This document shows positions 1 through 64,000 of a DNA stretch of 64,000 nucleotides, piece after piece (position 1 is the stretch's first letter; the number at the start of each line of letters is the position of its first letter). This DNA comes from an uncultured Candidatus Saccharibacteria bacterium (GTDB lineage: Bacteria > Patescibacteriota > Minisyncoccia > Phycocordibacterales > UBA9973), in assembly GCA_964441495.1 (NCBI GenBank), contig CAYTXV010000001.1:58851-122850 (forward strand), read 5' to 3'. The position numbers and the translations under genes were made by a program. The notes under the pieces were generated by a model. It worked only from the letters and a program-made list of their open reading frames with translations. It had not been told where the DNA came from and made no database searches.

Positions 1-2953
1 CATTTCTCCGAAGCGCTGACCACCACCTTGTGCCTTACCACCGAGTGGTTGCTGGGTGATGAGTGAGTATGGTCCGATCGAACGCATGTGGATCTTGTCT
101 TCGACCATGTGGTGCAGTTTGAGGATGTACATGTATCCAACTGCGATGTCTTGTTCGTACTTCTCACCGGTTCGTCCGTCATAGAGTGGTACGAGTCCTG
201 TTTCTGGAAGTCCTGCAGCCTTGAGCTCTGCCTTGATCTCAGCATCGGTTGCACCACTAAATGGTGGAACGATCGCCTGATAGCCGAGCTCGTGCGCAGC
301 AAGTCCGAGGTGAATCTCAAGGATCTGTCCGAGGTTCATACGTGATGGGACACCGAGCGGTGTGAGTACCACATCAACCGGCTTACCATCTGCGGTATAT
401 GGCATGTCTTCTTCTGGGAGCACGACTGAGATGACACCTTTGTTTCCGTGTCGTCCTGCGAGCTTGTCTCCGACTGAGATGTTACGCAGCTGTGCAACTT
501 CGATAACGATCTTTTTGAGGACGCCTGATTCGAGACTATCTCCACGTTCTCGTGAGAACACTTTGACACGGATCACGCGACCACGCTTGCCGTGATCCAT
601 CTTGAGTGAAGTATCTTTGACGTCACGAGCCTTCTCCGCAAAGATAGATCGCAAGAGTCGCTCTTCTGGGGTAAGTTCAGTCTCACCCTTTGGTGTGATT
701 TTGCCGACCAGGATATCTCCTTCTTTGATTTCTGCACCGACACGGATGATACCTTCTTCGTCGAGGTCTTTGAGGCGAGCTTCACCAACGTTGGGGATAT
801 CACGAGTCGTGATCTCTGGACCAAGCTTGGTATCGCGAACCACACAGGTAAACTCTGCGATATAGATAGAAGTGAACTTTGAGTCTTTGATGAGTCGCTC
901 TGAGAGGATGATCGCGTCTTCGAAGTTTGCACCGTTCCATGACATGAACGCAACGCGCATGTTTTGACCGATTGCGATTTGCCCTTGATCGGTTGTTGAA
1001 GTATCTGCGAGGAGTTCGCCCTTTTTAACCTTTTGTCCGAGAGACACAACAGGACGCTGATGAAATGCACTAAACGCATTGGTTCGCTGGAAGTTTACGA
1101 GTGTGTATGTGTGGTCTTTGCCAGTCTTGTCTGATTTGACTGTGATTTTCTTGGCATCGACAGCAACAACTTCACCCGCTTCTTCTGCCATCACGAGACG
1201 GCCTGAGTATGGCGCTGCGAGTTCTTCCATACCAGTTGCAACGAGTGGTGCTTCTGGACGGATGAGTGGGACAGCTTGCTTTTGCATGTTACTTCCCATG
1301 AGCGCACGGTTTGCGTCATTGTGTTCGAGGAATGGCACCATGTTGGTTGCAACAGAAAATGCTTGACTTGGTGCGACATCGATGAAGTCAACTTCGTTTT
1401 TGGAAACGATGCCTGGTGATGTACGGATACGTGCTTCGACACGATCAGGAAGTGCACTACCGTCCTGACGCATCCCCGCGTGTGCGATGATGTAGCGCTC
1501 TTCTTCGGCAGCGTTGAGATACACGATCTCGTCAGTGATCTTGCCGTTTTTGACTTTGGCATACGGAGTCTCGATCACACCAAACTCGTTCACACGTGCA
1601 TAGATAGAGAGGCGCAAGATAAGTCCGATGTTTGGACCTTCTGGAGTATGGATCGGACACACACGTCCGTAGTGAGAGGTGTGTACGTCACGCACTTCGA
1701 GTGTTGCACGCTCACGAGTGAGTCCTCCGGGACCAAGCGCAGACACAGTACGAAGTTCCTCGATTTCTGAGAGGATGTTGTCCTGCTGCATGAACTGTGA
1801 GAGCTGGTTGGTCGTAAAGAATTCTTTGATACGAGCCTGCAGTGGTCGCTGGTTCACAACCTGGATCGGGAGCGCATTTGCAGTATCGATCGTACTCATA
1901 CGATCTTGCACGTTACGCTTGATCTGTGTGAAGCCCATGTGAATCTTGGCCTGGAGCATTTCACCGACAAATCGTACACGTCGTGATCCCAAGTGATCGA
2001 TATCGTCTGCGCGTGAACCAGGAGTTGTGTTGAGCGTGATGATGTGGCTCACGATCACTGCGATGTCTGCTGCAGAAAGTGTCTTGCGCGCCATTTCCTT
2101 GTCAGACATGTCGAGCTGGAAACGGTTGTTGAAACGAAACCGTCCAACAGATGAGAGATCGTAGCGCTCTTCACCAAAGAGTGTCTGGACGAACTCACGT
2201 GCGTTTTCTGCGTTGGCGAGGTCGCCATCACGGAGTTTGCGGTAGATTTCGATAAATGCGTTTGTTTGATCTTTGATTGCGTCCTTTTCGATAGCGTGTT
2301 TGATGACGTTTTGGATAGTGTCTCCTTTAAACTGCTTGAGGATAGAAGCATCATCTGCAAGTCCGAGTGCACGCAACAGCGTGATCACCGAAAACTTCTT
2401 TTTCTTGTCGATACGGACAAAGACTTCTCCTGAAGGATCACTTTCGAGTTCGATCCATACACCACGGTTTGGGATGATCTTTGCACCAAAGTAGCGCTTG
2501 CCTTTGATTTCAAGGTCGGTAAAGAACACACCACTTGAACGTTGGAGTTGCGGGATGATCGAGCGCTCAACACCGTTGATGATGAAGGTGCCGTGCGGTG
2601 TCATCACCGGGATGTCAGAGAGAAAGATTTCTTGCTCTTTTTCTGAGCCATTTTGTTTGTTGGTGAGTTTGATGCGTGCCTTGAGCTGTGTTTCGAGGGA
2701 GAGTTTGTTTTCCTTGGCATAGTGCTCGTCGTATGTTGGCGGCGTCAAATGAAACGATACGAGATCGAGCTGAAACTTTTTGCCAGAATAGTCGTTGATC
2801 GGGGTGAACTCTTTAAAGACTTCTTTGAGACCCTTTTCGATCAACCAGTTGTAACTGTCGATCTGGTGCTGGATAAGATTAGGAAATTCGACCAATGGTT
2901 CTTTGTACTTCGAAAAATACTTTTTTGGACGTGCTGAGGACTTGGATTTACTC
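1..2953 (-). CDS. rpoB: DNA-directed RNA polymerase subunit beta, N-terminal ~984 codons; C-terminus runs off the window start
   Basis: Reverse-complement translation from the ATG at 2953 gives MSKSKSSARPKKYFSKYKEPLVEFPNLIQHQIDSYNWLIEKGL... and later NMQKQAVPL and AVGYMYILKLHHMVEDKIHMRSIGPYSLITQQPLGGKAQ motifs. It is absent from the ORF track because the 3' end is open. Confidence 0.93.
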
Positions 2954-3075
2954 ATAAACAGTAGGTATGTAAACGCAAAAATCGCCGATGCTCTGTGCGA
3001 GCATGGCTTACTGATAAACTCTCCTAATAAAATACAGACGACAACCGCAACTCTTCCGGAAACTGTAGGAACTGC

Positions 3076-3104
3076 AGTATAGTAAAAAAGCCTTATATTG
3101 TCAA
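3076..3104 (-). promoter_or_regulatory. sigma70-like promoter for rpoB (TTGACA-17-TATACT)
   Basis: On the minus strand, rc(3099-3104)=TTGACA and rc(3076-3081)=TATACT with a 17-nt spacer, about 120 nt upstream of the rpoB ATG. Confidence 0.5.
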
Positions 3105-3155
3105 ATAAAAAGGCCCCCTGTATCAAAACAGGAGACCTATATTTACTGAACCCAA

Positions 3156-3353
3156 TTACCATTTCTCAAAATCTGCCTCTACAAACCCTCCAGGATAAAG
3201 TTCTTTTTTATCCTCTTCACCTTTTTTCGTTTGATTTTCACTAAATTCTTCTTTGTTTGGTGAAAGTGTTTGTAGTACTGGTGGCGCAGATTTTTGTTGC
3301 CCAAGTAAGTCCTCAAGCAACTTTTTTCTTTTTTTATCTTTTTGCATAACCAA
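3156..3353 (-). CDS. small lysine-rich hypothetical protein (65 aa)
   Basis: Complete ORF with its own candidate promoter just upstream; no recognisable family. Confidence 0.3.
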   Translation of the reverse strand: MVMQKDKKRKKLLEDLLGQQKSAPPVLQTLSPNKEEFSENQTKKGEEDKKELYPGGFVEADFEKW

Positions 3354-3381
3354 TATTTAAAGTACTACAATATTGTATGGT

Positions 3382-3410
3382 ATTGTACCTTATTTATAAT
3401 AATAAGTCAA
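3382..3410 (-). promoter_or_regulatory. candidate promoter TTGACT-17-TACAAT for the 65-aa ORF
   Basis: rc(3405-3410)=TTGACT and rc(3382-3387)=TACAAT with 17-nt spacing, immediately after the trmD stop. Confidence 0.35.
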
Positions 3411-3414
3411 GTTT

Positions 3415-4059
3415 TTACTTCTGCTGCTCTTTTCTCCACTCATCTATCTTTTTGTGGTCTCCCTGGACGAGGACTTTGGGAACTTTGTACGTTTTGCCTT
3501 TGTATACGAGGGTTTCTGGGCGCGTATAGACCCGAGGGCTTGCGATACGGTTCTCCTCGACACTCTCGCCTTTGCCGAGTACTCCTGGTATCTGGCGAGC
3601 TATAGCGTCTGTTATCGCAAGCGCTGGGAGCTCTCCACCGGTGAGTGTGTACGGGCCGATACTATACTCGTCCGCCTTGAGTATCTTGCGCACTCTGTCG
3701 TCTACCCCTTCGTAGCGACCACAGACAAACACGACGTCTGAGTATGTCTTTGCCATCTTTTTGGCGGCTACATTGTCAAAGAGTTTGCCGCTCGGTGAGA
3801 GCTGGATCACCTTGACCTTGCCACCCTTTTTCATCTTGAGCTTCTCATATGCGCGTAGGATCGGCTCTGCAGTCATCACCATACCTGGACCACCGCCGTA
3901 TGGACGCTCATCAGTCTTGTTGTGTCTATCTTTTGAAAAGTCCCGGATGTTTTTGACATCAAATGAGACAAGTTTGCTTTCCCCTGCCCGCTTGAGTATA
4001 GACTCGCCGATATACGAATGGATCATCTCTGGAAAGATTGTGAGAAAGTGGAATTTCAT
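3415..4059 (-). CDS. trmD: tRNA (guanine37-N1)-methyltransferase
   Basis: MKFHFLTIFPEM...GGGPGMVM...RYEGVDDRV...YSIGPYTLTGGELPA are TrmD SPOUT motifs. Start taken at MKFHF rather than the upstream ORF-track start. Confidence 0.9.
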   Translation of the reverse strand: MKFHFLTIFPEMIHSYIGESILKRAGESKLVSFDVKNIRDFSKDRHNKTDERPYGGGPGMVMTAEPILRAYEKLKMKKGGKVKVIQLSPSGKLFDNVAAKKMAKTYSDVVFVCGRYEGVDDRVRKILKADEYSIGPYTLTGGELPALAITDAIARQIPGVLGKGESVEENRIASPRVYTRPETLVYKGKTYKVPKVLVQGDHKKIDEWRKEQQK

Positions 4060-4140
4060 AGTACAACAATACAATATTTTGAGATTTAGTCAAAATAAAA
4101 AGGACATTTTTCAATGTCCTTAACTAAGGTTTAGTCTTAG

Positions 4141-4290
4141 GCAAAAAGTATATACAGAATAGCTCCGACGATAACACAGATCCACTGATATAGCCAGTAA
4201 CGTAAAGGCTCGCGCACTTTTGTATCGCCTTGTACATAATCTTTTGCAAAAAACAAACCTATGATCGGCAGAAACTTTAATTGTTTCATA
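4141..4290 (-). CDS. small membrane protein (49 aa), unknown function
   Basis: ATG at 4290 gives MKQLKFLPIIGLFFAKDYVQGDTKVREPLRYWLYQWICVIVGAILYILFA, hydrophobic. It is offset by one frame from the listed 75-aa ORF, which looks less protein-like. An extended -10 TGTATAAT lies about 25 nt upstream. Confidence 0.4.
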
Positions 4291-4318
4291 GTTTTTCTTT
4301 ATATAACCACAAATTATA

Positions 4319-4378
4319 CAAAAACAAAAAACCGGGTATATGTCCATCCAATACGATAAATGGTGTACATATCCCGGG
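4319..4378 (-). terminator. rho-independent terminator (minus-strand orientation)
   Basis: 11-bp interrupted stem ccgggtatatgt/acatatcccgg with a 23-nt loop, followed on the minus strand by TTTTTTGTTTTTG. Confidence 0.6.
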
Positions 4379-4510
4379 TTTTCGAATTCTCTCTTGAATT
4401 TGTGCCTACGATAACGGCCGCGCCCACCGTTTAAATTTTGCTCTGTAAAAGCATGAAGAAATCTAGGAAGTGCACAAAAACAGCCGAAGAAAGAACTTCT
4501 AAATCGATCT
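4379..4510 (-). ncRNA. candidate small RNA (~190 nt promoter-to-terminator transcript, no ORF); identity unknown
   Basis: Bounded by a near-consensus promoter just after the khpA stop and the strong terminator at 4319-4378. The longest ORF is 7 codons. It occupies the position rimM usually has in the rpsP-khpA-rimM-trmD cluster. Confidence 0.25.
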
Positions 4511-4516
4511 GCTTAG

Positions 4517-4544
4517 TTTATAGCAAATTTAAAATAAATGTCAA
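4517..4544 (-). promoter_or_regulatory. candidate promoter TTGACA-16-TATAAA driving the noncoding interval
   Basis: rc(4539-4544)=TTGACA and rc(4517-4522)=TATAAA. Confidence 0.4.
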
Positions 4545-4547
4545 GTA

Positions 4548-4853
4548 TTAGAGATCCTTGAGGTCTGCCATCGCGTCATCGAGGTCTGCGACGTCTGGCT
4601 GGCCTTTGTAGCCTGCTGGCTCGTTGATCTTGAGGTTTACCCGAGCATTGTGCTTCATACCCACGACACGCAGGAGGGTGCGGATGGCCTTTGCAGTGTT
4701 GCCCTGGCGGCCGATGATCTTGCCCATATCGACCGGGTTGACTGAGAGCGTCAGGAGTACCCCCATCTCATCCACTGTCCTATCGATGACGACATCGGCA
4801 GGGTTATCTACGAGCGCTTTTACCACGAGTTCTAGAAATTCTTTGTCAGACAT
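4548..4853 (-). CDS. khpA: KH-domain RNA-binding protein (KhpA/YlqC family)
   Basis: 101 aa with a GKIIGRQGNTAKAIRTL KH-type GXXG loop, directly downstream of rpsP as in the conserved operon. Confidence 0.8.
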   Translation of the reverse strand: MSDKEFLELVVKALVDNPADVVIDRTVDEMGVLLTLSVNPVDMGKIIGRQGNTAKAIRTLLRVVGMKHNARVNLKINEPAGYKGQPDVADLDDAMADLKDL

Positions 4854-4904
4854 AATGCTTCACTCAATTGAATCCAGTAATAACAGATCTCAGTATATCA
4901 TAGC

Positions 4905-4966
4905 AAAACACACAATTTCTGAGTGTCTGGTGAACTGACCCGAGGACCGAAGAAATTGTGTGTTTT
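4905..4966. repeat. perfect 16-bp inverted repeat with 30-nt loop between rpsP and khpA
   Basis: aaaacacacaatttct (4905-4920) pairs with agaaattgtgtgtttt (4951-4966). Possible attenuator, RNase III site or operator. Confidence 0.5.
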
Positions 4967-4975
4967 GCGGAGATA

Positions 4976-5281
4976 TTATTTTTTCTTTGCTTCCTTGCGC
5001 TTGACGGTTGGAGATTTCTTGGAAAGCACGTTCTTCTTTTTACCTTCTACTATCCCTGCCTTGACAAGCATGTTGTGCGCTGTTGGAGAGACCTGTGCAC
5101 CCATTTTGATCCAGTGCTGGATGCGCTCTTTGCTGAAAGAAACAGCATCGTTTTTGACAGTGTGAGAGCCGAGGATCTCGAGGAACTTGCCACTTTGCGC
5201 TGCGTTTTTGTGATCGGTCACCACCAAGCGAAAAGCTGGTTCGTTTTTGCGTCCGATACGTTGTAGTCTGATCTTTAACAT
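4976..5281 (-). CDS. rpsP: 30S ribosomal protein S16
   Basis: MLKIRLQRIGRKNEPAFRLVVTD... is a typical bS16 N-terminus. Confidence 0.95.
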   Translation of the reverse strand: MLKIRLQRIGRKNEPAFRLVVTDHKNAAQSGKFLEILGSHTVKNDAVSFSKERIQHWIKMGAQVSPTAHNMLVKAGIVEGKKKNVLSKKSPTVKRKEAKKK

Positions 5282-5347
5282 GTAGGCACGATAATAGCAG
5301 GGATTGTCAGATTATGCAATACAAAGACCTCATGTTAAAGTGTTTCC

Positions 5348-7279
5348 ATGGAAAACGTCTCTGTCGGGGCTGAGTATGAGGGCTCGATCAATATTTCAAC
5401 CAAAGGTATCGGCTTTGTAAAGATCCGCGATCTCAAGATCGCGATAGAAGTCCCTCGCGAAGCACTCAATCGCGCATTTCATGGTGACACAGTACGTGTA
5501 GAGGTGACCGAACTTGCAAATGCGAACCACGAAAACCCCTATGGCAAAGTGGTAGACATCACCCGCCGTGCAAAGGTTGGCTACTCTGGCACGCTCAGTT
5601 TCGAACAAGGCGCGCACTGTATCGTCACTAACGACGGTCGTATGTACACACCGATCACGATCCCACAGGAGAAACTCGGTGGTGCAAAGCAGGGTGACAA
5701 AGTGTTCTGCGCGATCACTGACTGGCCAGACCCGATGAGCTCTCCGACAGGTGAAGTCGTCAAAGTGCTCGGTAAGCCGCTCGAGAACAACGCCGAGATG
5801 CTCTCACTCGCACTCGAAAAGGGATTTGATAGCGACTACCCTCCTGCGGTTGCTGCAGAAGCTACTGCGATCAAAGCGCACGGCATAACTCCTGACGAAA
5901 TCGCACACCGCCGCGACTTTCGCCAGATCACAACGTTTACGATCGACCCCGAAGACGCCAAAGACTTTGATGATGCGATATCAGTACAGTTCTTGGATGA
6001 TGGCAAAGTAGAAATCGGTATACACATCGCAGATGTCTCGCACTACGTGCGTCCTGATACTGCGCTCGATGCAGAAGCGTACCGACGCGCGACAAGTGTC
6101 TACCTCGTCGACCGCACAATACCCATGCTCCCCGAAGCACTCTCGAACGACATGTGCTCACTCAACCCTGATGTCGACCGACTCACCATGTCTGCAGTGT
6201 TTATCATCGACAAAGACATGAAGATCGTCGATGAATGGTATGGCAAGACAGTCATACACTCACACCAGCGCTTCACATACGAGGGTGCACAAAAAGTACT
6301 CGATACAAAAGAAGGACCATTTTTGAAAGAGCTTGAAGCAGCGCTCAAGATTGCACAACACCTCGAAAAGGAACGCTTCAACAATGGCGCGATGGTGCTT
6401 GATACTGTCGAAGTGAAATTTAAACTCGATGAACACGGCGTACCGCTCTCTGCGTACGTCAAACAGCGCGGTCCGACACATCACATGATCGAGGAGCTCA
6501 TGCTCCTTGCCAACCGCAAAGTTGCAGAGTTCATCACCACTGGTGACAAAGACAACTCGCGCGTGTTCGTCTACCGCATCCACGATGCACCCGATCCAGA
6601 ACGTATGGAAGACCTCAAGGTGTTTCTCAAGCGTATGGGGTACACACTCCCTGTCGATGACGATGGCATCATCCCCGCGCGAGCGCTCAATGATCTCGTC
6701 CAGTCGCTCGATGGCAAACCAGAAAAGGAAACAATCCAAACCGCAATCGTCCGCTCAATGGCAAAAGCAATCTATAGCACCAAAAACATCGGTCACTATG
6801 GACTTGCATTTGAGTTTTACACTCACTTCACTTCTCCGATCCGTAGATACCCAGACACTGTCGTACATCGACTCCTCACCCACTACCTCGGCAACGGCAC
6901 CATCCCCAAAGAAATGTGGGAGTACTACGACAAAGTTTGCCAGCACTCATCAGTACGCGAAAAGGAAGCTGCAGATGCAGAACGTGCATCTATCAAATAC
7001 AAGCAGGTTGAGTACATGTCGACTCGTGTAGGCAAAGTGTTTGATGGCACAATCACTGGCGTATCTCCAAACGGTATATTCATCGAAGAAAAAGAAACTC
7101 GGTGTGAAGGCATGGCACGACTGCGTGACCTCGGGAGTGATTTCTTTGAGTACAACGAAAAGGAACTTGCCATCGTTGGTCGCAAAACACGCAAAACATT
7201 TCGCATCGGTGACACTGTCAGGTTCAAAGTCAGCAATGCCGATATCGTGAAGCGATTACTTGATTATGTACTGGTATAA
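5348..7279 (+). CDS. rnr: ribonuclease R (RNB family 3'-5' exoribonuclease)
   Basis: N-terminal cold-shock/OB region, RNB motifs (FTIDPEDAKDFDDAISV, IHIADVSHYV) and a C-terminal S1 domain. Confidence 0.9.
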   Translation: MENVSVGAEYEGSINISTKGIGFVKIRDLKIAIEVPREALNRAFHGDTVRVEVTELANANHENPYGKVVDITRRAKVGYSGTLSFEQGAHCIVTNDGRMYTPITIPQEKLGGAKQGDKVFCAITDWPDPMSSPTGEVVKVLGKPLENNAEMLSLALEKGFDSDYPPAVAAEATAIKAHGITPDEIAHRRDFRQITTFTIDPEDAKDFDDAISVQFLDDGKVEIGIHIADVSHYVRPDTALDAEAYRRATSVYLVDRTIPMLPEALSNDMCSLNPDVDRLTMSAVFIIDKDMKIVDEWYGKTVIHSHQRFTYEGAQKVLDTKEGPFLKELEAALKIAQHLEKERFNNGAMVLDTVEVKFKLDEHGVPLSAYVKQRGPTHHMIEELMLLANRKVAEFITTGDKDNSRVFVYRIHDAPDPERMEDLKVFLKRMGYTLPVDDDGIIPARALNDLVQSLDGKPEKETIQTAIVRSMAKAIYSTKNIGHYGLAFEFYTHFTSPIRRYPDTVVHRLLTHYLGNGTIPKEMWEYYDKVCQHSSVREKEAADAERASIKYKQVEYMSTRVGKVFDGTITGVSPNGIFIEEKETRCEGMARLRDLGSDFFEYNEKELAIVGRKTRKTFRIGDTVRFKVSNADIVKRLLDYVLV

Positions 7280-7282
7280 CGT

Positions 7283-8290
7283 ATGCGGAGTATCGTTCGA
7301 TATGTAATCGGGTTTGTTGTGGTTGCAGGTATCATCGGTACCGGCGTGCTGTGGGCTGAAGCACCGACAAGTGTGTTTGTGCGTCCAGTACCCACTGACC
7401 AAAACATCACTATCGGATGGGTGGGTGACATGGTGCCAAGCACTGACACACTCTACAACAGAAGCGCGTTTGTATCTGTACAAGAAGAGCTCCAAAAACC
7501 AGATCTCATGATCGGCAACCTCGAAGGAACATTTGCACAAGAAGGACGCGTGGACAAATGTGTGTTTCTCGCCTCAGATCAATGCCACTCGTTTCGCGGA
7601 GATCTGTCGTTTGCATATGCACTCACAGATGCAGGATTTGATTTCGTCTCACTCGTCAACAACCACTCGTATGATTTCCTTGAGGAAGGACTTGCTGACA
7701 CTGAGCGTGTCCTGGATGAAGTAGGTATACCCTATATCTCACCAACCAAACCGACAACAAGCATCACCGTCAAAGACAAAACAGTTGGTATCCTTGGCCT
7801 TTCAAGTACTCCTCCTGCGCAGACGATCGCTGACTACGAATTTATTGCACGAGAAACACAGAGACTTTCACAAGAAAATGATTTTGTGATTGTTATCTTT
7901 CATGGAGGCGCAGAAGGTAGCGACAAGACAGCCGTCCCAAATACAACTGAGTACGTCGGTAGCGAAAATCGTGGTGACGTAGCTCAAGTCGCACGTGTTG
8001 CGATAGATGCAGGCGCGGATCTCGTACTCGGATCTGGACCACACGTACTTCGCAAGATAGAAACATATCAAAGCGCGCCCATCGCATATAGTCTGGGCAA
8101 CTTTGTCGGTGGACGAAGGCTCATCATGGGAGGAAGCCTTTCGATCTCTGGCATCTTTACCGCAACACTACAAAAGGATGGCCCTGCAACATATGATTTC
8201 GTCTCTGTACTCCTCGGACCGGATGGTATCCCAACTCTCGATCCGCTCGAACAAGGCAGATCGCTCATGCAGGAGCTTTCCAGAGAGTAA
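7283..8290 (+). CDS. CapA/PGA_cap family metallophosphoesterase-like protein, membrane anchored
   Basis: N-terminal TM helix, then IGNLEGTF, FDFVSLVNNHSYD, FHGGAEG and GSGPHVL motifs typical of poly-gamma-glutamate CapA-like proteins. Confidence 0.7.
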   Translation: MRSIVRYVIGFVVVAGIIGTGVLWAEAPTSVFVRPVPTDQNITIGWVGDMVPSTDTLYNRSAFVSVQEELQKPDLMIGNLEGTFAQEGRVDKCVFLASDQCHSFRGDLSFAYALTDAGFDFVSLVNNHSYDFLEEGLADTERVLDEVGIPYISPTKPTTSITVKDKTVGILGLSSTPPAQTIADYEFIARETQRLSQENDFVIVIFHGGAEGSDKTAVPNTTEYVGSENRGDVAQVARVAIDAGADLVLGSGPHVLRKIETYQSAPIAYSLGNFVGGRRLIMGGSLSISGIFTATLQKDGPATYDFVSVLLGPDGIPTLDPLEQGRSLMQELSRE

Positions 8291-8334
8291 ATTGCTCAGG
8301 GTTCTTGTTTGTGCTATCATAAGACGTTTCACCT

Positions 8335-8553
8335 ATGGCAAATATACTGCATCTCGTACAAATCATCTCAAGCATCGCGCTCATCGTTCTCGTACTCCTC
8401 CAACGGACACAGGGCGATACGAGTAGTTGGCTTGGTGGCGACAATAGTTCGTTTTTACAAACCAGACGCGGAGCTGAACGTTTCTTGTTCGTGCTCACGA
8501 TCATCGTCGCGGTTATCTTTGTCGGCGCAAGTCTTGCAGTCATCGTACTCTAA
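8335..8553 (+). CDS. secG: preprotein translocase subunit SecG
   Basis: 72 aa with two TM helices and a VLLQ...G motif typical of SecG. Confidence 0.8.
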   Translation: MANILHLVQIISSIALIVLVLLQRTQGDTSSWLGGDNSSFLQTRRGAERFLFVLTIIVAVIFVGASLAVIVL

Positions 8554-8567
8554 TCCATAGGTCGTGT

Positions 8568-9977
8568 ATGTCGACCTTTTTTACATTCATCAAACAATAC
8601 AAACTTCCACCGCAGTTTGCTCGAGCAAAACTCTTTGCTCGTCCACTGACTTGGCAAGGACTCGTCCTATCGATCCTCTTTGCGCTCACGGTAATCGCAG
8701 GGTATGTATTTCTGATCACATTCAACGATAGGCTGCTCGTCAAAGTACCTGCGCACGGAGGCACACTGACTGAAGGAGTGATCGGCGCGCCACAGTTTAT
8801 CAACCCACTTCTAGCAACAACTGAGACGGACCAAACACTCACCACCCTTGTCTACTCAGGACTCATGCGCATAACTGCCGATGGGACTATCCAACCAGAC
8901 CTCGCCGAATCATATAGTGTCTCACCTGACGGACTTCGCTATACGTTTACACTCGCACCGAACCTCAAGTGGAGTGACGGCAAACCACTCACAAGTAGTG
9001 ATATCTCTTTTACATACGGACTCCTTGCCAAGACTGATCAGCTCTCCATGTGGCAAACGATCGCGATAGATACACCGACACCACAAACTGTAGTGATAAC
9101 ACTTCCCGCTCCTGATAGCACGTTCCTCAAGGAAACAACACTGAGGATACTGCCTGCACACCTGTGGAGCGATCTCCCGATAGAAGCACTCTCTGATAAC
9201 CCATATAACCTCCGTGGTGTTGGAAGTGGTCCGTGGCGTATCGCACATGTTGCGCAGACAAATGGTGTCACTTCAGAAATCACACTCAAACGCAACAAGC
9301 ACTACAACCATACCCACCCATATATCGACACATACCGATTTGCGTTTTTTGCAAATCAAACAGCGCTGCAAAATGCACTTCTTGATACATCAATCGATAT
9401 GACCTTTGATGCAACGATCCCAACAGTACGTACACTTCCCAATAACTATCGTCTCAAACGAGTCGCGTCTCCAGACGTGTACAGTATCTTTGCACAACAG
9501 GGCGCACTCTCTGAGCAGATAGTTGCCCGTGCACAAGAATCGATTGACAAAGACACCATCCTTGCTATAGTAGAAAGCGGTTATGTGGAAGCTCCTGTAG
9601 CATCCAACCCTCCTCTAGACTCCTCGTTCTCTCTTGCAGTAGAAAATGATCCTTCACTTCTTGCGCTTGCTCGAGCACTCAAAGAAACGCTCGCGACTGC
9701 TGGGATTGATCTAACTATCAAAGCATTTGATTACGGTATCTTTGAGGATGGTATACAGCGCCAACAGTATCCAATCATCCTTGCAGCACGTGCACCCCTT
9801 GGATACAAGACTGTCGTCCCACTCTATACAAAATCATATCTTTTGGTACACGACAGCGATATAACAATCACTACTCCAGAAATCCTTACCAGTCCAACTG
9901 ACCGCTATCGCGATACGAGTACCTGGTATGTGAGATACAACAAAGTCTGGCGTATCTTTGCAAACAATAATCGATAA
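8568..9977 (+). CDS. membrane-anchored extracellular solute-binding protein, family 5 (peptide/nickel SBP-like)
   Basis: N-terminal TM anchor followed by the GGTLTEG..INPLLA start typical of SBP_bac_5; size 469 aa. Confidence 0.6.
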   Translation: MSTFFTFIKQYKLPPQFARAKLFARPLTWQGLVLSILFALTVIAGYVFLITFNDRLLVKVPAHGGTLTEGVIGAPQFINPLLATTETDQTLTTLVYSGLMRITADGTIQPDLAESYSVSPDGLRYTFTLAPNLKWSDGKPLTSSDISFTYGLLAKTDQLSMWQTIAIDTPTPQTVVITLPAPDSTFLKETTLRILPAHLWSDLPIEALSDNPYNLRGVGSGPWRIAHVAQTNGVTSEITLKRNKHYNHTHPYIDTYRFAFFANQTALQNALLDTSIDMTFDATIPTVRTLPNNYRLKRVASPDVYSIFAQQGALSEQIVARAQESIDKDTILAIVESGYVEAPVASNPPLDSSFSLAVENDPSLLALARALKETLATAGIDLTIKAFDYGIFEDGIQRQQYPIILAARAPLGYKTVVPLYTKSYLLVHDSDITITTPEILTSPTDRYRDTSTWYVRYNKVWRIFANNNR

Positions 9978-9979
9978 CT

Positions 9980-11833
9980 ATGGAACAAAAACAACAACCA
10001 ACACAACGAAAATCATTTTCAAAACCAAAGCGCTCATTTGGCAATCGTCGTTCATTTGACCGCGCACGCCGCCCAGCACATCCAGGACTCACTGCTGATG
10101 TGATGGCAGAGCCAGTAGATCGCAAGACAGCACACATCCCTGATCCAACACCGGGAACTATACGCATCATCCCGCTTGGTGGTGTCGAAGAAATCGGCAA
10201 AAACATGACCGCGATCGAGATCGGAGACGATATCATCGTCATCGATGCAGGTATGCACTTCTCCAACGAAGCAACGCCTGGCATCGACTACGTGATCCCC
10301 AACACACGCTACCTCGAAGAACGCAAAGGCAAAATCCGTGCGCTCATCATCACACACGGACACCTTGATCACATCGGTGGTGTACCACTCGTACTCTCAC
10401 GTATCGGCAACCCACCACTCTACTCTCGCAACCTCACCGTGCTTATGTGTCAGAAACGACAAGCAGAGTTCCCGCACCTGCCTCCGATGAACGCAATCGT
10501 CGTCGAAAACGACCAATCAATCACGCTCGGAAACATGAAGGTGCGCTTCTGGGGTGTGACACACACAATCCCTGACTCAATGGGTATCATCGTTGAGACT
10601 CCGTACGGCAACATCGTCACCCCTGGAGACTTCAAGCTCGACCAGATCGATGGTGTCGTTTCAGAGCGCGAAGAAGAAGAGTACAAGCAGTTTGACAATG
10701 CAAACAACCTCCTCTTGATGACTGACTCTACCAACATCGAAAACGAAGGGTTCTCGCTTGCAGAAATCAAAGTACACCAAGGTATCGAAGCGATTCTTCG
10801 TCGTGAGAAAAACAACCGCATCTTTATCGCAGCGTTCGCATCGCACATCACTCGCCTCATCCGTATCGTTGAGATCGCAGAAGAGCTCGGCAAAAAGGTC
10901 GTGGTCGAGGGTCGCTCGATGAAAACCAACATCGATGTCATCATCCAAGCAGGACTCCTCAAGCCACAAAAGGGGACAATCATCCCTGTTGAAGATATCG
11001 ACAAGTACCCACCTGATCGCGTCCTCGTACTCATCACAGGAGCGCAAGGTGAAGAGTTTGGTGCGCTCAACCGTGCGGCAAACAAAACCAACAAAAAGAT
11101 CTCGCTTCGCAAAGGCGATCGCATCATCCTCTCTGCATCTGTTGTCCCTGGCAACGAACGTGCAGTCCAAGCAATGAAAGACGGCCTTTCTCGACAAGGT
11201 GTGAAGATCATCTCATACCGCACTCCTGGCGAAGAATACGTCCACGCAACTGGTCACGGTAACAAAGAAGACATCAAATGGCTCCACCGCAAGATTCATC
11301 CCAAGTTCTTCATCCCGATCCACGGCCACCACTACCACCTCGAACTTCACAAAGAGCTCGCGATGGAGCTTGGCATGCCTGAGGCAAACATCGTTGTCCC
11401 TGACAACGGAACTATCATCGAGATAACCCATGAAGGCACCAAAATCGGTGTTCGCAAAGAAAAGGCACCATCGTCTCCGATGATGGTTGATGGGTTCTCT
11501 GTCGGTGACGAACAAAACGTCGTCATCCGCGATCGTCAGATGCTCGCAGAAGACGGTATGTTTGTTGTGGTTGCAGTTGTCGATAGCAAAAACGGACTCC
11601 TACGCAAAAGCCCAGATCTCATCTCTCGCGGATTTGTGTACCTCAAAGAAAACCAAGAACTCTTGAGACAAACACGTATCCTCGTCAAGCGCACAGTTGA
11701 AACTTCTTGGAAAAACATCAACCAAGCAGACCTCGATCCACTCAAAAACATCGTTGCAGAAACAGTGAGTAAATACTTGTTCCAAAAAACTGCAAAGCGT
11801 CCACTCGTGATCCCTGTTATACTAGTGTTGTAA
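9980..11833 (+). CDS. rnj: ribonuclease J (metallo-beta-lactamase / beta-CASP)
   Basis: HGHLDHIGG, beta-CASP motifs and a C-terminal domain; basic N-terminal extension. Confidence 0.9.
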   Translation: MEQKQQPTQRKSFSKPKRSFGNRRSFDRARRPAHPGLTADVMAEPVDRKTAHIPDPTPGTIRIIPLGGVEEIGKNMTAIEIGDDIIVIDAGMHFSNEATPGIDYVIPNTRYLEERKGKIRALIITHGHLDHIGGVPLVLSRIGNPPLYSRNLTVLMCQKRQAEFPHLPPMNAIVVENDQSITLGNMKVRFWGVTHTIPDSMGIIVETPYGNIVTPGDFKLDQIDGVVSEREEEEYKQFDNANNLLLMTDSTNIENEGFSLAEIKVHQGIEAILRREKNNRIFIAAFASHITRLIRIVEIAEELGKKVVVEGRSMKTNIDVIIQAGLLKPQKGTIIPVEDIDKYPPDRVLVLITGAQGEEFGALNRAANKTNKKISLRKGDRIILSASVVPGNERAVQAMKDGLSRQGVKIISYRTPGEEYVHATGHGNKEDIKWLHRKIHPKFFIPIHGHHYHLELHKELAMELGMPEANIVVPDNGTIIEITHEGTKIGVRKEKAPSSPMMVDGFSVGDEQNVVIRDRQMLAEDGMFVVVAVVDSKNGLLRKSPDLISRGFVYLKENQELLRQTRILVKRTVETSWKNINQADLDPLKNIVAETVSKYLFQKTAKRPLVIPVILVL

Positions 11834-12975
11834 TGAAACACCTGCGACCAGTATTTTTTGCATCGTTTTTTTTCTCACTACACCTCGCACTCCTCTCGTA
11901 CCTCAACTCGACCGTACTTGCGCTTCACACCAGTCCGCTTGGTGTAAGTAGTGCGTATACCATCGCATCAGCACTCTCACTCCTCCTCCTTATCGGAGCT
12001 GGCAATGTCGTGCGCAAAACTGGCTCGAGTAGATTTCTGATTGGGACACTGCTGTGTGCGGCACTTCTCCTTCTTGCGCTTGGTACGATCGCTCAGACGC
12101 ACTGGTTTGTGAGTGTGTTTATCGTGTATTTCTCGCTCAACAGTGTCATCTGGTACGGCTTTGACCTCGTGGTCGAGCACTATAGTCGTGAGCACAACAC
12201 GGGCAATATCCGCGGTATCTATCTGACCCTCAACAATGCAGGCTGGGTACTCGCACCGATGGCAGCAAGCCTCATCGCAACAACGATCGGCCTCACGGGG
12301 ACATACATTGCAGCGGCCATAGCGCTCGTTGCTGCCTGTGGACTCCTCCTTGGTATCAAACGTATCCGCAGCAGCACGCACCTTCCCAAGATCTCATTTA
12401 CCAAATCATTTCAAGCGCTCAGTGCACACCCGTATGCACGAAGGCTTGTCGTACTGTATTTTGTGATTCAGTTTTTCTTTGCATGGATGGTGATCTATCT
12501 GACTCCATACCTGACGAGTCTCGGATTTTCGATCGGGATGATCGGTATCATCCTCTCTGTGATGCTGCTGCCGTTTGTGTTGCTGCAATACTGGACAGGA
12601 AAGATTGCAGACAAACTTCACAATGAAAAGCAGCTCCTCATGGGAGGATTTGCGATTGCAGGGATTGCGACATATCTCCTTGCGCTTGATATCTCAACAA
12701 GCGCGCTCTTTTTTGCACTTGTACTGTTTGTGACACGTATCGGTGCGAGCATCATCGAAGTTGCAGCGGAAAGCGCGTTTTTCAAGCATGTCAGCGAGCG
12801 TGACACTGCGCTCATCGGGACGCTCCGTATGACTCTCCCGCTTGCCTACATCAGCGCACCACTTGCTGGCGCACTCGTACTTACCATCGGTAACACATCG
12901 CTTCTCTTTGGTGTACTGGCAACGATACTTATCCTTGCAGTTGTGTACGCTTCACGACTCGATCAGAGTGCATAG
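11833..12975 (+). CDS. MFS transporter
   Basis: 380 aa with about 12 predicted TM segments in a 6+6 organisation. Confidence 0.75.
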   Translation: MKHLRPVFFASFFFSLHLALLSYLNSTVLALHTSPLGVSSAYTIASALSLLLLIGAGNVVRKTGSSRFLIGTLLCAALLLLALGTIAQTHWFVSVFIVYFSLNSVIWYGFDLVVEHYSREHNTGNIRGIYLTLNNAGWVLAPMAASLIATTIGLTGTYIAAAIALVAACGLLLGIKRIRSSTHLPKISFTKSFQALSAHPYARRLVVLYFVIQFFFAWMVIYLTPYLTSLGFSIGMIGIILSVMLLPFVLLQYWTGKIADKLHNEKQLLMGGFAIAGIATYLLALDISTSALFFALVLFVTRIGASIIEVAAESAFFKHVSERDTALIGTLRMTLPLAYISAPLAGALVLTIGNTSLLFGVLATILILAVVYASRLDQSA

Positions 12976-13757
12976 CTCTTGCCACGCTTGTGTACCAAGC
13001 CTTCAGCGATGAGTGTTGGGAGTACTTCGTGTGCACGAGGGACTTTGGCAAGGAGCTTCGCTTCAGGTAGCGAACCGCCTACGAGTGTTTTAAGTACCGC
13101 ACCGCGCACTTCTCGAAGCGATCCTTTGAACACTGTCTGTTTCGTATAATGTGCACTCTGTGCATTGTTTTTTATACCGATACTTTTGAGATATGTGCCA
13201 TAGTCCATGAGGGCCCAGTACCACTGGCGTGGATTTGTTTTGCGCATTGTCCGCTTGATGATAGGCATGAGCTGTTTGTCACTGACACCCTCTTTGTCTT
13301 TGAAAAAGTGGTGGATATAGACAGTGCGTATGTTGGTCTCAATCACCGGCCAGGCTTTGTTGTATGCAAATGCATAGATTGCTCCAGCAGTATATGGACC
13401 GATGCCGGGAAGCTTCTCTAGACCCTCGATAGTCTCTGGAAATGTTCCTTTGTATTTCTCGACAACCACTTGTGCCATGTTGTAGAGAAATTTGGCGCGA
13501 CGATTATACCCGAGCCCGCTCCACAGATGAAGCACGTCTCGAAGGGACGCGCGCGCGAGTGCACGAACTGTTGGAAATGCCTTGATGAAGGCTTGATACT
13601 TGGGTAGTACACGAGCAACTTGGGTCTGCTGCAGCATGAGCTCAGAAACAGCGATCCTGTACGGATCACTGGTATGTCGCCATGGGAGGTCATGCCTCCC
13701 GTGGACTTTGTAGTACTTCATAACAGTTTGTACAAACTGGCGCTCTTGAGGAAACAT
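12963..13757 (-). CDS. HhH-GPD DNA glycosylase, MutY-like, lacking the Fe-S cluster loop and the NUDIX-like C-terminal domain
   Basis: VSELMLQQTQVARVLPKY...LHLWSGLGYNRRAKFLY...LPGIGPYTAGAI aligns with the MutY catalytic core. No Cys-X6-Cys-X2-Cys-X5-Cys motif is present; it overlaps the MFS 3' end convergently. Confidence 0.7.
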   Translation of the reverse strand: MFPQERQFVQTVMKYYKVHGRHDLPWRHTSDPYRIAVSELMLQQTQVARVLPKYQAFIKAFPTVRALARASLRDVLHLWSGLGYNRRAKFLYNMAQVVVEKYKGTFPETIEGLEKLPGIGPYTAGAIYAFAYNKAWPVIETNIRTVYIHHFFKDKEGVSDKQLMPIIKRTMRKTNPRQWYWALMDYGTYLKSIGIKNNAQSAHYTKQTVFKGSLREVRGAVLKTLVGGSLPEAKLLAKVPRAHEVLPTLIAEGLVHKRGKSYAL

Positions 13758-13809
13758 ATAGCGCTATAGTAACACAACAAAAGCCCCTTTAGGGCCTTTG
13801 AAACTATTG

Positions 13810-14088
13810 CTATTTGATAAGTTCGCGAAACTGGTTTTTGGTAATGCTGTACTTTTTCATGATCTCTTTGGGGCTTTTGCCGAGCGCGAGATCTTTGGCA
13901 AATTCGGCAGGATCAATGCCGAGCTTGTGCGTGAGTCGTTCAAATCGTGAGGTGCTGTTCTGGTGGTACTTGGGACCTTGGACAACGTCTGTTGCGACTA
14001 TCTCTGGCATCGCTGCAGCTATCGCTCCAGTTGAGTTGAAGTAGAGTATATACGCAAGCAGACCACTCGTTGCGATGATTTTTTTCAT
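13810..14088 (-). CDS. small secreted protein (signal peptide), unknown function
   Basis: 92 aa beginning MKKIIATSGLLAYILYF...AAAMPE. Confidence 0.4.
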   Translation of the reverse strand: MKKIIATSGLLAYILYFNSTGAIAAAMPEIVATDVVQGPKYHQNSTSRFERLTHKLGIDPAEFAKDLALGKSPKEIMKKYSITKNQFRELIK

Positions 14089-14234
14089 AATGTTTCAAAA
14101 TGCAATTACTTGTAGTAGTTGTGTGGCACGTACCTGTGCGATCCATCGATGTGCCACATATATCCACTATACCATGCACCACCAGGTGGTAGTATTAGAA
14201 TTGTGAATTGAGAAAAGTCAATACTACGAAACCC

Positions 14235-14609
14235 TCATTTATCCAAACTCTTGGACAAACCACAGTAGTCATCTCTACCTTGTAGCCATACCGCACCAAG
14301 CGCTACAAGGAGCCCTATATCACGAATACCGACTGCAGTAAGTCCAAGTGTCCAAACAATCATCAAAAGATGAAGTACAAGTAATGGCACTACAAATCGT
14401 ACCCCTACACCAAACACAAGAAGTGATCCTGTGATGATTTCAAACACAGCGTTGAACAACACCCACGTCTCTGCAGACGCAACCTTGGTGAGAAACTCTG
14501 GGATAAGTCCAGTCCACATAGTTTGGTCATAGAGCTGCGTAAACCCAAACCAGAGAAACACAAATGCAAGTCCAGTCCGAAGGACAAGTGGCGCGTATGA
14601 TTTATACAT
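14235..14609 (-). CDS. DoxX family membrane protein
   Basis: 124 aa with 4 TM segments in a DoxX-like pattern (LRTGLAFVFLWFG...). Confidence 0.7.
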   Translation of the reverse strand: MYKSYAPLVLRTGLAFVFLWFGFTQLYDQTMWTGLIPEFLTKVASAETWVLFNAVFEIITGSLLVFGVGVRFVVPLLVLHLLMIVWTLGLTAVGIRDIGLLVALGAVWLQGRDDYCGLSKSLDK

Positions 14610-14620
14610 ATAAACTACTC

Positions 14621-15085
14621 TTATTTGGCAAGTGTGCCTATTTTATAACTTGCAAGGACTCGTTCTGGACCACCCTGTCCACCATGTTGTTCGTTAAACG
14701 ATTCAGAACTATCCTCTCCACACATACTCAAGATAGCGCGTGATCCGCCTGGGTGTTTGGAAACCCAACTCGTGAGGTTGTACACGCCACCATTAACAAT
14801 GGTCCAACAATCAGACTGACTGCTGTGTGTTGCAACTTGTGCTGCAGTATACGTCTTGGGACCTGCTGTTGGAGTACTTGTTGTAGAAGTAGTTGGAGTT
14901 GTTGTTGGTTTGGGCGCGACAGGAGTAGTTGTCGGGCGAACAGATTCGCTTGGAGCTGATGTTTGCTCTGAAGCAACCTTGCTTTCTTGATCTACCTTTT
15001 GTGCATGTTGTACACCTGCGATGACAAGCGCAATAACTATGACGAGCACTCCTACAATGGCGGTGATTGATTTGGTATTTTGCAT
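14621..15085 (-). CDS. membrane-anchored cytochrome b5-like heme-binding domain protein
   Basis: N-terminal TM helix, Pro/Thr-rich linker, then YTAAQVATHSSQSDCWTIVNGGVYNLTSWVSKHPGG, a Cyt-b5 signature. Confidence 0.65.
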   Translation of the reverse strand: MQNTKSITAIVGVLVIVIALVIAGVQHAQKVDQESKVASEQTSAPSESVRPTTTPVAPKPTTTPTTSTTSTPTAGPKTYTAAQVATHSSQSDCWTIVNGGVYNLTSWVSKHPGGSRAILSMCGEDSSESFNEQHGGQGGPERVLASYKIGTLAK

Positions 15086-15103
15086 ATGCCTTCCAGTATA
15101 ACA

Positions 15104-15529
15104 CTAAACACCGAGCCGGGTCTTTGCGAAGGATTTGACGATCTCATGACTTTGTTGCCATGCATGCCAGACTGAAGCAGTCCACAGACCGATCATCGCA
15201 TCGCGTTTGGCTCCGTGTGGCTCACGGACAACCGTCGCAGCAGTGATCGAGCCACGCTTCTGAGGAAATATCACCGCCGGCCACTGATGCGGCCCAGCCG
15301 CAAGCTGCATGTGCGCATCCTGGATCTGCCGACCGGTATAGTGATGCTCGACGTGTAAGTACAGTCCGACAAGCGCAAAGATGAGTGCGATCGGCTTGGT
15401 GTCGAGTGTCGCAGTCTGTGCAGTATATGCATCAACGATGTACTGATGCACGAACTGCTCATCGGCTCGATGCAATGTGTCTACTGACAAGAGATCATAT
15501 GCGATACGGTCACTACGAGATGCGTCCAT
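15104..15529 (-). CDS. hypothetical protein with HVEHHY motif
   Basis: Complete ORF; start chosen at MDASRSDR. No confident family assignment. Confidence 0.45.
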   Translation of the reverse strand: MDASRSDRIAYDLLSVDTLHRADEQFVHQYIVDAYTAQTATLDTKPIALIFALVGLYLHVEHHYTGRQIQDAHMQLAAGPHQWPAVIFPQKRGSITAATVVREPHGAKRDAMIGLWTASVWHAWQQSHEIVKSFAKTRLGV

Positions 15530-15618
15530 GGTGTAAGTATAGCGCAGTTTTGCTTTTGTGTTACACAAAAATTGACTTATTTATAAAATATTATATAATG
15601 ATTAAAAATCTATCGCGT

Positions 15619-16548
15619 ATGAAAAAGTTCTTTTTATTTGTAATACCAAATTTTATCTTCTTAGTATTTGCTACCGCGCAAACCAAAGTTTACAAGACAA
15701 ATCATTTAAACATTGGTTTTGGTAAAGCAAGTAATTGCATTGAAAACAATCTTCTAATTTTTTGCGTTAACGGACCACTTGTCGACTCTGTTCATTACCC
15801 TGTTGGTGGATACATTGACAACGGTATCCGGAAACAAAAATGGATTGATCCTTTAAAAGCTACTGGAAATTTTTCTGTTGATAACGCTGTATTTGGCTTA
15901 GGTACAAATGGAAATTTCTGTATGATACCTTATTCGGATATAGCATCACTACCAGCTCTCACATGGGGATTTCAAAATGGACCCATGTTGGTAAAAAATG
16001 GAAAAAATATTCGAGGAACCTCAACAACTAAGTATCCGCGCTCCGGTAAGGAACTTTATGATCAGGTTCAAGGTCAGGTAAAAAGCCAGGTACTACGAAT
16101 ACAAGAACCGAAAGAATTCGCTTTCACAAAGATGATGTCGTGTGGTCTATGCGACTCTGGGATCTGTGCAGATGAGAAGTTTAAGAAGCTTAAAGATGGA
16201 TCTGTGAATAGGCACGTTTACTACAGCTGTACGAAGTCAAAAGATAAGTACTGCAAGTGTGGGTACATAAACGAAGTAGACCTTATAGAGCAATTTGAGA
16301 AACTACTCGATCGCATCAATATCAGTGAAATCGGAATGAAAGATAAGATCAAATACGAGGTTGAGCGAATTAAGAAGTTTCAACAATCAGTTTTGAATAT
16401 TAAACAGCAGATACAAATCAAAGACGTAGATATAAGAGACTACGCTAAATTTATTTTAAAGGACGGAGCAATTGAAGAGAAACGAGAACTGCTTACTTGC
16501 TTTAAGAGTAAAATACTACTCAAAGAAAAACAGATATACATTAGCTAA
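15619..16548 (+). pseudogene. chimeric ORF: secreted phosphodiester glycosidase-like N-terminus (15619-16047) fused in frame to a large-serine-recombinase zinc-ribbon + coiled-coil C-terminus (16048-16548)
   Basis: The signal peptide and GTNGNF...QNGPMLVKNGK resemble DUF2233/phosphodiester glycosidase proteins. The 3' part, FTKMMSCGLCDSGICADEKF...YYSCTKSKDKYCKCGYINE, matches the recombinase zinc beta-ribbon and tail. The region is AT-rich. Confidence 0.55.
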
Positions 16549-16936
16549 AATTAACTACAAAGTTATACATCCCCATACCACAAACTCCTTGGAGTGGTTC
16601 TCCTGCCTTGGGTGTTCCTACATCAATCACTTCTTCTCCAGTTTGAGCTAATATCTTTTGATATCCCAATGACTTGATTACAAGTGATGAAGAACAGTCG
16701 TAAGTACCGTTTGTCTTCATAATTAGTTTTGTAGGAATCCCTGCTTTTGCGTTAGATAGTTTTGGGGAGTATCCACCTTTAGCATCGACGGTTATGTATT
16801 GAATTCCATCTCTTACCTCAACATTCTGCATAGCCTGTGTTGATGCAGTTTTATCGCTACCTTTCGAACCTACAAAAATAGTACCGATTCCAATAATGAG
16901 TCCGATAGTGATAATTGATAAAGCAATTTTATTCAT
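16541..16936 (-). CDS. cupredoxin-like secreted/lipoprotein (copper operon accessory)
   Basis: N-terminal signal/TM, then CSSSLVIKS...GVCGMGMYNFVVNF, a cupredoxin-type Cu-site motif. It is the last gene of the cop operon. Confidence 0.6.
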   Translation of the reverse strand: MNKIALSIITIGLIIGIGTIFVGSKGSDKTASTQAMQNVEVRDGIQYITVDAKGGYSPKLSNAKAGIPTKLIMKTNGTYDCSSSLVIKSLGYQKILAQTGEEVIDVGTPKAGEPLQGVCGMGMYNFVVNFS

Positions 16937-16944
16937 AAAGTTAA

Positions 16945-17952
16945 TTATATATTAAATAATGGATTGATAATTCCGAGTCCTGCCAAGCCAGCAAGTAGTG
17001 CGAATAGTCCAAGACCGATCACCACAACTCCTGCGGATTTAAAGAATAAAGGCGCATGTCTTCCGTGCGCGAACGACGCAGACCCGAACGAGAGAAGTAA
17101 AAGCACTGGTAACGTCCCGAGGGCAAAAGCTAGCATGATAAACATTCCTGAACCAAAAGATCCACTACCTAATGCGGAAACCTGCATTGATTGGGTAAAG
17201 CCGCACGGTAAGAAAAATGTGGCAAAACCGAGAATGAGTGGAGTAAACGTTTTATGCTCAATTCTCCTGAAGAAATTAAAGATTCCAGACGGCAGAGCAA
17301 TTTTGTTCTTTTTAAAAACTCCAACCAGATTCAAACCTAACGTGAGCATCACAAGCGATGCCAAAAGACCTAATATTGCCGTAAGGGTAAAATTAATGCC
17401 GATAGCACTTCCTACAGCGCCAAGCACCCCACCCAATATTGCAAAGCTGACAATTCTTCCTATATGGAAGAGTAGAAACGTTTTGGTATCGCTCACATTG
17501 TCTTGAGATATCTTTGCTGATAGAGACAAAACCAATCCTCCCACTATAGCAAGACAGCTTGAAACCGAAGCTATGAGCCCAATAATGAAGCTTGTGATTG
17601 GTGTGGTCTGCCCACCGATCCCAAGATTAAGAATTCCTGATTTCTGTAATAAAAAGAACAACACCAGGAAACCAAGTCCAATCGGGAGAGCTTTCCAAAT
17701 AACATCGTCACTTTGTTTTTCCTTGACCGTTTTTTCAACGGAAAGAATATAACCATTAGATTTGATTTTATCTGTCAGCATATCTGCTAATTTTTCAGAG
17801 GAATAATCACTGTCAGTTTCTATTTCCACAATTTCATTCTTCAGATTGACTCGTGCATTTTGTATGAAGTCTTGTTCATTCAAGACATCCTCGATCAAGA
17901 TTTTGCATGATGCACAATGCGTACCAGATACGTGTAATATGTGTGTTTTCAT
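16945..17952 (-). CDS. HMA-domain fused to TauE/SafE (DsbD_2-like) permease
   Basis: N-terminal MxCxxC-like HCASC metal-binding domain followed by about 8 TM segments. Confidence 0.7.
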   Translation of the reverse strand: MKTHILHVSGTHCASCKILIEDVLNEQDFIQNARVNLKNEIVEIETDSDYSSEKLADMLTDKIKSNGYILSVEKTVKEKQSDDVIWKALPIGLGFLVLFFLLQKSGILNLGIGGQTTPITSFIIGLIASVSSCLAIVGGLVLSLSAKISQDNVSDTKTFLLFHIGRIVSFAILGGVLGAVGSAIGINFTLTAILGLLASLVMLTLGLNLVGVFKKNKIALPSGIFNFFRRIEHKTFTPLILGFATFFLPCGFTQSMQVSALGSGSFGSGMFIMLAFALGTLPVLLLLSFGSASFAHGRHAPLFFKSAGVVVIGLGLFALLAGLAGLGIINPLFNI

Positions 17953-17954
17953 AC

Positions 17955-20249
17955 TTATAATTTCTTAGCTTTAATGCGAAGTGAGTTCGAGACTACGGAG
18001 ACCGACGACATCGCCATAGCAAATCCAGCAAAAATAGGATTCAAAAGCCAACCAAAGATTGGATAGAAAGCACCTGCCGCAAGCGGTATACCAACGATGT
18101 TGTATATGAATGCCCAGAAAAGATTCTGCTTGATTCCTCTCATGGTAATTTTTGAAAGCTTAATGGCTTTTACGAGCTTTGAAATGTCCCCTCCAAGGAG
18201 GGTGATTCCTGCCGACTCAATCGCGACATCCGTACCTGTTCCCATGGCAATACCGACGTCAGCTTGGGCAAGTGCGGGAGCATCATTCACCCCATCACCT
18301 GCCATAGCGACAATACGACCCTGTGACTGGAGCTCTTTTATTTTTTCAAGCTTATCTTGTGGTAATACATGCGCCACAATGTCATCAATACCAACGAGTG
18401 ATCCGATATACTTAGCGGCTTTTTCATCGTCTCCTGTAAGCATAACCACTTTTATGCCGAGAGCATGAAGACTTTTGATAGCCTCTACTGACTCAGCCTT
18501 TATTTCGTCTGCCACCATCACAAAACCGAGTACCTTCTCTTTGGTAGCAAGAATGACTGGTGTCTTTCCTTGCGAGGTAAACTCATTTAACCTATCAGCG
18601 TCAAATGAAATTTTTAGGTCGGTCACAAGCTTCGCATTGCCCACAAAATATTCAGTGCCCCTGATCTCTCCCTTGAGACCTTTTCCTTGTATTCCTGCAA
18701 AGTTTGAAACATCAGATATCGAGATATTTTTCTCCTGTGCGTAGTTTACGATTGCATGTGCGATCGGATGCTCAGATTTTTTCTCAAGCGAAGCGAGAAT
18801 TGAAAGAAGTTCATCATCTTTCAAGTTTGCGAGGTTTTGTATGTCGACAAGTGTCGGCTTTCCTTTGGTTATTGTTCCTGTCTTGTCGACCACAACTGTG
18901 TTTACCTTATGAAGCTTTTCGAGAGTAGCCGCATCTTTGATGAGAATTCCTTCCTTGGCACCTTTGCCGACTCCAACAATTATTGCAGTTGGAGTAGCGA
19001 GACCAAGTGCACATGGACAAGCTATTACTAGGATTCCCACAAAGGATACGAGACCGAATGAAAGTGCCTGAGAAAATCCTAGATACTGCGACCCAATAAT
19101 GAGCCATGCACCGAGGGTAAGAAAAGCGATTATAAGAACTATGGGCACAAAGATGGCTGATATTTTGTCTGCCATTGCCTGTATTGGCGCCTTGCTTCCT
19201 TGAGCATCTTCAACCATCTTTATGATCTGAGCGAGCAGTGTCTCTGAACCAACCTTTGTAGCTTTAAAGGTGAATGATCCACTTGTATTCATTGTGCCAG
19301 ATACGACATTGTCGCCAATCTTTTTCTGGGCAGGCATCGGCTCTCCTGTAACCATCGATTCATCAATAAAAGATGAGCCTTCAGTGATGACACCATCAAC
19401 AGGAATTTTTGAGCCTGGCTTCACGATAATCAGATCTCCATGCTTTACGTCGTTTACTGGAATCTCTATTTCCTTTCCGTCACGAACAACCAATGCTGTT
19501 TTGGCTTGAAGATTGAGAAGTTTCTCGATCGCATCACCAGTCTTAATTTTAGACCTGGCTTCGAGGTATTTACCGAGCGCAATAAAGGTAATAACCACTA
19601 TCGTCACGTCATAGTACTGGTACTCGACGTTAATAAACGGCTTAAGAACGTCCTCAAAAGCACTGACGGCGAAACTGTATAAAAAAGCGGCTACCGTACC
19701 GATACCAATAAGGGTATCCATATTCGCTTTGCCGTATCGGAGAAATCTATAAAAACCAAGGAGGTACGGCTTACCAACTACAAAAAGGATATAGGTGGCA
19801 AATATCGGGAGAAGATGATGAAAGAATTCCTTGAGTGTGTAGCTCATTGCAGGAACGATGCTGTACTCAGCGAGAATATCCCAACCCATAACGAAAGCAG
19901 CAAAAACTGCCAGAGGAATTGCAGAGAGCACTTTCGTCCGCATGTCCGCAACTTCATTGAGCTTCTCTTTCTTTGACTGATTCAATCCCAAGTGAGCCGC
20001 ATGCTCACTTTCAGACATACCCATCTCGTTCGCTGTCTCGGGGACATCGAGTGAATATCCGAGAGGTTCGATATGCTTAGAGAGGTCGTGAGGACTTATT
20101 TTTGAAGGATCAAAGGAAACCTTGGCCTTCTCCGTTCCATAGTTCACCTCTGCAGAATGCACACCATCAACTTTCTTAAATGTTTTTTCAATAACAGATG
20201 AACATGAGGCACAATGCATTCCTTTTACGTTGTATGTTTGTGTGTGCAT
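17955..20249 (-). CDS. copA: copper-translocating P1B-type ATPase
   Basis: HMA domain (GMHCASC), CPC motif (ACPCALGLATP), DKTGT, TGDD and GDGVNDAP motifs. Confidence 0.9.
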   Translation of the reverse strand: MHTQTYNVKGMHCASCSSVIEKTFKKVDGVHSAEVNYGTEKAKVSFDPSKISPHDLSKHIEPLGYSLDVPETANEMGMSESEHAAHLGLNQSKKEKLNEVADMRTKVLSAIPLAVFAAFVMGWDILAEYSIVPAMSYTLKEFFHHLLPIFATYILFVVGKPYLLGFYRFLRYGKANMDTLIGIGTVAAFLYSFAVSAFEDVLKPFINVEYQYYDVTIVVITFIALGKYLEARSKIKTGDAIEKLLNLQAKTALVVRDGKEIEIPVNDVKHGDLIIVKPGSKIPVDGVITEGSSFIDESMVTGEPMPAQKKIGDNVVSGTMNTSGSFTFKATKVGSETLLAQIIKMVEDAQGSKAPIQAMADKISAIFVPIVLIIAFLTLGAWLIIGSQYLGFSQALSFGLVSFVGILVIACPCALGLATPTAIIVGVGKGAKEGILIKDAATLEKLHKVNTVVVDKTGTITKGKPTLVDIQNLANLKDDELLSILASLEKKSEHPIAHAIVNYAQEKNISISDVSNFAGIQGKGLKGEIRGTEYFVGNAKLVTDLKISFDADRLNEFTSQGKTPVILATKEKVLGFVMVADEIKAESVEAIKSLHALGIKVVMLTGDDEKAAKYIGSLVGIDDIVAHVLPQDKLEKIKELQSQGRIVAMAGDGVNDAPALAQADVGIAMGTGTDVAIESAGITLLGGDISKLVKAIKLSKITMRGIKQNLFWAFIYNIVGIPLAAGAFYPIFGWLLNPIFAGFAMAMSSVSVVSNSLRIKAKKL

Positions 20250-20252
20250 AAA

Positions 20253-20528
20253 TTATTTTCTCTTTAGCTTATAAACTTTTAAAATCTCCTGTTTTGCTTT
20301 TTCGGTCTGTCCAGCCTTAACCTGATTCAGAATGCACCCACCAAGATGATTTTCAAGCAACAAATCTTCAATATTTGAAAGTGCTTGTTTGACTGCGGAA
20401 GTTTGGGTGATCACGTCAATACAGTAGGTGTCACTTTCGATCATCTTTTGCAGACCTCGAATCTGACCCTCAATGAGCTTGAGGCGACGAATGATTTTGA
20501 CCTTACTTTTGTCTTCCATATATTTCAT
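20253..20528 (-). CDS. csoR: CsoR family copper-sensing transcriptional repressor
   Basis: MKYMEDKSKVKIIRRLKLIEGQIRGLQKMIE...YCIDVITQ...ENHLGGC is the DUF156/CsoR signature. Start trimmed to the internal Met downstream of the operator. Confidence 0.8.
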   Translation of the reverse strand: MKYMEDKSKVKIIRRLKLIEGQIRGLQKMIESDTYCIDVITQTSAVKQALSNIEDLLLENHLGGCILNQVKAGQTEKAKQEILKVYKLKRK

Positions 20529-20537
20529 ACATAGTAT

Positions 20538-20561
20538 TATATACCCCCTGGGGGGTATATA
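20538..20561. promoter_or_regulatory. CsoR-type operator: GC-tract inverted repeat TATATACCCCC-T-GGGGGGTATATA
   Basis: Near-perfect 11/12-bp inverted repeat immediately upstream of csoR-copA. It resembles the B. subtilis copZA operator TACCC..GGGTA type. Confidence 0.6.
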
Positions 20562-20574
20562 GCAAGTCAAACAT

Positions 20575-20598
20575 AAAAGCACCCGATTGGGTGCTTTT
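20575..20598. terminator. bidirectional hairpin aaaagcaccc-gatt-gggtgctttt
   Basis: Perfect 10-bp stem flanked by A and T runs; it insulates the cop promoter from upstream transcription. Confidence 0.5.
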
Positions 20599-20880
20599 AT
20601 GTTCTGGATACTGCTCTCAGCAGGTATGCAATTTACAGTATAGTTGTCTCTTACTAGCCCTATCTTTGAGCTAGCTCAAGTTTGCTGGCTGTCGTGGTCT
20701 TGAACCTGCGTGATAAGACACCGTAAGGCTTTCTTGTGACCCCTTCTACTCCTTAGTCGAGGCGTCTCGGTCTCTAGGGTGTTTTTTCGCATCAAGCAAA
20801 CTAAGCGTATTTCACCCGTCTCGGTCACTGTCTCATTTTGAAATCAAGGCAGATTAAGGGTTCTTTGAAGAATAAGGGTG

Positions 20881-20936
20881 GTTTAGGAAAATGAGACAGA
20901 ATAAGACACTTTGGCGGTTATTGAAATCGTGTCTCA
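20881..20936 (-). terminator. possible terminator after the DHH gene
   Basis: 7-bp stem tgagaca/tgtctca with a long loop, followed on the minus strand by TTTTCC. Weak. Confidence 0.3.
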
Positions 20937-22193
20937 CTTTTTGGCGAAGTAAGCCTTGAGTAATGGCGTTACCTCCTTACGCATAATAAAATCTGATCGA
21001 ATTGCAACATTATCTTCAAAAGAAATGTTGAGCACCTTAGAAAGCACGTTCTTCATATGCTCATCATCGGATACGAACACATTGAAGCCGCCACCAAGAT
21101 CTATGAAAGAGATAAAGATATGATCCACACCTTCTTTTGATTTCAAGTCATTCAATATTTCAAACAGTTCATTCTTATGGGTTTCAACAAGTTGCTTAGC
21201 ATCCATCATTTCAAGCTGAGCGTAGCCAATCTTATTGCCAATTCCACCGAAATCGAACCAAGCAAAGTCAGCATCTACCGCTTGAGCAAGCCGGTCACCA
21301 TCCATATTGGACTTTGCGCGGAACATGTCGTCTATAAATTCCTTAGTGAGTCCGAGCTTTTGATTCAACCAATCAGCCATGAGTCGGTCGCGATCAGTCG
21401 TTACCTTCGCTCGGAAGTTGAGTGTGTTGGAGACGATTGCACCATAGAGCATGGTTGCTGTCGGTACTGAAATCTCTACATTATTCGCATGGAATTTCTC
21501 GGCAATAAGGGTAGCGGCCGAACCGACAAGCTCTATCTGAATCTTTGCGTTCTTGAACGCATCCGCATCATTGAACTTGCGGTGGTCAATGATTTCAACA
21601 ATATTCTCTGGCTTGATGAATTTATCGAGATCACGCAATTCACTGGCATCCGTAAGCACTACTTTTTCCAAAGAAGCGTTATTGTCCTCTTCGAAATGAA
21701 AGCCGAACTTCTCGACCAAATGTTGGACCTCAATATGTGGAGTACCAAAAATACGCACAACCGCAGGTGTGCCTGTTTTATTTAAAAACTCAGCATAGGC
21801 GACTGAACACGCATATCCGTCGAGATCGGGCTCGGTATAACTCGTTACGACCACTTCATGACTGTTGTCATCAATGACGAAATCAAGTTGTTCCGATGGT
21901 ATGCCGATGGACTGACCATAAGCGACTGCTTCGGACCACGTAGACTTGTCTGAGTGTTTGATTGAAAAATTCTTACCCTTATATACAACGAGCACATCAT
22001 CTTTGCCTGGCTCCCAGAAATGGATGTACCAAGGGCCATCAGCAAGATAATTGCCGATCTGCTTTGCCGTTTCCTCCTCGACCAAGACGTTGTGAAGAAT
22101 CCAATTGCCAGATTGCCACGTCTTCTCGATTTTTATTTCCGAGAGAATACTTTTATCTACCAAGCTATTTTCAACAATGGTTCCCTTGAGCAT
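20934..22193 (-). CDS. DHH/DHHA2 protein homologous to family II inorganic pyrophosphatase, with substituted catalytic motifs and a ~120-aa N-terminal extra domain
   Basis: DLDGYACSVAYAEFL and GSAATLIAEKF align to PpaC. The conserved DHN is DAS, DHH is DHR, and the Ser of DS is N. A DHHA2-like GGG motif is present; the N-terminal 120 aa have no recognisable family. Confidence 0.65.
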   Translation of the reverse strand: MLKGTIVENSLVDKSILSEIKIEKTWQSGNWILHNVLVEEETAKQIGNYLADGPWYIHFWEPGKDDVLVVYKGKNFSIKHSDKSTWSEAVAYGQSIGIPSEQLDFVIDDNSHEVVVTSYTEPDLDGYACSVAYAEFLNKTGTPAVVRIFGTPHIEVQHLVEKFGFHFEEDNNASLEKVVLTDASELRDLDKFIKPENIVEIIDHRKFNDADAFKNAKIQIELVGSAATLIAEKFHANNVEISVPTATMLYGAIVSNTLNFRAKVTTDRDRLMADWLNQKLGLTKEFIDDMFRAKSNMDGDRLAQAVDADFAWFDFGGIGNKIGYAQLEMMDAKQLVETHKNELFEILNDLKSKEGVDHIFISFIDLGGGFNVFVSDDEHMKNVLSKVLNISFEDNVAIRSDFIMRKEVTPLLKAYFAKK

Positions 22194-22195
22194 AG

Positions 22196-22744
22196 TTATT
22201 CAAGTGTGTACTCCCATCCTGGCTTCCACGACTTTGTCTTTCTCCAATCATTAGCTAGTGCTTCATCCCAAGTAAAACCCTTCAGCAAAACATCAAGCGC
22301 GAGCTGGGGTGCTTTATGTCCAACAAGAGCGACGTTTTTACCATCGTAATTCTCCTTGAGGAACTTTAAGAAATCATCTACTCGATTCTTAACATCTTCA
22401 TAACTTTCACCGTTTGGGAATGGTTTGAAATGCATTTCTTTCTCTTGGAGCGGTTCAACCTCCTCTGAAGGGTGGCCGTTCAAATCGCCGTAGTTGCATT
22501 CCCGAAGTCTCGCGTCAGGAATGATTTCGTACATATCACCCCACGCAAGTTCCGCTGACTTTCGTGCTCGTTGAAGATCAGAGCAAAAAACTACATCAAA
22601 ATGTTTGTCTTTGGTCTGCTCTTTAAGCGCAATTGATTGCTGTTCACCCAGCTCAGAAAGTGGTGCATCAGACCAGCCTGAGGAAATTTCATTCTGGTTG
22701 TCTACAGTCGTACCGTGAACAAAATAAGTGATTTTTACAGACAT
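22196..22744 (-). CDS. histidine phosphatase superfamily (phosphoglycerate mutase-like) protein
   Basis: ITYFVHGTT (RHG-type catalytic His motif region), ...GHKAPQLAL. Confidence 0.75.
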   Translation of the reverse strand: MSVKITYFVHGTTVDNQNEISSGWSDAPLSELGEQQSIALKEQTKDKHFDVVFCSDLQRARKSAELAWGDMYEIIPDARLRECNYGDLNGHPSEEVEPLQEKEMHFKPFPNGESYEDVKNRVDDFLKFLKENYDGKNVALVGHKAPQLALDVLLKGFTWDEALANDWRKTKSWKPGWEYTLE

Positions 22745-22748
22745 AAAT

Positions 22749-23216
22749 TTATTCGATATTCCCACCGTGATACCAACAACGGTATATTAATTCTCCATTG
22801 AGGTAAATATTTTCCTCACCAGAGAATCTGTCGAGTGCTCCTTCGACCTTGTTTGTATATTTGCTGTTCTCTAAAACGTATTCTTTTGGACCACGTACTG
22901 GAAGAATATCGTCATATTCTTGCATAAGCGCAGGTCGAAGAATTGTGTACGCATCCTTGGTAGAAATATCGGGATTCAGGACATGACCGTAATAGTTCAT
23001 TCCCCAGACTGGCGCGCCAGCTTTATAGACAACTTCCTCTCCTATAAAATCTCGAGCACCGAAGTACGTGTCGTGGTATGTAAGGTCTCTCTGCTCAAAG
23101 TGATAGTCCTCGGAAGACGGTCTTAGAGAGGTAGCCTTCGATGCTTCCTTATTCGCATATGTTGCCTTATTCGCGGCATTTAGGAATTTGGTGAGTTCCT
23201 CGTGCGAAATTTTCAT
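22749..23216 (-). CDS. hypothetical protein (DUF-like; YHDTYFG...PVWGMNYYG motifs)
   Basis: First gene of a 3-gene minus-strand operon, with an extended -10 TGGCATAAT 10 nt upstream of the ATG. Confidence 0.5.
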   Translation of the reverse strand: MKISHEELTKFLNAANKATYANKEASKATSLRPSSEDYHFEQRDLTYHDTYFGARDFIGEEVVYKAGAPVWGMNYYGHVLNPDISTKDAYTILRPALMQEYDDILPVRGPKEYVLENSKYTNKVEGALDRFSGEENIYLNGELIYRCWYHGGNIE

Positions 23217-23332
23217 ACAAGCATTATGCCATAAAATGAAGCTTATCTAAAGGGCTCTTTGTCTCCTTTTCTGTGAGGAGGAAAATATAGATACGGGGTA
23301 AAAACCGTGTTTATAAACTAGCCATAAAATAT

Positions 23333-23708
23333 ATGGAAATATCAAAAGAATTGCGCGAGAAGTTTCGAGAGGAATTTAAGAAGAAAGGCGCGGAGTATAC
23401 GGAAGCCGAAGAAACCGAGGCAATTAATAATCTGACTGGTTTCTTCGAGCTGATATACGACTTCGCCAAACGAGACACTATCTTGCACAAGAGATTGAAG
23501 AAAGAGCCGAAATCGAATCCCACAATGAGTTTCAAGAGTCGGTGCTAGGGCGAGAAGTTAAAGAAAAGATAAAGATCAAGGAAATCGACATCAGGAATTA
23601 TGCAAAACATATTTTAAGAAAGAGACCAATGTATGAGAAGCGAGAATTACTGAGTCATCTGAGAAGCAAGCTGGTGTTGAAGGAGAAGCAACTGACATTG
23701 GTGAAATA
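23333..23708 (+). pseudogene. frameshifted remnant of a large serine recombinase C-terminus (second copy)
   Basis: Frame A gives MEISKELREKFREEFKKK...INNLTGFFELIYDFAKRD. After a frameshift, ...AQEIEERAEIESHNEFQESVLGREVKEKIKIKEIDIRNYAKHILRKRPMYEKRELLSHLRSKLVLKEKQLTLVK. This is homologous to the tail of the 15619-16548 ORF (KFQQSVLNIKQQIQIKDVDIRDYAKFILKDGAIEEKRELLTCFKSKILLKEKQIYIS). Confidence 0.6.
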
Positions 23709-23718
23709 GTGAGCAAAC

Positions 23719-23753
23719 AAAAATCATCAAATGAATGGTGATTTTTGTTTTTT
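23719..23753 (+). terminator. hairpin plus T-run after the recombinase remnant
   Basis: aaaatcatca...tggtgatttt followed by tgttttttg. Confidence 0.4.
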
Positions 23754-23839
23754 GAGACTAGTTCGAGCCCATGACTGGTTCTCAAAACTATTCCTCCTAA
23801 ACAGCCGTTTTAGGCGTTTAGGTAGGTCTCACATGACTG

Positions 23840-23910
23840 CTGCCCGACAGGGACTCGAACCCCAATTTACGGTGCCAGAAACCGGCGTCCTACCATTAGA
23901 CGATCGGGCA
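23840..23910 (-). tRNA. tRNA-Gln (anticodon CUG)
   Basis: Hand-folded cloverleaf: U1-A72 acceptor tgcccga/tcgggca, D-arm, anticodon loop uuCUGgc, T-loop ttcgagt. CCA is not encoded. Confidence 0.8.
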
Positions 23911-24150
23911 AATTAAATTTTTTATAATTTGCTCTTTTAACACCCTTTGCTGTTTAACTTTCTTTTCGAAAGCTCTTGCCCCACTTTCTTGTGCAAATTC
24001 CTGGCTATGCACAAGAGTGAGTGGTATATGGTGCCTAGTCGAACTCACCATGCCAGCATTGTGTTGGTGCAACCTTCTTTGAATATCGTTGGTACTACCT
24101 ACGTAATACCAGTTTTTCTTAGAGGATTTGAGAAAATAAACGAACCACAT
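23896..24150 (-). CDS. GIY-YIG nuclease family protein (UPF0213/YhbQ-like)
   Basis: MWFVYFLKSSKKNWYYVGSTNDIQRRLHQHN matches the GIY-YIG signature. The 3' end overlaps the first 15 nt of tRNA-Gln. Confidence 0.75.
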   Translation of the reverse strand: MWFVYFLKSSKKNWYYVGSTNDIQRRLHQHNAGMVSSTRHHIPLTLVHSQEFAQESGARAFEKKVKQQRVLKEQIIKNLICPIV

Positions 24151-24154
24151 ATCA

Positions 24155-24200
24155 TTATCCTACCATTAGACCTGCCTGCGCAGGCAGGCGATCGGGCAAT
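24155..24200. repeat. second copy of the tRNA-Gln 5' half (about 25 nt) interrupted by an 18-nt GC-rich palindrome
   Basis: tcctaccattagac-CTGCCTGCGCAGGCAGGC-gatcgggca, versus the intact tRNA tcctaccattagac-gatcgggca at 23886-23910. Together these form direct repeats flanking the GIY-YIG ORF. Confidence 0.6.
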
Positions 24201-24243
24201 GATCGTGCGCCCTACTATACCGGAAAAATGGGCTTTTTTCAAC

Positions 24244-25167
24244 TTAGACGTTGAGATACTTGCGCACTGCAAGGATGCTCGAGATAGCGCCGAGCAGTAG
24301 TCCGATACCGAGCACTATGCCACCGATAGAAAAGATGTGTGAGATGTAGTAACTATAGATGTTGAACCCGAGCACATCTGTAGCGTGTCGTCCGAGGAAG
24401 TATGTGAGCGGGAGAAATATCGCAACAGAGATGAGAAATGCAAACACACCGTAGAGTAACCCTCCGACGATAAACGGTGCTCGGACGTACGACTCACTCG
24501 CACCAACAAGCTGCATGATACCGATTTCTTCTTTGGCAGTGTAGATAGTGAGGCGCACTGTCGTGTAGACGATCACGATAGAGATAAGCGCGAGCACAAA
24601 TGTCACTGCCCCGCCCACACTACGCGCGTTGCTGATGAGCATGTTGAGGCGATCGATCACGACCTTGTTCTGAGAATAGTTGATCCGTTCGATGATCGAT
24701 GCGTTGTCGCGCGCGATCTGACTGTCACCCTGGAGGACCTTGGCGATTGCTTCATACTGGGTCGAATCTTTTGCTTTGACAAGGAGTGAACCACCGAACG
24801 GATTGTCGCCAAGCTCATCGAGTGCTTGGAGCGTGAGGTAGTCATCTGCGTGCCTATCACGAAACGCGAGTACTTGTTCATCTGCTGAGGTGTAGGTCAC
24901 CGCTGCAACTTCGGGAAGTTTCTCGAGTGTCGCCTGGAGGTCAAGGATACTCTCCTCGGGTGCGTCAACGGTGAAGTACACCGCGATGTCTACCTTTTGC
25001 TGGACTTGCTCGATAGCATTACCCAGAAGTGCTTGGAACAGCAATATGCCGGTTGCAACACAGAGCGTGATCGTTGTCACCAGGATAGCCGCATAGGACA
25101 CAAGTCCATTTCGTTTGAAATTGTTCCATCCGCTCTTTAGTACTCGTTGTAGTCTGACCCAAAACAT
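24244..25167 (-). CDS. ftsX: cell division permease FtsX
   Basis: 4-TM FtsX topology with a large first extracytoplasmic loop, directly downstream of ftsE. Confidence 0.85.
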   Translation of the reverse strand: MFWVRLQRVLKSGWNNFKRNGLVSYAAILVTTITLCVATGILLFQALLGNAIEQVQQKVDIAVYFTVDAPEESILDLQATLEKLPEVAAVTYTSADEQVLAFRDRHADDYLTLQALDELGDNPFGGSLLVKAKDSTQYEAIAKVLQGDSQIARDNASIIERINYSQNKVVIDRLNMLISNARSVGGAVTFVLALISIVIVYTTVRLTIYTAKEEIGIMQLVGASESYVRAPFIVGGLLYGVFAFLISVAIFLPLTYFLGRHATDVLGFNIYSYYISHIFSIGGIVLGIGLLLGAISSILAVRKYLNV

Positions 25168-25182
25168 ATATGTATAAGTATA

Positions 25183-25863
25183 CTATTTTTCTTTGACTTT
25201 GCGGTGCTCGTCACCAACGACCCGACCCTTTTCCATCGTGATGATACGGTTGCCGACTGAGTGAATGAGGAGTGGATCATGTGTGGTGAGGATCACGGTA
25301 GTGCCGAGATCATTGATCTTTTTCAAGATATGGATTACTTCACGAGTGTTTGCTTCATCGAGGTTCCCAGTTGGCTCATCTGCGATGAGGACTTCTGGTT
25401 GGTTGATGATCGCACGCGCGATTGCGAGGCGCTGCTTCTCTCCCCCAGAGAGCTGGTTGGGGAAATGATACATGCGGTCCTGTAGATCAACGAGCTGAAG
25501 CACGTGTGGTACATCAGAGACGATCTCTGCATCGGTCTTGCCTGCTGCCTCCATCGCAAATGCGATGTTTTCGTATGCAGTTTTGCTACTGAGCAAGCGA
25601 AACTCTTGGAACACAGTACCGATACGACGACGAAGTCCTGTGATCTCACTGCGATTGAGTGTGTTGATATCGATGTTTTCAAACAAAACACTTCCCTCAC
25701 TTGGCTCTTCTTCGGCGAGGATCATTTTGGTAAGGGTGGTTTTGCCGGCACCCGATGGACCGATGATAGTGATGAACTCACCTGTTTCGATTTCGAGGTT
25801 GACGTTCTCGAGCGCCACAGCGCCGTTACGATACACCTTTGAGACGTTTACGAACTTAATCAT
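25183..25863 (-). CDS. ftsE: cell division ATP-binding protein FtsE
   Basis: Walker [13 protein letters not shown] signature LSGGEKQR, Walker [12 protein letters not shown]. Confidence 0.9.
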
Positions 25864-25882
25864 GGACTCTCAGTATAGCATA

Positions 25883-26764
25883 CTAGAGCTGCTGTTCCGC
25901 TTCGATAAATGCATCGATATCCCCATCTTCGAGGACCTTGTCGACGTTGCCAGTCTCGACATCAGTGCGATGATCTTTGATCATTTTGTATGGATGGAGC
26001 ACATATGAACGGATCTGATTGCCCCATTCGATATCGGTTGTTTTGGATATATAAAGCCCCTTTTCTTGTGCGATGCGTTCTTCTTCTTGTCTCTTGTAGA
26101 GCTTGCCTTTGAGAAGCTCGAGCGCACGATCACGGTTCTGCTCCTGACTACGCTCAGTCGTCACGTGTACTGCGATCCCTGTGGGGATGTGTACCATACG
26201 CACTGCAGTCTCACGTTTGTTGACGTTTTGTCCACCAGGACCTCCGGCGCGCGCAAACGATACTTCAAGGTCAGTCTCAGGGATCACCACCTCTGTGTCT
26301 GCTTTGGTAAGCTTGGGGATCACTTCGACAAGAGAGAACGACGTCTGTCGCTTGCTGTTTGCGTTAAACGGTGAGATGCGTACGAGACGGTGTACACCTG
26401 ATTCGTTTTTGAGTAGTCCAAATGCGCCCTTGCCTTCTATCTCGATACTCACGTTGCGATAGCCTCCGTGATCGTTGTCGTTGCTATGGATGAAGCTCAC
26501 GCCCCAGCCTTTGCGTTCTGCATACCTGGTATACATACGTAGCAACATCGCACTGAAGTCCTCCGCATCATCGCCTCCTGCACCTGAAAATATCGTGAGA
26601 ATCGCATTTCCCTTGTCATACTTGCCGACACCTTCGAGTTTGTCTTTGAGTTCTTGGAGCTCCTTGATCTGTGCTTGTGCGCGCACCTTGTCAGCCCAAA
26701 AGTCACCTGCCAGCATAGCGGTTTCGATGTCGTGTATACGTGATTGGATCTGTTCTTTGTCCAT
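25883..26764 (-). CDS. prfB: peptide chain release factor 2 (short N-terminus, no frameshift leader)
   Basis: SPF motif ([15 protein letters not shown]) and GGQ motif ([11 protein letters not shown]). The start codon abuts the tRNA-Thr 3' end, so there is no room for the programmed +1 frameshift leader. Confidence 0.85.
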
Positions 26765-26837
26765 GAGCCACCTCCGAGGATCGAACTCGGGACCTATGGT
26801 TTACGATACCATTGCTCTACCAGCTGAGCTAAGGTGG
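26765..26837 (-). tRNA. tRNA-Thr (anticodon CGU)
   Basis: Hand-folded: acceptor gccacct/aggtggc, anticodon loop atCGTaa, T-loop ttcgatc. Confidence 0.85.
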
Positions 26838-26840
26838 CCT

Positions 26841-26857
26841 ATCTGCGCAGGCAGGCG
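26841..26857. repeat. copy of the palindromic motif CTGCGCAGGCAGGCGAT also present in the tRNA-Gln fragment at 24167-24187
   Basis: 17-mer identity between 24171-24187 and 26841-26857, both immediately 5' of tRNA sequence on the minus strand. Confidence 0.5.
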
Positions 26858-26869
26858 ATACTCGCTATG

Positions 26870-27577
26870 CTACCTCTTTTCAAAATAACACACAACACTA
26901 CGGCGCTTCGCGGGCTTGCCTTTGATGTGGTGCTTGCCCGAGAGTTCCTTTTTCATCATGATAAAATCATTTTCAAATGCCCGTGCGAGCGCCTCGTCGG
27001 TCCACACGTACTCATACACTTTGAGCTTGGGGTGGATGTATGCGTTTTCTTCACCAGCGCCATGTTTCTCGAGAAGCTCTTTGGTGTGACTATCACGCTC
27101 TGCATAAAATGATTTGAAAAAGAGCACCCCTTGCGATTTGAGCACACGTGCAACTTCCTTGATAAATCTTTCTCGCTCAACATTCTTGAGAAAGTGACTA
27201 CTCATCGCGTCAATAACAAGATCGACTGATTGGTCCTCAAGTGGGATCAGTTCATCAAGTGATCGTACCTTAAATGTAAGCTTGCTTCCCCACTGCTGCT
27301 TCGCAGCGTTTTTTTGTGCCTGAGCAATCGCTTCATCAGAGATGTCATAGCCGACACCACCAAGTCTGAATGTCTCATTGAGCCACAATAAGTTCCGTCC
27401 ATTGCCACACCCCGCATCGAGCACAACGGTGTCTGGGCGAAATACATCCTTGCCATACTCCTTCATCATCCACCTGACGCATTTCACCAAGTCTGCCGAG
27501 ACTTCATCCGAGAGCGCAAACATCCCTGGATCCTTGTACTCCTTATTCCAAAATTCTTTGAGCCGCTTTTCGTTCAT
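26870..27577 (-). CDS. class I SAM-dependent methyltransferase (small-molecule type)
   Basis: VLDAGCGNGRNLLWL is motif I; Rossmann fold. Start set at MNEKRLKEFW, downstream of the promoter module. Confidence 0.75.
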   Translation of the reverse strand: MNEKRLKEFWNKEYKDPGMFALSDEVSADLVKCVRWMMKEYGKDVFRPDTVVLDAGCGNGRNLLWLNETFRLGGVGYDISDEAIAQAQKNAAKQQWGSKLTFKVRSLDELIPLEDQSVDLVIDAMSSHFLKNVERERFIKEVARVLKSQGVLFFKSFYAERDSHTKELLEKHGAGEENAYIHPKLKVYEYVWTDEALARAFENDFIMMKKELSGKHHIKGKPAKRRSVVCYFEKR

Positions 27578-27595
27578 GCTGTATAACTCTTGTGT

Positions 27596-27629
27596 TTGAC
27601 ATTCTATCAGAAAAGTTGTAATGTTGCAA
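27596..27629. promoter_or_regulatory. divergent promoter module A (minus TTGCAA-17-TAGAAT; plus TTGACA-17-TAATGT)
   Basis: A 43-bp element, tgtttgacattcta(t/a)cagaaaagttgtaatgttgcaaaaaaca, repeated almost identically at 28592-28634. Confidence 0.5.
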
Positions 27630-27720
27630 AAAACACAAATTATGTTAAAAAAACTTTTTGACACGCCACCGAAACGACAATATAGCTCTAGGTTATATGG
27701 AGGAAGGTTGTCATCTGAAG

Positions 27721-27912
27721 ATGACAGAAGATGATTTGGTAAAATGGTTTACTGACCCGCAACTTTTTTCGACCCCATTTACAAAACCCGAAGAGATTGA
27801 GATTTATGAAAATACAGAAAATGCTTTTTCTTTTGAGGAGCTTTCTAAAAAGGCAAAATCTCAACTCCGCACAGATCTGGTCAAACAAATTATTGAGCGA
27901 AGGTCAAACTAA
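27721..27912 (+). CDS. small acidic hypothetical protein (about 63 aa)
   Basis: ATG preceded by GGAGGAAGG; lies between promoter module A and terminator A. No family. Confidence 0.3.
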   Translation: MTEDDLVKWFTDPQLFSTPFTKPEEIEIYENTENAFSFEELSKKAKSQLRTDLVKQIIERRSN

Positions 27913-27932
27913 AATGTTTATGCCTTAAATGA

Positions 27933-27961
27933 AAATCCCTGGAGTATATCCAGGGATTTTT
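27933..27961. terminator. hairpin aaaatccctgga-gtatat-ccagggatttt
   Basis: Perfect 12-bp stem with flanking A and T runs (bidirectional). Confidence 0.6.
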
Positions 27962-28592
27962 TACGCTTTTCTCTTCGCCTTTGCTCGCTCTGTTTCAGTG
28001 AGAAATCTTATGAAAAACTTCAAATCTTTTAGCGTATTTATATTTATACAATCACTCGAATAAGGAATTGCTGAAACATGTTTTTTAAGAAATGCTTGAA
28101 TATTGAGAGACGAAATATAACTCAACAAATCTGCTTCTGTTTTTTGAAATAAAACAGGTACAGAGTACAAGTTTTTGTGAGCATCATACATGCATACACT
28201 TTTTTACTACCAAAAGCTTTGTATTTCTCAAGAATCTCTGAGTTGTAAAAAATATCTCCGTGACTAAATATAAAAGCGCTATTTGTAATAAATGATTGTA
28301 TTTCTTTGTAAGCAAAAGGATTTTTGCTTTTTTGCCAATCAAGAACACAAGTTCGATAACGAGCCTTTGGGAAAAAATTATTTTGTACAAAGTTTTGAAA
28401 TAATGCTACCTGCCAATCTTTTTCAAACACAAGAAGAAAATCTTTTACTCCAAACAAAACAAGTATTTGAATCTGGTATGTCAGTAACGGCTTACCCTTT
28501 ATGAAACAAAGCGACTTGGGAATGATACCACCTGTTAGTTCAGGAATTCTTTTTCCTTGCCCACCTACCACCAACACCGCTTTTTTGAACAT
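27961..28592 (-). pseudogene. sugar-phosphate nucleotidyltransferase gene interrupted by a frameshift, ending in a typA-like 3' tail
   Basis: MFKKAVLVVGGQGKRIPELTGG...GKPLLTYQI is the NTP-transferase N-terminus. The reading frame breaks near 28122-28191, and the protein continues in the 27961-28191 ORF ending ...FLTETERAKAKRKA. The last ~46 nt are about 80% identical to the typA 3' end at 29003-29048. Confidence 0.55.
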
Positions 28593-28594
28593 GT

Positions 28595-28628
28595 TTGACA
28601 TTCTAACAGAAAAGTTGTAATGTTGCAA
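28595..28628. promoter_or_regulatory. divergent promoter module B (copy of module A)
   Basis: Same TTGACA / TAGAAT / TTGCAA arrangement. The minus-strand TSS is predicted at or near the NTase ATG (leaderless). Confidence 0.5.
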
Positions 28629-28655
28629 AAAACATTTCTAACTAAAAATAATTTT

Positions 28656-28958
28656 ATGACGAAAGAAAAAGAGAGGTTACCTAGAGAAACATATTCTATA
28701 GGTGATAATATCATCCTTGAAAACAGAGAACCCTTGAAAGGAAATGATATAGCTCCCCCGTTTCCAAAACGAAAGAAAAACTACAAAGTACTGAGGATAG
28801 AGCTCGACTCAAAAGGCAACCAACATTTAGGAGTTGGCTTAAAATCAAAAGTTAACTTTGTGAGATCATATGAAACAGGTGAACGCCTTACTGGGAGTGG
28901 TAATACACATTATTGTCACCCTTCTCGATTTAGAAAAAAAGTAAAAAGAAACAAATAG
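28656..28958 (+). CDS. small basic hypothetical protein (100 aa)
   Basis: MTKEKERLPRETYSIGDNI...GNTHYCHPSRFRKKVKRNK; no family recognised. Confidence 0.3.
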   Translation: MTKEKERLPRETYSIGDNIILENREPLKGNDIAPPFPKRKKNYKVLRIELDSKGNQHLGVGLKSKVNFVRSYETGERLTGSGNTHYCHPSRFRKKVKRNK

Positions 28959-28970
28959 TTTCCTCTAACA

Positions 28971-29000
28971 AAAATCCCCGATCACATGATCGGGGATTTT
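28971..29000. terminator. hairpin aaaatccccgatc-acat-gatcggggatttt
   Basis: Perfect 13-bp stem; bidirectional terminator shared by typA and the small ORF. Confidence 0.6.
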
Positions 29001-29002
29001 CT

Positions 29003-30802
29003 TTACACTTTTCTCTTTGCCTTTGATCGCTCAGTCTCCGTGAGATATTGCTTACGAAGTCGGACACTCTGCGGAGTAACTTCGAGAAATTCATCGTCTT
29101 GCATGACTTCAAGTCCGCGTTCGATCGAGAGTGTCCATGCGGGCACGAGCGTGACCGCTTCGTCAGAGCCAGATGCGCGCATGTTGGTGAGCTGTTTGCC
29201 TTTGGTTGGGTTTACGGTCATTTCTTCACCCTTACTTGTGTTACCGATCACCATACCTTCATATACTTCAGTAGTCGGAGTTATGTAGAGCGTACCGCGA
29301 TCCTGCAGTCCCCAGAGTGCAAATGCAAGCGCCTTGCCAGACTCCATACTGATCATACTTCCTACTTGTCGACGTGTGATCTCGCCTGCGTATGGTTTAA
29401 ATCCGATAACACGTGCGCTCATGATCCCCTCTCCACGAGTGTCGACGAGGAACTGGTTGCGGTAACCGAGGAGGCCGCGTGTCGGTCCAGTGAACACCAT
29501 GCGCACAGTGTTGTTCTTGAGGTTCATATCAGCCATGACAAATCCGCGCATGCCGAGCTTTTCGATGACGACACCCTGATAGTCTGCTGGTGCATCGATT
29601 GTAACTTCTTCAAATGGTTCACTTTTGACCCCATCGATATCTTTGATGATGACTTGTGGTTGAGATACCTGCATTTCATAGCCTTCACGACGCATCGTCT
29701 CAAGGAGGACTGCGATGTGCATCTCACCACGACCAAACACTTTGAATCCTTCAACCGTACGGTTTGGATCTGGAGCAAAGTCAACTTTGAGTCCGACGTT
29801 CACTTCGAGCTCTCGTTCGAGTCGCTCACGGATCTGACGAGAGGTGACAAACTTACCTTCCTTGCCTGCAAATGGTGAGTTGTTGACGAGGAAATCAAGC
29901 ACGATCGTTGGTTCGTCGATGGTGATCTCTGGGAGAAGCTCCGCGTCTTTGTTCGTAGAGATAGTCTCTCCGATAAAGATGTCTGGGATACCAGCAAGCA
30001 TGACAATGTCTCCTGCTACCGCTTCTGCTACTTCTTCGCGCTTCATACCCATAAAGGTGAAGAGTTTGGTGATCTTTGCAGTACGTGTATCACCGCTGTT
30101 GGTTTTGACATACACTGTATCGCCTACCTTTGCGACGCCTTCGTACACACGACCAGCTGCAAGACGTCCGAGGAAGTTGTCATACGCGAGGTTAAACGCC
30201 TGCATACGAAACTGTTTGGTTGTATCGTTAAGCGCAACTGGCACCTTCTCAAGGATCACATCAAAGAGTGGTTTGAGATCTTTGCGCTCGTCAGTTTCAG
30301 TACGCATCGCAACTCCTTCGCGTCCGATTGCATACACTGTTGTGAAGTCGAGCTGCTCGTCAGTTGCACCAAGCTCCATAAAGAGTTCAAACACTGCATC
30401 GTGTGTTGCACTACAGTCTGCACCTGGCTTGTCTATCTTGTTGATCACGACGATCGGCTTGAGTCCGAGCTCAAGTGACTTTTTCAAAACAAAGCGAGTT
30501 TGTGGCATGGGACCTTCTTGTGCATCTACAATGAGAAGCACTGAGTCGATCGAGCGAAGTACACGCTCAACTTCAGAACCAAAGTCCGCGTGACCTGGAG
30601 TATCGACGATGTTGATCTTGGTGCCTTCGTACATCACTGCGGTGTTCTTGGCATAGATAGTGATCCCGCGCTCTTGCTCGAGCTGGTTGGAGTCCATAGA
30701 TGCACCCGCGAGTTCTACTCCACAAAACTGGAGCATTTTGTCTGTAAGGGTTGTCTTGCCGTGGTCCACGTGCGCGATGATGGCGATGTTTCTGATTTGC
30801 AT
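29003..30802 (-). CDS. typA: translational GTPase TypA/BipA
   Basis: AIIAHVDHGKTTL, DTPGHADF and NKIDK G-motifs; 599 aa, ending ...LTETERSKAKRKV. Confidence 0.95.
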   Translation of the reverse strand: MQIRNIAIIAHVDHGKTTLTDKMLQFCGVELAGASMDSNQLEQERGITIYAKNTAVMYEGTKINIVDTPGHADFGSEVERVLRSIDSVLLIVDAQEGPMPQTRFVLKKSLELGLKPIVVINKIDKPGADCSATHDAVFELFMELGATDEQLDFTTVYAIGREGVAMRTETDERKDLKPLFDVILEKVPVALNDTTKQFRMQAFNLAYDNFLGRLAAGRVYEGVAKVGDTVYVKTNSGDTRTAKITKLFTFMGMKREEVAEAVAGDIVMLAGIPDIFIGETISTNKDAELLPEITIDEPTIVLDFLVNNSPFAGKEGKFVTSRQIRERLERELEVNVGLKVDFAPDPNRTVEGFKVFGRGEMHIAVLLETMRREGYEMQVSQPQVIIKDIDGVKSEPFEEVTIDAPADYQGVVIEKLGMRGFVMADMNLKNNTVRMVFTGPTRGLLGYRNQFLVDTRGEGIMSARVIGFKPYAGEITRRQVGSMISMESGKALAFALWGLQDRGTLYITPTTEVYEGMVIGNTSKGEEMTVNPTKGKQLTNMRASGSDEAVTLVPAWTLSIERGLEVMQDDEFLEVTPQSVRLRKQYLTETERSKAKRKV

Positions 30803-30931
30803 AAAATATTTCTATAAAATAAGGCCCGTTTGGGCACTAAATTGAGTGCTATTTATATCATAAAAATGAGAAAATGCAAAGAAAAAGCCCGACCATTTCT
30901 GATCGAGCTTTGAAATTCAATGTTCAACAAA

Positions 30932-32698
30932 TCATTCTTTGCCAAGAAACTTTGTCCACCCAGGAAAATCAGGATAAATCCGCCGAGGATCGTAGACTAG
31001 CCCCGGATCTTTTTTATAGGATTGTTTATAGCTAGTTATAGAATTTATTCCTAAAGTTTTACAAGCTTTTGAGGCTTCTTTCCAATTCTTATATCGGGCT
31101 TTACCTAAAAACACAACGTAACCAGGAAAATCTGAGTACACTGTTTCAGGGCGCGAAGGAAGTTTTGGATCTTTTTTAAAATCAATTTTATATTGATCAA
31201 AAGTTTTAATCCCTAATTTGATTGCAGCTTTAGATGCTAACTTCCAAGACTTGTAAAAATTTTTTGGTTTTCTTCCAAGGAAGATGTACCACTTTGGAAA
31301 ATTTTTATATGTCCTATTTGGATTTCCTGGAAGTCTTGGGTCTTCTTTAAATCTATTTTTATAATCCGTATAATTTTTGATTCCCAATTTAACAGCTGCC
31401 TCAGAAGCTTCCTGCCATGTCGGGTAAAAATCTTGCCCCAATCTCTCAAACACAGAGAATAAATTTACAACCTGATCTGAGAAGTCAAAACTAAATCCTT
31501 TTCCTTCAACATGAAGCGGAGACATATTCGGTGTGCCATTCTTCTTCCGTTCAATTCCGGCGATTGTTTCAATCTCCAGTGCAAGTTTTGCAACCTGTTT
31601 GATCCGTTCAATGTTTCCGACAAAGTCCAGTACGACAACTTTTTCTTTTCCAGGAACTTTTCGCAACCCTCTTCCGAGCTGTTGATAAAAAATCCGTTCA
31701 GATTCAGTACGCCTGAGGAAACTCAGAAGTTCTGTATCAGGAATATCAATACCTTCATTGAACTTATCAACGACTAGCACATGTTTAACTGCGCCGGTTT
31801 CGAATAGTTCATAGTTAGCATCATTTACCCCTGTTGCCTGTTGTGAATGGATAGATACGGAGGATGGAAGCAAGAAACTGATGTGCTGTGCGTGTTGGAT
31901 ATTTTCGCAAAACACAATCGCTTTCCTTGTTTTTGAATACTGTTGAATGATTTTGCACTGCTCCTGAGAACGGACTTTGATAAAGATCTTTTCATTGATT
32001 TGCTTTTCTGTCATACGAACATTGTCGTCGAGGACATCTTTGCAAATTTGTCTGATTTTTTCTTCATCAAGTCCATCAGAAAGCAATTTGTATTCAACAG
32101 GGGTCAACCATCCTTTTGCGATTGCTTCGGGTAAGAGGATTTTTACAACCTCTTCTCCGAATATGTCGCGGATATCTTCTCCATCTTCACGATCAGGAGT
32201 TGCGGTCATGCCAAGCTTATACTTTGGCTTGAAGTAATTGATTACTTCAGCGTAGGTTTCCGCTTGAGCGTGATGACTTTCGTCTACCACAATAAACGTA
32301 AAGTGCTTTGGAGAAAATAATTTCTTCTTTGCCTTTGGATTATTGAGGTGCGCAAGAACTGATTGGAATGTGGCAAACACGAAATTGTGTTTATCTGCCT
32401 CCCAGTCTTTTTGGGTGCCATAAAATTTGGCATAGGTGTATGATTCCCCGATATACTTTCTGTAATCCTTGTATGTCTTGTTTAAGATGCCATTATCGTG
32501 GCACAGAAAAAGTACTCTGTCTTTCGGGGTAATGAAATATTTCACCACCTCGATCGACACAATCGTTTTTCCCAAACCAGTAACCATGACCATAAGGGCA
32601 CGGAAGGTTTTCTTAAGCGCAGCAACAAGTTTCTTGAAAGCTATACCTTGGTAATCATACAGTTTGATTTGTTTACTGTTTGATTTTGAATGTGCCAT
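30932..32698 (-). CDS. SF2 DExH helicase (ResIII + helicase C) with three tandem ~55-aa C-terminal repeats
   Basis: YDYQ, GLGKT and VVDESHH motifs, a helicase C domain (QQLGRGLR), then three repeats of W.EAS.AA.KLGI..(5)YK..FKKDP.LP..P..(V/I)Y.(D/N)FPGW..FLGK. AT-rich gene. Confidence 0.8.
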   Translation of the reverse strand: MAHSKSNSKQIKLYDYQGIAFKKLVAALKKTFRALMVMVTGLGKTIVSIEVVKYFITPKDRVLFLCHDNGILNKTYKDYRKYIGESYTYAKFYGTQKDWEADKHNFVFATFQSVLAHLNNPKAKKKLFSPKHFTFIVVDESHHAQAETYAEVINYFKPKYKLGMTATPDREDGEDIRDIFGEEVVKILLPEAIAKGWLTPVEYKLLSDGLDEEKIRQICKDVLDDNVRMTEKQINEKIFIKVRSQEQCKIIQQYSKTRKAIVFCENIQHAQHISFLLPSSVSIHSQQATGVNDANYELFETGAVKHVLVVDKFNEGIDIPDTELLSFLRRTESERIFYQQLGRGLRKVPGKEKVVVLDFVGNIERIKQVAKLALEIETIAGIERKKNGTPNMSPLHVEGKGFSFDFSDQVVNLFSVFERLGQDFYPTWQEASEAAVKLGIKNYTDYKNRFKEDPRLPGNPNRTYKNFPKWYIFLGRKPKNFYKSWKLASKAAIKLGIKTFDQYKIDFKKDPKLPSRPETVYSDFPGYVVFLGKARYKNWKEASKACKTLGINSITSYKQSYKKDPGLVYDPRRIYPDFPGWTKFLGKE

Positions 32699-32710
32699 TT
32701 TTTTGATTTT

Positions 32711-32763
32711 TAGTGGGTTATTTCAAATTCCTAAAACATTTGAGAACCTAAAATAACCCACTA
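32711..32763. repeat. perfect 13-bp inverted repeat (tagtgggttattt / aaataacccacta) with 27-nt loop upstream of the helicase gene
   Basis: Lies between the intron-containing tRNA and the helicase start; could be an operator or a processing hairpin. Confidence 0.5.
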
Positions 32764-32806
32764 ATTTTTCAATATTATACTATATTTAGACAATAAAGTC
32801 AAATAT

Positions 32807-33060
32807 TTGGAGCCAATGATCGGGATTGAACCGATGACCTCCCCCTTCGCTCCTACCTCAATTTCGAAACCTTATATGAGGGCTAGACTGTATCTTTACG
32901 CCTATGGCGTACCCTTGTCAGTCGTTCGGGCGAGTACATCGCCACGGTCTTGTCTCTTTCAAGATATTAACCGTTATTCGGGATTCACCACAAAATTACT
33001 TTTATGGTGGGCAGAAACGCGTTCTACCATGGGGGTGCTCTACCAACTGAGCTACATTGG
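32807..33060 (-). tRNA. tRNA-Thr (anticodon GGU) interrupted by a 178-nt intervening sequence between positions 36 and 37; CCA encoded
   Basis: Exon 1 (33060-33025) is gccaatg-ta-gctc-agttggta-gagc-a-ccccc-atggt. Exon 2 (32846-32807) is aa-ggggg-aggtc-atcgg-ttcaatc-ccgat-cattggc-t-cca. The acceptor halves gccaatg/cattggc pair perfectly, and the spliced loop reads auGGUaa. Confidence 0.6.
32847..33024 (-). ncRNA. group I-like intron in the tRNA-Thr anticodon loop
   Basis: The 5' splice site follows U with a possible P1 (exon GGU + intron AG pairing with CUGCC, U.G wobble at the junction). Candidate P7 GACUG/CAGUC flanks a P8 hairpin guacgcc-aua-ggcguaa, and the intron ends in G. Hand-folded only. 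Confidence 0.4.
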
Positions 33061-33083
33061 CGTGGTATTGCTCCTGCAAAATA

Positions 33084-33680
33084 TCACATTTTGCGTACTT
33101 TTTCAAGAGAATCAATAATAAGATCTCGAAGTTTCTTATTGTTCATAAACACTGTAAGAACTCCATATTTTACTTTATTTGCATATGTTCCTTTTTTATT
33201 AGAAATGCTAATCGTTGTTTTATAAAATTGGTTTTCTGAAACATTAAGATGTTTAATCCAAAATTTTTTTGCCTCTTTTTCACAAATATCAGTAAAAAGT
33301 TGTAATCCGAAGTGTAACTGTTCTTTTTTGATTGAATAAGTCTGATTAAGAAATTCAATGAATTTTTTTATTAAATCTGGATCGGTGTTACCGAGTCGTA
33401 CTGAATGCGTTGAGCGTTTTGTTCCCTCGCCCCAATAAAGTCCCAATCCCATACCATACAAAAACCATTCTTTACTAGTTTTTGGTTGATTAAAAACAAA
33501 TGGATCTCCTTTTGGGTTTTTTAATGTATATATTGCATCAGAGATAGAACGTTTCTTAATTGCATATTTTTGCAAATAATAATTGATTGTCGATGTTCCA
33601 ACTGAAAGCTTTTTTGCTATTTGTGCAGCAGAAAGACTTTTCTTAGTATACAGAGTATCAAGAATCTTCTTGGTAATCAT
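33084..33680 (-). CDS. HTH + LAGLIDADG-like (single-motif) homing endonuclease-like protein, free-standing upstream of the intron-bearing tRNA
   Basis: N-terminal helix-turn-helix (LSAAQIAKKLSVGTSTINYYL), then WFLYGMGLGLYWGEGTK resembling a degenerate LAGLIDADG block with an acidic residue retained. AT-rich. Confidence 0.45.
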   Translation of the reverse strand: MITKKILDTLYTKKSLSAAQIAKKLSVGTSTINYYLQKYAIKKRSISDAIYTLKNPKGDPFVFNQPKTSKEWFLYGMGLGLYWGEGTKRSTHSVRLGNTDPDLIKKFIEFLNQTYSIKKEQLHFGLQLFTDICEKEAKKFWIKHLNVSENQFYKTTISISNKKGTYANKVKYGVLTVFMNNKKLRDLIIDSLEKVRKM

Positions 33681-33733
33681 AGTAGATACTGTACAGTATA
33701 GTATATAGTTCTACTATTTTTATCTTTTTTCAA

Positions 33734-35107
33734 TTACCGCACGAAGGTAAGCGCAGTTCCCTTTTTGGTACCGCGACCGGTACGGCCGATGCGGTGGATG
33801 TAGGTATCGTACGTAGACGGTGTGTCATAGTTGATCACGTGCGAGACATCTGCGATATCGATACCACGTGCCGCAACGTCTGTTGCGATGAGTGCTTGGA
33901 TCATCCCCTTTTTGAGACTGTCCACTGCGCGGTTACGTTCACGCACGCGCATGTCACCATGGAGTGCTTGGACTTTGAACCCTCTTGATCGAAGCTCTCG
34001 AGCAAGCTCATCGGTGTGACGCTTGGTCTCACGGAAAATGATTGCTTTGGTGACTTCTGGACGAGCGAGGATCTCATGGAGTTTGTCTATCTTGTTTGCA
34101 CCACCAACACGCACGATGTCCTGATCAACACTTGCTGAAGTGTCGCGGGTCTTGAGCGACACTGTCACTGGATCACGGAGGAAGTCTGTACAAAGGCGCT
34201 TGATGTCAGGAGAAAACGTTGCTGAGAAAAACATCCCTTGTTTACCAACAGGCATCTTGCCGAGGATATCGCGCATGTCGTCGATAAATCCCATATCAAG
34301 CATACGATCTGCTTCATCGAGCACGACAGTGTTGAAGTTGGTGATGTCGAGCTTGCCGCGTTCGATCAAGTCTTTGACACGCCCTGGTGTACCGATCACG
34401 ATGTGTACACCGAGATCTATCTCTTTGATTTGTTTGCTGATCGGAAGCCCACCAACTGCAGAGACACTAAAGAGTCGCATCCCAAACGTAAATGCGCGAA
34501 ACTCTTCTTCGATCTGCTGCGCGAGCTCACGTGTCGGCGCAAGCACGAGTGCTTGGTGCATACGATCATCCACAAATTTGTTGATGATAGGGATGAGAAA
34601 TGCTGCAGTCTTGCCGGTACCAGTTGCGGCGATACCGATCACGTCTTTGCCTTCGAGTGCTACAGGGATCGCCTGGTCCTGGATCGGAGATGGATGCACG
34701 AACCCTTTGCGTGCCAAGTTTTTGGCCAAACTATCATGGATGTTGAAATCTGCAAACGTATGTGTCGGCACGTATACAGCCTCCTCAGTTATCTCTGGAG
34801 CTTTGTTGATGAAACGTGACTCGTCGATGTAGTCAGCTTTGGGGCCACGCTTACCGCCGCGTGCAGTACCTCTTCCGCCAAATGATGAACGAGGACGTCC
34901 ACCGCCAAACCCACGCCCTGCAAATGGGCTCGCTGGTCGTTTACCTTCATAGCGCACACCACTACCGATTGCAGCAATGATGCGTCCTGATGAAAACCCA
35001 CCGCCTTGTCGAGAAGTAGTTCGTTTTGTAGATGATCGTCCAGCACCTGAGCTGAAACGACGAGAAACGGTGCGCCCCTCTGAGGAACGCGAATGTTGTA
35101 TAGTCAT
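33734..35107 (-). CDS. DEAD-box ATP-dependent RNA helicase with RGG-rich N-terminal tail
   Basis: Q motif, AxTGTGKT, PTRELA, DEAD, SAT and HRIGRTGR motifs. Confidence 0.9.
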   Translation of the reverse strand: MTIQHSRSSEGRTVSRRFSSGAGRSSTKRTTSRQGGGFSSGRIIAAIGSGVRYEGKRPASPFAGRGFGGGRPRSSFGGRGTARGGKRGPKADYIDESRFINKAPEITEEAVYVPTHTFADFNIHDSLAKNLARKGFVHPSPIQDQAIPVALEGKDVIGIAATGTGKTAAFLIPIINKFVDDRMHQALVLAPTRELAQQIEEEFRAFTFGMRLFSVSAVGGLPISKQIKEIDLGVHIVIGTPGRVKDLIERGKLDITNFNTVVLDEADRMLDMGFIDDMRDILGKMPVGKQGMFFSATFSPDIKRLCTDFLRDPVTVSLKTRDTSASVDQDIVRVGGANKIDKLHEILARPEVTKAIIFRETKRHTDELARELRSRGFKVQALHGDMRVRERNRAVDSLKKGMIQALIATDVAARGIDIADVSHVINYDTPSTYDTYIHRIGRTGRGTKKGTALTFVR

Positions 35108-35212
35108 TATTTTGTTACTTATATTACTTCGTCTGTGTCATCCGAGACTCCGAAGTCCTATAACACAAAATGAATAATGAACTATGATAACACTATTTCT
35201 TTTTGCTGTCAA

Positions 35213-36091
35213 TTATCCTCCAAAACTACTTGATGCAAGCTTGCGAGCGTTGTCTATCCAATCAAGCGCCTTTTTGGAATCAGCAAGTCGGTTTTTGGAC
35301 CCGAGGATCACTACGGTGATGTAGTCATACTCATCATTTCCTTGCGTCACAAATGCGAGATTTTGTCCTGCAAGTGCTGTAAGTCCTGTTTTGCCAAAGA
35401 TGACCTTATCTTTGTAGTTTTCGTCCAGATACAACGCGTTGGACTGACGCACTTCTATCGTTGTGTTGTTTTTAAGATCAGTGATATCTGCTTTGGGTTG
35501 CCCTGCAAACGCCACAATCACTGGATCGTTCCGATAAATATCACTCAGGAGTCGTGAGAGGTGGTATGGGGTCAATCTATTTGCATTACTCAATACCCGC
35601 TTGGCTGGATCAAGTCCTGATGGGTTGTAAAACGATGTTGCAGTGTATTTGTTGGTGCGCAAGATTTCATTCATCTTTGCAATAAACTTCTTTTTACCAA
35701 CACCTTCCATAAACGCTGTTGCCGCATCGTTACTTGAAGTGATGAGGAGTGCTTTCAAAAGATCGTCTCGTGTAAATTGTGATCCAACAACCATACCCTT
35801 GACCGAACCTTCTGTTGCGATAGCTGTAGATGTCATAGAAAAGATCGCATCTTTGGGATAAAGTTCTTCAACAGCTTTTGCGGTAATGAGTTTGGTGATG
35901 CTCGCAACAGGATACAATCTATGTTCATTTTTGACATACAGAGGCACTGGCTCGTCACTATCCTTTTTCCAGCCATAGATAGCGATACCTTTTGCGCTGA
36001 CCTGTGGCATCGGCACAACAGGAGCCTGTGCGCCGACAGTGACAGGTAGCATAAGGATACCGAGCATTATGATTAGACCATACCTTTTCAT
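35213..36091 (-). CDS. dacA: D-alanyl-D-alanine carboxypeptidase (serine-type, PBP5/S11 family)
   Basis: Signal peptide, then SITK (SxxK), SSN and KTG motifs. Confidence 0.85.
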   Translation of the reverse strand: MKRYGLIIMLGILMLPVTVGAQAPVVPMPQVSAKGIAIYGWKKDSDEPVPLYVKNEHRLYPVASITKLITAKAVEELYPKDAIFSMTSTAIATEGSVKGMVVGSQFTRDDLLKALLITSSNDAATAFMEGVGKKKFIAKMNEILRTNKYTATSFYNPSGLDPAKRVLSNANRLTPYHLSRLLSDIYRNDPVIVAFAGQPKADITDLKNNTTIEVRQSNALYLDENYKDKVIFGKTGLTALAGQNLAFVTQGNDEYDYITVVILGSKNRLADSKKALDWIDNARKLASSSFGG

Positions 36092-36181
36092 AAGAGATAG
36101 TATAGCATCCTGTTGAATTTTTGAGGATATATGCTATATTTTTGAAGCCTTTATAGGCAGTCTTGTTGTTATAGGCTCACT

Positions 36182-36255
36182 TGTCGGCGTAGCTCAGCTG
36201 GTTAGAGCGTAGCATTCATAACGCTAAGGTCGGTGGATCGTGCCCACCCGTCGAC
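36182..36255 (+). tRNA. tRNA with anticodon CAU (elongator Met or Ile2/lysidine type)
   Basis: Acceptor gtcggcg/cgtcgac with G1-C72 paired, anticodon loop ttCATaa. Atypical T-loop atcgtgc (A54/U58) and an A31.C39 mismatch. Confidence 0.65.
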
Positions 36256-36288
36256 ACCCGGCCCGAAATGGGCTCAAGATTAACAATT

Positions 36289-36365
36289 TGCGGACGTAGC
36301 TCAACTGGTTAGAGCACCCGCCTGTCACGCGGGAGGTTGCGGGTTCAAGTCCCGTCGTTCGCGCC
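36289..36365 (+). tRNA. tRNA-Asp (anticodon GUC), CCA encoded
   Basis: gcggacg acceptor, anticodon loop ctGTCac, T-loop ttcaagt, 3' gcca. Confidence 0.9.
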
Positions 36366-36366
36366 A

Positions 36367-36400
36367 CGCAAAAATCCCTAGGAAATCTAGGGATTTTTGC
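36367..36400. terminator. hairpin gcaaaaatccctag-gaaat-ctagggatttttgc
   Basis: Perfect 14-bp stem with T-run; bidirectional, between convergent tRNA genes. Confidence 0.7.
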
Positions 36401-36406
36401 GTTCTT

Positions 36407-36477
36407 GTTGCGGGGCCACGAATCGAACGTGGGTCTTAAGGTTATGAGCCTTACGAGATACCTCTTCTCTACCCCGC
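36407..36477 (-). tRNA. tRNA-Met (anticodon CAU), candidate initiator
   Basis: Unpaired 1:72 (A.A), 6 GC-rich acceptor pairs, A11:U24, anticodon loop ctCATaa, T-loop ttcgatt, discriminator A. Only two G-C pairs at 30-31/39-40. Confidence 0.55.
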
Positions 36478-36522
36478 TATCTGAGAGATTTCATAATACA
36501 AGAAACGCCTATTTTTCGCAAC

Positions 36523-37146
36523 TTAGGCGATCACTCCGAGATCTCGAAACACTATCTCATAGTATGAAAGCGTCCGGCGCGCCTCAGGTAGTGTGAGTGA
36601 AAAATCAGCACCATCATGTGCGATACGGTTACGCACTTTGTGTGCCTCCCAGGCGATCTGAACAGAAGGAAGTATCGCAGGAGAAACGTTTTTGAGCTTA
36701 TCTCCGAGCGTATCCCCGGGCACACCTTTGCTATCGAGTACTCTATCGAGATAGATGTCTGCCTCGATGATGCCGAGGCGCCATTCGCTTTGATTTTCGC
36801 TCAAAAGCTTAGTGCGTACATCTTCCCATGTCTCGTTGCGCGGTACCACAACTATCTCACCAGGAAGCCCTGAATCTATAGGTGTGCTTTGTGTGGGCTG
36901 GCTGGTAGTAGCGGTGACAGATGGCGCGTCATTTTTTTGCTTCTTTTTATCTTCTTGTTTGAGCTCGTAGAGTCTGACGAGACAGTAGAGTACGATAGTG
37001 ATCGCCGCAATGAGAAGCAACGAGACGATCACCTGAAGGAGTGAGAGAAATTGAACAGAAAACAATGGCGAGATGACGTTGCCCCACAACCACGAAAAGA
37101 TAAACTCGACGTTGAGAAATACTGGATCAGGAACCTGGCCTTGCAT
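36523..37146 (-). CDS. hypothetical membrane protein
   Basis: N-terminal TM helices, charged linker, conserved-looking C-terminal block WEAHKVRNRIAHDG; no family. Confidence 0.45.
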   Translation of the reverse strand: MQGQVPDPVFLNVEFIFSWLWGNVISPLFSVQFLSLLQVIVSLLLIAAITIVLYCLVRLYELKQEDKKKQKNDAPSVTATTSQPTQSTPIDSGLPGEIVVVPRNETWEDVRTKLLSENQSEWRLGIIEADIYLDRVLDSKGVPGDTLGDKLKNVSPAILPSVQIAWEAHKVRNRIAHDGADFSLTLPEARRTLSYYEIVFRDLGVIA

Positions 37147-37167
37147 ATAGAGATATTATCGCACAGA

Positions 37168-38550
37168 TTAGCGAATTTTTTCTAGGATTTTCCCAAGTTC
37201 AAACAGAGTCTCTTCATTTCCTTGCGATCCGATGAGTTGTAGTGCGATCGGAAGTCCTGCCGTTGTTGTGCCGCTTGGGATAGAGATCGCGGGGACATGT
37301 GCGATGTTGGCAGGTACAGTGAAGAGATCTGAGAGATACATTGCGATTGGATCAGAAGCTTTTTCACCGATACTAAATGCCGCGGTTGGTGTGGTTGGAG
37401 TGAGGATTGCGTCATATGTCTCAAATGCTTGGGAAAGCTCTTGTTTGATGATGTTGCGCACCGCGATCGCTTTGTTGTAGTAGGCATCATAGTATCCATG
37501 TGAGAGTACGTAGGTACCAAGGAGAATACGACGTCTCACCTCTTTGCCAAAGAGTGTGCCTCGAGTTGCACTATAGAGATCGTGGATTTTCTCTCCTACT
37601 TCACGTGGGCCGTACCGCACACCGTCAAATCGCGCAAGGTTCGATGATACTTCTGCAGGCATGAGGATATAGTAGACCGCAAGTGCGTTCTTGAAGTGAG
37701 GAAGTTCTATCTCATCGATAACATATCCTTGTGCTTTGAGTTTCTCAAGCATTGCTTCAAAGTTTGCTTGCACCTCTTCATCTACACCTCCCGCTGCAAA
37801 TATTCCTTTGGGTACTGCGAGCTTTTTCTTGGAAGCAGTTGAATGAAAAGCTTCAATCGATGTACTGTCGTATTCATCTTTACCTTTGATCACGTCGTAG
37901 ACAATCTGTGCATCCTCTGTCGTGTGTGCAAACGGACCGATCACATCAAGAGATGATCCCATCGCCATGAGTCCGTGACGAGATACTGCTCCGTATGTCG
38001 GCAGAAGTCCCACTACTCCACAAAACGCTGCTGGTTGACGGATAGAGCCGCCCGTGTCAGACCCAAGTGAGACAACTGCAAGCCCCGCCGCAACCGCAGC
38101 TGCAGCGCCACCGGATGACCCGCCAGGAACTTTGGTTTCATCGAGAGGATTTCGTGTCACACCATATGCAGAGTTTTCGGTACTTGAACCCATCGCAAAT
38201 TCATCCATGTTGGTCCGTCCGATGATGATTGCGCCCGCCGCACGAAGCTTGGCAATAACAGTCGCATCATAACTCGCGACATACCCTTCCAGGATTTTGG
38301 AAGACGCGCCAGCGTGGTGTCCGGCAAACAATATGTTGTCCTTAATCGCAATCGGCACACCCGTAAGCGCAGTGCCTTTTCCTGATTTCAAAAGTTCTTC
38401 TGCGGCAAGTGCTTGTGCTTCGATATTATCAAATACTTCTCGAAAAATATTGCGAGTATCAGCACGCGCCTTTGCTTCGTATTCTTTTGCAATGTCGAGA
38501 ATACGTGTGCCGCTTTGGATTCTGTGTTGGATGTCTTTGATAGTTTCCAT
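37168..38550 (-). CDS. gatA: Glu-tRNA(Gln)/Asp-tRNA(Asn) amidotransferase subunit A
   Basis: Amidase signature GGSSGGAAAAVAAG. Confidence 0.9.
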   Translation of the reverse strand: METIKDIQHRIQSGTRILDIAKEYEAKARADTRNIFREVFDNIEAQALAAEELLKSGKGTALTGVPIAIKDNILFAGHHAGASSKILEGYVASYDATVIAKLRAAGAIIIGRTNMDEFAMGSSTENSAYGVTRNPLDETKVPGGSSGGAAAAVAAGLAVVSLGSDTGGSIRQPAAFCGVVGLLPTYGAVSRHGLMAMGSSLDVIGPFAHTTEDAQIVYDVIKGKDEYDSTSIEAFHSTASKKKLAVPKGIFAAGGVDEEVQANFEAMLEKLKAQGYVIDEIELPHFKNALAVYYILMPAEVSSNLARFDGVRYGPREVGEKIHDLYSATRGTLFGKEVRRRILLGTYVLSHGYYDAYYNKAIAVRNIIKQELSQAFETYDAILTPTTPTAAFSIGEKASDPIAMYLSDLFTVPANIAHVPAISIPSGTTTAGLPIALQLIGSQGNEETLFELGKILEKIR

Positions 38551-38555
38551 ATAAC

Positions 38556-38831
38556 TTACTCGGTAATAACCTTAGGAACTTTTACAAAATGATCTTGGTG
38601 AAGTGCCGCTGCTTCGACCAAGTCATGTGCAGGTGCAATAGGTGCGACGGTATCATCGCGAAATACATTAATCTCAGATGTCTTTGCTTCTGCAGTATCG
38701 ATCTGTACCTTTTGAATCTCATCTACAAATCCCAAGATCGTCCCCATCTCGCTCGCTACCTGCGCAAGCTCTGCCTCAGGCACATCAAGTCGTGCCAAAT
38801 GTGCCAATTTCTTTACCTGTTCGATATCCAT
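38556..38831 (-). CDS. gatC: Glu-tRNA(Gln) amidotransferase subunit C
   Basis: About 92 aa, MDIEQVKKLAHLARLDV... GatC-like, directly upstream of gatA. Confidence 0.8.
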   Translation of the reverse strand: MDIEQVKKLAHLARLDVPEAELAQVASEMGTILGFVDEIQKVQIDTAEAKTSEINVFRDDTVAPIAPAHDLVEAAALHQDHFVKVPKVITE

Positions 38832-38922
38832 AGTGCATTTACTATAGCAGAATACCGGCATTTTGAGGATGGTATTGACTTATATGTTTAAAAGTAGTAT
38901 AATTAAAACAAGTTAAAGTACA

Positions 38923-39192
38923 ATGAAAAAAGCAGCTATTTGGGGTCAAGCAACCAAAATAATAGTCATTATATATGTAACTATTGGTGGTGGATATGAA
39001 ATTTACTCAGGTATCATTACCCGCCATATGCATTCAAGTTTCATATTTGCATTTCTTTCCGGCTCTATCTTTATTGGAAGAATAGGATACGGAATAACAT
39101 CAGGTGCAAAGAAAACAGTTCCTGCTGATATTTACGGATTGATTGTAATGTGGACAATTGCTGGCATGAGACTATATTTTGACGGTTTCTAA
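38923..39192 (+). CDS. hypothetical small membrane protein
   Basis: 89 aa with 3 hydrophobic segments. Confidence 0.35.
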   Translation: MKKAAIWGQATKIIVIIYVTIGGGYEIYSGIITRHMHSSFIFAFLSGSIFIGRIGYGITSGAKKTVPADIYGLIVMWTIAGMRLYFDGF

Positions 39193-39238
39193 TAAACTCC
39201 TAAAAATTTTAACAAAGCTTTCTTAAAAGCTTTGTTTT

Positions 39239-41692
<2,454 letters not shown>

Positions 41693-41711
<19 letters not shown>

Positions 41712-42337
41712 GTGAGAGTGATTGATTGAGTTGCTGATTTGGGATTGGTACCGTTGAGCCAATCCATGCGCGCAGTGACGATGAGTTGTTCCACACCATC
41801 TACGGTAACAGGTTCCATCTTGATAGTACGTACAAACGATGTTTCATATGGCTGAGCCTGTTGTGGATCTAGGTTGAGATCCTCAAATGTATTTGAATTC
41901 AAAAATCCATACCCATAAAAGCCTGCAGCTGGAAAATAATTTAACTTCGAGCAACGACCGTTGCATGCAACTACTCTATCAAGATCGTTTCGAGCATAAG
42001 GGTTCACGATGCAGCCGTCAGGATTGTTGGTCACCACACAGTTACGACCAAAGTCGCGACTAGGATCATTGAGCCACGCAGACCAGTTAGCGCCTTGTGG
42101 GAGACTAGGATCAGTATTTTGATTTTGCGCGGCAGTATCACGCGTATTTCTGATATACTCGAGCGACTCTTGGAGGAGATTTGCTGCAACAATATCGTTT
42201 TTGGCATAGCGGATAGAGAAGAATCCTCCTGCAGTGAGTGTGAGTAGTGCCCCAATCGTGAGCGCAAGGATAAGTATCGCGATGAGTGTCTCGATGAGTG
42301 TAAATCCTGATTGTTGTATGTTGTGTTTGTTGTTCAT
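41693..42337 (-). CDS. type IV minor pilin (prepilin-type N-terminal methylation domain)
   Basis: QSGFTLIETLIAILILAL. Confidence 0.7.
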
Positions 42338-42342
42338 AGATA

Positions 42343-42960
42343 TTATGTTCCTACACTAGGCTCTGGAGTACGCTGCGAGAGTAGTGTCTGTATCGCAAAC
42401 GGAACCGATGTGCCGCCTTGCACCGACGCAACTCCTTCAAGTTTTATGATAACACTCGGTTGTTCTCCGTCAGTATAACTTGCACCACTAACATAAAAAC
42501 GCATGTTTTCGATGCTGATCTCTGGAGAAGTGATCGCTATCCATGACCCTGGAGCACCGGGTCCACTCGTCGGATCTCCTACTACCAGAAACGGTGTGTT
42601 TCTTTTATATATTGCCCCGTTTTCAAATTTGTATTCAACAATCTGGCTTTTGCCGAGCGTACTGTGCATCGAGATATTTGCCGTACCTGCACCACTTATC
42701 CCTATTGGGCAACTTACCTCGCGAGCACCATCTATCTCACTACCACAGGTGATATCTTCACTCGTCTTGATATTGCGACTCATCGACTCCATCGCAAAGT
42801 TGATGTTGTCCATGACGGTACGCATCGCTTGGACACGCTTGGATGCATCGTTGACAGTATAGAGCGATCCGACGAGCGCAAGTACCACGATGATAAAGAG
42901 CGAGAGCGATACCATGAGCTCGACAAGTGTAAATCCTGATTGTGAAGAGTGGTGCTTCAT
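42343..42960 (-). CDS. type IV minor pilin
   Basis: QSGFTLVELMVSLSLFII. Confidence 0.7.
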   Translation of the reverse strand: MKHHSSQSGFTLVELMVSLSLFIIVVLALVGSLYTVNDASKRVQAMRTVMDNINFAMESMSRNIKTSEDITCGSEIDGAREVSCPIGISGAGTANISMHSTLGKSQIVEYKFENGAIYKRNTPFLVVGDPTSGPGAPGSWIAITSPEISIENMRFYVSGASYTDGEQPSVIIKLEGVASVQGGTSVPFAIQTLLSQRTPEPSVGT

Positions 42961-42964
42961 ACAA

Positions 42965-43630
42965 CTATTGTACGCTGATCTGTCCGGTAGACCAAACAGT
43001 CACTGAGCGTTTGAGACCTTTTGCTGACTCAAGGTTAAGTGTGACATAAGGGATGTCACAGAGATATTCAGCTGTATTTGATCTCATGCAGATAACTGCA
43101 TCAGGGCTTGGTCGTTCAAACGTGATGGCAACGTCTGCGTCATCAGTAAAGCATGCAGGACGACTACCACTTACTACAACAGCACAGATACTTGAGATCT
43201 TGTCTGCAGTCGTGATAGTGAAGCTTTCAAGGCATTCGTCATCAGGTGCAGGATTGCCGCACTGTGTACCTTTTTCGTATAGGTTTTGACCGTTACTACC
43301 TGTTTGTGCAAAGAGTACAAACTGCTTGGGTCCTGGCGTCATAGGATCTGGCGGAGTAAGCGGGCCATCGACAGCGAAACTAATGCCGTACCCAGGAAAT
43401 GTCTGACTATCGACACCACTGAGTCCTTCGATTGGGCGTGCACTTGTTGCATAGGTTTGTGCTTTGCGGATAGAGAGCGCGACTTCTTGCGCGAGGTTGC
43501 GCACTGACACATTGGTGCTAAAGTCTGAGTAGTTGAAGATGATCACACTCGACACCGCAGCGATAATCGCAACGACGACGATCATCTCGATGAGTGTCAC
43601 ACCTGCTTGTAAGGGGTTCTTTAGTGCCAT
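42965..43630 (-). CDS. type IV minor pilin
   Basis: AGVTLIEMIVVVAIIA. Confidence 0.65.
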   Translation of the reverse strand: MALKNPLQAGVTLIEMIVVVAIIAAVSSVIIFNYSDFSTNVSVRNLAQEVALSIRKAQTYATSARPIEGLSGVDSQTFPGYGISFAVDGPLTPPDPMTPGPKQFVLFAQTGSNGQNLYEKGTQCGNPAPDDECLESFTITTADKISSICAVVVSGSRPACFTDDADVAITFERPSPDAVICMRSNTAEYLCDIPYVTLNLESAKGLKRSVTVWSTGQISVQ

Positions 43631-44409
43631 ACTGGAAAGAGTGATTGTATTGTAACACCCCACAGCACTACGATACAAAGTCCGATGATGAGAAATGGCC
43701 CAAATGCAATCTCACTCTTCATCCCGTAGCGACGCGAGATACCGATGAGGAGTAGTCCAACGATTGCTCCAATCCAAAACGCAAGGAGTACTGCAGTAAA
43801 TCCTTGTACAAGTCCAACAAGCCAGCCGATCGCAAGTGCAAGCTTCACATCACCAAACCCCATCGCTCTGCCTTTGGAGAAATACCATAATGCAAAAAAC
43901 GGAAGTGTAACGATCGTCCCCTCAAGGATGCGTCCCCATGGCAAAAACAGTGGATCCTGCACTGCGCTCCAGATGATCGATGCAAATGCAAGTAGTATCA
44001 GCGGGTACACCACGGTATCGGGGATAATCTTGTGGCGAAGGTCATAGACAGTGATCACGATAAGCAGGGACGCAACCGTTGCAGCAAATCCCCAACTGAT
44101 GAGCGCGTACATGCTCAATCCACCAATCAAGAACTTGGTGTACAGAAGCACAAACACAATCGCAGTCACGAGCTCGACGATCGGGTACTGCACCGAGATA
44201 TCTCTGCGACAGGTGCGACACTTGCCACGTAGTCCGATGAACGAAAACACCGGGATGAGCTCATACCAGCGGAGCGTATGGTTGCAGCGTGCGCAGGCAC
44301 TGCGCCCAGTGACGACAGATCGCCCCGTGTTGAGACGCAGTATAACAACGTTGAGGAAACTCCCTACCAGGAGTCCGAGTGTAAATACAAGTAATGGGAT
44401 AAATATAAG
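43621..44409 (-). CDS. pilD: prepilin peptidase (A24 family)
   Basis: N-terminal CxxC...CxxC zinc-binding region, multi-TM, DUF/peptidase A24 layout. Start trimmed to avoid overlap with pilA. Confidence 0.8.
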   Translation of the reverse strand, partial: LIFIPLLVFTLGLLVGSFLNVVILRLNTGRSVVTGRSACARCNHTLRWYELIPVFSFIGLRGKCRTCRRDISVQYPIVELVTAIVFVLLYTKFLIGGLSMYALISWGFAATVASLLIVITVYDLRHKIIPDTVVYPLILLAFASIIWSAVQDPLFLPWGRILEGTIVTLPFFALWYFSKGRAMGFGDVKLALAIGWLVGLVQGFTAVLLAFWIGAIVGLLLIGISRRYGMKSEIAFGPFLIIGLCIVVLWGVTIQSLFPVWH

Positions 44410-44416
44410 CATATAA

Positions 44417-44953
44417 TTATAAACACCGAGCGCCGGTGGTAGTAAACAGTCCACTAGCATTTGCAGTAACTGGGGAGTTTTGCTGTTTTGCAATTCCCTG
44501 TGCATCGACACACCAAGACTTGGTTGGGTCTGATTTGAGTGTCACCGCAACAGCCCAATCAGTGCTCGTACTAGTACACGCAGTATTCCAATAGATGTGT
44601 GTTGCTGCTCCTCCTGACTGCTTATTTGCTTCCGCAATAATCTGATTTATTTTGACCGACTGAGGAGAAGCTGCTTTTTGGAATATATTATCATCGGCAC
44701 TAAGGTTAACTGGGCAATACCCTCCTGGATTACCAGTATTGGGGTATGGGACTGATCCAAAACTCCCCTGATCGATACTATAAAGCTGCCCTTCAGTTCT
44801 GATTTGCGCAAGACCTGCTTTGATGTTTGCATCAGCTGCTTTGTCGCGAGCAGAACGAAGTGACGCAAGCACCACAGACGCAAGGATACCAATGATTGCG
44901 ATCACCACGAGGAGTTCGATGAGGGTGAAGCCTTTTTGATAAGGTGATTTCAT
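44417..44953 (-). CDS. pilA: type IV major pilin paralog 1
   Basis: KGFTLIELLVVIAIIGILASVVLASL class III signal. Confidence 0.85.
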   Translation of the reverse strand: MKSPYQKGFTLIELLVVIAIIGILASVVLASLRSARDKAADANIKAGLAQIRTEGQLYSIDQGSFGSVPYPNTGNPGGYCPVNLSADDNIFQKAASPQSVKINQIIAEANKQSGGAATHIYWNTACTSTSTDWAVAVTLKSDPTKSWCVDAQGIAKQQNSPVTANASGLFTTTGARCL

Positions 44954-45036
44954 ACAACACAAAGTATATCACCGCCCCAAAACAAAAAACACCCCGAAGG
45001 GTGTTTTTTGTTTTGAGATTCGAAAAATAGCCCTGA

Positions 45037-45498
45037 CTAGTTACACGCGGTAAGATTAGCTGTAACAATAGTTCCATTTCTTGATGCACCAGTACTATCT
45101 ACACAGTAGAATGTTGTTGGTGCAGTTTTTAATGGTACTGCTGCTGCCCATGCACTAGCACTGTCATTACAAACAGCTACGGGTGTAGTTGTACTTGTGG
45201 CACCTGTAGCAACTGTTGCTGAGTTCCCAAGAGATGTTACTGCTGCTGCCGCTATTAATGCTTTGATTCCACCGGTTGTAGCGGTACACACACCGGTATA
45301 TGTTGATGTTGTACCGTTATCATAGAACAACTCTGCCTGCGCACGAGCGTTTGCAAGGTTTGCTTTGATGTTTGCATCAGCACCCTTTGCACGTGCAGTG
45401 TTGAGTGACGCAAGCACCACAGACGCAAGGATACCAATGATTGCGATCACCACGAGGAGTTCGATGAGGGTGAAACCGCCTTTAAAATTCTTTTTCAT
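45037..45498 (-). CDS. pilA: type IV major pilin paralog 2
   Basis: GGFTLIELLVVIAIIGILASVVLASL. Confidence 0.85.
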   Translation of the reverse strand: MKKNFKGGFTLIELLVVIAIIGILASVVLASLNTARAKGADANIKANLANARAQAELFYDNGTTSTYTGVCTATTGGIKALIAAAAVTSLGNSATVATGATSTTTPVAVCNDSASAWAAAVPLKTAPTTFYCVDSTGASRNGTIVTANLTACN

Positions 45499-45594
45499 AA
45501 ATGAAATCTAATCAAGATAATTGATAATAATCGATTATTACAAATGTCTTTGTAACGCCTTACAGTATAGCATTCTTTCAGGTATCCCTAGAAG

Positions 45595-46125
45595 TTATTC
45601 ACAAACCCCAGCTCGAGGACAAGTATTTGGTGGCTGCTCTACTCGCGTGCAGTTTATTGCCATATTATCAAGTCTTTGAATATATGCTTGGGCTCTACCA
45701 CTACTATCTATGCACCAGCCTCCGGGATATACTGATTTAATTGCTCCATAAATAGTGTATGAGGAAGTAGGTGTTGTTGTTATATTTATACGAACAAAAT
45801 TACCTGGTTCTGCGTTTCTCTTTGCCATGTCTGTAAGCATTGCAAGTATGGTTTGATCATTTAAGATGGTACACCCTCCTAATACGCTACCAGTAGAACT
45901 AACCTGACACCAATCTGCAGTTCCATAATCTTTATTGGTATCATAATAGTTTTCCATTTGCGTGCGCAGTTGACTAAATGTTGACTTAATGGCAGCGTCA
46001 GCACCCTTGTTGCGTGCACTATTGAGGCTCGCAAGCACCACAGACGCAAGGATACCGATGATTGCGATCACCACGAGGAGTTCGATGAGGGTGAAACCGC
46101 CTTTAAATTTAAAATTCTTTTTCAT
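45595..46125 (-). CDS. pilA: type IV major pilin paralog 3
   Basis: GGFTLIELLVVIAIIGILASVVLASL; start at MKKNFKFKGG. Confidence 0.8.
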   Translation of the reverse strand: MKKNFKFKGGFTLIELLVVIAIIGILASVVLASLNSARNKGADAAIKSTFSQLRTQMENYYDTNKDYGTADWCQVSSTGSVLGGCTILNDQTILAMLTDMAKRNAEPGNFVRINITTTPTSSYTIYGAIKSVYPGGWCIDSSGRAQAYIQRLDNMAINCTRVEQPPNTCPRAGVCE

Positions 46126-46138
46126 GATGTTGCAGAGA

Positions 46139-47347
46139 TTAGCTGATACCACTTGCGATGTTGTAGATAGGGACGAGGATAGAGACAAGGAGGAGTCCAA
46201 CCCCCACACCGAGCGATATGATCATGAACGGCTCAATGAGTCCGACGAGTGTATCGACTGCTTCGTCGACTTCTCGGTTATAAAACTTTGCAAGCATTTT
46301 GAGGATAGAACCCATCGAACCGGTTTCTTCACCGACGAGGATGATCTGCGTCATGATCTTGGGGATCTCGGTTGGGTGCACAGAGAGTGCTTGTGAGAGT
46401 GGCTTACCAGCCTTCACAGACTCCATGGCGTCCAGCATCACTGCTTGGTAGCGCTTGTTGCCAACGACAGTTGCCGTGATCTCTATCGCGCGGATGATCG
46501 GGATACCTGATGAGAGCATCGTGTCCATGTTGTCAGCGATACGCGCCAAGTAAAGCTTCTGATAGAGGTTGCCGACAACAGGGATGCCGAGACGTGCTTC
46601 ATCGAGCACTTCTTTACCGCGTTTGGTACGCGAGAGTTTGATGAGATAACCCGCGAGGATCACGACACCGATCAAGAGAAATATCCCGTACTGCACGAGG
46701 AAGCTTGAAACTGCCATGACTATCTTGGTATAAAATGGTACATCTTGTCCGGACTCTTGGATGATCGCAGAGAGTTTGGGAACAACAACAGTAAACATGA
46801 GGATCATCACTGCGATAAATATACCGATGACGAACGCCGGGTACACAAGCGCATGCTTGGTCTTGGACGTGAGGGCGTACTGACGATCGAGGTAGTCTGC
46901 CATGTAGGCAAATACCTGGGTGAGCTTACCACTCTCCTCTCCGGCTTTGACCATGTTGACATAAAAGTCTGAGAACACATCAGGGTGCTTGGCAAGTGCT
47001 GCAGCGATAGCAGATCCTGCCTGCAAATCAGAGACGATTTGTTGGAGTTTACCAGCAAGCAGTTTGTTCTCAGTATTGTCCGCAAGGAGTGAAAATGCTT
47101 TGAGTGCAGACACCTGAGCATCAAAGAGTGTTGAGATTTGTCGCGAGAGGATCACGACTGACTTCATCGGGATCTTTTCGTAGATAGAAAGTTCAAACCA
47201 TTTCTTTTGCTCCTTTTCGTCTTTGATACTGGTGACGATGAGTCCTCGACGCTGGAGCCCTGCCACAGCAAGGTCACGATTGACCGCTTCGATCACTCCT
47301 TCTCGTTTCTCTCCTGCAGTAGTAATGGCTTGGTATTTGAAATTCAT
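46139..47347 (-). CDS. pilC: type IV pilus assembly platform protein PilC (GspF family)
   Basis: 402 aa with two T2SSF domains and 3-4 TM helices. Confidence 0.9.
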   Translation of the reverse strand: MNFKYQAITTAGEKREGVIEAVNRDLAVAGLQRRGLIVTSIKDEKEQKKWFELSIYEKIPMKSVVILSRQISTLFDAQVSALKAFSLLADNTENKLLAGKLQQIVSDLQAGSAIAAALAKHPDVFSDFYVNMVKAGEESGKLTQVFAYMADYLDRQYALTSKTKHALVYPAFVIGIFIAVMILMFTVVVPKLSAIIQESGQDVPFYTKIVMAVSSFLVQYGIFLLIGVVILAGYLIKLSRTKRGKEVLDEARLGIPVVGNLYQKLYLARIADNMDTMLSSGIPIIRAIEITATVVGNKRYQAVMLDAMESVKAGKPLSQALSVHPTEIPKIMTQIILVGEETGSMGSILKMLAKFYNREVDEAVDTLVGLIEPFMIISLGVGVGLLLVSILVPIYNIASGIS

Positions 47348-47360
47348 AGGTTAGATTTGA

Positions 47361-48419
47361 TTATAGCAAGCGCTCAAGGTTCTTGGGGTTGAGTGAGTAT
47401 GCGTATGCGTTCTCTATCGTGATTTCACCTTGGCGCACGAGCTCGATGAGTGAACGGTTCATATCGACCATCCCCTGTTCAAACCCTGTCTCGATCACCA
47501 TATCTATCTCATGGGTACGCTTCTCGCGGATGAGGTTGGCAACTGCAGGAGTGTTGATAAGGAGTTCATATGCTGGGATACGTCCACCAGCAACGCGCGG
47601 CACAAGTCGCTGCGAAAAGATACCGATGAGTGAGGACGCGAGCTGAACACGCACCTGATCCTGCTGAGCCGCTGGAAACGAGTCGATGATACGATCGATA
47701 GTTTGTGATGCGTTGTTGGTGTGAAGCGTCGAGAGAACCAAGTGTCCTGTCTCTGCTGCAGTGACGGCAGCAGCGATTGTTTCTGGATTTCGCATCTCGC
47801 CGATAAGGATAGCGTTGACGTCTTGGCGAAATGCTCCGCGGAGCCCTGCTTCGAAACTTGCGGTATCGATACCGACTTCGCGCTGATCGATGATTGCCTT
47901 TTTGGGTTCGTACACGTACTCAACAGGATCTTCGATCGTGAGAATGTGTGCTGCACGCTCTTCATTGATGACGCCAACCATCGATGACATTGTCGCGCTT
48001 TTACCTTGCCCCACAGGACCAACTACAAGGAAAAACCCCTGTCGCTTGCGTGCAAACTCAGCAAGGATTGGTGGCAGATTGAGCTCTTGGAGTGTTTTGA
48101 CATGGGGGATAAGTCGAAGCACCATCGAGTATTTGTTTTGTTGTACAAAGACGTTGCCGCGCAATCGAATGTGTCCTTGGTATTCGTACGAAAAATCAAG
48201 CTCTTGAGTATCGACAAAGTGTTTGTAGTGCTCAGGACTCAAGATAGCCTGGATGATGCCCTCCATGTCAGCTTGCGTCAGAGCTTGCCTGTTCATGAGA
48301 AAGATAAGCTCGCCGTTGACGCGCACTGCTGGGAACCGCCCAGTCGAAAGATGCAGATCTGAACCATCTTCTCGGATGAGTGTCTCAATCAATTCTTCAA
48401 ACGTCTTTTTATACTCCAT
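47361..48419 (-). CDS. pilT: twitching motility / pilus retraction ATPase PilT
   Basis: Walker A GPVGQGKS, Asp box, His box; 352 aa. Confidence 0.9.
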   Translation of the reverse strand: MEYKKTFEELIETLIREDGSDLHLSTGRFPAVRVNGELIFLMNRQALTQADMEGIIQAILSPEHYKHFVDTQELDFSYEYQGHIRLRGNVFVQQNKYSMVLRLIPHVKTLQELNLPPILAEFARKRQGFFLVVGPVGQGKSATMSSMVGVINEERAAHILTIEDPVEYVYEPKKAIIDQREVGIDTASFEAGLRGAFRQDVNAILIGEMRNPETIAAAVTAAETGHLVLSTLHTNNASQTIDRIIDSFPAAQQDQVRVQLASSLIGIFSQRLVPRVAGGRIPAYELLINTPAVANLIREKRTHEIDMVIETGFEQGMVDMNRSLIELVRQGEITIENAYAYSLNPKNLERLL

Positions 48420-48801
48420 GTTGGTTTATGACTTCTTGCACGTGAGCGACGACCTCACTTGGTGTAGCGTTTGCTTTGACGATATAACTTGCTGCGCCGA
48501 GTGACTTGCCACGAGCGATATCTTGGTCTTGCCCAAGGTTTGAAAGATAAATCTTGATAGTAGACTTTGCGAGACCTTCTGCGTTTATCTTTTCAAGGAG
48601 TTCAAATCCGTCTGTCCCAGGCATCACCACATCAAGGAGCATGATATCAGGAACAAGTCCTCCACGAAGTTTCTCGAGCGCTTGATCAGCATTACTTGCA
48701 GTCTGTACGTCATATTTCTCTTGAGAGAAGCGCATGGCATACATGTCGAGCAAGAAACTGTCGTCATCAACAATTAAAATAGTTTTTGTATTTGCATCCA
48801 T
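48409..48801 (-). CDS. single-domain response regulator (CheY/PilH-like)
   Basis: ILIVDDD...D(57-like)...K receiver motifs. Confidence 0.75.
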   Translation of the reverse strand: MDANTKTILIVDDDSFLLDMYAMRFSQEKYDVQTASNADQALEKLRGGLVPDIMLLDVVMPGTDGFELLEKINAEGLAKSTIKIYLSNLGQDQDIARGKSLGAASYIVKANATPSEVVAHVQEVINQHGV

Positions 48802-48835
48802 ACGCCTTAGTATACTCTGCTTCCCCTGTATCCGT

Positions 48836-50575
48836 CTATAGTCCGTAGACCTCTTGCATGAGAACATCACCCTTGAGTGCCTTCAGGAGTGCATCCTCGC
48901 GCAGTGTCGTCATGCCTTTTGCTCGACATACTTTATAAATCTCTTGTTCTACTGGGTTTTTGAGGATCACTTGCTGGATATCCTTGTCAACCTCAAACAT
49001 TTCAAACACTGCAATACGGCCTCGTGTCATAGAGGGTGCCTCTGAAGATGGTTTGAACTCGTACATCTTGGTTGGGATATCGAGTGACGCTTTGGTTTGT
49101 GGATCGAGGTCTGCAAACTGCTGGTCGATAAATGCGCGTGTAGCTTCATCGATAGGTACCTCGTGACGCGCACTTGGATGCACTCGTCTGACGAGACGCT
49201 GCGCCATGGCAAGCACCAGTGTCGGCGCGATAAGGTATGGATCGATACCCATATCGACGAGACGTGGGACGATACCTATAGAGTTGTTGGTGTGAATCGT
49301 CGAGAGCACGATGTGGCCAGTGAGCGCTGCTTGGATTGCGAGCTCCGCAGTTTCTTTGTCGCGGATTTCTCCCACCATGATGATGTTGGGGTCCTGACGA
49401 AGGATAGAGCGGAGTCCTGCTGCAAATGTATAACCGATCTCGGGAAGCACTTGCGACTGGGTTACACCGGGTATTTGGTATTCGACCGGGTCTTCGAGTG
49501 AGACGACGTTAGCACTTTCGCGATCGATGTCATTGAGCATCGAGTAAAGGGTTGTTGATTTACCAGAACCTGTTGGCCCCGAGATGAGGATAAGTCCATA
49601 TGGACGTGTGAGTGCGCGACGAATCATCTCGCGCTGCTGTGGTGCCATATCGAGATCGTCGATCTTGCGGATACCGCGCTCAGAGTCGAGGATACGCATC
49701 ACGATCTTTTCACCAAAGTATGCAGGAAATGTCGATACACGAAACTCGATCTTGCGTCCTTCGATCATTGTAAAGAATGAGCCGTCTTGCGGTTTGCGCT
49801 TCTCGTCGAGACGGAGCTTGGAGAGGATCTTGACACGAGCAATGATACCGTCAAATGTGTTAAGTGGTAGTACAAGTGTCGTATGAAGCGTACCGTCAAC
49901 GCGATAGCGAACTTTGACCTGTTCCCCGTTGTTTTCGATGTGGATGTCAGATGCACCACCTTCAACTGCGTGGTTGATGATGACTGAAACGATTTTGATG
50001 ATTGGTGCGTCTTCGACGATCTTTGCATCTCCTGCTTTTGTAGCGTCTTTGATGATATCTCCCTTGCCTTGGGCGACTTCTTTGTTGGCACGCTCAAGCT
50101 CATCGTTGAGGTCATCAACCGCTTTTTCGACTTCGGTGCTGACACCTTTGTACACTTCGATAGCCTGGAGATAGTCACTATGTGAGATGAGAAATACCTT
50201 AAACGGAACAGAAAGTTTGACGGAGATGAATTGAAGCGCATTCATCGCTTCGATGTTTTCGGGTTCAGTTACTCCAATCGAAAGCACGCCATCTGCAAAT
50301 CCTATCGGAACAAATTTGTAGTGTGTTGCAGCGCTCTCTTCGATGTATTTGACGATGTCAGGTGTGAGCGCGTGAACATTTACCTTTTGATATGGGATCT
50401 TATAAAATTCAGCCTTTGCGGCAGTGATAGCGTCTTCGGAAATACCTACAGAAAGAAGCGCTCTGGTGAGATCACCAGCAAACTCGGTATCGAGTGTTGT
50501 CATCACTTTGTTGTACTGCAACTCAGTGATGGTGTTTTGTGAGAGGAGAAAGTCGAGAAACATGTTACCGAGCAA
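48836..50575 (-). CDS. pilB: type IV pilus assembly ATPase PilB (GspE family)
   Basis: N-terminal GSPII domain, Walker A GPTGSGKST, tetracysteine-less variant. Confidence 0.9.
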   Translation of the reverse strand: MLGNMFLDFLLSQNTITELQYNKVMTTLDTEFAGDLTRALLSVGISEDAITAAKAEFYKIPYQKVNVHALTPDIVKYIEESAATHYKFVPIGFADGVLSIGVTEPENIEAMNALQFISVKLSVPFKVFLISHSDYLQAIEVYKGVSTEVEKAVDDLNDELERANKEVAQGKGDIIKDATKAGDAKIVEDAPIIKIVSVIINHAVEGGASDIHIENNGEQVKVRYRVDGTLHTTLVLPLNTFDGIIARVKILSKLRLDEKRKPQDGSFFTMIEGRKIEFRVSTFPAYFGEKIVMRILDSERGIRKIDDLDMAPQQREMIRRALTRPYGLILISGPTGSGKSTTLYSMLNDIDRESANVVSLEDPVEYQIPGVTQSQVLPEIGYTFAAGLRSILRQDPNIIMVGEIRDKETAELAIQAALTGHIVLSTIHTNNSIGIVPRLVDMGIDPYLIAPTLVLAMAQRLVRRVHPSARHEVPIDEATRAFIDQQFADLDPQTKASLDIPTKMYEFKPSSEAPSMTRGRIAVFEMFEVDKDIQQVILKNPVEQEIYKVCRAKGMTTLREDALLKALKGDVLMQEVYGL

Positions 50576-51224
50576 GTGTGGTAAATGTCATGATGTTCCC
50601 AGGAACAGTGATCGACCCTTGTGCAAGCACAGCGCGTACATAGTATGTCGTTGCGGGAGCAAGATCGGTAACCCGGTACAACACCGTACCGTTTTTGCCC
50701 AGTGGTACTGGTGCTGTTGCAGAACCAAGGAGGTCGTTTGTGCCGTACTCAAACACAACAGTTGCGGTTTCTGCATTGCTCAGTATGCCTTGTGCACCAA
50801 ACTCTGCGGTTGTTGCAGTAACCTTTGCTGGCTGAATCGTATCAAACTGTACCTGTGTTACTGGCGCAATCCCACTGATCGCACCAGAGTCCACACCAAT
50901 CGGCGCAAATGGGTTTGGGCGACCTTTGGTATCTACCCCGAGTGTGATGGGGTAATCACGAAGCGCTCGATATGCGCTATTTGTAAAGAGAGTCGTATCG
51001 ATACTGATACTGCTGATAGTTGAGAGTAGTATCGAAAACTCACTTGGCGCACTACTTGCTTGCGGTATCGGCACTCCTGCTGCACGCTCTACAGAAGACG
51101 CAATACCACTACTGTTTGCAGGACTTGAAGGTTGACTACCTGATCCACCTAGAAAAGTTACTCCTGCAATGATTGCAGCAAGCACGATCCCGACGATAGC
51201 AAAGATTTTGACTTTTTTACTCAT
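50565..51224 (-). CDS. secreted pilus-associated hypothetical protein (Ser/Ala-rich, Ig/FN3-like C-terminus)
   Basis: Signal anchor, low-complexity region, TYYVRAVLAQGSITVPGNIMTFTT beta-rich end; in the PilP position. Confidence 0.4.
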   Translation of the reverse strand: MSKKVKIFAIVGIVLAAIIAGVTFLGGSGSQPSSPANSSGIASSVERAAGVPIPQASSAPSEFSILLSTISSISIDTTLFTNSAYRALRDYPITLGVDTKGRPNPFAPIGVDSGAISGIAPVTQVQFDTIQPAKVTATTAEFGAQGILSNAETATVVFEYGTNDLLGSATAPVPLGKNGTVLYRVTDLAPATTYYVRAVLAQGSITVPGNIMTFTTLAR

Positions 51225-51225
51225 A

Positions 51226-51798
51226 CTATTGTTTTAACCAATACGTTTTTAATGTGACCTTGTACGCCATACTGGTCGCAGCACTCTGTTGGACACCCTG
51301 ATTTGCGGGTGCAAACTCTATGTTCGTAACATCCACAAGGCGAAGGTTCTGTTCGAGATCAGAGAGAAATGCAAGAAAGTTTTTGTATTGCCCAGAGATT
51401 TGGAACGAGATGACGAACTCTCCATATGGACGCTTTGGAGCTGCTGGGTCTTGCACACCTGTCGTACTTGCACCTTGATCTGTTTGATAGTCAACATTTC
51501 GAAGCGAAGAAAGTCCGTTCTTTTTGGCGAGAGAATCAATCTGAATGATGAGTCTGATGTTATCGACAGAGTCTGGAAGGAGTGTCTTCAGGTTGTCGAG
51601 ATCAGTTTTGCTGATACTGTTGTACCTGAGCAATAGTTCGTCACGAGATCGTGCAAGCTTTGCTGCGGTTTCGAGGTTTGCTTGTGCGGTTGCAAGTGCC
51701 TGGCGATTTTCTTGCAATGTATCGTACTCAGGTTTGATGAGCACGATAAATGTCGTAATCGATACCGCTATGAGAAGTAGTGAGAAAAAGTATTTCAT
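51226..51798 (-). CDS. pilO: pilus assembly protein PilO-like
   Basis: Single N-terminal TM, coiled coil, 190 aa, operon position. Confidence 0.6.
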   Translation of the reverse strand: MKYFFSLLLIAVSITTFIVLIKPEYDTLQENRQALATAQANLETAAKLARSRDELLLRYNSISKTDLDNLKTLLPDSVDNIRLIIQIDSLAKKNGLSSLRNVDYQTDQGASTTGVQDPAAPKRPYGEFVISFQISGQYKNFLAFLSDLEQNLRLVDVTNIEFAPANQGVQQSAATSMAYKVTLKTYWLKQ

Positions 51799-52439
51799 AT
51801 ATTTGTTACAGCACCCTGACGTCCGAGGCTTGCGATAAATGCTTCATATGACAAAGACGCGGGATTGACGTCAAATGTCAGCTTGAAGTTAACATCATTA
51901 GTCTTTTCATCGATGGTGAGATTTGAAAAGACAGGGTTTTTTATAAGTGTGTTTTGTGTAAATGAGTCAGACTGAAGCGCAATGGTTGCATACGCTTTTG
52001 CGGTTCCGGTCAAAGTAACACGAACAACTGTTTCTTTGGTTGATTGATCGGGGGCAAATGCATAACTAAACGTTTTGTACTGAACCGACCGAAGTGTTGT
52101 TTGTTCGAGTGCTGCAAAGATAGGAGAGACAACGATATGGCTACCGATTGTTTGTTTTGCTGCATTGATACGAGCATCGAGTCGCTTCATGTCTGCGAGA
52201 AACTCTGTGCCGATACCTTTGCGAGCTTCGTTGATCTGTAGATCAGCTTTTTGTTTCTGAGCGAGCACGTTTTTTTGATAGAGGCGCACACCAACATATG
52301 AAACCCCGGCTGCAAGCACTGCTACAAACGCAAGAAGTGACAAGATCCCAACCACATGCGATTTTGGGCGCGGTGCAGACACAGGCTCAGTGCTTACTGG
52401 GCGCTTTGGGATAAACGATGTCGGCATCATTGGTTCCAT
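51795..52439 (-). CDS. pilN: pilus assembly protein PilN-like
   Basis: Single TM plus coiled coil, 214 aa, downstream of pilM. Confidence 0.6.
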   Translation of the reverse strand: MEPMMPTSFIPKRPVSTEPVSAPRPKSHVVGILSLLAFVAVLAAGVSYVGVRLYQKNVLAQKQKADLQINEARKGIGTEFLADMKRLDARINAAKQTIGSHIVVSPIFAALEQTTLRSVQYKTFSYAFAPDQSTKETVVRVTLTGTAKAYATIALQSDSFTQNTLIKNPVFSNLTIDEKTNDVNFKLTFDVNPASLSYEAFIASLGRQGAVTNI

Positions 52440-52503
52440 TGATGCATCAAGTATACAAGGAGTGCTTGTATAGATGCAATAGTGTTTTGCACAGATTGCT
52501 TAC

Positions 52504-53634
52504 TTATTGAAACTTTTTGAGTGCAAGTCCAAGTGCAATCGAAAACTCTGGGCCCGTTGTCTTGAGTACACCCGCGAGAAACACTGGTGCATCTACTTTT
52601 GCAAACGGGTCTGCGATAGTGAGCTCAGCGGCAAAGCTCTCTCGTGCGTATTCGAGTAGTCCCTTGGTCATCGCACCACCTCCTGTAAAGATGATTTTGC
52701 CAATGTTTTTGTTGTAGCGCTTTTCGTATGCGAGGATGTTGGTATTTGCTTCTTGAAAGATAGTCGCAAATTGCGTCTTCATGATATCTGCAACCGTGGG
52801 GTGCTCCGGAGACGGGATAAGGCCAAACTGCTTTTTGTATTCTTCTGCTTTTTGAAAATTGGTTTCGAGTGCGTGCGCGATCGCAGTGGTCATATCATGA
52901 CTTCCTCGATTGACGAGGCGGAACGTCTCGACGATACCATGCTCAACGATAGTAAGTTTCGTCTTTGATGCACCGATATCGATGATAAGCACTGGGAACA
53001 GCTCACGGGTAAGTACTGATCTGATATGACTAAAGATCTCGATCTCAAGTGAGTCTGTCGGGAGTCCTGCTTTTTGCATGACCTCAGTGTATTTGATAAG
53101 TGTCTCGTTAAGTGTTGCAACAACAAGCACTGACATAGTTGCTTCCCCACCACTTTCTGCAACAACTCGAGATGCGACACCTGAGTCCTCACGTCGTGGG
53201 ATGACATACCAGTCAAGCGAGACGTCTTCGATAGGAACAGGGATAAACTTTTTGGATTCTGTCGGGATCACTTGTGGCAAGCTTGCCTCTTCGACAGCTG
53301 CAGGAAGCTGCAAGATGAAAATAATACATGAGATCGACGGGATACCGACCACAACGTTTTTGCTCTGAATGTTTGTTTCTTTGAGTGCATCAAGAAGTGC
53401 TTTGGTTGTAGTATCGACATCAAGCGAAACAATCTCGCCAAGCGCGCCACCTTCTTTGTACTGTCCAAGTGAAAGTGCGCCGTATGTCGAAAGGATTGCG
53501 CGACCGTTTTCACGTTTGAGTTCAACCACCTTGATCGATGATGAACCGATGTCGATGCCGACTGCTGTGTTGTCTTGCGCCTTGCCAAAGATACCACTGA
53601 GTGCGGATTTGAGACTACCGAGTATACTGTCCAT
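52504..53634 (-). CDS. pilM: type IV pilus assembly protein PilM (actin-like ATPase)
   Basis: VGIDIGSSSIKVVEL...GGGA motifs of the FtsA/PilM family. Confidence 0.85.
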   Translation of the reverse strand: MDSILGSLKSALSGIFGKAQDNTAVGIDIGSSSIKVVELKRENGRAILSTYGALSLGQYKEGGALGEIVSLDVDTTTKALLDALKETNIQSKNVVVGIPSISCIIFILQLPAAVEEASLPQVIPTESKKFIPVPIEDVSLDWYVIPRREDSGVASRVVAESGGEATMSVLVVATLNETLIKYTEVMQKAGLPTDSLEIEIFSHIRSVLTRELFPVLIIDIGASKTKLTIVEHGIVETFRLVNRGSHDMTTAIAHALETNFQKAEEYKKQFGLIPSPEHPTVADIMKTQFATIFQEANTNILAYEKRYNKNIGKIIFTGGGAMTKGLLEYARESFAAELTIADPFAKVDAPVFLAGVLKTTGPEFSIALGLALKKFQ

Positions 53635-53669
53635 ATAGCTCTAGTATAAAGCATATCTGGATATTTCCT

Positions 53670-54290
53670 ATGGGGTCATGGATTGGGCAACTTTTGTTCC
53701 CCGAACACTGTAGTGTCTGTGGTCGTCCTGGAAGCGCGCTGTGTGGTGCGTGTATCTCGCAGCTCCCACCTGCCCCCAGGCTTCCTGCTCCAGATATCGC
53801 GCTCTACCACTACAGGACCCGTATCGTTTGGAAAGCTATCTGGGAGCTCAAGTACTATAGAAAGAGCGAGGTAGCTCGAGCACTTGCGCGCGCAGCAGTC
53901 CCTAGGATCACGGCACTCCTTGCCGATCACAAAACTATCGCCCTCGTCCCTATACCAGGAAGTCCGAAACGGTTTCGTGAGCGTGGCTACAACCAATCTG
54001 CACTCCTTGCTCTATGGTGGTGCAAGCATATCAAGCATGCGCGTGTACAACACCTCCTCTACAAATCACGATTTACACTTCCCCAAGCACGCTGCGGCAA
54101 ACATGAACGCCTCACCAATGTGAAAGACTCGATGCGCTGCACGAGAGCGCTCGATCCACACACAACATACATCATCATCGACGACGTGATAACGACCGGT
54201 GCAACTATCGCCGAAGCACGCCGCGCGCTCACCGAGCGCGGTGCCCAGCGCATCATCGCCCTTGCCCTTGCGCATGGGTATAAGCGATGA
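53670..54290 (+). CDS. comFC: ComF family protein (phosphoribosyltransferase domain)
   Basis: N-terminal CxxC...CxxC, C-terminal IIDDVITTGATI PRTase motif; divergent from pilM. Confidence 0.8.
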   Translation: MGSWIGQLLFPEHCSVCGRPGSALCGACISQLPPAPRLPAPDIALYHYRTRIVWKAIWELKYYRKSEVARALARAAVPRITALLADHKTIALVPIPGSPKRFRERGYNQSALLALWWCKHIKHARVQHLLYKSRFTLPQARCGKHERLTNVKDSMRCTRALDPHTTYIIIDDVITTGATIAEARRALTERGAQRIIALALAHGYKR

Positions 54291-54326
54291 ATTTATAAAG
54301 AAAAAACCCGAGCGATAGCTCAGGTT

Positions 54327-54827
54327 TCATGTACGTAACGGTTTGGTGATGAGTAACTGATCAAACACTTCTTGCAAAGAACTGCCAGAAACTTCTACAA
54401 CACGTTCGCCAGGTATATCTCCAAGCGAAGTAAGTTTGTGTGTCTGATAGGTGACTTTAAGCAGCTCACCATCAAGATTGATCTGTGTGAAGCTGTTAGA
54501 CAAAAACATGTCTTCTTGTGTCGTAGTAATAGGAGATACGGGTTTGTATACCTGATCAGCTTGCTCTTTGAGTCTCGGAAGATCAAGTACTTTTGCAACA
54601 AGGCATACTAGTGCGTGACGAACACCAGCTGTCCACTCAAAACGAGCGATTTCTGCATCATCTACTACATACGAAACCACAAATACTTTGTAGCGATCTC
54701 CGATAAGGATACTTCCCCCTTTACGTAATACTTGTTTTATTTGATTGTCGATATTCATGCTGATAGTGCTATTTGAGGCAATCCTATAGCTTTTTGAAAA
54801 AAAAGCAATCTGTTCCATAATAGGCAC
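54327..54827 (-). CDS. hypothetical protein
   Basis: 166 aa, no family recognised. Confidence 0.4.
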   Translation of the reverse strand: MPIMEQIAFFSKSYRIASNSTISMNIDNQIKQVLRKGGSILIGDRYKVFVVSYVVDDAEIARFEWTAGVRHALVCLVAKVLDLPRLKEQADQVYKPVSPITTTQEDMFLSNSFTQINLDGELLKVTYQTHKLTSLGDIPGERVVEVSGSSLQEVFDQLLITKPLRT

Positions 54828-56114
54828 ATGAGCGACAGCTACACCCTATATAGTCTGGTCAAAAACCAAAACTTCTCAGTGTCGACGGACACCAGGACCA
54901 TTGCTCAGGGAGATATTTTTTTTGCACTTCAGGGAGACTCGTTTAATGGAAATGCCTATGCGCAAGAAGCCCTTGATAAGGGTGCTTCTTGGGTAATCGT
55001 TGACGATGCAAATTATAAAATAAATGATTCCTGTATCGTTGTTCAAGATACACTTCGCGCACTTCAAGATATCGCACATATTCATCGAAAAACATTTACT
55101 ATTCCTGTTATTGTTGTTGGTGGTTCTAATGGTAAAACAACGACCAAAGAACTCATCGCTGCCACCCTTTCACAAAAGTACACAGTCCACACAACAAAAG
55201 ATAACCTCAACAACCATATCGGTGTTCCGTTAACCTTGCTTGGTATACGAGAACAAACACAAATAGCACTCATTGAAATTGGGGCAAACCACCCACACGA
55301 ACATACGAACCTGCTGGAAATTGTCGAACCCACACATGTACTAGTAACAAACAATGGTGCGGATCATTTAGAAGGATTCGGAACTCTTGAAGGTGTCCGC
55401 AAGGCAAATGCTGAAATATATGAATGGGCAAAAAAGAATACTGCTGTGATATTTGTGAACAAGACGTTGTCTGACTTGGTACAAGACAGCACCTCACCTG
55501 AACAATATTTATATCCGACAAAACAATGGATGAGTACTTCTGAGTTATTTGCATCAGGCATATATGATAGTATTCCTATTTATTCACAACTTTTTGGTAC
55601 ATACAACGAAGACAATATGCTTGCTGCCATCAGTTTAGGGGAATACTTTGGTGTAGATATAGCTCACATCAAAAAATCTCTCGAAGAATACGTTCCATCC
55701 CTCAAACGATCTCAGATCATCAAACAAGGTAGCACTACCGTTATCCTTGATTGTTACAACGCCAACCCTTCAAGTATGAAACTTGCGCTGCAAGATTTTG
55801 TTTCTTCATCAGTACCAGGAAAAAGGGTGCTTATACTTGGCGATATGCTAGAAATGGGAGATGTCGAAGCAGATGTTCACAAAGAGATATTGGAGTTTGT
55901 ACAAAAGTCTCAAGACCCAAACGATAGAGTGATTTGTGTTGGACCGAGATTTGGTATGTATAAAGATATGTACACATTTTCATTTTTCTCAGACTCGATT
56001 ACTGCACGAGCATATGTCAACACACTTGATTTAGATGATATGTATGTTTTCCTAAAAGCATCGAGAGGTATCAAACTTGAAGAAGTGATAAAAGAAAAAT
56101 TTCTCCTTAATTAA
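54828..56114 (+). CDS. murF: UDP-N-acetylmuramoyl-tripeptide--D-alanyl-D-alanine ligase
   Basis: VVGGSNGKTTTKEL P-loop, Mur ligase middle and C-terminal domains. Confidence 0.9.
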   Translation: MSDSYTLYSLVKNQNFSVSTDTRTIAQGDIFFALQGDSFNGNAYAQEALDKGASWVIVDDANYKINDSCIVVQDTLRALQDIAHIHRKTFTIPVIVVGGSNGKTTTKELIAATLSQKYTVHTTKDNLNNHIGVPLTLLGIREQTQIALIEIGANHPHEHTNLLEIVEPTHVLVTNNGADHLEGFGTLEGVRKANAEIYEWAKKNTAVIFVNKTLSDLVQDSTSPEQYLYPTKQWMSTSELFASGIYDSIPIYSQLFGTYNEDNMLAAISLGEYFGVDIAHIKKSLEEYVPSLKRSQIIKQGSTTVILDCYNANPSSMKLALQDFVSSSVPGKRVLILGDMLEMGDVEADVHKEILEFVQKSQDPNDRVICVGPRFGMYKDMYTFSFFSDSITARAYVNTLDLDDMYVFLKASRGIKLEEVIKEKFLLN

Positions 56115-56135
56115 GGAGAAATTGTACTGCTACTG

Positions 56136-56357
56136 TTAGGCTACCGCTGAATCTTCTTCTGGATGATTTCCTGGAATATCACACACAGGTTGACCAGAAA
56201 GATTTAATCCGACTGCAAGTTCTTTACAGAAGGAACACTCTACCTCTCTTTTTTGTATTTTTTCCAAAAGTTTGATAGCTTCATTGTTTTCAGCCCAAAA
56301 ACTTTGAGCTCCAGAAGATTGGGTTAAGCCCGTGCTTGGGTTTGCATAAACTATCAT
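56136..56357 (-). CDS. small hypothetical protein with CxxC...C
   Basis: 73 aa; weak. Confidence 0.25.
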   Translation of the reverse strand: MIVYANPSTGLTQSSGAQSFWAENNEAIKLLEKIQKREVECSFCKELAVGLNLSGQPVCDIPGNHPEEDSAVA

Positions 56358-56451
56358 AAAATATTTAGTTTAGTTTTTTTCATTATATACCATATATTTT
56401 CGCGCTTTCAAATCTTTATATAAAAACACCCCCAAAGCTTCATAGAGGGTG

Positions 56452-56757
56452 TTAAATGATAATTTCTTCCAAAACTCGATGCCTCTGCTTTACCTGTTCT
56501 TCTGATGGGGAATTTTCAGTAATTAATGCGTGTCCGTATTTTACAAACATATTTCCAATATACATTTCTTCATAAATAAGCATCTTGGAAACATTTGCAC
56601 TTTTTAGAATCTGCAAGAAATTTTGCCAATCTTCATGTTCAGCATATGAAACACTTTTTGGATATTGTTTCTGAAAAATTCGAATCGAAAGCTTGAGGTA
56701 GTTTTGAAAGTAAGGCTTAGTATAAATTAAATGCATAGACTTACTTTTACTCCTCAT
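56452..56757 (-). CDS. hypothetical protein (AT-rich islet)
   Basis: About 100 aa from MRSKSKS; overlaps the upstream ORF by 11 nt in a different frame. Confidence 0.3.
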   Translation of the reverse strand: MRSKSKSMHLIYTKPYFQNYLKLSIRIFQKQYPKSVSYAEHEDWQNFLQILKSANVSKMLIYEEMYIGNMFVKYGHALITENSPSEEQVKQRHRVLEEIII

Positions 56758-57370
56758 CAAACTGATGCAGATACTTCCATTCAAGAAATTTGGTAAACAG
56801 ATTCATCTGATGTTGTGTTCTTTTGAGGAATTTTTTCCTGAAAGGATCATTGAGAAATTCTTGTGGCATTGCAAACAAGCCAGGCACCCCTTTGTCACAT
56901 ATGAGCGCCTTTATCCCCCAATGTTTTTTGAGCGCCTCATCGAGTTCAAGCGAGGTAAGCAAACTACTTCCCTGAGCAAGAACTATATCCATTTCAAGAT
57001 GTTCTTCAAAATATGGATGCCTTACAAAATTAAATTCTGTAATTAACTCTTTTGCTTTTGAAAAATTTTTGAAAGGATCTCCTGATACTGTTTCCAACCT
57101 CGGGGTTTTTCCCTCAAGATGAAAAACTGTGTTGTGAATTAGTTCTATCTGAACATACGGGTAGAACAACCTAAACGTGTCCACTTTTTTGTACGGAGGA
57201 CAGTGCCCTTCACAAGACATCACTGTTTGGAATCCATGACACTGCAATAATGCTACTGTGTCTTCAATTTTTGGATCAAGAACTACTTCCCAATCCTCAC
57301 TATGTTTCTTGGTGACAGCAACTGAAAGATCGAGTTTTGATCGTAAATATTCTTTTTTTAACTTTTTCAT
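56747..57370 (-). CDS. hypothetical protein with CHGFQTVMSCEGHC motif (AT-rich islet)
   Basis: 207 aa, no family recognised. Confidence 0.4.
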   Translation of the reverse strand: MKKLKKEYLRSKLDLSVAVTKKHSEDWEVVLDPKIEDTVALLQCHGFQTVMSCEGHCPPYKKVDTFRLFYPYVQIELIHNTVFHLEGKTPRLETVSGDPFKNFSKAKELITEFNFVRHPYFEEHLEMDIVLAQGSSLLTSLELDEALKKHWGIKALICDKGVPGLFAMPQEFLNDPFRKKFLKRTQHQMNLFTKFLEWKYLHQFDEE

Positions 57371-57417
57371 TTTGTATAGTTTTTCACACTATACACTTAT
57401 TTATATAAAAGTCAATA

Positions 57418-59673
57418 CTACTTCGCCACCTTTACCGCCTCATCAAACTTGATCGAGAGAAGTTTGGACGCACCGTCAGAACCGAGCGTGACACCATAGA
57501 GGACATTGGCGCGAGACATCGTCTCACGGTTGTGAGTGACGACGATGAGCTGTGAGTACTCACTGAGGCGCTCGACCATCTCCCCATAGCGACGAGAGTT
57601 TGCTTCATCGAGTGCTGCATCAGTCTCGTCAAGCACGAGAAATGGTGGTGGATTGACCTGACTGATCGCAAAGAGAAGTGCAATAGAAACAAGTGAGCGT
57701 TCGCCTCCTGAGAGCATGGTGAGCTCTTTTACTTTCTTTTCGGGGAGACTCACATGTACCTCGATACCACGCTCCATAAATCGCTCGTCTGTTTGTTCAT
57801 CTTCTTGTATATCGAGCTCAAGGTCTTCTTCACCCTTTTTCTTGCGACGCTTTTCTGTAGTGATCGAGAGGAATGCACCTCCTCCACCAAACATGGTTTT
57901 GAAGAACTCGCTGAATCGTTCGTTGATGATCGCAACACCGCTTGTAAACTTGTCGTCGAGGACCTTTTTGAGATCGATGATGAGTGTCTCGAGATTGCGG
58001 ATACTACTTTCGATATCGGCAACTTCTCGCAAGAGAAATGCATCACGCTCAACAGCACTCTCGTACTCACTCACGACATCGTGTCCGATACCTGCGTGTT
58101 CATCCAGACGGATCTTGAGTCTATCGATCGTGCGTTTGAGTTCGTGCAGGTTAAGCTCTGGCACTGGAGCTGTTGCGCGAAGTGTGTGGAGAAACTGCGG
58201 ACCAAACAGTATCGCTGCTTCCTTGAGTTCCGTATCAAAGATTTCCTTGCGCGCCATCCAGGTACTGTGGCTTGCCGAGAGGATATGGAGCTCTGCATTG
58301 CACTCAGTGAGCTCCCCCTGCATCTGATACCGTGCTGCCACAGCGCTCTGCTGCGTGCGCACATGATCCTCGCGAGCCTGCTCGAGTGAAGTTATCTCGT
58401 GTAGCACTCTTTGTTCGTCTTGGACGATCGCACCAAGCTCACGCTGTAGATCCTCAAGCTCAAGCGCAATGTCTGCAAGGTTGTTTGCAGGTGCTCCCGT
58501 ATGGGCTCTACTCTCTTGTGGTTGTCGAGCGCGCAGTGAGGCAAGGAGCACCTCAATCGTCTCACGCGCACGTGAGACATCCTCCATTGATTGTGCCTGG
58601 GCAAGTACGTGTACAAAGTGCTCAAGATCGCCGAGGAGCTGCGTGTACTCAGTTGGTGCAAATGTAACACTTGGACCTTCGGGCGCCTTGTGTTCATGGA
58701 CAAGCCTGCGCTCGACTTCGATCATCCCTTCGAGTCTACCGATGCGATTTTCGATTTGGCGACGTTTGTCTCTGAGTGTGTCGAGTACCTTGCGTGCAGC
58801 GACGATAGACTGTGTGTGCTCTCCTGTGACTTCTTGAGGAAGTGATGTGAGCGCCTGCTCGAGATCTGACTTTTTGTGCTGCAATAGTTGTATCGCGCTA
58901 CTGAGACGTGCTTCTTCTTGTTCAAGGAGCATCTTTTCGGTGGCAAGGTATTGTACGAGGACACCTTCGAGTTCGGTCCGGATTGATTTACCCTTTTCTA
59001 TCTTTTCAACCTGCTTTTTGAGGAAAGTAAGATGCGGCGCAAGTTCGCGGCGAAGCGACTGGACTTCTTTGAGCGTATCAGCGCTTTTGATGAGTTTAGA
59101 TTCGGTTTCTTTGATGCGGTAGTGATAGATCTTGAGCCCGAGCGCTTCTTCGAGCATCTCGCGTCGCTCGCGCGGGTTGACGCGCAAGATACTGTCAGCT
59201 TCACCCTGAGAGATAATGTGGTGACTCGATGCGCCAATGTTGACCGACGAGAGGAGCTCGATCATTGTCTTGAGTCTGATCTCAGTACCATTCATGAGGT
59301 ACTTACTTGTCCCATCAGCAAAGAGTTCTCGGGTAAATGTAATCGTATCGAACAGTACCGGAGAATGTTCACCAGACTCACCTTCACGAAGCGGAAAGGC
59401 AAACACGTTGTCACGATTGTCAAACGTGATAGAGACTGATGCACGTGCAAGCTTGGCTGCACCGTTTGACCCACGGAAGATGAGATCGGCACCAGTTTTG
59501 CCGCGCATGCTTTTCATTGATTGCTCCCCAAGCACAAAGCGAAACGCTTCAACCACGTTTGATTTACCCGAACCGTTGGGTCCGACGACTGCGGTTACTG
59601 GGGCAGTAAACGCAAGACTACTCTTTTTTGCAAATGATTTGAATCCGACAATCTCGATGTGCTGGAGACGCAT
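57418..59673 (-). CDS. smc: SMC-like chromosome segregation ATPase (short, 751 aa)
   Basis: Walker A GPNGSGKSN, long coiled coil, C-terminal LSGGERSL signature and VLDETDAALD Walker B; rnc-smc gene order. Confidence 0.7.
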   Translation of the reverse strand: MRLQHIEIVGFKSFAKKSSLAFTAPVTAVVGPNGSGKSNVVEAFRFVLGEQSMKSMRGKTGADLIFRGSNGAAKLARASVSITFDNRDNVFAFPLREGESGEHSPVLFDTITFTRELFADGTSKYLMNGTEIRLKTMIELLSSVNIGASSHHIISQGEADSILRVNPRERREMLEEALGLKIYHYRIKETESKLIKSADTLKEVQSLRRELAPHLTFLKKQVEKIEKGKSIRTELEGVLVQYLATEKMLLEQEEARLSSAIQLLQHKKSDLEQALTSLPQEVTGEHTQSIVAARKVLDTLRDKRRQIENRIGRLEGMIEVERRLVHEHKAPEGPSVTFAPTEYTQLLGDLEHFVHVLAQAQSMEDVSRARETIEVLLASLRARQPQESRAHTGAPANNLADIALELEDLQRELGAIVQDEQRVLHEITSLEQAREDHVRTQQSAVAARYQMQGELTECNAELHILSASHSTWMARKEIFDTELKEAAILFGPQFLHTLRATAPVPELNLHELKRTIDRLKIRLDEHAGIGHDVVSEYESAVERDAFLLREVADIESSIRNLETLIIDLKKVLDDKFTSGVAIINERFSEFFKTMFGGGGAFLSITTEKRRKKKGEEDLELDIQEDEQTDERFMERGIEVHVSLPEKKVKELTMLSGGERSLVSIALLFAISQVNPPPFLVLDETDAALDEANSRRYGEMVERLSEYSQLIVVTHNRETMSRANVLYGVTLGSDGASKLLSIKFDEAVKVAK

Positions 59674-59755
59674 GATTGTACAAGTATACCACCTTGGACA
59701 AATAAAAAAGCGTCCACTTATCGTGAACGCTTAGACATTTTCTACTGCTTTACTG

Positions 59756-60244
59756 TTACCGCTGATTGAAGACAGTTTGGATTCCCCTTTGAATCATTTG
59801 AGTCGCTGCACCTATCATCATCTGACCGGTTGGTGAATTAGCGATATTTCTGAGGGTTTCTTTATTCTTGGCCTTTTTTTCAGTGGCCGCGTACGGACTA
59901 CTGTATTTAGCAACAAAGGCATGCTCTGTTACGGAATAAAAATACTTTCCTCCGTAGGAAAGCATAAGCTCTCCTTTTACTGGAGCATGAACATCAGGCC
60001 TACGATCAGCGTAGTAGTATGTATACCACCGGTCTGATTTGTACTTTTTTATCCTCTCGTACTTCATATTTTGAAGCACGATTTCGGGTACAGTATGGCA
60101 GAGACTTTTGATCGTCTGCAGTCCAGATTCGGACATGAGGTTCGTACTGTCGATAGTACTTAACCTGAACATCCCAGGTTGGGCGTACAATCGCGTAGAA
60201 ATAATCAAAATCAAAGCAAAACAAACGACAAGGAACTTTTTCAT
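59756..60244 (-). CDS. secreted hypothetical protein
   Basis: Signal peptide MKKFLVVCFALILIISTRLYA. Confidence 0.4.
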   Translation of the reverse strand: MKKFLVVCFALILIISTRLYAQPGMFRLSTIDSTNLMSESGLQTIKSLCHTVPEIVLQNMKYERIKKYKSDRWYTYYYADRRPDVHAPVKGELMLSYGGKYFYSVTEHAFVAKYSSPYAATEKKAKNKETLRNIANSPTGQMMIGAATQMIQRGIQTVFNQR

Positions 60245-60316
60245 TACAAAATGGTTTATGGTTACTGTAATTATTTTCTAAACACATTATACACCATTTG
60301 TATAAAAAAGTCAAGC

Positions 60317-61015
60317 CTATTTCCACCCTTTGATTTCAAGGGCGTTTTGGGCTGCTGCCTGCTCTGCCTCCTGTTTACTTCTCCCCTTTCCTTCTGCGAT
60401 TTTCTTCTCTCCAAAGAATATGCCGATGGTGAAGTTTTTGTCATGATCAGGACCAGTCTCTGCGACGACTTTGTATGACGGGGTCACGCCGACACGATCT
60501 TGCGCTTCCTCTTGGATGCGACTCTTAGGATCTTTCCATGACTTGTTTTTGATGATGTCGTCGAGTTTGACGAGAAGTGTTTGCTTCACAAACGTATCAC
60601 ACACATCGTACCCCTGATCAAGATAGAGTGCGCCCACAAATGATTCGTACGTGTTGGCAAGGATTGTCTGACGTGCACGTCCGGTGTCTTTTTGTTCGCC
60701 TTTTGAAAGGAGGAGATAGTCGTTCATTCCAAGCGCACCTGCAACTTCACCCATGATGACTGCGTTGACTAGTGCCGATCGGTACGCGGTGAGGTCACCC
60801 TCGTGGTTGGTCGGGTAGTTGCGAAACAGATAATCTGTCACCACAAGTTCGATAACCGCATCTCCGAGAAACTCGAGTCGCTCGTTGTGCTCAAGTCCAC
60901 TCTTGGGATTTTCGTTGATGTATGACCGATGGATAAATGCGTGCTTGAGGATATCTTTGTTGGTAAACGTGATGCCGAGAGATTGTTCAAATGGCGCAAA
61001 GTCTTTTTCTTTCAT
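60317..61015 (-). CDS. rnc: ribonuclease III
   Basis: ERLEFLGDAV RNase III signature and a C-terminal dsRBD. Confidence 0.9.
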   Translation of the reverse strand: MKEKDFAPFEQSLGITFTNKDILKHAFIHRSYINENPKSGLEHNERLEFLGDAVIELVVTDYLFRNYPTNHEGDLTAYRSALVNAVIMGEVAGALGMNDYLLLSKGEQKDTGRARQTILANTYESFVGALYLDQGYDVCDTFVKQTLLVKLDDIIKNKSWKDPKSRIQEEAQDRVGVTPSYKVVAETGPDHDKNFTIGIFFGEKKIAEGKGRSKQEAEQAAAQNALEIKGWK

Positions 61016-61077
61016 AATAAAATACGGTTAGATAAATTGGAGATTATCGACTAGTATCCTAGTCTACAATCTGCAAC

Positions 61078-61998
61078 TTACTTGCTAGTAATCTTTTCAA
61101 TCGCTTTTGCGATTAGCGGCAATATATCATCGTAGATAGTTAAGTCAACTACCTCGTGTAGCTGAAACCATTGCGCTTTGTCGAGTCCGCCGTTGGTGTG
61201 TAGATCGAGTTCTTGGTATGGTGCTGACGCGAGATAAAACACAACCTTTTTGAGAAGCTTCCCCTTTTCTGGATGAGATGCGACGTACTCGATCGCACCG
61301 AGCTCTGGACCGAGTTCAACTGTGATGCCGAGTTTTTCTTCTATCTCACGTTTTGCAGTTTGCTCAATTATCTCACCGTCCTCCATGCCACCCTTGGGGA
61401 GTGTCCAGTACCCGAACACATCGTGTACAAGTGCGACATAGTCCGCACCCTCATGACGTGCGTGCACGATACCACCACCTTTTGCTTCCACAGGAAGCTT
61501 GGAGATATCGATCGGTTCTTCTGGTTCTTTGGATTTTGGAGCGCGAGGCTTGCTTGTTTGTTCTTTGCCCGGCTCGCCGATTTCTTTGTACACCGCACCG
61601 AGCACGCCGTTTACAAACTTGCCTGAGTTCTCACCACCAAACGTCTTGGCAAGCTCAATCGCTTCATTGATGGCAACCTTGGGAGGAACCTGTTCTCGAT
61701 CACCAAAGAGAAGCTCTGCGAGCCCCATGCGCAAGATGTTGCGATCAACGTTTGAGATCTTTTCAAGAGGCCACTCTGGAGCAGCTTTGGTGAGGATGTC
61801 GTCGATGATGGTGAGTTTGCGCTGTACGAGCTCTGCAAGTGTATAGATAAATGCCTGATCACTGTGTCCTGGTGCAAACTCAGCAGTGTCGCGATCGATG
61901 ATCGCTTTCAAATCCTCGGGTTTACCCATAAAGTCCCACTCAAAGAGTGCTTGGAGAACTATTGATCGTGAAAGGTGCCGGTTTGCCATAAAGAACAA
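61078..61998 (-). CDS. nusB: NusB (N-terminal) fused to a NUDIX hydrolase domain (C-terminal)
   Basis: The N-terminal ~140 aa match NusB (PPKVAINEAIELAKTFGGENSGKFVNGVLG). A linker follows, then GGMEDGEIIEQTAKREIEEKLGI, a NUDIX box variant. Confidence 0.75.
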   Translation of the reverse strand: MFFMANRHLSRSIVLQALFEWDFMGKPEDLKAIIDRDTAEFAPGHSDQAFIYTLAELVQRKLTIIDDILTKAAPEWPLEKISNVDRNILRMGLAELLFGDREQVPPKVAINEAIELAKTFGGENSGKFVNGVLGAVYKEIGEPGKEQTSKPRAPKSKEPEEPIDISKLPVEAKGGGIVHARHEGADYVALVHDVFGYWTLPKGGMEDGEIIEQTAKREIEEKLGITVELGPELGAIEYVASHPEKGKLLKKVVFYLASAPYQELDLHTNGGLDKAQWFQLHEVVDLTIYDDILPLIAKAIEKITSK

Positions 61999-62010
61999 GA
62001 TGTTAGATGA

Positions 62011-62217
62011 TTATTTCTTTGCTTTCTTTTGCTTTTTGACGACTTTTTTGACCTGGTCCTTGCTTACTGAGCGGCCTTTGTACATACCATCAAGTGTTGC
62101 CTTGTGGCGGATGTGCGGAGTGCCTGCCGTGTCTGTAGAGAGGGCAAGTGGTTTGAGCGCGTGATGTGAACGGCGATTTGCCGTATGCGCGCGGGTGTGT
62201 CTCATTCGTACTACCAT
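62011..62217 (-). CDS. rpmF: 50S ribosomal protein L32
   Basis: MVVRMRHTRAHTANRRSHHAL... is a typical bL32. Confidence 0.85.
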   Translation of the reverse strand: MVVRMRHTRAHTANRRSHHALKPLALSTDTAGTPHIRHKATLDGMYKGRSVSKDQVKKVVKKQKKAKK

Positions 62218-62366
62218 AGTGACTCTACTATACCCTAACGGCTCAAAAAAGTAAACAAGCTCTCATGTTTCCATCCTAAAGAAAGAGTTTCTATTGACAA
62301 ATAGAAATATATTTGTTATAATAGAAATAAATACGATATTGTATTTTTACACAAAAAACATGAAAA

Positions 62367-62900
62367 ATGGTACGCAATGCAACTCAGCCAAAAATCCTTC
62401 AGAAAATTGATGAGGGAGATGCTGCAAACTTACGTGTAGGAGATAATATTTCAGTTTCAATTGCAATGTTTGCAATAAGAATCAATGAAAAAGGTTCTGC
62501 GGAAATGCTGCTTATAAGCGAATATAGCATGTTCAATTCCGACAATACCTGGAAAGCCCCTGCAGGCAAAATGCTCGCTGGTGAAAAATGGTTAGATACT
62601 GTTAAAAGAAAGTTTCCGCTAGAAACTGGTCTCGTAGCCCATTCAGCAAAATTTTGCTTCGGTGCTGAGTTCAGCTCAACACGCAAAGAGAGGCATTACA
62701 AAATCTCTGTTCTTATTGCAAATTTTGATGGCCAACTTTCTACTGACACTGACGGAAAAATCTCAAAAAGAAACTGGTTACCGATAGATGAAGTGGAAAA
62801 GAAGATCAACACGGCACAGCAATACGCTCTTCCCTATGTGATCGAGGAGGCAAAGACAATCGGTAAAGAATTCGCCATTGCATTGATGAATAATTTTTAA
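62367..62900 (+). CDS. hypothetical protein (AT-rich region)
   Basis: 177 aa; no family recognised. Confidence 0.35.
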   Translation: MVRNATQPKILQKIDEGDAANLRVGDNISVSIAMFAIRINEKGSAEMLLISEYSMFNSDNTWKAPAGKMLAGEKWLDTVKRKFPLETGLVAHSAKFCFGAEFSSTRKERHYKISVLIANFDGQLSTDTDGKISKRNWLPIDEVEKKINTAQQYALPYVIEEAKTIGKEFAIALMNNF

Positions 62901-62995
62901 AGAATCCATAGCTCGTTATTTGACCTATTTATATGTTGAATAACGAGCTATTTTTTATCTTTTATAAGCTTAAAAAGAATGCTATAGTCTGTTCT

Positions 62996-64000
62996 ATGAC
63001 CCCCGAACAACTCGCAAACCAACGACACTCTCTGGCGCACCTACTCGGCGCTGCAGTTATGGAGCTCTACCCTGACGCACAGCTCACCCTTGGGCCTTCA
63101 GTAGACGACGGTTTCTACTATGATGTCAAGTTTTCTACACCTGTCGGAGCTGATGATATGCCCAAGATAGAGGCAAAAATGCGACAGCTCCTGCCTACCT
63201 GGAAAACAGTCACACACAAAGAGGTTTCCAAAGAAGAAGCACTCACCTATTACAAAGGAAATGAGTTCAAAACAGAGCTCATCAATGAGATAGTAGATCG
63301 CGGTGAATCAATCACGCTCTATACTATGGGAGCATTTACTGATCTGTGCCGTGGTGGACACATCGACGATCTCTCGACTATAGATCCTGAGTCTTTCAAA
63401 CTTGATCGTATCGCTGGTGCATACTGGCGTGGCAATGAGGCAAACCCGATGCTCACGCGCATCTACGGACTCGCATTTGCAACCAAAGAAGAGCTTGCTA
63501 CATACCTTGAGAACCGTACTGAAGCTGAGAAACGCGACCACCGCAAACTCGGCAAAGAACTTTCTATCTTTGCATTTGATGAGATGGTAGGTGGTGGACT
63601 TCCTCTATGGCTTCCCAATGGTGCTGCCATGATCGAAGAGCTCGAAAAGCTCGCCAAAGAATCAGAGTTTGCCCAAGAGTACAGTCGTGTCCGCACACCA
63701 CACCTTGCCAAAGAATCCATGTACCTAACCTCGGGACACCTCCCCTACTACGAAGACTCAATGTACCCTCCGATGGAGTACGAAGGTGGCAAATACTATC
63801 TCAAGGCAATGAACTGCCCGCACCACCACAAGATCTTTGCGGCCGAGCCCAAGAGCTATCGCGATCTCCCGCTTCGCCTGGCTGAGTACGGCACCTGTTA
63901 CCGCCACGAAAAAAGTGGTGAACTCTTTGGACTCATGCGAGTCCGATCACTCCAGATGAACGATGCGCACATCTACTGTAGTGAAGAGCAGTTTGCAGAA
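62996..64000 (+). CDS. thrS: threonyl-tRNA synthetase, N-terminal 335 codons (no TGS domain); continues past window end
   Basis: MTPEQLANQRHSLAHLLGAAV...class II motifs, and the editing-domain HxxxH is replaced by the second additional domain layout. Not in the ORF track because the 3' end is open. Confidence 0.9.
   Translation, partial: MTPEQLANQRHSLAHLLGAAVMELYPDAQLTLGPSVDDGFYYDVKFSTPVGADDMPKIEAKMRQLLPTWKTVTHKEVSKEEALTYYKGNEFKTELINEIVDRGESITLYTMGAFTDLCRGGHIDDLSTIDPESFKLDRIAGAYWRGNEANPMLTRIYGLAFATKEELATYLENRTEAEKRDHRKLGKELSIFAFDEMVGGGLPLWLPNGAAMIEELEKLAKESEFAQEYSRVRTPHLAKESMYLTSGHLPYYEDSMYPPMEYEGGKYYLKAMNCPHHHKIFAAEPKSYRDLPLRLAEYGTCYRHEKSGELFGLMRVRSLQMNDAHIYCSEEQFAE

Follow-up and report, generated by a model that had tools for sequence, protein, structure and literature searches.

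A decayed island beside the tRNA-Gln 3′ end in a Paceibacteria genome, probably left by tandem elements of a serine integrase family that appears to target tRNA genes

An island of 8.3 kb (∼15545-23837) lies directly past the 3′ end of a tRNA-Gln gene in the window, the whole stretch of 64,000 nucleotides that we analyzed from a Paceibacteria (Patescibacteria/CPR) genome. It very probably derives from two or more integrative elements of one family, E1 and E2, and is no longer mobile; the elements would have been placed head to tail after the tRNA 3′ end by the att-site mechanism of large serine recombinases (LSRs) and reduced by two deletions, with no recombinase activity left. The island appears to be an ordinary decayed remnant leaving useful cargo; what appears unusual is the element family, tRNA-targeting serine integrases in CPR bacteria. 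Its features are as follows, with strand given where one applies.

15545-15571: left boundary zone; original tRNA-to-DUF5946 spacer mostly deleted, GC drops onward
15556-20682: E1; glycosidase stump, LSR tail, complete csoR-copA-HMA/DsbD-cupredoxin operon
15572-15599, plus: sigma-70-like promoter match, TTGACT-16-TATAAT, 11 of 12 positions; a consensus match only
15619-16047, plus: 5′ fragment of a phosphodiester glycosidase gene (NAGPA/DUF2233), 143 codons from the ATG at 15619, with signal peptide
16048-16548, plus: LSR remnant 1, residues ∼273-440 of a 440-aa LSR (zinc ribbon, coiled coil, C-terminal tail)
16541-16936, minus: cupredoxin-like protein (PF13473, E 1.4e-7), last gene of the copper operon
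16945-17952, minus: HMA plus DsbD_2/CcdA-like membrane protein (PF13386, E 1.6e-32; PF00403, E 1.2e-9)
17955-20249, minus: CopA-type P1B copper ATPase, 764 aa, intact (E1-E2_ATPase, E 4e-60; Hydrolase, E 5e-34; HMA, E 2e-17)
20253-20582, minus: CsoR-family copper-sensing repressor (PF02583, E 6e-24)
20570-20603: perfect 15 bp hairpin opening the E1 right-end module (inverted repeat I8, 100% complementary)
20604-20682: E1 right-end module, ending in the palindrome TTGAGCTAGCTCAA at 20666-20679
20683-23837: E2; left-end block, pyrophosphatase/histidine-phosphatase/DUF5680 operon, gene stump, 67-aa LSR tail
20683-20840: conserved noncoding block (∼155 nt), opening with a tRNA-Gln-3′-like arm, TGCTG GCTGTCGTGGTCTTGAACC
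20934-22193, minus: DHH/DHHA2 protein (PF01368 and PF02833), family II inorganic pyrophosphatase homolog
22196-22765, minus: histidine phosphatase family protein (PF00300, E 1.3e-32)
22749-23216, minus: DUF5680 protein (PF18931, E 7.7e-33), first gene of the three-gene operon
23333-23512, plus: 5′ fragment of a gene of a 221-aa protein family, 60 codons
23503-23709, plus: LSR remnant 2, residues 374-440 only; in-frame stop at 23497
23710-23837: E2 right-end module; hairpin at 23715-23750 (inverted repeat I11), then an L028-like LSR-to-tRNA spacer
23839-23910, minus: tRNA-Gln(CTG), intact (ARAGORN; Rfam tRNA, 52.7 bits), 3′ end toward the island

The closest sibling genome, L016 (FtsX 89% identical), is without the 8.3 kb island. 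Its gene order is PrfB-FtsE-FtsX-tRNA-Gln followed by a DUF5946 gene, cytochrome b5, DoxX, and MutY, with 118 bp between tRNA-Gln and the DUF5946 gene, which in the window flanks the island on the left. The two tRNA-Gln genes are identical through the 3′ end and identity stops just past it (...GGGCAGCA, window 23838), placing the right boundary exactly at 23837/23838. On the left, similarity restarts ∼25 nt upstream of the DUF5946 ATG at 15529, which resolves that boundary to ∼25 nt, and attL is unreadable because the island's left junction is eroded. Window and L016 form an insertion/absence polymorphism with a defined insertion point, and the GC profile of the window shows 36-44% inside ∼15.5-23.9 kb versus ∼49-51% in the flanks. 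An earlier note on this DNA had proposed an integrative element with its right edge at the tRNA-Gln 3′ end, and the tRNA gene, with its 3′ end facing inward, the empty site in L016, the low GC, and LSR matches uphold this. The comparisons that it suggested turned out in its favor: alignment with siblings shows the empty site at tRNA-Gln, the profile across 15.5-23.8 kb an island-like drop, and homology searches highly significant LSR matches for both recombinase fragments. The tRNA-Gln gene appears, from these alignments, to be the integration target of the island's elements.

Both fragments are C-terminal. Remnant 1 (16036/16048-16548) aligns without gaps to residues 270-438 of the intact 440-aa LSR of L002 (85% identity, E 9e-91), in agreement with its earlier description as a zinc-ribbon and coiled-coil tail. 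Its match to Pfam Zn_ribbon_recom (PF13408; E 1.7e-4, 22.3 bits) is under the gathering cut-off of 25.3, and the zinc β-ribbon, coiled coil, and C-terminal tail are recognized from this match together with the ungapped alignment. Among 198 homologs at E ≤ 1e-3, most have PF07508 and PF13408, with PF07508 in the longer ones; remnant 1 shows no match to PF07508, the Recombinase domain, and starts at residue ∼273, past that domain. Since remnant 1 begins ∼480 bp inside the left edge, the two remnants do not bound the island as had been thought. It is joined in frame to the glycosidase stump, whose full gene encodes ∼210 aa and which has 39 homologs of that size at 44-68% identity, Pacebacteria MAGs among them, and a Pfam NAGPA match under the cut-off (E 0.0026).

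Remnant 2 consists of 67 codons of the extreme C-terminal tail, without the zinc ribbon attributed to it before, and is 78% identical to the intact LSR of L028 (E 1e-28) and 53% to that of L002. The two remnants are homologous to each other, as proposed (52% over 48 aa, E 3e-16). The second fragment had also been read as a frameshifted recombinase at 23333-23708, which we reject: only 23503-23706/23709 is LSR-derived, without a frameshift, and 23333-23512 has no similarity to the intact LSRs with which it was compared. An unrelated gene begins with this segment, whose 60 aa match L111:216-881 at 48% identity (E 5e-9); in relatives, its 221-aa family lies upstream of ParB-methylase/TerS genes, and a deletion joined the stump to remnant 2.

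The catalytic half of the recombinase is missing, as the first reading had it. With two intact LSRs as queries, tblastn finds only the two tails in the whole window, and an HMM from 76 intact N-terminal domains reaches a best E of 0.61 against its six-frame translation. Because the PF00239 resolvase catalytic domain with its serine nucleophile is absent from the whole window, the copies there are remnants and not recombinases; intact relatives have it (E 1e-19 in L070; also in the 440-aa protein of L002).

E1 carries the csoR-copA-HMA permease-cupredoxin operon, with Pfam domains as originally described. The cupredoxin gene is convergent with remnant 1 and overlaps its stop. Window 16048-20706, from LSR tail 1 through the csoR-copA operon, matches L002 9971-14627 at 98.7% identity. 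CopA is equal in length to that of L002 with six amino-acid differences, the cupredoxin-like protein has none, and the true start of CsoR is probably at 20528, giving 91 aa as in the L002 gene call. The CsoR repressor and the P1B ATPase with its HMA domain both appear intact, in frames near-identical to those of L002. The copper function of the operon is predicted, and, apparently intact, it is presumably what selection retains. In L002, the block adjoins a tRNA-Gln that is only 78% identical to the window's, and the flanking genes differ. This recurrence of the LSR tail 1-copper block beside another tRNA-Gln, together with an att-like junction before the second module, sustains the earlier suggestion of two tandem elements and argues for at least two, E1 with copper and E2 with pyrophosphatase genes.

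The E2 operon was described as three phosphoesterase genes; its gene content stands (DHH/DHHA2, His_Phos_1, and DUF5680), with the refinement that the DHH protein is a family II pyrophosphatase homolog. This protein has a 113-aa N-terminal extension, and homologs of ∼306 aa cover 73% of it. L144 has a homolog with 90% identity as cargo of an LSR element, placed between tRNA-Ser and the intact LSR, unlike the arrangement in the window. The pyrophosphatase operon may be part of the element of LSR tail 2 or may represent a third element with its LSR entirely lost.

At the E1/E2 junction (20666-20706), a conserved palindromic element end is fused to a tRNA-3′-like arm. The hairpin on its E1 side and the ATGTTCTGGATACTGCTCTCAGCA that follows are also found in L002, L024, L028, L102, and L137. 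In most of 31 loci with an intact LSR, a palindrome, GAGCTAGCTC or GTGCTAGCAC, stands 4-6 nt past the tRNA 3′ end, and this is kept across Gln, Ser, Trp, Glu, and Asn targets; it is also at the tRNA end in L002, L003, L005, and L010. The E1 right-end module at 20604-20682 is accordingly a candidate P′ arm of attP. The block at 20683-20840 is 76% identical to L115 14451-14607 and L143 1433-1602, in both of which it likewise adjoins the P′ end of an LSR element lying upstream, and has no Rfam or ARAGORN match. We infer that it is the left end (P arm) of E2; with only two independent occurrences, it may instead be of another nature, for instance a small RNA. The fusion of a P′ end to a tRNA-like arm is seen again in L115/L143, L003, L070, L078, and L134, and the AGTCATGTGAGACCTACCTA... 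directly after the tRNA is common to the window and L028. The right end of the island and its internal junction have the P′ palindrome and tRNA-like arm of the family, and the left end is deleted.

The relatives come from a set of 80 intact LSRs retrieved with a full-length query. Each is ∼440 aa with resolvase, recombinase, zinc-ribbon, and coiled-coil parts, and among solved structures SPbeta SprA (YokA) is the nearest match (E 3e-13). At least the methylase and TerS-like genes lie upstream in 47 of 80, and TerL as well in 35; the PHROG matches are phrog_38 for TerL (E 5e-83) and phrog_24579 for the TerS-like protein (E 8e-7). The usual order is a ParB-methylase/TerS/TerL module, the LSR, 0.1-7 kb of variable cargo, a terminator hairpin, a GAGCTAGCTC-type palindrome end, and a convergent tRNA. 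No capsid or portal gene was recognized in the 11.6 kb unit of L143, and none of the relatives' packaging genes are left in the window. Among 47 loci with at least 3 kb of downstream sequence, 28 have a tRNA downstream of the LSR and 19 have none in the available sequence; in L143, no tRNA is present in the 700 bp available past the LSR, which follows TerL. The first downstream tRNA is convergent in all 31 loci that have one (tRNA-Gln in 17), a constant adjacency and orientation of the element end to the tRNA 3′ end. Repeats of 9 bp or more are absent between the tRNA and the LSR-upstream region, which fits serine rather than tyrosine recombination. The LSR family appears, from this recurring layout, to target tRNA genes.

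We propose that the LSR would recombine attP, composed of the palindromic P′ end and the P arm, with an attB that has one arm in the tRNA 3′ end. The P arm would mimic the tRNA T-arm/acceptor (GCTG-N13-GAACC), and the crossover would fall at or just past the tRNA terminus, a predicted position that would leave the tRNA intact and create no long repeat. Because the tRNA arm would survive and the far end of the element mimics it, further elements could insert beside the first, and repeated insertion, with P-arm mimicry as its probable cause, would yield tandem arrays. E1 and E2 would have inserted in an order that can at most be inferred, and two deletions would have taken the body of each element and the 5′ part of its LSR gene. 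Beyond the window, we incline, with slightly better than even confidence, to the view that these LSRs are a widespread, undescribed clade of ∼440-aa serine integrases of Patescibacteria that are specific for tRNA 3′ termini (Gln, Ser, Trp, Glu, and Asn). Their carriers would be small terminase-bearing phage- or satellite-like elements whose attP combines a tRNA T-arm/acceptor mimic with a palindromic arm, keeping the tRNA and regenerating the target, so that cargo could accrete head to tail and be swapped by homologous recombination in the LSR 3′ half.

Other histories of the island are conceivable. The whole 8.3 kb could have arrived in one integration, with the junction at 20666-20706 an internal relic, given that tandem composites can move as units and that insertion order is indeterminable here. 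This is improbable: the E1 unit stands alone beside tRNA-Gln in L002, the island has two LSR tails and two right-end modules, and the E2 end module and tail belong to another LSR subtype (that of L028); even one arrival would imply earlier assembly from two elements. That the island is ancestral and was deleted from L016 seems extremely unlikely in view of its GC, 6-13 points under the flanks, the recombinase remnants inside, the same copper block in an unrelated genome context, and different insertions in other siblings at the same tRNA-Gln, even if just one close sibling with the left-flank genes is available for comparison.

The remaining alternatives concern the recombinase. The LSR may have been a passenger on an island integrated by a since-lost tyrosine integrase, as in classical tRNA islands. 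A large survey found tRNA targets for 44.5% of tyrosine-integrase elements versus 4.9% of serine-integrase elements and regarded use of t(m)RNA genes by serine integrases as previously unreported and in need of proof (PMC7192596), and the earlier description of the tRNA as a classical integrase target holds for the former class and not the latter. We nonetheless consider a passenger LSR very unlikely because Pfam detects no Phage_integrase domain in the island, the complete small element L070 has no tyrosine integrase, LSR, cargo, palindrome, and tRNA keep their order at 31 loci with at least five tRNA types, tRNA-derived direct repeats are absent, and the boundary falls exactly where the tRNA ends and not within it. 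There is an equally slim chance that the tails were kept as functional truncated zinc-ribbon/coiled-coil proteins, for example att-site binders that prevent new integration or excision. The frame of tail 1 is open, fused to the glycosidase start behind the best promoter match of the region, and it encodes the same amino acids as the L002 copy although the two differ at 17 nucleotides; many tail homologs are also predicted as short proteins. But of the 17 changes, all silent, 16 fall in 16056-16227, where the zinc-ribbon codons are most conserved, and the adjoining segment is 0.6% divergent; such clustering marks a breakpoint of recombination between two alleles whose divergence dates from when both were intact. 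The truncation point varies by copy (residue 273 in the window, ∼245 in L002, others elsewhere), tail 1 is here fused to a signal peptide, and tail 2 has only 67 codons and a stop in frame upstream. Short homologs were overrepresented through the ranking and clustering of search results, and the full-length query brought up the 80 full-length copies.

Read as tandem LSR elements, the island shares features with several known systems. LSR elements and prophages (SPbeta SprA/YokA, A118, TP901-1, phiC31, and Bxb1) have the resolvase, recombinase, and zinc-ribbon domains of the intact relatives, a phage packaging module beside the integrase, and no long flanking direct repeats. To our knowledge, characterized LSRs use protein-coding or intergenic sites, whereas this family is short (440 aa), has an apparent tRNA 3′-end target, and occurs in Patescibacteria, with only C-terminal stumps in the window. 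In staphylococci, CcrAB serine recombinases place SCCmec/SCC composite islands, including ACME/COMER copper modules, at the 3′ end of rlmH/orfX. By description, these too are LSR-driven islands next to the 3′ end of a conserved housekeeping gene, which grow in series by adding elements head to tail at a site that is regenerated, leave remnants without ccr, and carry metal and other resistance genes, but they differ in their protein-gene target, their CcrA/CcrB pair instead of one recombinase, and the terminase-linked module of the family here. Classical tRNA islands (tyrosine integrase; P4-like; Islander/TIGER) likewise show insertion on the tRNA 3′ side, tandem arrays, integrase decay, and retained adaptive cargo; the island described here differs in having no tyrosine integrase, no duplicated tRNA 3′ segment, and a boundary at the tRNA end rather than inside it. 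Its copper genes resemble CsoR-CopA efflux operons in CsoR (PF02583), CopA with an N-terminal HMA domain, and accessory metal-binding proteins, except that the accessory genes encode an HMA-DsbD_2 membrane protein and a cupredoxin and not CopZ, and that the operon is mobile cargo in CPR genomes.

Taken together, the relatives make up a coherent family of elements in a group, CPR/Patescibacteria, about whose phages and mobile elements little is known. The family moves copper resistance, restriction-modification, pyrophosphatase, and other genes between distinct CPR genomes, two of which have a 4.3 kb segment in common at ∼99.4% identity, and it accounts for many short "recombinase family" stubs annotated beside tRNA genes in CPR MAGs. 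Should the att-site model prove right, integrases this compact (440 aa), whose targets nearly all bacteria conserve, could serve as genetic tools where none exist.

GC content is 0.36–0.44 from ~15.5 to 23.9 kb of the window and 0.49–0.51 on both sides, a break in composition expected of the decayed integrative island that an earlier note, made from the sequence alone, had proposed at this location. Flanking FtsX identifies the host as a Paceibacteria/Patescibacteria (CPR) bacterium, and a scan of species-representative genomes for FtsX found a nearest sibling (locus L016; 89% identical FtsX) with the empty site that the note had predicted. The order in L016 is methyltransferase-PrfB-FtsE-FtsX-tRNA-Gln followed, after 118 bp, by a DUF5946 gene, cytochrome b5, DoxX, and MutY, the genes that lie to the left of the island in the window. 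The tRNA-Gln sequences are identical up to ...GGGCAGCA and likeness ends exactly there (window 23838/23837), placing the right edge at the tRNA 3' end, where the note had it. On the left side, likeness to L016 is regained only ~25 nt before the start codon of the DUF5946 gene (15529), thus most of the original spacer was deleted and the left junction is illegible. Pfam agrees with the note on a csoR-copA-HMA permease-cupredoxin operon and a three-gene operon between two recombinase remnants. Features of the island and of tRNA-Gln are:

16541–16936, minus strand, cupredoxin (Pfam)
16945–17952, minus strand, HMA and DsbD_2 membrane protein (Pfam)
17955–20249, minus strand, CopA-type ATPase (Pfam)
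20253–20582, minus strand, CsoR (Pfam)
20934–22193, minus strand, DHH/DHHA2 protein (Pfam), a pyrophosphatase homolog
22196–22765, minus strand, histidine phosphatase (Pfam)
22749–23216, minus strand, DUF5680 (Pfam)
23839–23910, minus strand, tRNA-Gln(CTG), 3' end toward the island (Rfam tRNA, 52.7 bits)
within 23896–24200, GIY-YIG nuclease gene of 84 aa, immediately upstream of tRNA-Gln (PF01541, E = 1e-15)

The tRNA-Gln site is an insertion hotspot. Siblings have other insertions behind the same tRNA gene; for example, L028 has an intact large serine recombinase (LSR) gene at a distance of 175 bp, L026 has CsoR-CopA, and both L024 and L025 have LSR stumps. Near FtsX/tRNA-Gln, L026 (11385–13674) and L038 (4008–7706) have CsoR-CopA or CopA/HMA-DsbD/cupredoxin genes that are diverged (38–58% amino acid identity), hence copper modules have been acquired repeatedly at this site.

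The finding of the earlier note is real and its interpretation essentially correct, with the coordinates and nature of the second recombinase fragment in need of mending. Fragment 1 is, as claimed, an LSR C-terminal remnant: in tblastn, window 16036–16542 aligns without gaps to residues 270–438 of the intact 440-aa LSR of related locus L002 (85% identity, E = 9e-91), and zinc-ribbon cysteines are kept (Pfam Zn_ribbon_recom, E = 1.7e-4, narrowly short of the gathering score). Joined to the fragment in the same reading frame are the first 143 codons, from an ATG at 15619, of a gene for a phosphodiester glycosidase family protein, ~210 aa when whole and common in Paceibacteria MAGs; tblastn found no copy of the glycosidase fragment in the retrieved loci. 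The top promoter-like match of the region (15572–15599) is upstream of the fusion. Fragment 2 was described as frameshifted and spanning 23333–23708; its LSR origin stands, its extent and frameshift do not. Only 23503–23706 is LSR-derived, corresponding to residues 374–440 (78% identity to the intact L028 LSR, E = 1e-28, tblastn), and an in-frame stop at 23497 precedes it. Rather than a frameshifted recombinase, the ORF at 23333–23548 begins with 60 residues that match the start of a 221-aa protein (L111:216–881, 48% identity), the family of which is located upstream of the genes for a ParB-methylase and a TerS-like protein in relatives. The two tails are homologous (52% identity, E = 3e-16), as had been noticed. 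The note's statement that the window has no resolvase catalytic domain also holds: tblastn with two intact LSRs found no further LSR sequence in the window, and a profile of 76 intact N-terminal domains gave a best E of 0.61 against the six-frame translation.

We parse the island as two (or more) elements, in line with the tandem pair that the note considered possible. The E1 block ends at a tRNA-Gln in L002, and the stretch from LSR tail 2 to the tRNA has its homolog in L028, in the spacer between LSR and tRNA. The predicted units are:

15556–20682, E1: glycosidase stump, LSR tail 1, cop operon, hairpin (20570–20603), end module
20666–20679, palindrome of the E1 end module, TTGAGCTAGCTCAA
20683–23837, E2: 155-nt block, pyrophosphatase operon, gene stump, LSR tail 2, hairpin (23715–23750), end module
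20683–20840 (window), 14451–14607 (L115), 1433–1602 (L143): conserved 155-nt block

Window 16048–20706 is 98.7% identical to L002 9971–14627, where the block from LSR tail to copper operon ends directly at that locus's own tRNA-Gln, which has other neighbors (DnaX, SecG) and is 78% identical to that of the window. Further out, L002 has an intact 440-aa LSR with Dsb/thioredoxin cargo. The LSR stump of L002 begins ~35 codons before the start of the window stump, implying that the truncations were independent. In the window, the E1 block meets no tRNA and ends at a tRNA-3'-like arm, TGCTG GCTGTCGTGGTCTTGAACC (20683–20706), which opens a non-coding block of 155 nt with 76% conservation in loci L115 and L143. 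In both, the block is preceded by another element, which has an intact LSR and a palindromic end, and is itself the start of a unit holding four uncharacterized genes, two methylases, TerS, TerL, and a fragment 2-subtype LSR. Within the block, GACCGAGACG occurs twice (minus strand), and some sub-blocks are strongly conserved. Rfam gave no match with E ≤ 1 to the window or L115 copy, ARAGORN predicted no tRNA or tmRNA, and the two-sequence alifold structure was weak and uninformative. We read the block as a probable element end; it may be a small RNA. The pyrophosphatase operon may derive from E2 or from a third element whose LSR is gone. In L144, a homolog 90% identical to this pyrophosphatase is carried as cargo, with tRNA-Ser on one side and an intact LSR on the other. 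The window homolog has a 113-aa N-terminal extension missing from nearly all of its ~306-aa homologs.

The window copy differs from the L002 copy at 60 positions, and their distribution is uneven. Sixteen are in 16056–16227, all synonymous and in zinc-ribbon codons (9% divergence), 26 are across the 4.3 kb of 16228–20550 (0.6% divergence), and 17 are in 20585–20701. The distribution indicates that the LSR 3' end and cop operon are a recently shared segment within more diverged backbones, likely because of homologous recombination between related elements. The sharp step from 9% to 0.6% marks a recombination breakpoint inside the LSR stump, such that cargo appears to be swapped between elements.

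Other readings of the remnants were considered. A domesticated LSR tail could be suggested by 17 silent and no replacement changes relative to L002, but a recombination breakpoint and conserved zinc-ribbon codons account for these counts, and the divergence pattern does not require a functional stump. A family of LSRs lacking the catalytic domain, whether split or domesticated, could be suggested by the first homolog search, in which all 120 matches listed for a C-terminal query were ≤282 aa and without PF00239; short proteins also dominated an exhaustive representative search. The excess of fragments is explained by ranking with a C-terminal query, clustering at 50% identity, and short contigs, and a full-length query gave 80 full-length 440-aa genes. 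It was also considered that 20684–20706 is a tRNA 3' end displaced in the style of tyrosine integrases. The family is without tRNA-derived repeats, and the piece begins the conserved 155-nt block, both arguing against this reading.

With the full-length LSR as query, the metagenome scan retrieved 80 loci that encode full-length relatives. In 47 of these, the LSR is preceded by genes for at least a methylase of the N6/N4 (ParB-type) kind and a TerS-like HTH protein that matches terminase small subunit PHROGs, and 35 of the 47 also have TerL (E = 5e-83 to phrog_38). This module, upstream of most intact LSRs, argues against an LSR at the far end of the element, an arrangement considered from L002, L005, and L010. 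The first downstream tRNA is always convergent with the LSR (31 loci, including 28 of the 47 loci for which at least 3 kb of downstream sequence is available); it is tRNA-Gln in 17 of 31 loci and tRNA-Ser, -Trp, -Glu, -Asn, or -Phe in the rest. In most loci, a palindrome, GTGCTAGCAC or GAGCTAGCTC, is 4–6 nt beyond the tRNA end regardless of tRNA type and thus marks the element end. No repeats of at least 9 bp are shared by the tRNA region and the sequence upstream of the LSR in family loci, and GCTCAAGTT-GCTG-N13-GAACC sites occur above a shuffled null 4–7 kb upstream of the LSR in L070, L078, and L134. The complete small element in L070 (~7 kb) has no tyrosine integrase. The closest solved relative is the SPbeta integrase SprA/YokA (E = 3e-13). 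Tandem arrangements occur in the window, L002, L003, L115/L143, and L134. The unit in L143 (1433–13030; IMG/VR UViG_3300014205_009253) is ~11.6 kb and comprises the block, four proteins (189, 1013, 242, and 359 aa) without Pfam or PHROG match, two DNA methylases, TerS, TerL, and LSR. It has terminase genes but no recognizable capsid or portal and may be a small CPR phage or satellite-like element.

Beyond the insertion, remnants, recurrent architecture, and conserved ends, which are shown, we infer that the LSR would recombine an attP, composed of the palindrome (P') and a tRNA-like P arm, with an attB having the tRNA 3' end as its conserved arm. The crossover is predicted to be at or just past the tRNA terminus because E1 copies in the window and L002 are near-identical up to ...AAGTTTGCTG and diverge within the tRNA-like part. 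As the tRNA arm would outlive integration and be mimicked by the P arm, more elements could insert beside the first. Later deletions would have taken the body of each element and the 5' part of its LSR gene, ending before the convergent cargo, which would explain why stumps keep their 3' ends and why an upstream gene's 5' end has become joined to each stump in the window.

Other features surround tRNA-Gln. The last codons of the GIY-YIG gene overlap the tRNA 5' end, and a second copy of the first ~24 nt of the tRNA, in its native upstream context (matching L016), is at 24158–24200, broken by an 18-nt GC-rich palindrome, CCTGCCTGCGCAGGCAGG. The region resembles a homing-type cassette, inserted into the tRNA gene and supplying it with a new 5' part; with the island on the other side, tRNA-Gln would be flanked by mobile DNA on both sides. 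Siblings L020, L026, and L033 have second, disrupted tRNA-Gln copies 60–170 nt downstream of the functional one, with short GC-rich insertions in the T-loop, D-loop, or anticodon region, resembling the palindrome-bearing pseudo-fragment of the window. Low-GC stretches at 27500–29000 (near tRNA-Thr(cgt), 26765–26838), 31000–34000, and 56000–58000 (0.33–0.39 versus ~0.48) may be other acquired segments.

Tandem accretion, integrase decay, CsoR-CopA operons, and serine-integrase islands or prophages are all familiar, and the tRNA target is the less familiar feature. Across 2,168 genomes, t(m)RNA genes were used by 44.5% of tyrosine-integrase elements and 14 of 297 serine-integrase elements, the latter use being stated as unreported before and in need of proof (PMC7192596). 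The note's remark on a "classical" integrase target needs qualification for serine integrases. Searches of the literature yielded no account of this element family or of LSR elements in Patescibacteria. Taken by itself, the island is an ordinary decayed remnant, and the family to which its elements belong appears moderately novel, as terminase-linked serine integrases with apparent tRNA-gene targeting in CPR bacteria.

Follow-up and report, generated by a model that had tools for sequence, protein, structure and literature searches.

Three co-directional open reading frames (ORFs) are tightly packed on the minus strand at 20934-22193, 22196-22744 and 22749-23216 of the window, the 64-kb stretch of DNA that was analysed. 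All three are real genes, with hundreds of homologues apiece at E < 1e-40. The features of the locus are as follows.

22749-23216, minus strand: gene A, a 155-aa DUF5680 protein (Pfam PF18931, 7.7e-33)
22196-22744, minus strand: gene B, a 182-aa protein of histidine phosphatase superfamily branch 1 (Pfam His_Phos_1, 1.3e-32)
21870-22193, minus strand: N108 (419-aa ORF, residues 1-108), a full-length member of a 108-aa Patescibacteria family whose genes normally stand alone
21855-21869, minus strand: five-codon bridge D-N-S-H-E, the left junction (base-level comparison with loci L055, L056, L001 and L004)
20934-21854, minus strand: DHH/DHHA2 part, residues 114-419 of the 419-aa ORF, full-length (Pfam; alignment with pyrophosphatases)
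23223-23251, minus strand: promoter-like site TTTAGA-17-CATAAT (consensus scan), 6 nt upstream of the DUF5680 ATG
23333-23548, plus strand: remnant of a broken divergent gene, whose counterpart next to the corresponding L056 cassette is intact (159 aa)
23839-23910, minus strand: tRNA-Gln(CTG) bordering the cassette (ARAGORN, Rfam; blastn 91% to L005)
20663-20941, minus strand: non-coding 3′ flank (blastn 87% to L056 3980-4258 and 73% to L005 4099-4242)

The first-pass annotation had described a three-gene operon here, and the arrangement is indeed present. The gene B ATG lies 4 nt past the stop codon of gene A, and the N108 ATG 2 nt past that of gene B. The consensus scan found a single promoter-like box for the whole unit, immediately 5′ of the first gene; its position 6 nt before the DUF5680 ATG makes it likely that a leaderless transcript of the operon begins here. 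Elsewhere in the genome TATACT/TATAAT boxes lie 6-11 nt ahead of ATG codons, and Shine-Dalgarno motifs are rare (4 of 37 genes). From the box positions and the scarcity of Shine-Dalgarno motifs we infer leaderless initiation in this host, and the short gaps and single box make it likely that the three ORFs are co-transcribed, as had been proposed.

Gene A scored 113.4 bits against PF18931 (gathering score 25), so the protein previously listed as unknown belongs to DUF5680. Its 779 DUF5680 homologues are mostly 153-157 aa long, and the YHDTYFG and PVWGMNYYG motifs picked out earlier are not only present but invariant across the family. The AlphaFold2 (AF2) model (pLDDT 94.6) predicts an N-terminal helix followed by two four-stranded antiparallel beta-meanders. 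Foldseek gave no significant match to this model (nothing at E ≤ 0.001 in PDB or BFVD), a DUF5680 profile search against PDB sequences returned only noise, and a literature search on DUF5680 found nothing related. A likeness of the model to chorismate lyase/UTRA folds was dropped as too weak (TM ≤ 0.28).

Gene B scored 113.5 bits against His_Phos_1 (gathering score 21.7). When it was aligned to 3E9C and 1EBB, the arginine just before the nucleophilic histidine was found to be valine, giving VHG in place of RHG. The catalytic quartet is otherwise kept: the nucleophilic His, the Arg of LQRA, the Glu of RE and the second His. Gene B shares its fold and these residues with PhoE (1EBB), the TIGAR-like 3E9C and CobC, and differs from branch 1 phosphatases in the hallmark RHG arginine. 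The valine is conserved in the Patescibacteria subfamily to which gene B belongs, YFVHGTT being kept in all nine full-length close relatives. By its Pfam match the protein is a histidine-phosphatase homologue, but the label 'RHG-type' does not apply.

The 419-aa ORF begins with about 113 residues that have no match in Pfam, NCBIfam, PHROGs or PADLOC, in keeping with their earlier description as an extension of about 120 aa with no recognisable family. Within them, nevertheless, lies an entire member of a 108-aa family that normally occurs free-standing, here called N108. It has 190 homologues, with E-values down to 1e-38 and coverage of 94-100%, nearly all of 107-110 aa and terminating in EQLDF(V/I)I(E/D) and a stop codon. 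The window copy has the invariant motifs GTI(I/V)ENSL, DGPWY(I/V)HFW and QLDF, and its dN/dS relative to L055 is 0.091. N108 is predicted to fold with high confidence (AF2 pLDDT 95.3), but Foldseek found nothing significant for the model (nothing at E ≤ 0.001 in either PDB or BFVD), and the profile search against PDB sequences gave only noise. The best fold match, to DisA/diadenylate cyclase domains (E = 0.08, TM 0.41), was rejected as below significance.

The other part of the ORF is related to proteins without any such extension: it is absent from every one of the 119 non-identical homologues found for the DHH protein, which begin MK(T/V)VVTSY. The ancestral DHH ATG (21859-21857) overlaps the bridge and is one base out of frame, the window reading ATGAAG-TGGTC where relatives have ATGAAGGTNGT. 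The in-frame status of the fusion hinges on a single base, in one assembly. Homology to the L056 cassette breaks at the 3′ end of N108 and restarts right after the DHH stop codon. DHH relatives terminate in TTYGCN and a stop, whereas the window runs on through AAA AAG TGA into the shared flank; the DHH half thus ends with two extra Lys codons and a TGA from the N108 3′ flank. A TATACT box precedes the free-standing DHH genes in L001 and L004 and is missing from the window copy; the fused DHH gene has lost its own promoter box, start frame and stop codon. The fusion was found in this genome only (cluster size 1, one contig). On these comparisons N108::DHH is a gene fusion particular to this lineage, in a part of the chromosome that varies, and an in-frame joining of two otherwise independent genes rather than the gain of a novel domain.

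Pfam searches of the 419-aa protein detected DHH (5.6e-7; PF01368, 30.3 bits, cut-off 28.1) and DHHA2 (6.2e-10; PF02833, 40 bits, cut-off 27), the combination of subfamily 2. The DHH half aligned end to end with the solved family II inorganic pyrophosphatases (PPases). A profile of its clade matched family II PPases over the full length at 7e-50, and the yeast exopolyphosphatase PPX1 weakly and partially (7e-7). The score against the PpaC model NF003877, 159.3 bits, falls below the equivalog cut-off of 283 bits. The clade has at least 120 sampled members (859 matches) from Patescibacteria and DPANN, and the residue counts given here are for the 120 best homologues of the DHH protein.

Family II is defined by DHH and SRKKQ signatures (PMC11210485), with DHN in motif II and DHH in motif III (PMC3022644); metal M1 is bound by H9, D13 and D75, and M2 by D15, D75, H97 and D149 (bioRxiv 10.1101/2025.02.25.640086). 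Alignment to the solved enzymes bore out the substitutions reported at first reading, DHN to DAS, DHH to DHR and DS to NT, and the C-terminal SRKKQ is shortened to MRK-E. Two further changes, at H9 and K205, had been missed. In total, substitutions affect four of the ten canonical catalytic residues, two of them metal ligands and two phosphate contacts: H9 by Y119 (113/120), H98 by R205 (120/120), D149 by N256 (120/120, the following T also 120/120) and K205 by A311 (114/120). In exact numbering it is the lysine of the PPase sequence SLDAKEF that aligns to Ala311. The protein was said to have lost its metal-binding motifs, but of the six PPase metal ligands it retains four: D123 (118/120) and D125 (119/120), equivalent to D13 and D15 of motif I, D182 (120/120), equivalent to D75 of motif II, and H204 (120/120), equivalent to H97 of motif III. 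Only the equivalents of H9 and D149 are changed, to Tyr and Asn, throughout the clade. D203 is also invariant (120/120), and the equivalents of R295 and K296/7 are kept.

The near-invariance of the substitutions among the 120 best homologues indicates a subfamily signature under purifying selection, not degeneration. The window copy itself shows no deviation at 54 clade-conserved columns, and its dN/dS relative to the nearest relative is 0.047. Of the two alternatives offered earlier, a dead or a repurposed enzyme, the first is for these reasons unlikely and the second a reasonable reading of the active site. DHR and a residue other than His at position 9 are both known from prunes and exopolyphosphatases that are active (PMC3022644), and are therefore compatible with catalysis. 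Prune-type exopolyphosphatases combine DHR in motif III with a compensating DHH in motif II (PMC3022644); the DHH clade has the DHR, but its motif II is D(A/S)S, without a His. Prunes and PPX1, which share the DHH and DHHA2 domains, also keep the motif IV Asp that is Asn in the DHH clade. Joint loss of the phosphate contacts H98 and K205 together with D149 could mean that catalysis is gone and ligand binding kept. Taken together, the DHH clade is, by sequence, an uncharacterised group related to family II PPases with a conserved, remodelled active site. A literature search found nothing on DHHA2 proteins in Patescibacteria.

Bacillus subtilis PpaC (PDB 1K23) and the T. commune PPase (9M0M) have the same DHH and DHHA2 architecture in about 306 aa, are collinear with the clade, and share D13, D15, D75, H97 and the R295/K296 region with it. 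The clade departs from them in the Tyr, Arg, Asn and Ala replacements, D(A/S)S, MRK-E and its accessory genomic context, and the window copy in addition sits behind an extra fused 108-aa module. CBS-domain family II PPases show that the family II scaffold can take on an accessory or regulatory domain. Their CBS/DRTGG domains, however, are inserted inside the DHH domain, are conserved in many species and bind adenine nucleotides, whereas N108 is N-terminal in a singleton fusion.

The recurrence of the arrangement was examined at roughly 138 related loci. DUF5680, a histidine phosphatase and a DHH-clade gene were never found together (0/81 DUF5680 loci, 0/50 N108 loci, 0/7 DHH-clade loci). No DHH-clade gene lay beside DUF5680 in the 81 loci or beside the 108-aa gene in the 50, and at all seven DHH-clade loci the partners were absent. 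The first-pass annotation had itself named failure of the triad to recur as evidence against its proposal, and the triad did not recur at these loci. DHH-clade genes adjoin NUDIX, cupin and GrpB genes, in variable accessory neighbourhoods. What recurs, loosely, is DUF5680 with a histidine phosphatase, in some cases with the 108-aa gene. A B-type phosphatase lies beside DUF5680 in about 10 of the 81 loci and beside N108 in 2 of the 50. Locus L056 has DUF5680 (94% identity), His_Phos and N108 (82%), the last with its stop codon, and L005 has tRNA-Gln, gene B and an N108::cupin fusion; P0195 carries an in-frame C-terminal cupin fusion as well.

The genes lie in a low-GC variable region adjoining tRNA-Gln, with a GC content of 0.39-0.44 versus 0.46-0.50; the first-pass annotation had placed them in a putative island. 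The recombinase signal in the window is a weak Zn_ribbon_recom match at 15385-16548, and no direct repeats flanking the cassette were found between 20200 and 24300. The 3′ flank directly follows the N108 stop in L056 and the DHH stop in the window. It holds a conserved element of about 145 nt (about 20683-20826), for which RNAalifold, given three sequences only, predicts 35 pairs that include 5 compensatory ones; it has no Rfam match. Reading the flank as a repeated, attC-like recombination site that bounds cassettes was abandoned, since the element occurs once in the window and at only 3 of 140 loci. In the divergent remnant the first 63 aa are 92% identical to the L056 protein, after which the frame is lost and the C-terminal part matches in another frame. 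As this adjacent gene is broken, the locus may be in decay and the fusion an accident without function. The anti-defence likeness suggested for the operon was not borne out: PADLOC defence models matched none of the four parts, and only gene B matched a PHROG, one of unknown function.

The account that we favour is, taken as a whole, probable. The locus would be a compact co-transcribed unit, its transcript probably leaderless, in a low-GC stretch that is variable and adjoins tRNA-Gln; its core would be a loosely recurring cassette of DUF5680, a histidine-phosphatase-superfamily protein and N108. In this genome only, a complete DHH/DHHA2 gene lies in frame within the last two codons of N108, giving one 419-aa N108::DHH protein. 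The DHH half would be made only within the fusion, because most translation would begin at a leaderless 5′ end or through coupling. Judged from its residues, the DHH clade has most likely remained a binuclear-metal phosphoesterase, but one that prefers another metal and/or another substrate; a short polyphosphate would fit, as would a phosphoanhydride or phosphoester derived from a nucleotide. A true inorganic pyrophosphatase is improbable, and so is a dead protein. N108 is, on this account, a promiscuous accessory module: most often it forms the C-terminal domain, on the cytoplasmic side, of proteins anchored in the membrane, and sporadically it is joined to small enzymes. In the fusion it might, speculatively, tether or regulate the enzyme. 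We regard as doubtful the more ambitious version in which the fusion is a functional chimera, N108 being a hitherto unrecognised plug-in regulatory or ligand-binding module of Patescibacteria and the DHH clade a new subfamily 2 class with a substrate other than pyrophosphate. That version has N108 captured in frame repeatedly by small enzymes, namely cupin, NUDIX, GNAT and MazG, and here by DHH; the Tyr/Asn-containing binuclear centre of the clade would be reminiscent of purple acid phosphatase ligand sets.

It is unlikely that the fusion is not a real protein and that two ORFs were joined by an error of one base in the assembly or by a recent indel that inactivated the gene, the true products being a separate 108-aa protein and either a DHH protein started at an internal GTG (V114) or a fresh DHH pseudogene. 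The single-base offset of the ancestral ATG is what such an event would leave, a start at the in-frame GTG would give a 306-aa product of the usual length, and the fusion is a singleton in a metagenome-type assembly beside a broken gene. Restoring the missing base, however, leaves N108 still without a stop, running 27 codons into a DHH gene that would itself still have no promoter box or stop of its own. Across about 920 nt both junctions keep the frame, neither half has lost a conserved residue, and G/GG is not the kind of homopolymer that invites errors. A Shine-Dalgarno motif and a 5′ end are both missing at the internal GTG, in a leaderless genome poor in such motifs, and the N108::cupin fusions of L005 and P0195 are a further in-frame case in real genomic DNA.

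The DHH clade might instead be simply the soluble inorganic pyrophosphatase of the organism, with substitutions that are tolerated variation. Full-length collinearity with family II and retention of the R295 and K296/7 equivalents fit this, as does the lack of any other PPase among the large ORFs of the window, though these 64 kb of the genome leave room for ppa or hppA elsewhere; several sources also name members 'manganese-dependent inorganic pyrophosphatase'. We nevertheless think it distinctly unlikely, given a PpaC score far under the equivalog cut-off, the four replaced catalytic residues, alteration of both the DHH and SRKKQ signatures (PMC11210485) and the absence of a housekeeping context. 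More improbable still is the conserved module first envisaged, in which an active histidine phosphatase and a dead DHH protein with a novel sensor domain serve signalling-nucleotide or anti-defence functions on a mobile element. Three genes packed on one strand, altered DHH, DHN and DS motifs, a low-GC region adjacent to tRNA-Gln with a weak recombinase-like ORF, and non-significant fold matches of N108 to diadenylate cyclases could all be taken in its favour. Against it, the triad does not recur, the 'novel domain' is an independent gene fused in this genome alone, the substitutions extend through the clade and are maintained by purifying selection, with four of six metal ligands kept, the supposedly active partner itself lacks the RHG arginine, and both the defence search and the DisA comparison fell short.

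Hundreds of Patescibacteria and DPANN proteins of the DHH clade, many so annotated by JGI, carry the name 'manganese-dependent inorganic pyrophosphatase' while lacking four canonical catalytic residues, a likely database misannotation. As the absence of these residues is conserved, reconstructions of reduced genomes should not count DHH-clade members as PPases untested. The active-site signature Y...D(A/S)S...DHR...SNT...A...MRK offers a testable description of the clade. The three-gene arrangement as such is a one-off and hence of little general significance. N108, by comparison with known structures, is a 108-aa module predicted to fold confidently, with no detectable structural relatives, and it is widely fused in candidate-phyla bacteria.

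The minus strand of the window carries three tightly packed, co-directional open reading frames arranged head to tail, as the first-pass annotation had described, with gaps of 4 nt between A and B and 2 nt between B and C:

22749-23216, minus strand: gene A, 155 aa, Pfam DUF5680 (7.7e-33)
22196-22744, minus strand: gene B, 182 aa, beginning MSVKITYFVHG, Pfam His_Phos_1 (1.3e-32)
20934-22193, minus strand: ORF C, 419 aa, Pfam DHH at residues 114-253 and DHHA2 at residues 289-414

Gene B was listed as 22196-22765; comparison with relatives places its real start at the ATG at 22744. Residues 1-113 of C have no Pfam assignment. PrfB, FtsE, FtsX, a GIY-YIG protein and tRNA-Gln lie on one flank, CsoR and CopA on the other, and RNase R, RNase J, LigA, GatA and SMC farther out. 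The flanking genes are chromosomal Patescibacteria genes, and the sources of homologues are named 'Patescibacteria group' and 'Paceibacterota'.

The N-terminal extension of C, previously taken for a novel domain, is a second gene. Searched alone, residues 1-113 matched 190 proteins, nearly all free-standing and 107-110 aa long, ending in EQLDF(V/I)I(E/D) and a stop. The extension is absent from the 120 listed homologues of C except the identical database entry, among them ones 90% identical to C; nearly all of the 120 are 304-328 aa, cover residues ~113-419 and begin MK(T/V)VVTSYTEPD. The left junction reads ATGAAG-TGGTC in the window versus ATG AAG GTN GTN in relatives, so that the ancestral DHH ATG is out of frame by one base, while the upstream ORF runs on into VVVTSY. 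At the right junction the window has TTCGCC AAA AAG TGA GACACGATTTCAATAA, while relatives' DHH genes end TTYGCN-TAA/TAG; the sequence past TTCGCC is what follows the 108-aa gene in the related loci L055 and L056. L056 has gene A (94% identical), then a histidine phosphatase, then the 108-aa gene (82% identical). Its homology with the window stops at window 21897, where the 108-aa gene reaches its 3' end, and restarts at 20941, directly past the DHH stop, for 280 nt at 87% identity. By these comparisons the final codons of the 108-aa gene enclose the DHH coding sequence in the same reading frame, and the DHH half has neither a usable start nor a stop of its own. The 108-aa half retains all invariant columns, has a dN/dS of 0.09 against L055, and is likewise intact.

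The triad of DUF5680, histidine phosphatase and DHH does not recur as the module it was first proposed to be. Seven loci of the DHH clade (the family II PPase-like proteins of Patescibacteria and DPANN to which C's DHH half belongs) were searched for the 108-aa gene and for genes A and B, L001-L004 by tblastn and three through Pfam-annotated neighbour lists. None of these genes was found at any of the seven, where the neighbours were variable accessory genes including NUDIX twice, cupin twice, GrpB, ThyA, NTP_transf_6 and MliC. At 50 loci of the 108-aa gene in species-representative genomes, neither DHH nor DUF5680 occurred within 5 kb, 77 of 91 flanking ORFs were singletons, and a B-type phosphatase lay directly upstream at two (L005 and L031). 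No DHH gene was found near DUF5680 at 81 loci (metagenomes plus L056); the 108-aa gene was present at two of these and a B-type phosphatase adjoined, in either order, at about 10. There is therefore a recurrent but loose association of DUF5680 with His_Phos, sometimes with the 108-aa gene, of which the DHH gene is no part, and the window's particular operon is a one-off. The middle slot of L056 holds a different phosphatase, with canonical RHG and 28% identical to B. At L005, tRNA-Gln is followed by B and by a 108-aa::cupin fusion, one uninterrupted 200-aa ORF (5001-5603) with the cupin C-terminal, found also in proteins P0195 and P0124. This is a stop-less run-on of the same kind as the window's DHH fusion; the enzyme that the 108-aa gene has captured in frame at its C-terminal end thus differs from genome to genome.

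An exhaustive profile search for the 108-aa module gave 623 relatives. Of its best 150 matches, the 60 longest have the module at the C-terminus in 57 cases, and 36 of those follow a single architecture: signal/TM segment, Ser/Thr/Pro-rich stretch, TM helix, Lys-rich stretch, coiled coil, module. The remaining fusions were sporadic (GNAT, ASCH, NUDIX, MazG, methyltransferases, GrpB, NYN, glyoxalase, CutA1, PemK). With this C-terminal position and these varied partners, it behaves as a promiscuous accessory domain. Highly confident AF2 models of the module (pLDDT 95.3) and of A (94.6) had no significant structure match in PDB or BFVD, and sequence-profile searches of PDB with either found none.

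Gene B, originally called an RHG-type phosphatase, has V-H-G where TIGAR-like and PhoE structures have R-H-G, with other catalytic residues retained; YFVHGTT is conserved among its close relatives. This Patescibacteria histidine-phosphatase-fold subfamily, with Val for the hallmark Arg and the remaining catalytic residues preserved, also has members at L005, L031, L060, L092, L112, L125 and L132.

The DHH half was aligned at residue level with B. subtilis PpaC (1K23) and with further PPases of solved structure, and key columns were counted over the best 120 homologues of C.

Key PpaC positions, the window residue, and its state in the clade
H9: Y119; Y in 113/120
D13: D123; kept, near-invariant
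D15: D125; kept, near-invariant
D75: D182; kept, near-invariant
H76-N77: A-S; A or S, then S
D96: D203; kept, near-invariant
H97: H204; kept, near-invariant
H98: R205; 120/120
D149-S150: N256-T257; 120/120
K205: A311; 114/120
R295: R405; kept
K296/K297: single K406; kept, one residue deleted

In a family II PPase crystal structure, M1 is bound by the equivalents of His9, Asp13 and Asp75, and M2 by those of Asp15, Asp75, His97 and Asp149 (bioRxiv 10.1101/2025.02.25.640086). On this basis four of the six metal ligands of the DHH half are intact and two are replaced by residues still able to ligate metals; two phosphate contacts are altered. The substitutions reported in the first-pass annotation are thus real, but the loss of metal-binding motifs is partial and clade-wide. 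The window copy deviates at none of 54 clade columns conserved at ≥95%, and its DHH half has a dN/dS of 0.047 against its nearest relative, L001. The clade profile matched family II PPases end to end (7e-50), yeast PPX1 weakly (7e-7) and cyclic-dinucleotide phosphodiesterase at 1e-3. The clade is thus an uncharacterised family II PPase offshoot with its own conserved signature, not a decayed copy. Prunes have DHR in motif III, and exopolyphosphatases have Asn at the PPases' His9 position (PMC3022644); neither replacement alone implies inactivity. Prunes, however, offset DHR with DHH in motif II, where the clade has D(A/S)S, and none of the three described groups shares the clade's Asn in motif IV. 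With ligands retained or conservatively replaced, the new residues invariant and the prune and PPX precedents, the clade most likely consists of metal-dependent phosphoesterases whose preference for metal or substrate has changed. It is already in databases, under names that are generic or probably wrong. Outside the window, clade member P0040 has an N-terminal Peptidase_S51 domain, and P0014 and P0114 each extend at the C-terminus by an unannotated ~130-160 aa.

The best-supported account is a lineage-specific fusion, in which the promiscuous 108-aa module would have been joined in frame to a member of this conserved, non-canonical clade. The setting is an accessory cassette, itself loosely conserved, within a variable region next to a tRNA. 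The main rival of this account, a sequencing artefact or fresh pseudogene, keeps some weight: the fusion occurs once (cluster size 1, one contig) and a neighbouring gene is broken, but adding one base back would not restore the normal two-gene layout. The proposed signalling or anti-defence module, which by its own terms should co-occur in other genomes, fails on that point. No PADLOC match was obtained for any of the four parts, and fusion partners of the 108-aa module match defence models only sporadically. Regarding the clade as an ordinary PPase conflicts with its four changed catalytic residues and with the score of C against the NCBIfam family II PPase equivalog model, 159 bits, far under the 283-bit cut-off. 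The clade's signature and the 108-aa module appear to be undescribed in the searchable literature.

In the window, SD-like motifs were found at only 4 of 37 genes; at no fewer than 15, a TATACT/TATAAT box ends 6-11 nt upstream of the ATG, for example at genes starting at 11833, 15085(-), 25167(-), 25863(-), 36091(-), 53634(-) and 59673(-), a pattern that points to widespread leaderless mRNAs. In L001 and L004, where the DHH gene is free-standing, it has such a box; the window copy has none and has lost its promoter. The unit's sole promoter-like box ends 6 nt upstream of A's ATG. A single transcript would start at A. Termination-reinitiation coupling would then allow translation of B and the fusion ORF, with the DHH half produced only as the C-terminal part of the 419-aa protein.

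Several further features surround the unit. At 23333-23700 (plus) lies a broken gene that shares 92% identity over its first 63 aa with an intact Cys-rich 159-aa protein adjoining the same cassette in L056; beyond them the reading frame breaks, and the match to the C-terminal part is in a different frame. An 84-aa GIY-YIG ORF (23896-24150, minus) overlaps the 5' end of tRNA-Gln (23839-23910, minus) by 15 nt on the same strand, and is bracketed by a 14-nt exact direct repeat, TCCTACCATTAGAC, at 23888 and 24158. A low-GC block (13800-20600; 0.39-0.44), which may be an island remnant, carries copper-handling genes (CopA P-type ATPase, CsoR-type repressor, HMA-DsbD_2 protein, cupredoxin), cytochrome b5-like, DoxX and DUF5946 genes, and a 387-aa ORF whose sole match is a weak recombinase zinc-ribbon. 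Finally, a non-coding element of ~145 nt (GAGACCGAGACGCCTCGACTAAGGAGTAGAAGGG...CAGGTTCAAGACCACGACAGCCAGCAA) occurs at window 20683-20826 (minus), L056 4100-4258, L057 ~810-968 and L005 4099-4242. It is single-copy, more conserved (87%) than the adjacent genes, and has different downstream neighbours in three genomes. It has no Rfam match; RNAalifold gave a 35-pair structure with five compensatory pairs, and these Patescibacteria may encode an undescribed small RNA here.

Follow-up and report, generated by a model that had tools for sequence, protein, structure and literature searches.

Enzymes of the Seg/I-TevI type comprise about 200-250 aa and carry a separate DNA-binding domain. One of them, the free-standing GIY-YIG homing enzyme SegB of phage T4, recognises a conserved tRNA motif, with a site of 27 bp, and drives the inheritance of itself and of the neighbouring tRNA genes (PMC2330249). 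The locus described here, which lies in a 64-kb stretch of DNA (the window, meaning the whole stretch that was analysed), resembles SegB in that a GIY-YIG gene is found among or in tRNA genes, lacks a surrounding intron and is present or absent at a conserved locus, depending on the relative. On the other hand, the enzyme of this cassette has 84 aa and consists of the catalytic domain only; the cassette duplicates the first 23 nt of its target, bears an 18-bp palindrome in the interrupted tRNA copy (the stub) and has an ORF that ends inside the tRNA. In addition, SegB belongs to a phage, whereas the hosts of the cassette are cellular Patescibacteria, and none was found in viral contigs. By sequence profile, the closest solved relatives of the enzyme, with a GIY-YIG core of the same size, are the UPF0213 proteins (BH0048, PDB 1zg2; EF2693, PDB 1ywl) and SLX1, the latter of which possesses an extra zinc-finger domain and acts with SLX4 on branched DNA. 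For the bacterial UPF0213 proteins we know of no assigned function and of no tRNA or palindrome context.

Three further systems invite comparison. The REP/RAYT systems (REPtrons) share with this locus dispersed short hairpin repeats, a single-copy nuclease gene flanked by repeats and the absence of target duplication. However, RAYT is an HUH/Y1 enzyme and the cassette enzyme is a GIY-YIG protein, which places it outside the HUH/Y1 definition; furthermore, REPs are imperfect, lie outside genes and occur in hundreds of copies, while the 18-mer is perfect, low-copy, located inside genes or tRNA copies and identical phylum-wide. The Rickettsia palindromic elements (RPEs) are similar in that palindromic inserts occur in frame in conserved protein genes, as well as in RNA genes, and are translated. 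RPEs are roughly 100-150 bp long, occur in Rickettsia only and come with no nuclease gene; the 18-mer spans 18 bp, or six codons that mostly read LPAQAG, and is unrelated to them in size and sequence, so that this is a resemblance and not a membership. Finally, islands and prophages integrated at tRNA genes also duplicate a tRNA segment on insertion and thereby keep a functional tRNA, but they rely on a tyrosine or serine integrase and it is the 3' part of the tRNA that they duplicate, whereas the 270-nt insert described here has no recombinase and duplicates the 5' part.

The features of the locus are collected in Table 1. The order is now promoter, dead stub, nuclease ORF and complete tRNA-Gln. 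Part 1 of the stub is the original 5' end of the gene, as judged from its position beside the promoter, and the predicted promoter is in all likelihood the one that originally served tRNA-Gln. An AGGA motif in part 2 of the stub, 7 nt ahead of the ATG, may act as a ribosome-binding site for the ORF. The nuclease gene is the sole ORF of the insert, which encodes no transposase or integrase and shows no inverted repeats at its ends; Rfam searches in both the gathering and the E-value modes matched tRNAs alone. The initial annotation had described a 25-bp repeat of the tRNA 5' half: the repeat is exact, but its length is 23 nt (10 + 13), with the palindrome interrupting it. It had also placed the ORF between two tRNA copies. 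Both copies are present, but the ORF ends inside the intact tRNA, its last five codons and TAA stop corresponding to tRNA-Gln nt 1-15 and the TAA being formed by nt 13-15. The palindromic block that it reported, CTGCCTGCGCAGGCAGGC, is there as well and equals the palindrome of Table 1 shifted by one base.

Table 1. Coordinates of the tRNA-Gln cassette and of the second 18-mer in the window
Feature	Position	Strand	Source or remark
18-nt insertion GCCTGCCTGCGCAGATAG (minus-strand reading), the palindrome with 2 mismatches	26839-26856	no strand	
tRNA-Thr(CGT), intact, adjoining the second 18-mer on its downstream side	26765-26838	-	ARAGORN, Rfam
Sigma-70-like promoter TTGAAA-17-TATAGT, predicted	24214-24242	-	10/12 consensus matches
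Stub part 1, copy of tRNA-Gln nt 1-10, TGCCCGATCG	24189-24198	-	
Perfect 18-nt palindrome CCTGCCTGCGCAGGCAGG between tRNA nt 10 and 11 of the stub	24171-24188	no strand	
Stub part 2, copy of tRNA-Gln nt 11-23, TCTAATGGTAGGA	24158-24170	-	
Cassette-specific DNA, 247 nt	23911-24157	-	Comparison with L112/L114
GIY-YIG nuclease ORF, 84 aa	23896-24150	-	Pfam PF01541
tRNA-Gln(CTG), intact	23839-23910	-	ARAGORN; Rfam 52.7 bits

The 84-aa protein matches the Pfam GIY-YIG family at 58.1 bits (cut-off 22.6, E = 1.1e-15), and its profile matches in the PDB are 1zg2 (1.8e-12) and 1ywl (1.8e-10), both UPF0213, followed by SLX1 (7cq2, 2e-5) and, far lower, I-TevI (0.008). In NCBIfam, no family scored above its own cut-off; the group I intron endonuclease model TIGR01453 reached 21.9 bits against a cut-off of 56 and covered residues 3-40 only. 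The cassette nucleases are mutually only about 50% identical. The residues Y5, Y16, G18, R26, H30 and E62 are invariant among 23 cassette homologs, and the catalytic Tyr of the GIY motif, Tyr of the YIG motif, Arg, His and Glu of the superfamily are all conserved. No second domain is present, neither the C-terminal zinc finger of SLX1 type nor a separate DNA-binding domain. Judged from these profiles, the nuclease is a UPF0213/SLX1-like GIY-YIG protein made of the catalytic domain alone.

The relatives L112 and L114, whose FtsX is 90% identical to that of the window, provided the reference empty site. At their tRNA-Gln there is neither palindrome nor ORF, the tRNA sequence is identical to that of the window, and a TTGAAA-17-TATAAT promoter lies directly upstream of the uninterrupted gene. 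Compared with this empty site, the window has gained 18 nt (the palindrome) between tRNA nt 10 and 11, as well as 270 nt after nt 23, the latter consisting of the 247 cassette-specific nucleotides and one 23-nt tRNA repeat. Presence or absence of the cassette at this conserved site varies among close relatives (the window against L112/L114 and L118-L121). Thus the proposal that a GIY-YIG gene had been inserted at tRNA-Gln was borne out by the comparison with relatives without that gene, which the initial annotation had suggested. The same holds for the recurrence of the palindrome at tRNA-Thr, where L112 also lacks 18 nt in the alignment (GTATC|GCCACC versus GTATC-18 nt-GCCACC). This second 18-mer abuts the 5' end of tRNA-Thr(CGT), and its placement is ambiguous by up to 3 nt (26838-26855 is equivalent). 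Across the window, exactly two matches to the palindrome were found at up to 3 mismatches, against 0.00 expected from 100 shuffles, so that the motif is not abundant here.

The cassette was then surveyed across Patescibacteria by two ascertainments, in which loci were found either by the nuclease protein alone or by the sequence pattern. In the protein-ascertained set, 72 of 80 loci have a tRNA-Gln whose distance from the ORF end is between -22 and +52 nt, and the 18-mer sits in a tRNA-Gln stub no more than 110 nt upstream of the ORF in 67 of 76. In the pattern-ascertained set, the identical 18-mer is found at tRNA nt 10/11 for 41 of 77 perfect copies, and the hosts include Saccharibacteria, Microgenomates, WWE3 and many Parcubacteria lineages. 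The layout and the identical 18-mer at the same tRNA position are therefore common to almost every member of the nuclease subfamily, across many CPR classes. Acceptor stems vary between hosts, and stub nt 1-10 follow those of each host: they are the same as in the host's own tRNA at about 36 of 42 loci (10/10 in direct scoring at 33, and at 3 more once a 1-nt offset in the ARAGORN tRNA start is accepted). Internal mismatches occur in about 5 of 42 loci within nt 1-10 and in 8 of 42 within nt 11-23; a stronger constraint on nt 1-10 was considered and dropped, the counted difference being small. Several of the stub/tRNA mismatches sit at a naturally polymorphic D-loop position. About 13 solo stubs have no ORF, some of them retaining ATGTG remnants, and the ORF of L097 is truncated. 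Tandem or circular units were seen in L005 (a 388-nt unit in a self-overlapping contig), L153 (two copies about 357 nt apart) and L110. When viral contigs were searched with the tRNA-flanked pattern and with the protein profile, no matches were obtained, and the 20-mer CGCC..AGG matched 13 times, in each case an unrelated hairpin or terminator rich in GC. In the viral-contig collection that was searched, the cassette is thus not carried by phages.

Our preferred reading, to which we give a probability of roughly 45%, is that the locus is a small selfish cassette of homing type, belonging to a Patescibacteria family resident in tRNA-Gln, with an associated mobile 18-bp element. The 84-aa enzyme would break tRNA-Gln DNA at or near nt 10/11, and repair of the break would then copy from the cassette-bearing allele, with the left end pairing to stub nt 1-10 and the right end to tRNA nt 11-72. 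Consequently, a segment made of the palindrome, a relic of nt 11-25, the ORF and nt 1-10 would be moved into the gene and the tRNA would be rebuilt, that is, homing with target restoration, and the cassette would be expressed through the tRNA's own promoter. The palindrome would form the left boundary of the mobile segment and destroy the site in the stub. The 18-mer may also be mobile by itself, or be laid down wherever the same machinery acts, which would result in exact insertions of 18 bp, at tRNA-Thr in this window and elsewhere, in frame, within housekeeping genes.

Several observations argue for this homing-type cassette: the empty and filled sites in relatives with the same promoter and an identical tRNA, the tRNA-Thr insertion that is missing from the same relative, and the association of nuclease, 18-mer and tRNA-Gln in both surveys. 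Stub nt 1-10 match the host tRNA despite the varied acceptor stems, the catalytic residues are conserved with UPF0213 and SLX1 as the nearest solved relatives, and T4 SegB offers a precedent as a free-standing GIY-YIG homing enzyme (PMC2330249). Stub mismatches at the D-loop position would be expected if the relic travels with the cassette, tandem or circular units would be expected from repeated copying off the stub, and the solo stubs, the truncated ORF and the patchy presence are signs of a cycle of gain, decay and loss. On the other hand, the cut site at nt 10/11 is deduced solely from the position of the palindrome, and the rebuilt tRNA beside the nuclease gene keeps nt 1-25 intact, only the stub being disrupted; the usual immunity of homing elements, in which the target of the carrier is destroyed, would thus not extend to the functional copy. 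It is also worth noting that known GIY-YIG homing enzymes need a DNA-binding domain for site recognition, which the 84-aa protein does not have, and that its nearest relatives are structure-specific rather than sequence-specific. Finally, homing itself leaves unexplained the identical 18-mer at unrelated sites in coding genes, as well as its invariance while the nucleases share only about 50% identity.

Outside the tRNA-Gln stubs, the identical 18-mer is precisely inserted, in frame, in the housekeeping genes UvrB, AlaRS, AspRS, KsgA and PurL, and ORFs of 100 aa or more contain 28 copies. Given the bias in reading frame, the 18 nt would be expected to stay in the mRNAs. The initial annotation had seen in the palindrome a tRNA-associated element used repeatedly in this genome; it is recurrent, but specific neither to this genome nor to tRNA genes, given its occurrence in many Patescibacteria classes and in housekeeping genes. 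Orthologous PfkB kinase genes differ by an 18-nt polymorphism in which the 18-mer is present or absent, and at tRNA-Gln, tRNA-Thr and PfkB the insertions are of exactly 18 nt with no target bases lost or duplicated; in UvrB, LPAQAG corresponds to an exact 6-aa gap in solved UvrB sequences, which implies the same at the protein level. These precise insertions suggest another reading, similar to the REP/RAYT systems, in which the 18-mer is itself the mobile unit, a hairpin that travels in single-stranded form and enters its target exactly, with no duplication; the SLX1-like GIY-YIG enzyme would mobilise it, and the stub would be the master copy beside the nuclease gene. Such a mechanism would fit the non-palindromic variant CCTGCATGCGCAGGCATG (variant B), which recurs unchanged and in both orientations in unrelated genomes, as expected of a copied sequence, and it would also fit the insertion points in tRNA copies (the 5' end, nt 10/11, 37/38 and 56/57, and the centre of an older palindrome), these being unpaired or loop positions of a folded single strand. 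The closest solved relatives of the nuclease cut DNA structures, and the palindrome adjoins the nuclease gene at most protein-ascertained loci, as given above. However, GIY-YIG enzymes are hydrolases of DNA with no known strand-joining activity, which means that a ligase would have to take part. In a folding test there was no sign that coding insertion sites are loops (0.38 unpaired versus 0.54 in controls), although it is confounded, the sites having been ascertained by a GC-rich ATCG flank. The copy number is low, with 2 copies in the 64 kb and 2 insertions among 120 UvrB and 120 FtsX cluster representatives, and neither the 23-nt tRNA duplication nor the tie of the cassette to tRNA-Gln is explained. 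We consider this reading rather unlikely. At resolved or unbiased sites (TCG^TCT, TCG^CC, GA^A, GA^G, TTC^GAA, TGG^CC) no clear target motif was found; an excess of CG beside the 18-mer at insertion flanks is possible. A search for separated arms that might enclose cargo returned decayed or nested copies only.

The internal structure of the 18-mer suggests a further explanation. It consists of two inverted 9-nt arms built of CCTG units, there is also a 20-nt version whose centre is CCGG, and nested copies are found at the centre of older copies. Several insertions pile up in pseudo-tRNA copies adjoining the nuclease gene. These features would be consistent with a scar of break repair, in which the 18-mer is filler left at rejoined double-strand breaks by a conserved Patescibacteria repair activity, for example by adding (CCTG)2C symmetrically to both 3' ends, while the GIY-YIG enzyme only supplies frequent breaks in redundant tRNA-Gln copies; the invariance of the 18-mer across lineages with diverged nucleases would follow the same way. 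However, no bacterial activity is known to add a fixed 9-mer to DNA ends, end joining normally gives variable deletions whereas all resolved sites are exact, and symmetrical addition of arms does not predict an asymmetric variant B propagated in both orientations. A repair scar is thus improbable.

It may also be asked whether the nuclease gene is a normal part of the host genome that shares a transcript with tRNA-Gln and has been passed down vertically from an ancient event, the hairpin then acting in cis as a regulatory element of RNA or DNA (for instance an operator, a processing site or a device of translational control). Purifying selection acts on the catalytic residues, the hairpin follows the tRNA promoter and keeps a short, constant spacing to the start codon downstream of it, and the stop codon inside the tRNA could couple RNase P processing to nuclease expression. 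Nevertheless, such domestication appears quite improbable. The gene is absent at the same locus in the closest relatives, solo stubs and truncated ORFs exist, and the stubs track the acceptor stem of each host. A longer 5'-UTR fold predicted for the window sequence alone (z = -2.1) was not conserved when 30 loci were analysed with RNAalifold, which gave an invariant 8-bp hairpin only and no covariation, and a regulatory role for the nuclease gene makes no sense for an 18-mer inside unrelated coding genes.

Classical mobile DNA, whether a transposon that duplicated its target site or a Campbell-type recombination of the tRNA gene with a minicircle or an integrase-type element, seems very improbable. 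Direct repeats of tRNA sequence do flank the insert, tRNA genes are classical integration sites, the self-overlapping contig of L005 could be a circle with one tRNA and the ORF, and at some loci two full-length tRNA copies flank the ORF. However, the insert carries only the 84-aa nuclease, with neither recombination enzyme nor terminal inverted repeats, and a 23-nt repeat with an internal 18-nt insert far exceeds transposon target duplications (2-15 bp). For these reasons a DNA transposon was rejected, and the target-site duplication originally proposed could not be upheld. An integrase-mediated, tRNA-targeting island was rejected likewise: it is the 5' part of the tRNA that is duplicated, whereas integrase elements use the 3' part, no recombinase is encoded, and no second, att-like copy of the tRNA-Gln 3' end was found within the window. 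An intron in the tRNA (group I or bulge-helix-bulge) was also rejected, since 72 of 80 loci have an uninterrupted tRNA beside the interrupted copy, Rfam matches only tRNA and the interrupted copies decay. Library artefacts such as adapters or chimeric palindromes can yield short perfect palindromes, but an assembly or sequencing artefact is hardly credible for an 18-mer that recurs at one and the same position of the tRNA in well over 100 independent assemblies, made by many projects and with many assemblers, is almost confined to a single phylum, lies in frame in conserved genes and has decayed copies.

In the full-text literature, nothing relevant was found on the 18-mer, on LPAQAG, on GIY-YIG and tRNA in CPR or on palindromic in-frame insertions in Patescibacteria. 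It is conceivable, though doubtful, that CCTGCCTGCGCAGGCAGG and its variant CCTGCATGCGCAGGCATG represent the smallest mobile DNA element described. Throughout the phylum, this hairpin-forming element would enter tRNA genes, and essential genes in frame, precisely and with no duplication of the target, and a minimal SLX1-like GIY-YIG enzyme in a self-restoring tRNA-Gln cassette would mobilise it.

If the homing-type cassette is real, Patescibacteria would harbour an unnoticed selfish system of two minimal parts, a gene for an 84-aa nuclease that resides within an essential tRNA gene but does not destroy it, and an 18-bp palindrome placed with precision in tRNA genes and in conserved proteins. 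Duplicating the 5' end of the target and reusing its promoter would be a new homing solution to the problem of an essential target. Such a system would point to a first biological context for the UPF0213 proteins, which are widespread, and it would explain both the recurrent LPAQAG insertions in CPR proteins and the odd fragments of pseudo-tRNA-Gln, which annotation pipelines may overlook or mis-call. As a simple sequence marker, the 18-mer could help to recognise Patescibacteria DNA, and it may give a handle on break repair or single-strand transposition in these hard-to-grow organisms.

By comparing the window with relatives of FtsX, which is encoded just upstream of the locus and has many relatives among Paceibacterota MAGs, the origin of the arrangement at tRNA-Gln can be reconstructed. 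In the contigs L112 and L114 (FtsX 90% identical), ftsX is followed by the same promoter (TTGAAA-17-TATAAT) and then by a tRNA-Gln(CTG) of identical sequence, and the palindrome and the ORF are both absent from the tRNA-Gln site; relatives of 80-81% identity (L118-L121) have a plain tRNA-Gln as well. The window differs from this empty site in that 18 nt are added between tRNA nt 10 and 11 and 270 nt after nt 23, the latter comprising 247 unique nt and a second copy of nt 1-23. Since the window equals the empty site plus insertions at these two points, the promoter-side stub (tRNA nt 1-23 split at nt 10/11 by the 18-mer) is the original 5' end of the tRNA-Gln gene. At the tRNA-Thr site, where GTATC directly precedes GCCACC in L112, the window reads GTATC-GCCTGCCTGCGCAGATAG-GCCACC, an exact 18-nt insertion. 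The alignments with this close relative show that the cassette and both 18-mers of the window are insertions. At up to 3 mismatches, the palindrome has exactly two matches in the 64 kb, with 0 expected by chance. The description in the initial annotation, a GIY-YIG gene between direct repeats of the tRNA 5' half, is correct overall, except that the insert was placed one base off and the repeat is 23 nt instead of 25 nt.

Coordinates of features in the window and, where an L handle is given, in other loci or contigs
Feature	Position	Strand	Basis or remark
tRNA-Gln(CTG)	23839-23910	-	ARAGORN, Rfam
84-aa GIY-YIG ORF	23896-24150	-	Pfam GIY-YIG, E=1e-15
Sigma-70-like promoter TTGAAA-17-TATAGT	24242-24214	-	sequence match
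Stub part 1, TGCCCGATCG (tRNA nt 1-10)	3' of promoter	-	
Perfect palindrome CCTGCCTGCGCAGGCAGG	24171-24188		after tRNA nt 1-10 (minus-strand reading)
Stub part 2, TCTAATGGTAGGA (tRNA nt 11-23)	after palindrome	-	
TAATGAT spacer, then ATG and ORF, then complete tRNA-Gln	after stub part 2	-	
Palindrome copy, 2 mismatches	26838		adjoins 5' end of tRNA-Thr(CGT)
15-nt inverted repeat AAACAAAAATCATCA / TGGTGATTTTTGTTT	23715-23750		93% complementary
Single left arm CCTGCCTGC	47016-47024		right arm not found nearby
End of synteny with L112	23300-23838 vs L112 4042-4100		directly after tRNA-Gln
168-aa ORF of unknown function	L115-L117 3952-4458		between ftsX and tRNA-Gln
tRNA-Ser-associated GIY-YIG loci	L001 2002-2579; L002 49-626; L003 1-900		
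CCTGCATGCGCAGGCATG sites	L059 235 and 4951; L122 406; L127 155; L128 1458; L153 74 and 431; L159 1128		
One-mismatch palindrome (..CAGACAGG)	L020 4921 and 5683; L045 1057		inside longer repeat

The isolated left arm is probably a chance 9-mer. The inverted repeat resembles a bidirectional terminator and separates tRNA-Gln from the small plus-strand ORFs. With synteny to the closest relative ending there and an extra ORF in another relative, the tRNA-Gln locus is a general rearrangement hotspot in the lineage of the window.

The first close protein homologs, few in number and 49-54% identical, are organised in the same way on unrelated metagenome contigs: nt 1-10 of the stub come first, followed by the identical 18-mer, a relic of nt 11-25, and an ORF ending in NCGIV within an intact tRNA-Gln. 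A pattern scan of one genome per species, using ATCG plus the 18-mer with two free bases, yielded 93 loci, 77 of them with perfect copies. These perfect copies lie almost exclusively in MAGs labelled Saccharibacteria, Microgenomates, WWE3, Minisyncoccia, or Nomura-, Kaiser-, Jorgensen-, Staskawicz-, Taylor-, Lipton-, Yanofsky-, Lloyd- or Vogelbacteria, with a few under other labels (L029, L036); in matches from GC-rich non-CPR genomes, the free positions mostly hold different bases. A tRNA-Gln 5' fragment carries the perfect copy at nt 10/11 in 41 of the 77; two others lie in tRNA-Glu (L068, L082). At approximately 27 loci, the stub is followed by a GIY-YIG ORF of 81-98 aa and then by tRNA-Gln 247-332 nt downstream; approximately 13 are solo stubs, separated from the intact tRNA by a short spacer alone, and at L019, L058 and L073 the stub continues as the remainder of a full-length tRNA copy. 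An independent metagenome survey by the protein motif W[YVI]YVGSTN gave 80 loci. In 76 of them enough sequence lies upstream, and in 67 of these 76 the 18-mer, mostly perfect, sits inside a tRNA-Gln stub no more than 110 nt from the start codon; measured from where the protein match ends, tRNA-Gln lies at -22 to +52 nt in 72 of the 80. Nothing comparable was found in the viral contigs searched. The cassette architecture is shown to be conserved across a phylum, with patchy presence and decayed forms.

The host tRNA matches stub nt 1-10 in approximately 36 of 42 loci (33 at 10/10, and 3 after a 1-nt ARAGORN start offset), and acceptor stems vary by host (TGCGGGA, TGCCCGA, TGGGAGA, TGGGGTA, TGCCAGA, TGCCGGA, TCGGGGA, TGGGGGA). 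The relic 3' of the palindrome stops at nt 17-27, and its differences from the host tRNA often fall at a naturally polymorphic D-loop base. In L166, L167 and L200, an intact tRNA lies 5' of the ORF and a full-length 3' copy bears the 18-mers; L166 and L167 have them at nt 10/11 and 37/38, L200 in its T loop (nt 56/57). L153 contains a tandem pair of units, each a pseudo-tRNA with two 18-mers and an ORF. The first and last 141 nt of the 529-nt MEGAHIT contig L005 (1-529) are identical; this perfect terminal overlap implies a 388-nt unit of tRNA-Gln, palindrome stub and GIY-YIG ORF, tandem or circular. A related 79-aa GIY-YIG gene (55% identity, 74% of query) is located just 3' of tRNA-Ser(GGA). 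L003 has this gene as a tandem duplication with a period of 364 nt; repeats of the tRNA's final 14 nt and further small hairpins accompany it, but the 18-mer is absent. Several tRNA genes may be targets of small GIY-YIG cassettes in these bacteria, and the manner of targeting may differ.

Across 23 cassette proteins, mean column identity is 51%, and Y5, Y16, G18, R26, H30 and E62 are invariant. Their profile matches UPF0213 BH0048 (1zg2, 1.8e-12) and EF2693 (1ywl), next SLX1 (2e-5), and I-TevI weakly; no NCBIfam model scored above cut-off. The protein consists of the catalytic domain and a short basic C-terminal helix, with no recognisable DNA-binding domain. In the window, tRNA nt 1-15 encode the last five codons (LICPIV) and the TAA stop of the ORF; in many homologs the stop also lies within the tRNA (C-termini CGIV, WGIV, SGIV), and others end before it. 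An RNase P cut at the tRNA 5' end would strip such a stop and leave a non-stop mRNA; through this layout, expression of the nuclease and processing of the tRNA may be coupled.

Away from tRNA nt 10/11, 28 of 36 perfect genome-locus copies lie in ORFs of 100 aa or more, read as LPAQAG (21), PACAGR (5) or CLRRQ (2); this bias argues that the 18-mer is translated and subject to selective filtering, and not excised from RNA. The genes that carry it have housekeeping roles (AlaRS, AspRS, UvrB, PurL, ClpB, FolD, TatD, KsgA, PfkB kinase). The PfkB orthologs L057 and L026, approximately 85% identical, differ at the site GGNGA^AGAC solely by the 18 nt, and LPAQAG aligns to an exact 6-residue gap in solved UvrB sequences, with an equivalent case in KsgA. 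Two of 120 CPR UvrB cluster representatives carry LPAQAG, at different positions, and the one examined in DNA has a perfect 18-mer (GCGA-18mer-GAAA); among 120 FtsX representatives there was none. Target bases are neither lost nor duplicated at any resolved site. These comparisons show an element that inserts precisely at many unrelated sites.

A second, non-palindromic 18-mer, CCTGCATGCGCAGGCATG, departs from the palindrome by two bases, at non-partner positions. Unchanged copies of it, in both orientations, are present on several unrelated contigs, often within the T loop of a tRNA (nt 56/57) or nested at the centre of the standard palindrome. Nested 18-mers in the centre of older ones occur in L059, L127/128, L136 and L200. 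The two PfkB orthologs also share a 20-nt palindrome, CCTGCCTGCCGGCAGGCAGG, with the 18-mer arms and a CCGG centre, translated CLPAGRQA. The ..CAGACAGG repeat has conserved flanks (CCGATCGGTG..GTTTGATCCTA.GATCTCTAC) and at least 3 copies in one Microgenomates MAG, JACQHK01; it could represent a derived repeat family of larger size. MAG JBBIIG01 contains at least five copies of ATCG plus palindrome on separate contigs (L088, L089, L090, L093, L096). L088 and L096 have common flanks, GCGGATCG..G[CT]ATCCGAC, and the left flank is also found in L106, which suggests local amplification.

The reading that we favour, tentatively and with a probability of roughly 0.45, is a homing-type selfish cassette in tRNA-Gln. 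If an uninterrupted tRNA-Gln broke at nt 10/11, repair from a carrier allele would require stub nt 1-10 on the left side, tRNA nt 11-72 on the right side and nothing further; such copying would yield exactly the observed layout, with a functional tRNA kept and its promoter used. Once re-cut and re-copied off the stub, the rebuilt tRNA would give tandem units such as those seen. A GIY-YIG homing enzyme directed at a conserved tRNA motif has a precedent in T4 SegB (PMC2330249). On the other hand, the functional tRNA copy could still be cut, the enzyme has no recognition domain and falls within a structure-specific branch, and homing by itself leaves the dispersed 18-mers and their invariance unexplained. 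The main rival, doubtful as it is, takes the 18-mer for a REP-like hairpin element mobilised by the cassette nuclease. It accounts well for the exact insertions, for the heritable variant 18-mer and for the preference for unpaired positions (folded strand) within tRNA copies, but leaves the tRNA duplication unexplained. Homing and a REP-like element are compatible, and both may be part of the truth. It is improbable that the 18-mer is a repair scar, still less probable that the locus is a domesticated regulatory module, with a classical transposon or integrase event ranking behind that; an artefact would be very surprising.

In the full-text literature, whose journal coverage is incomplete, nothing relevant was found for the 18-mer, LPAQAG, or combinations of GIY-YIG, tRNA, CPR, Patescibacteria and palindromic in-frame insertion. 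The cassette is akin both to known free-standing GIY-YIG homing genes and to known small palindromic repeat elements; if confirmed, the precise 18-bp insertion element would have no close precedent.
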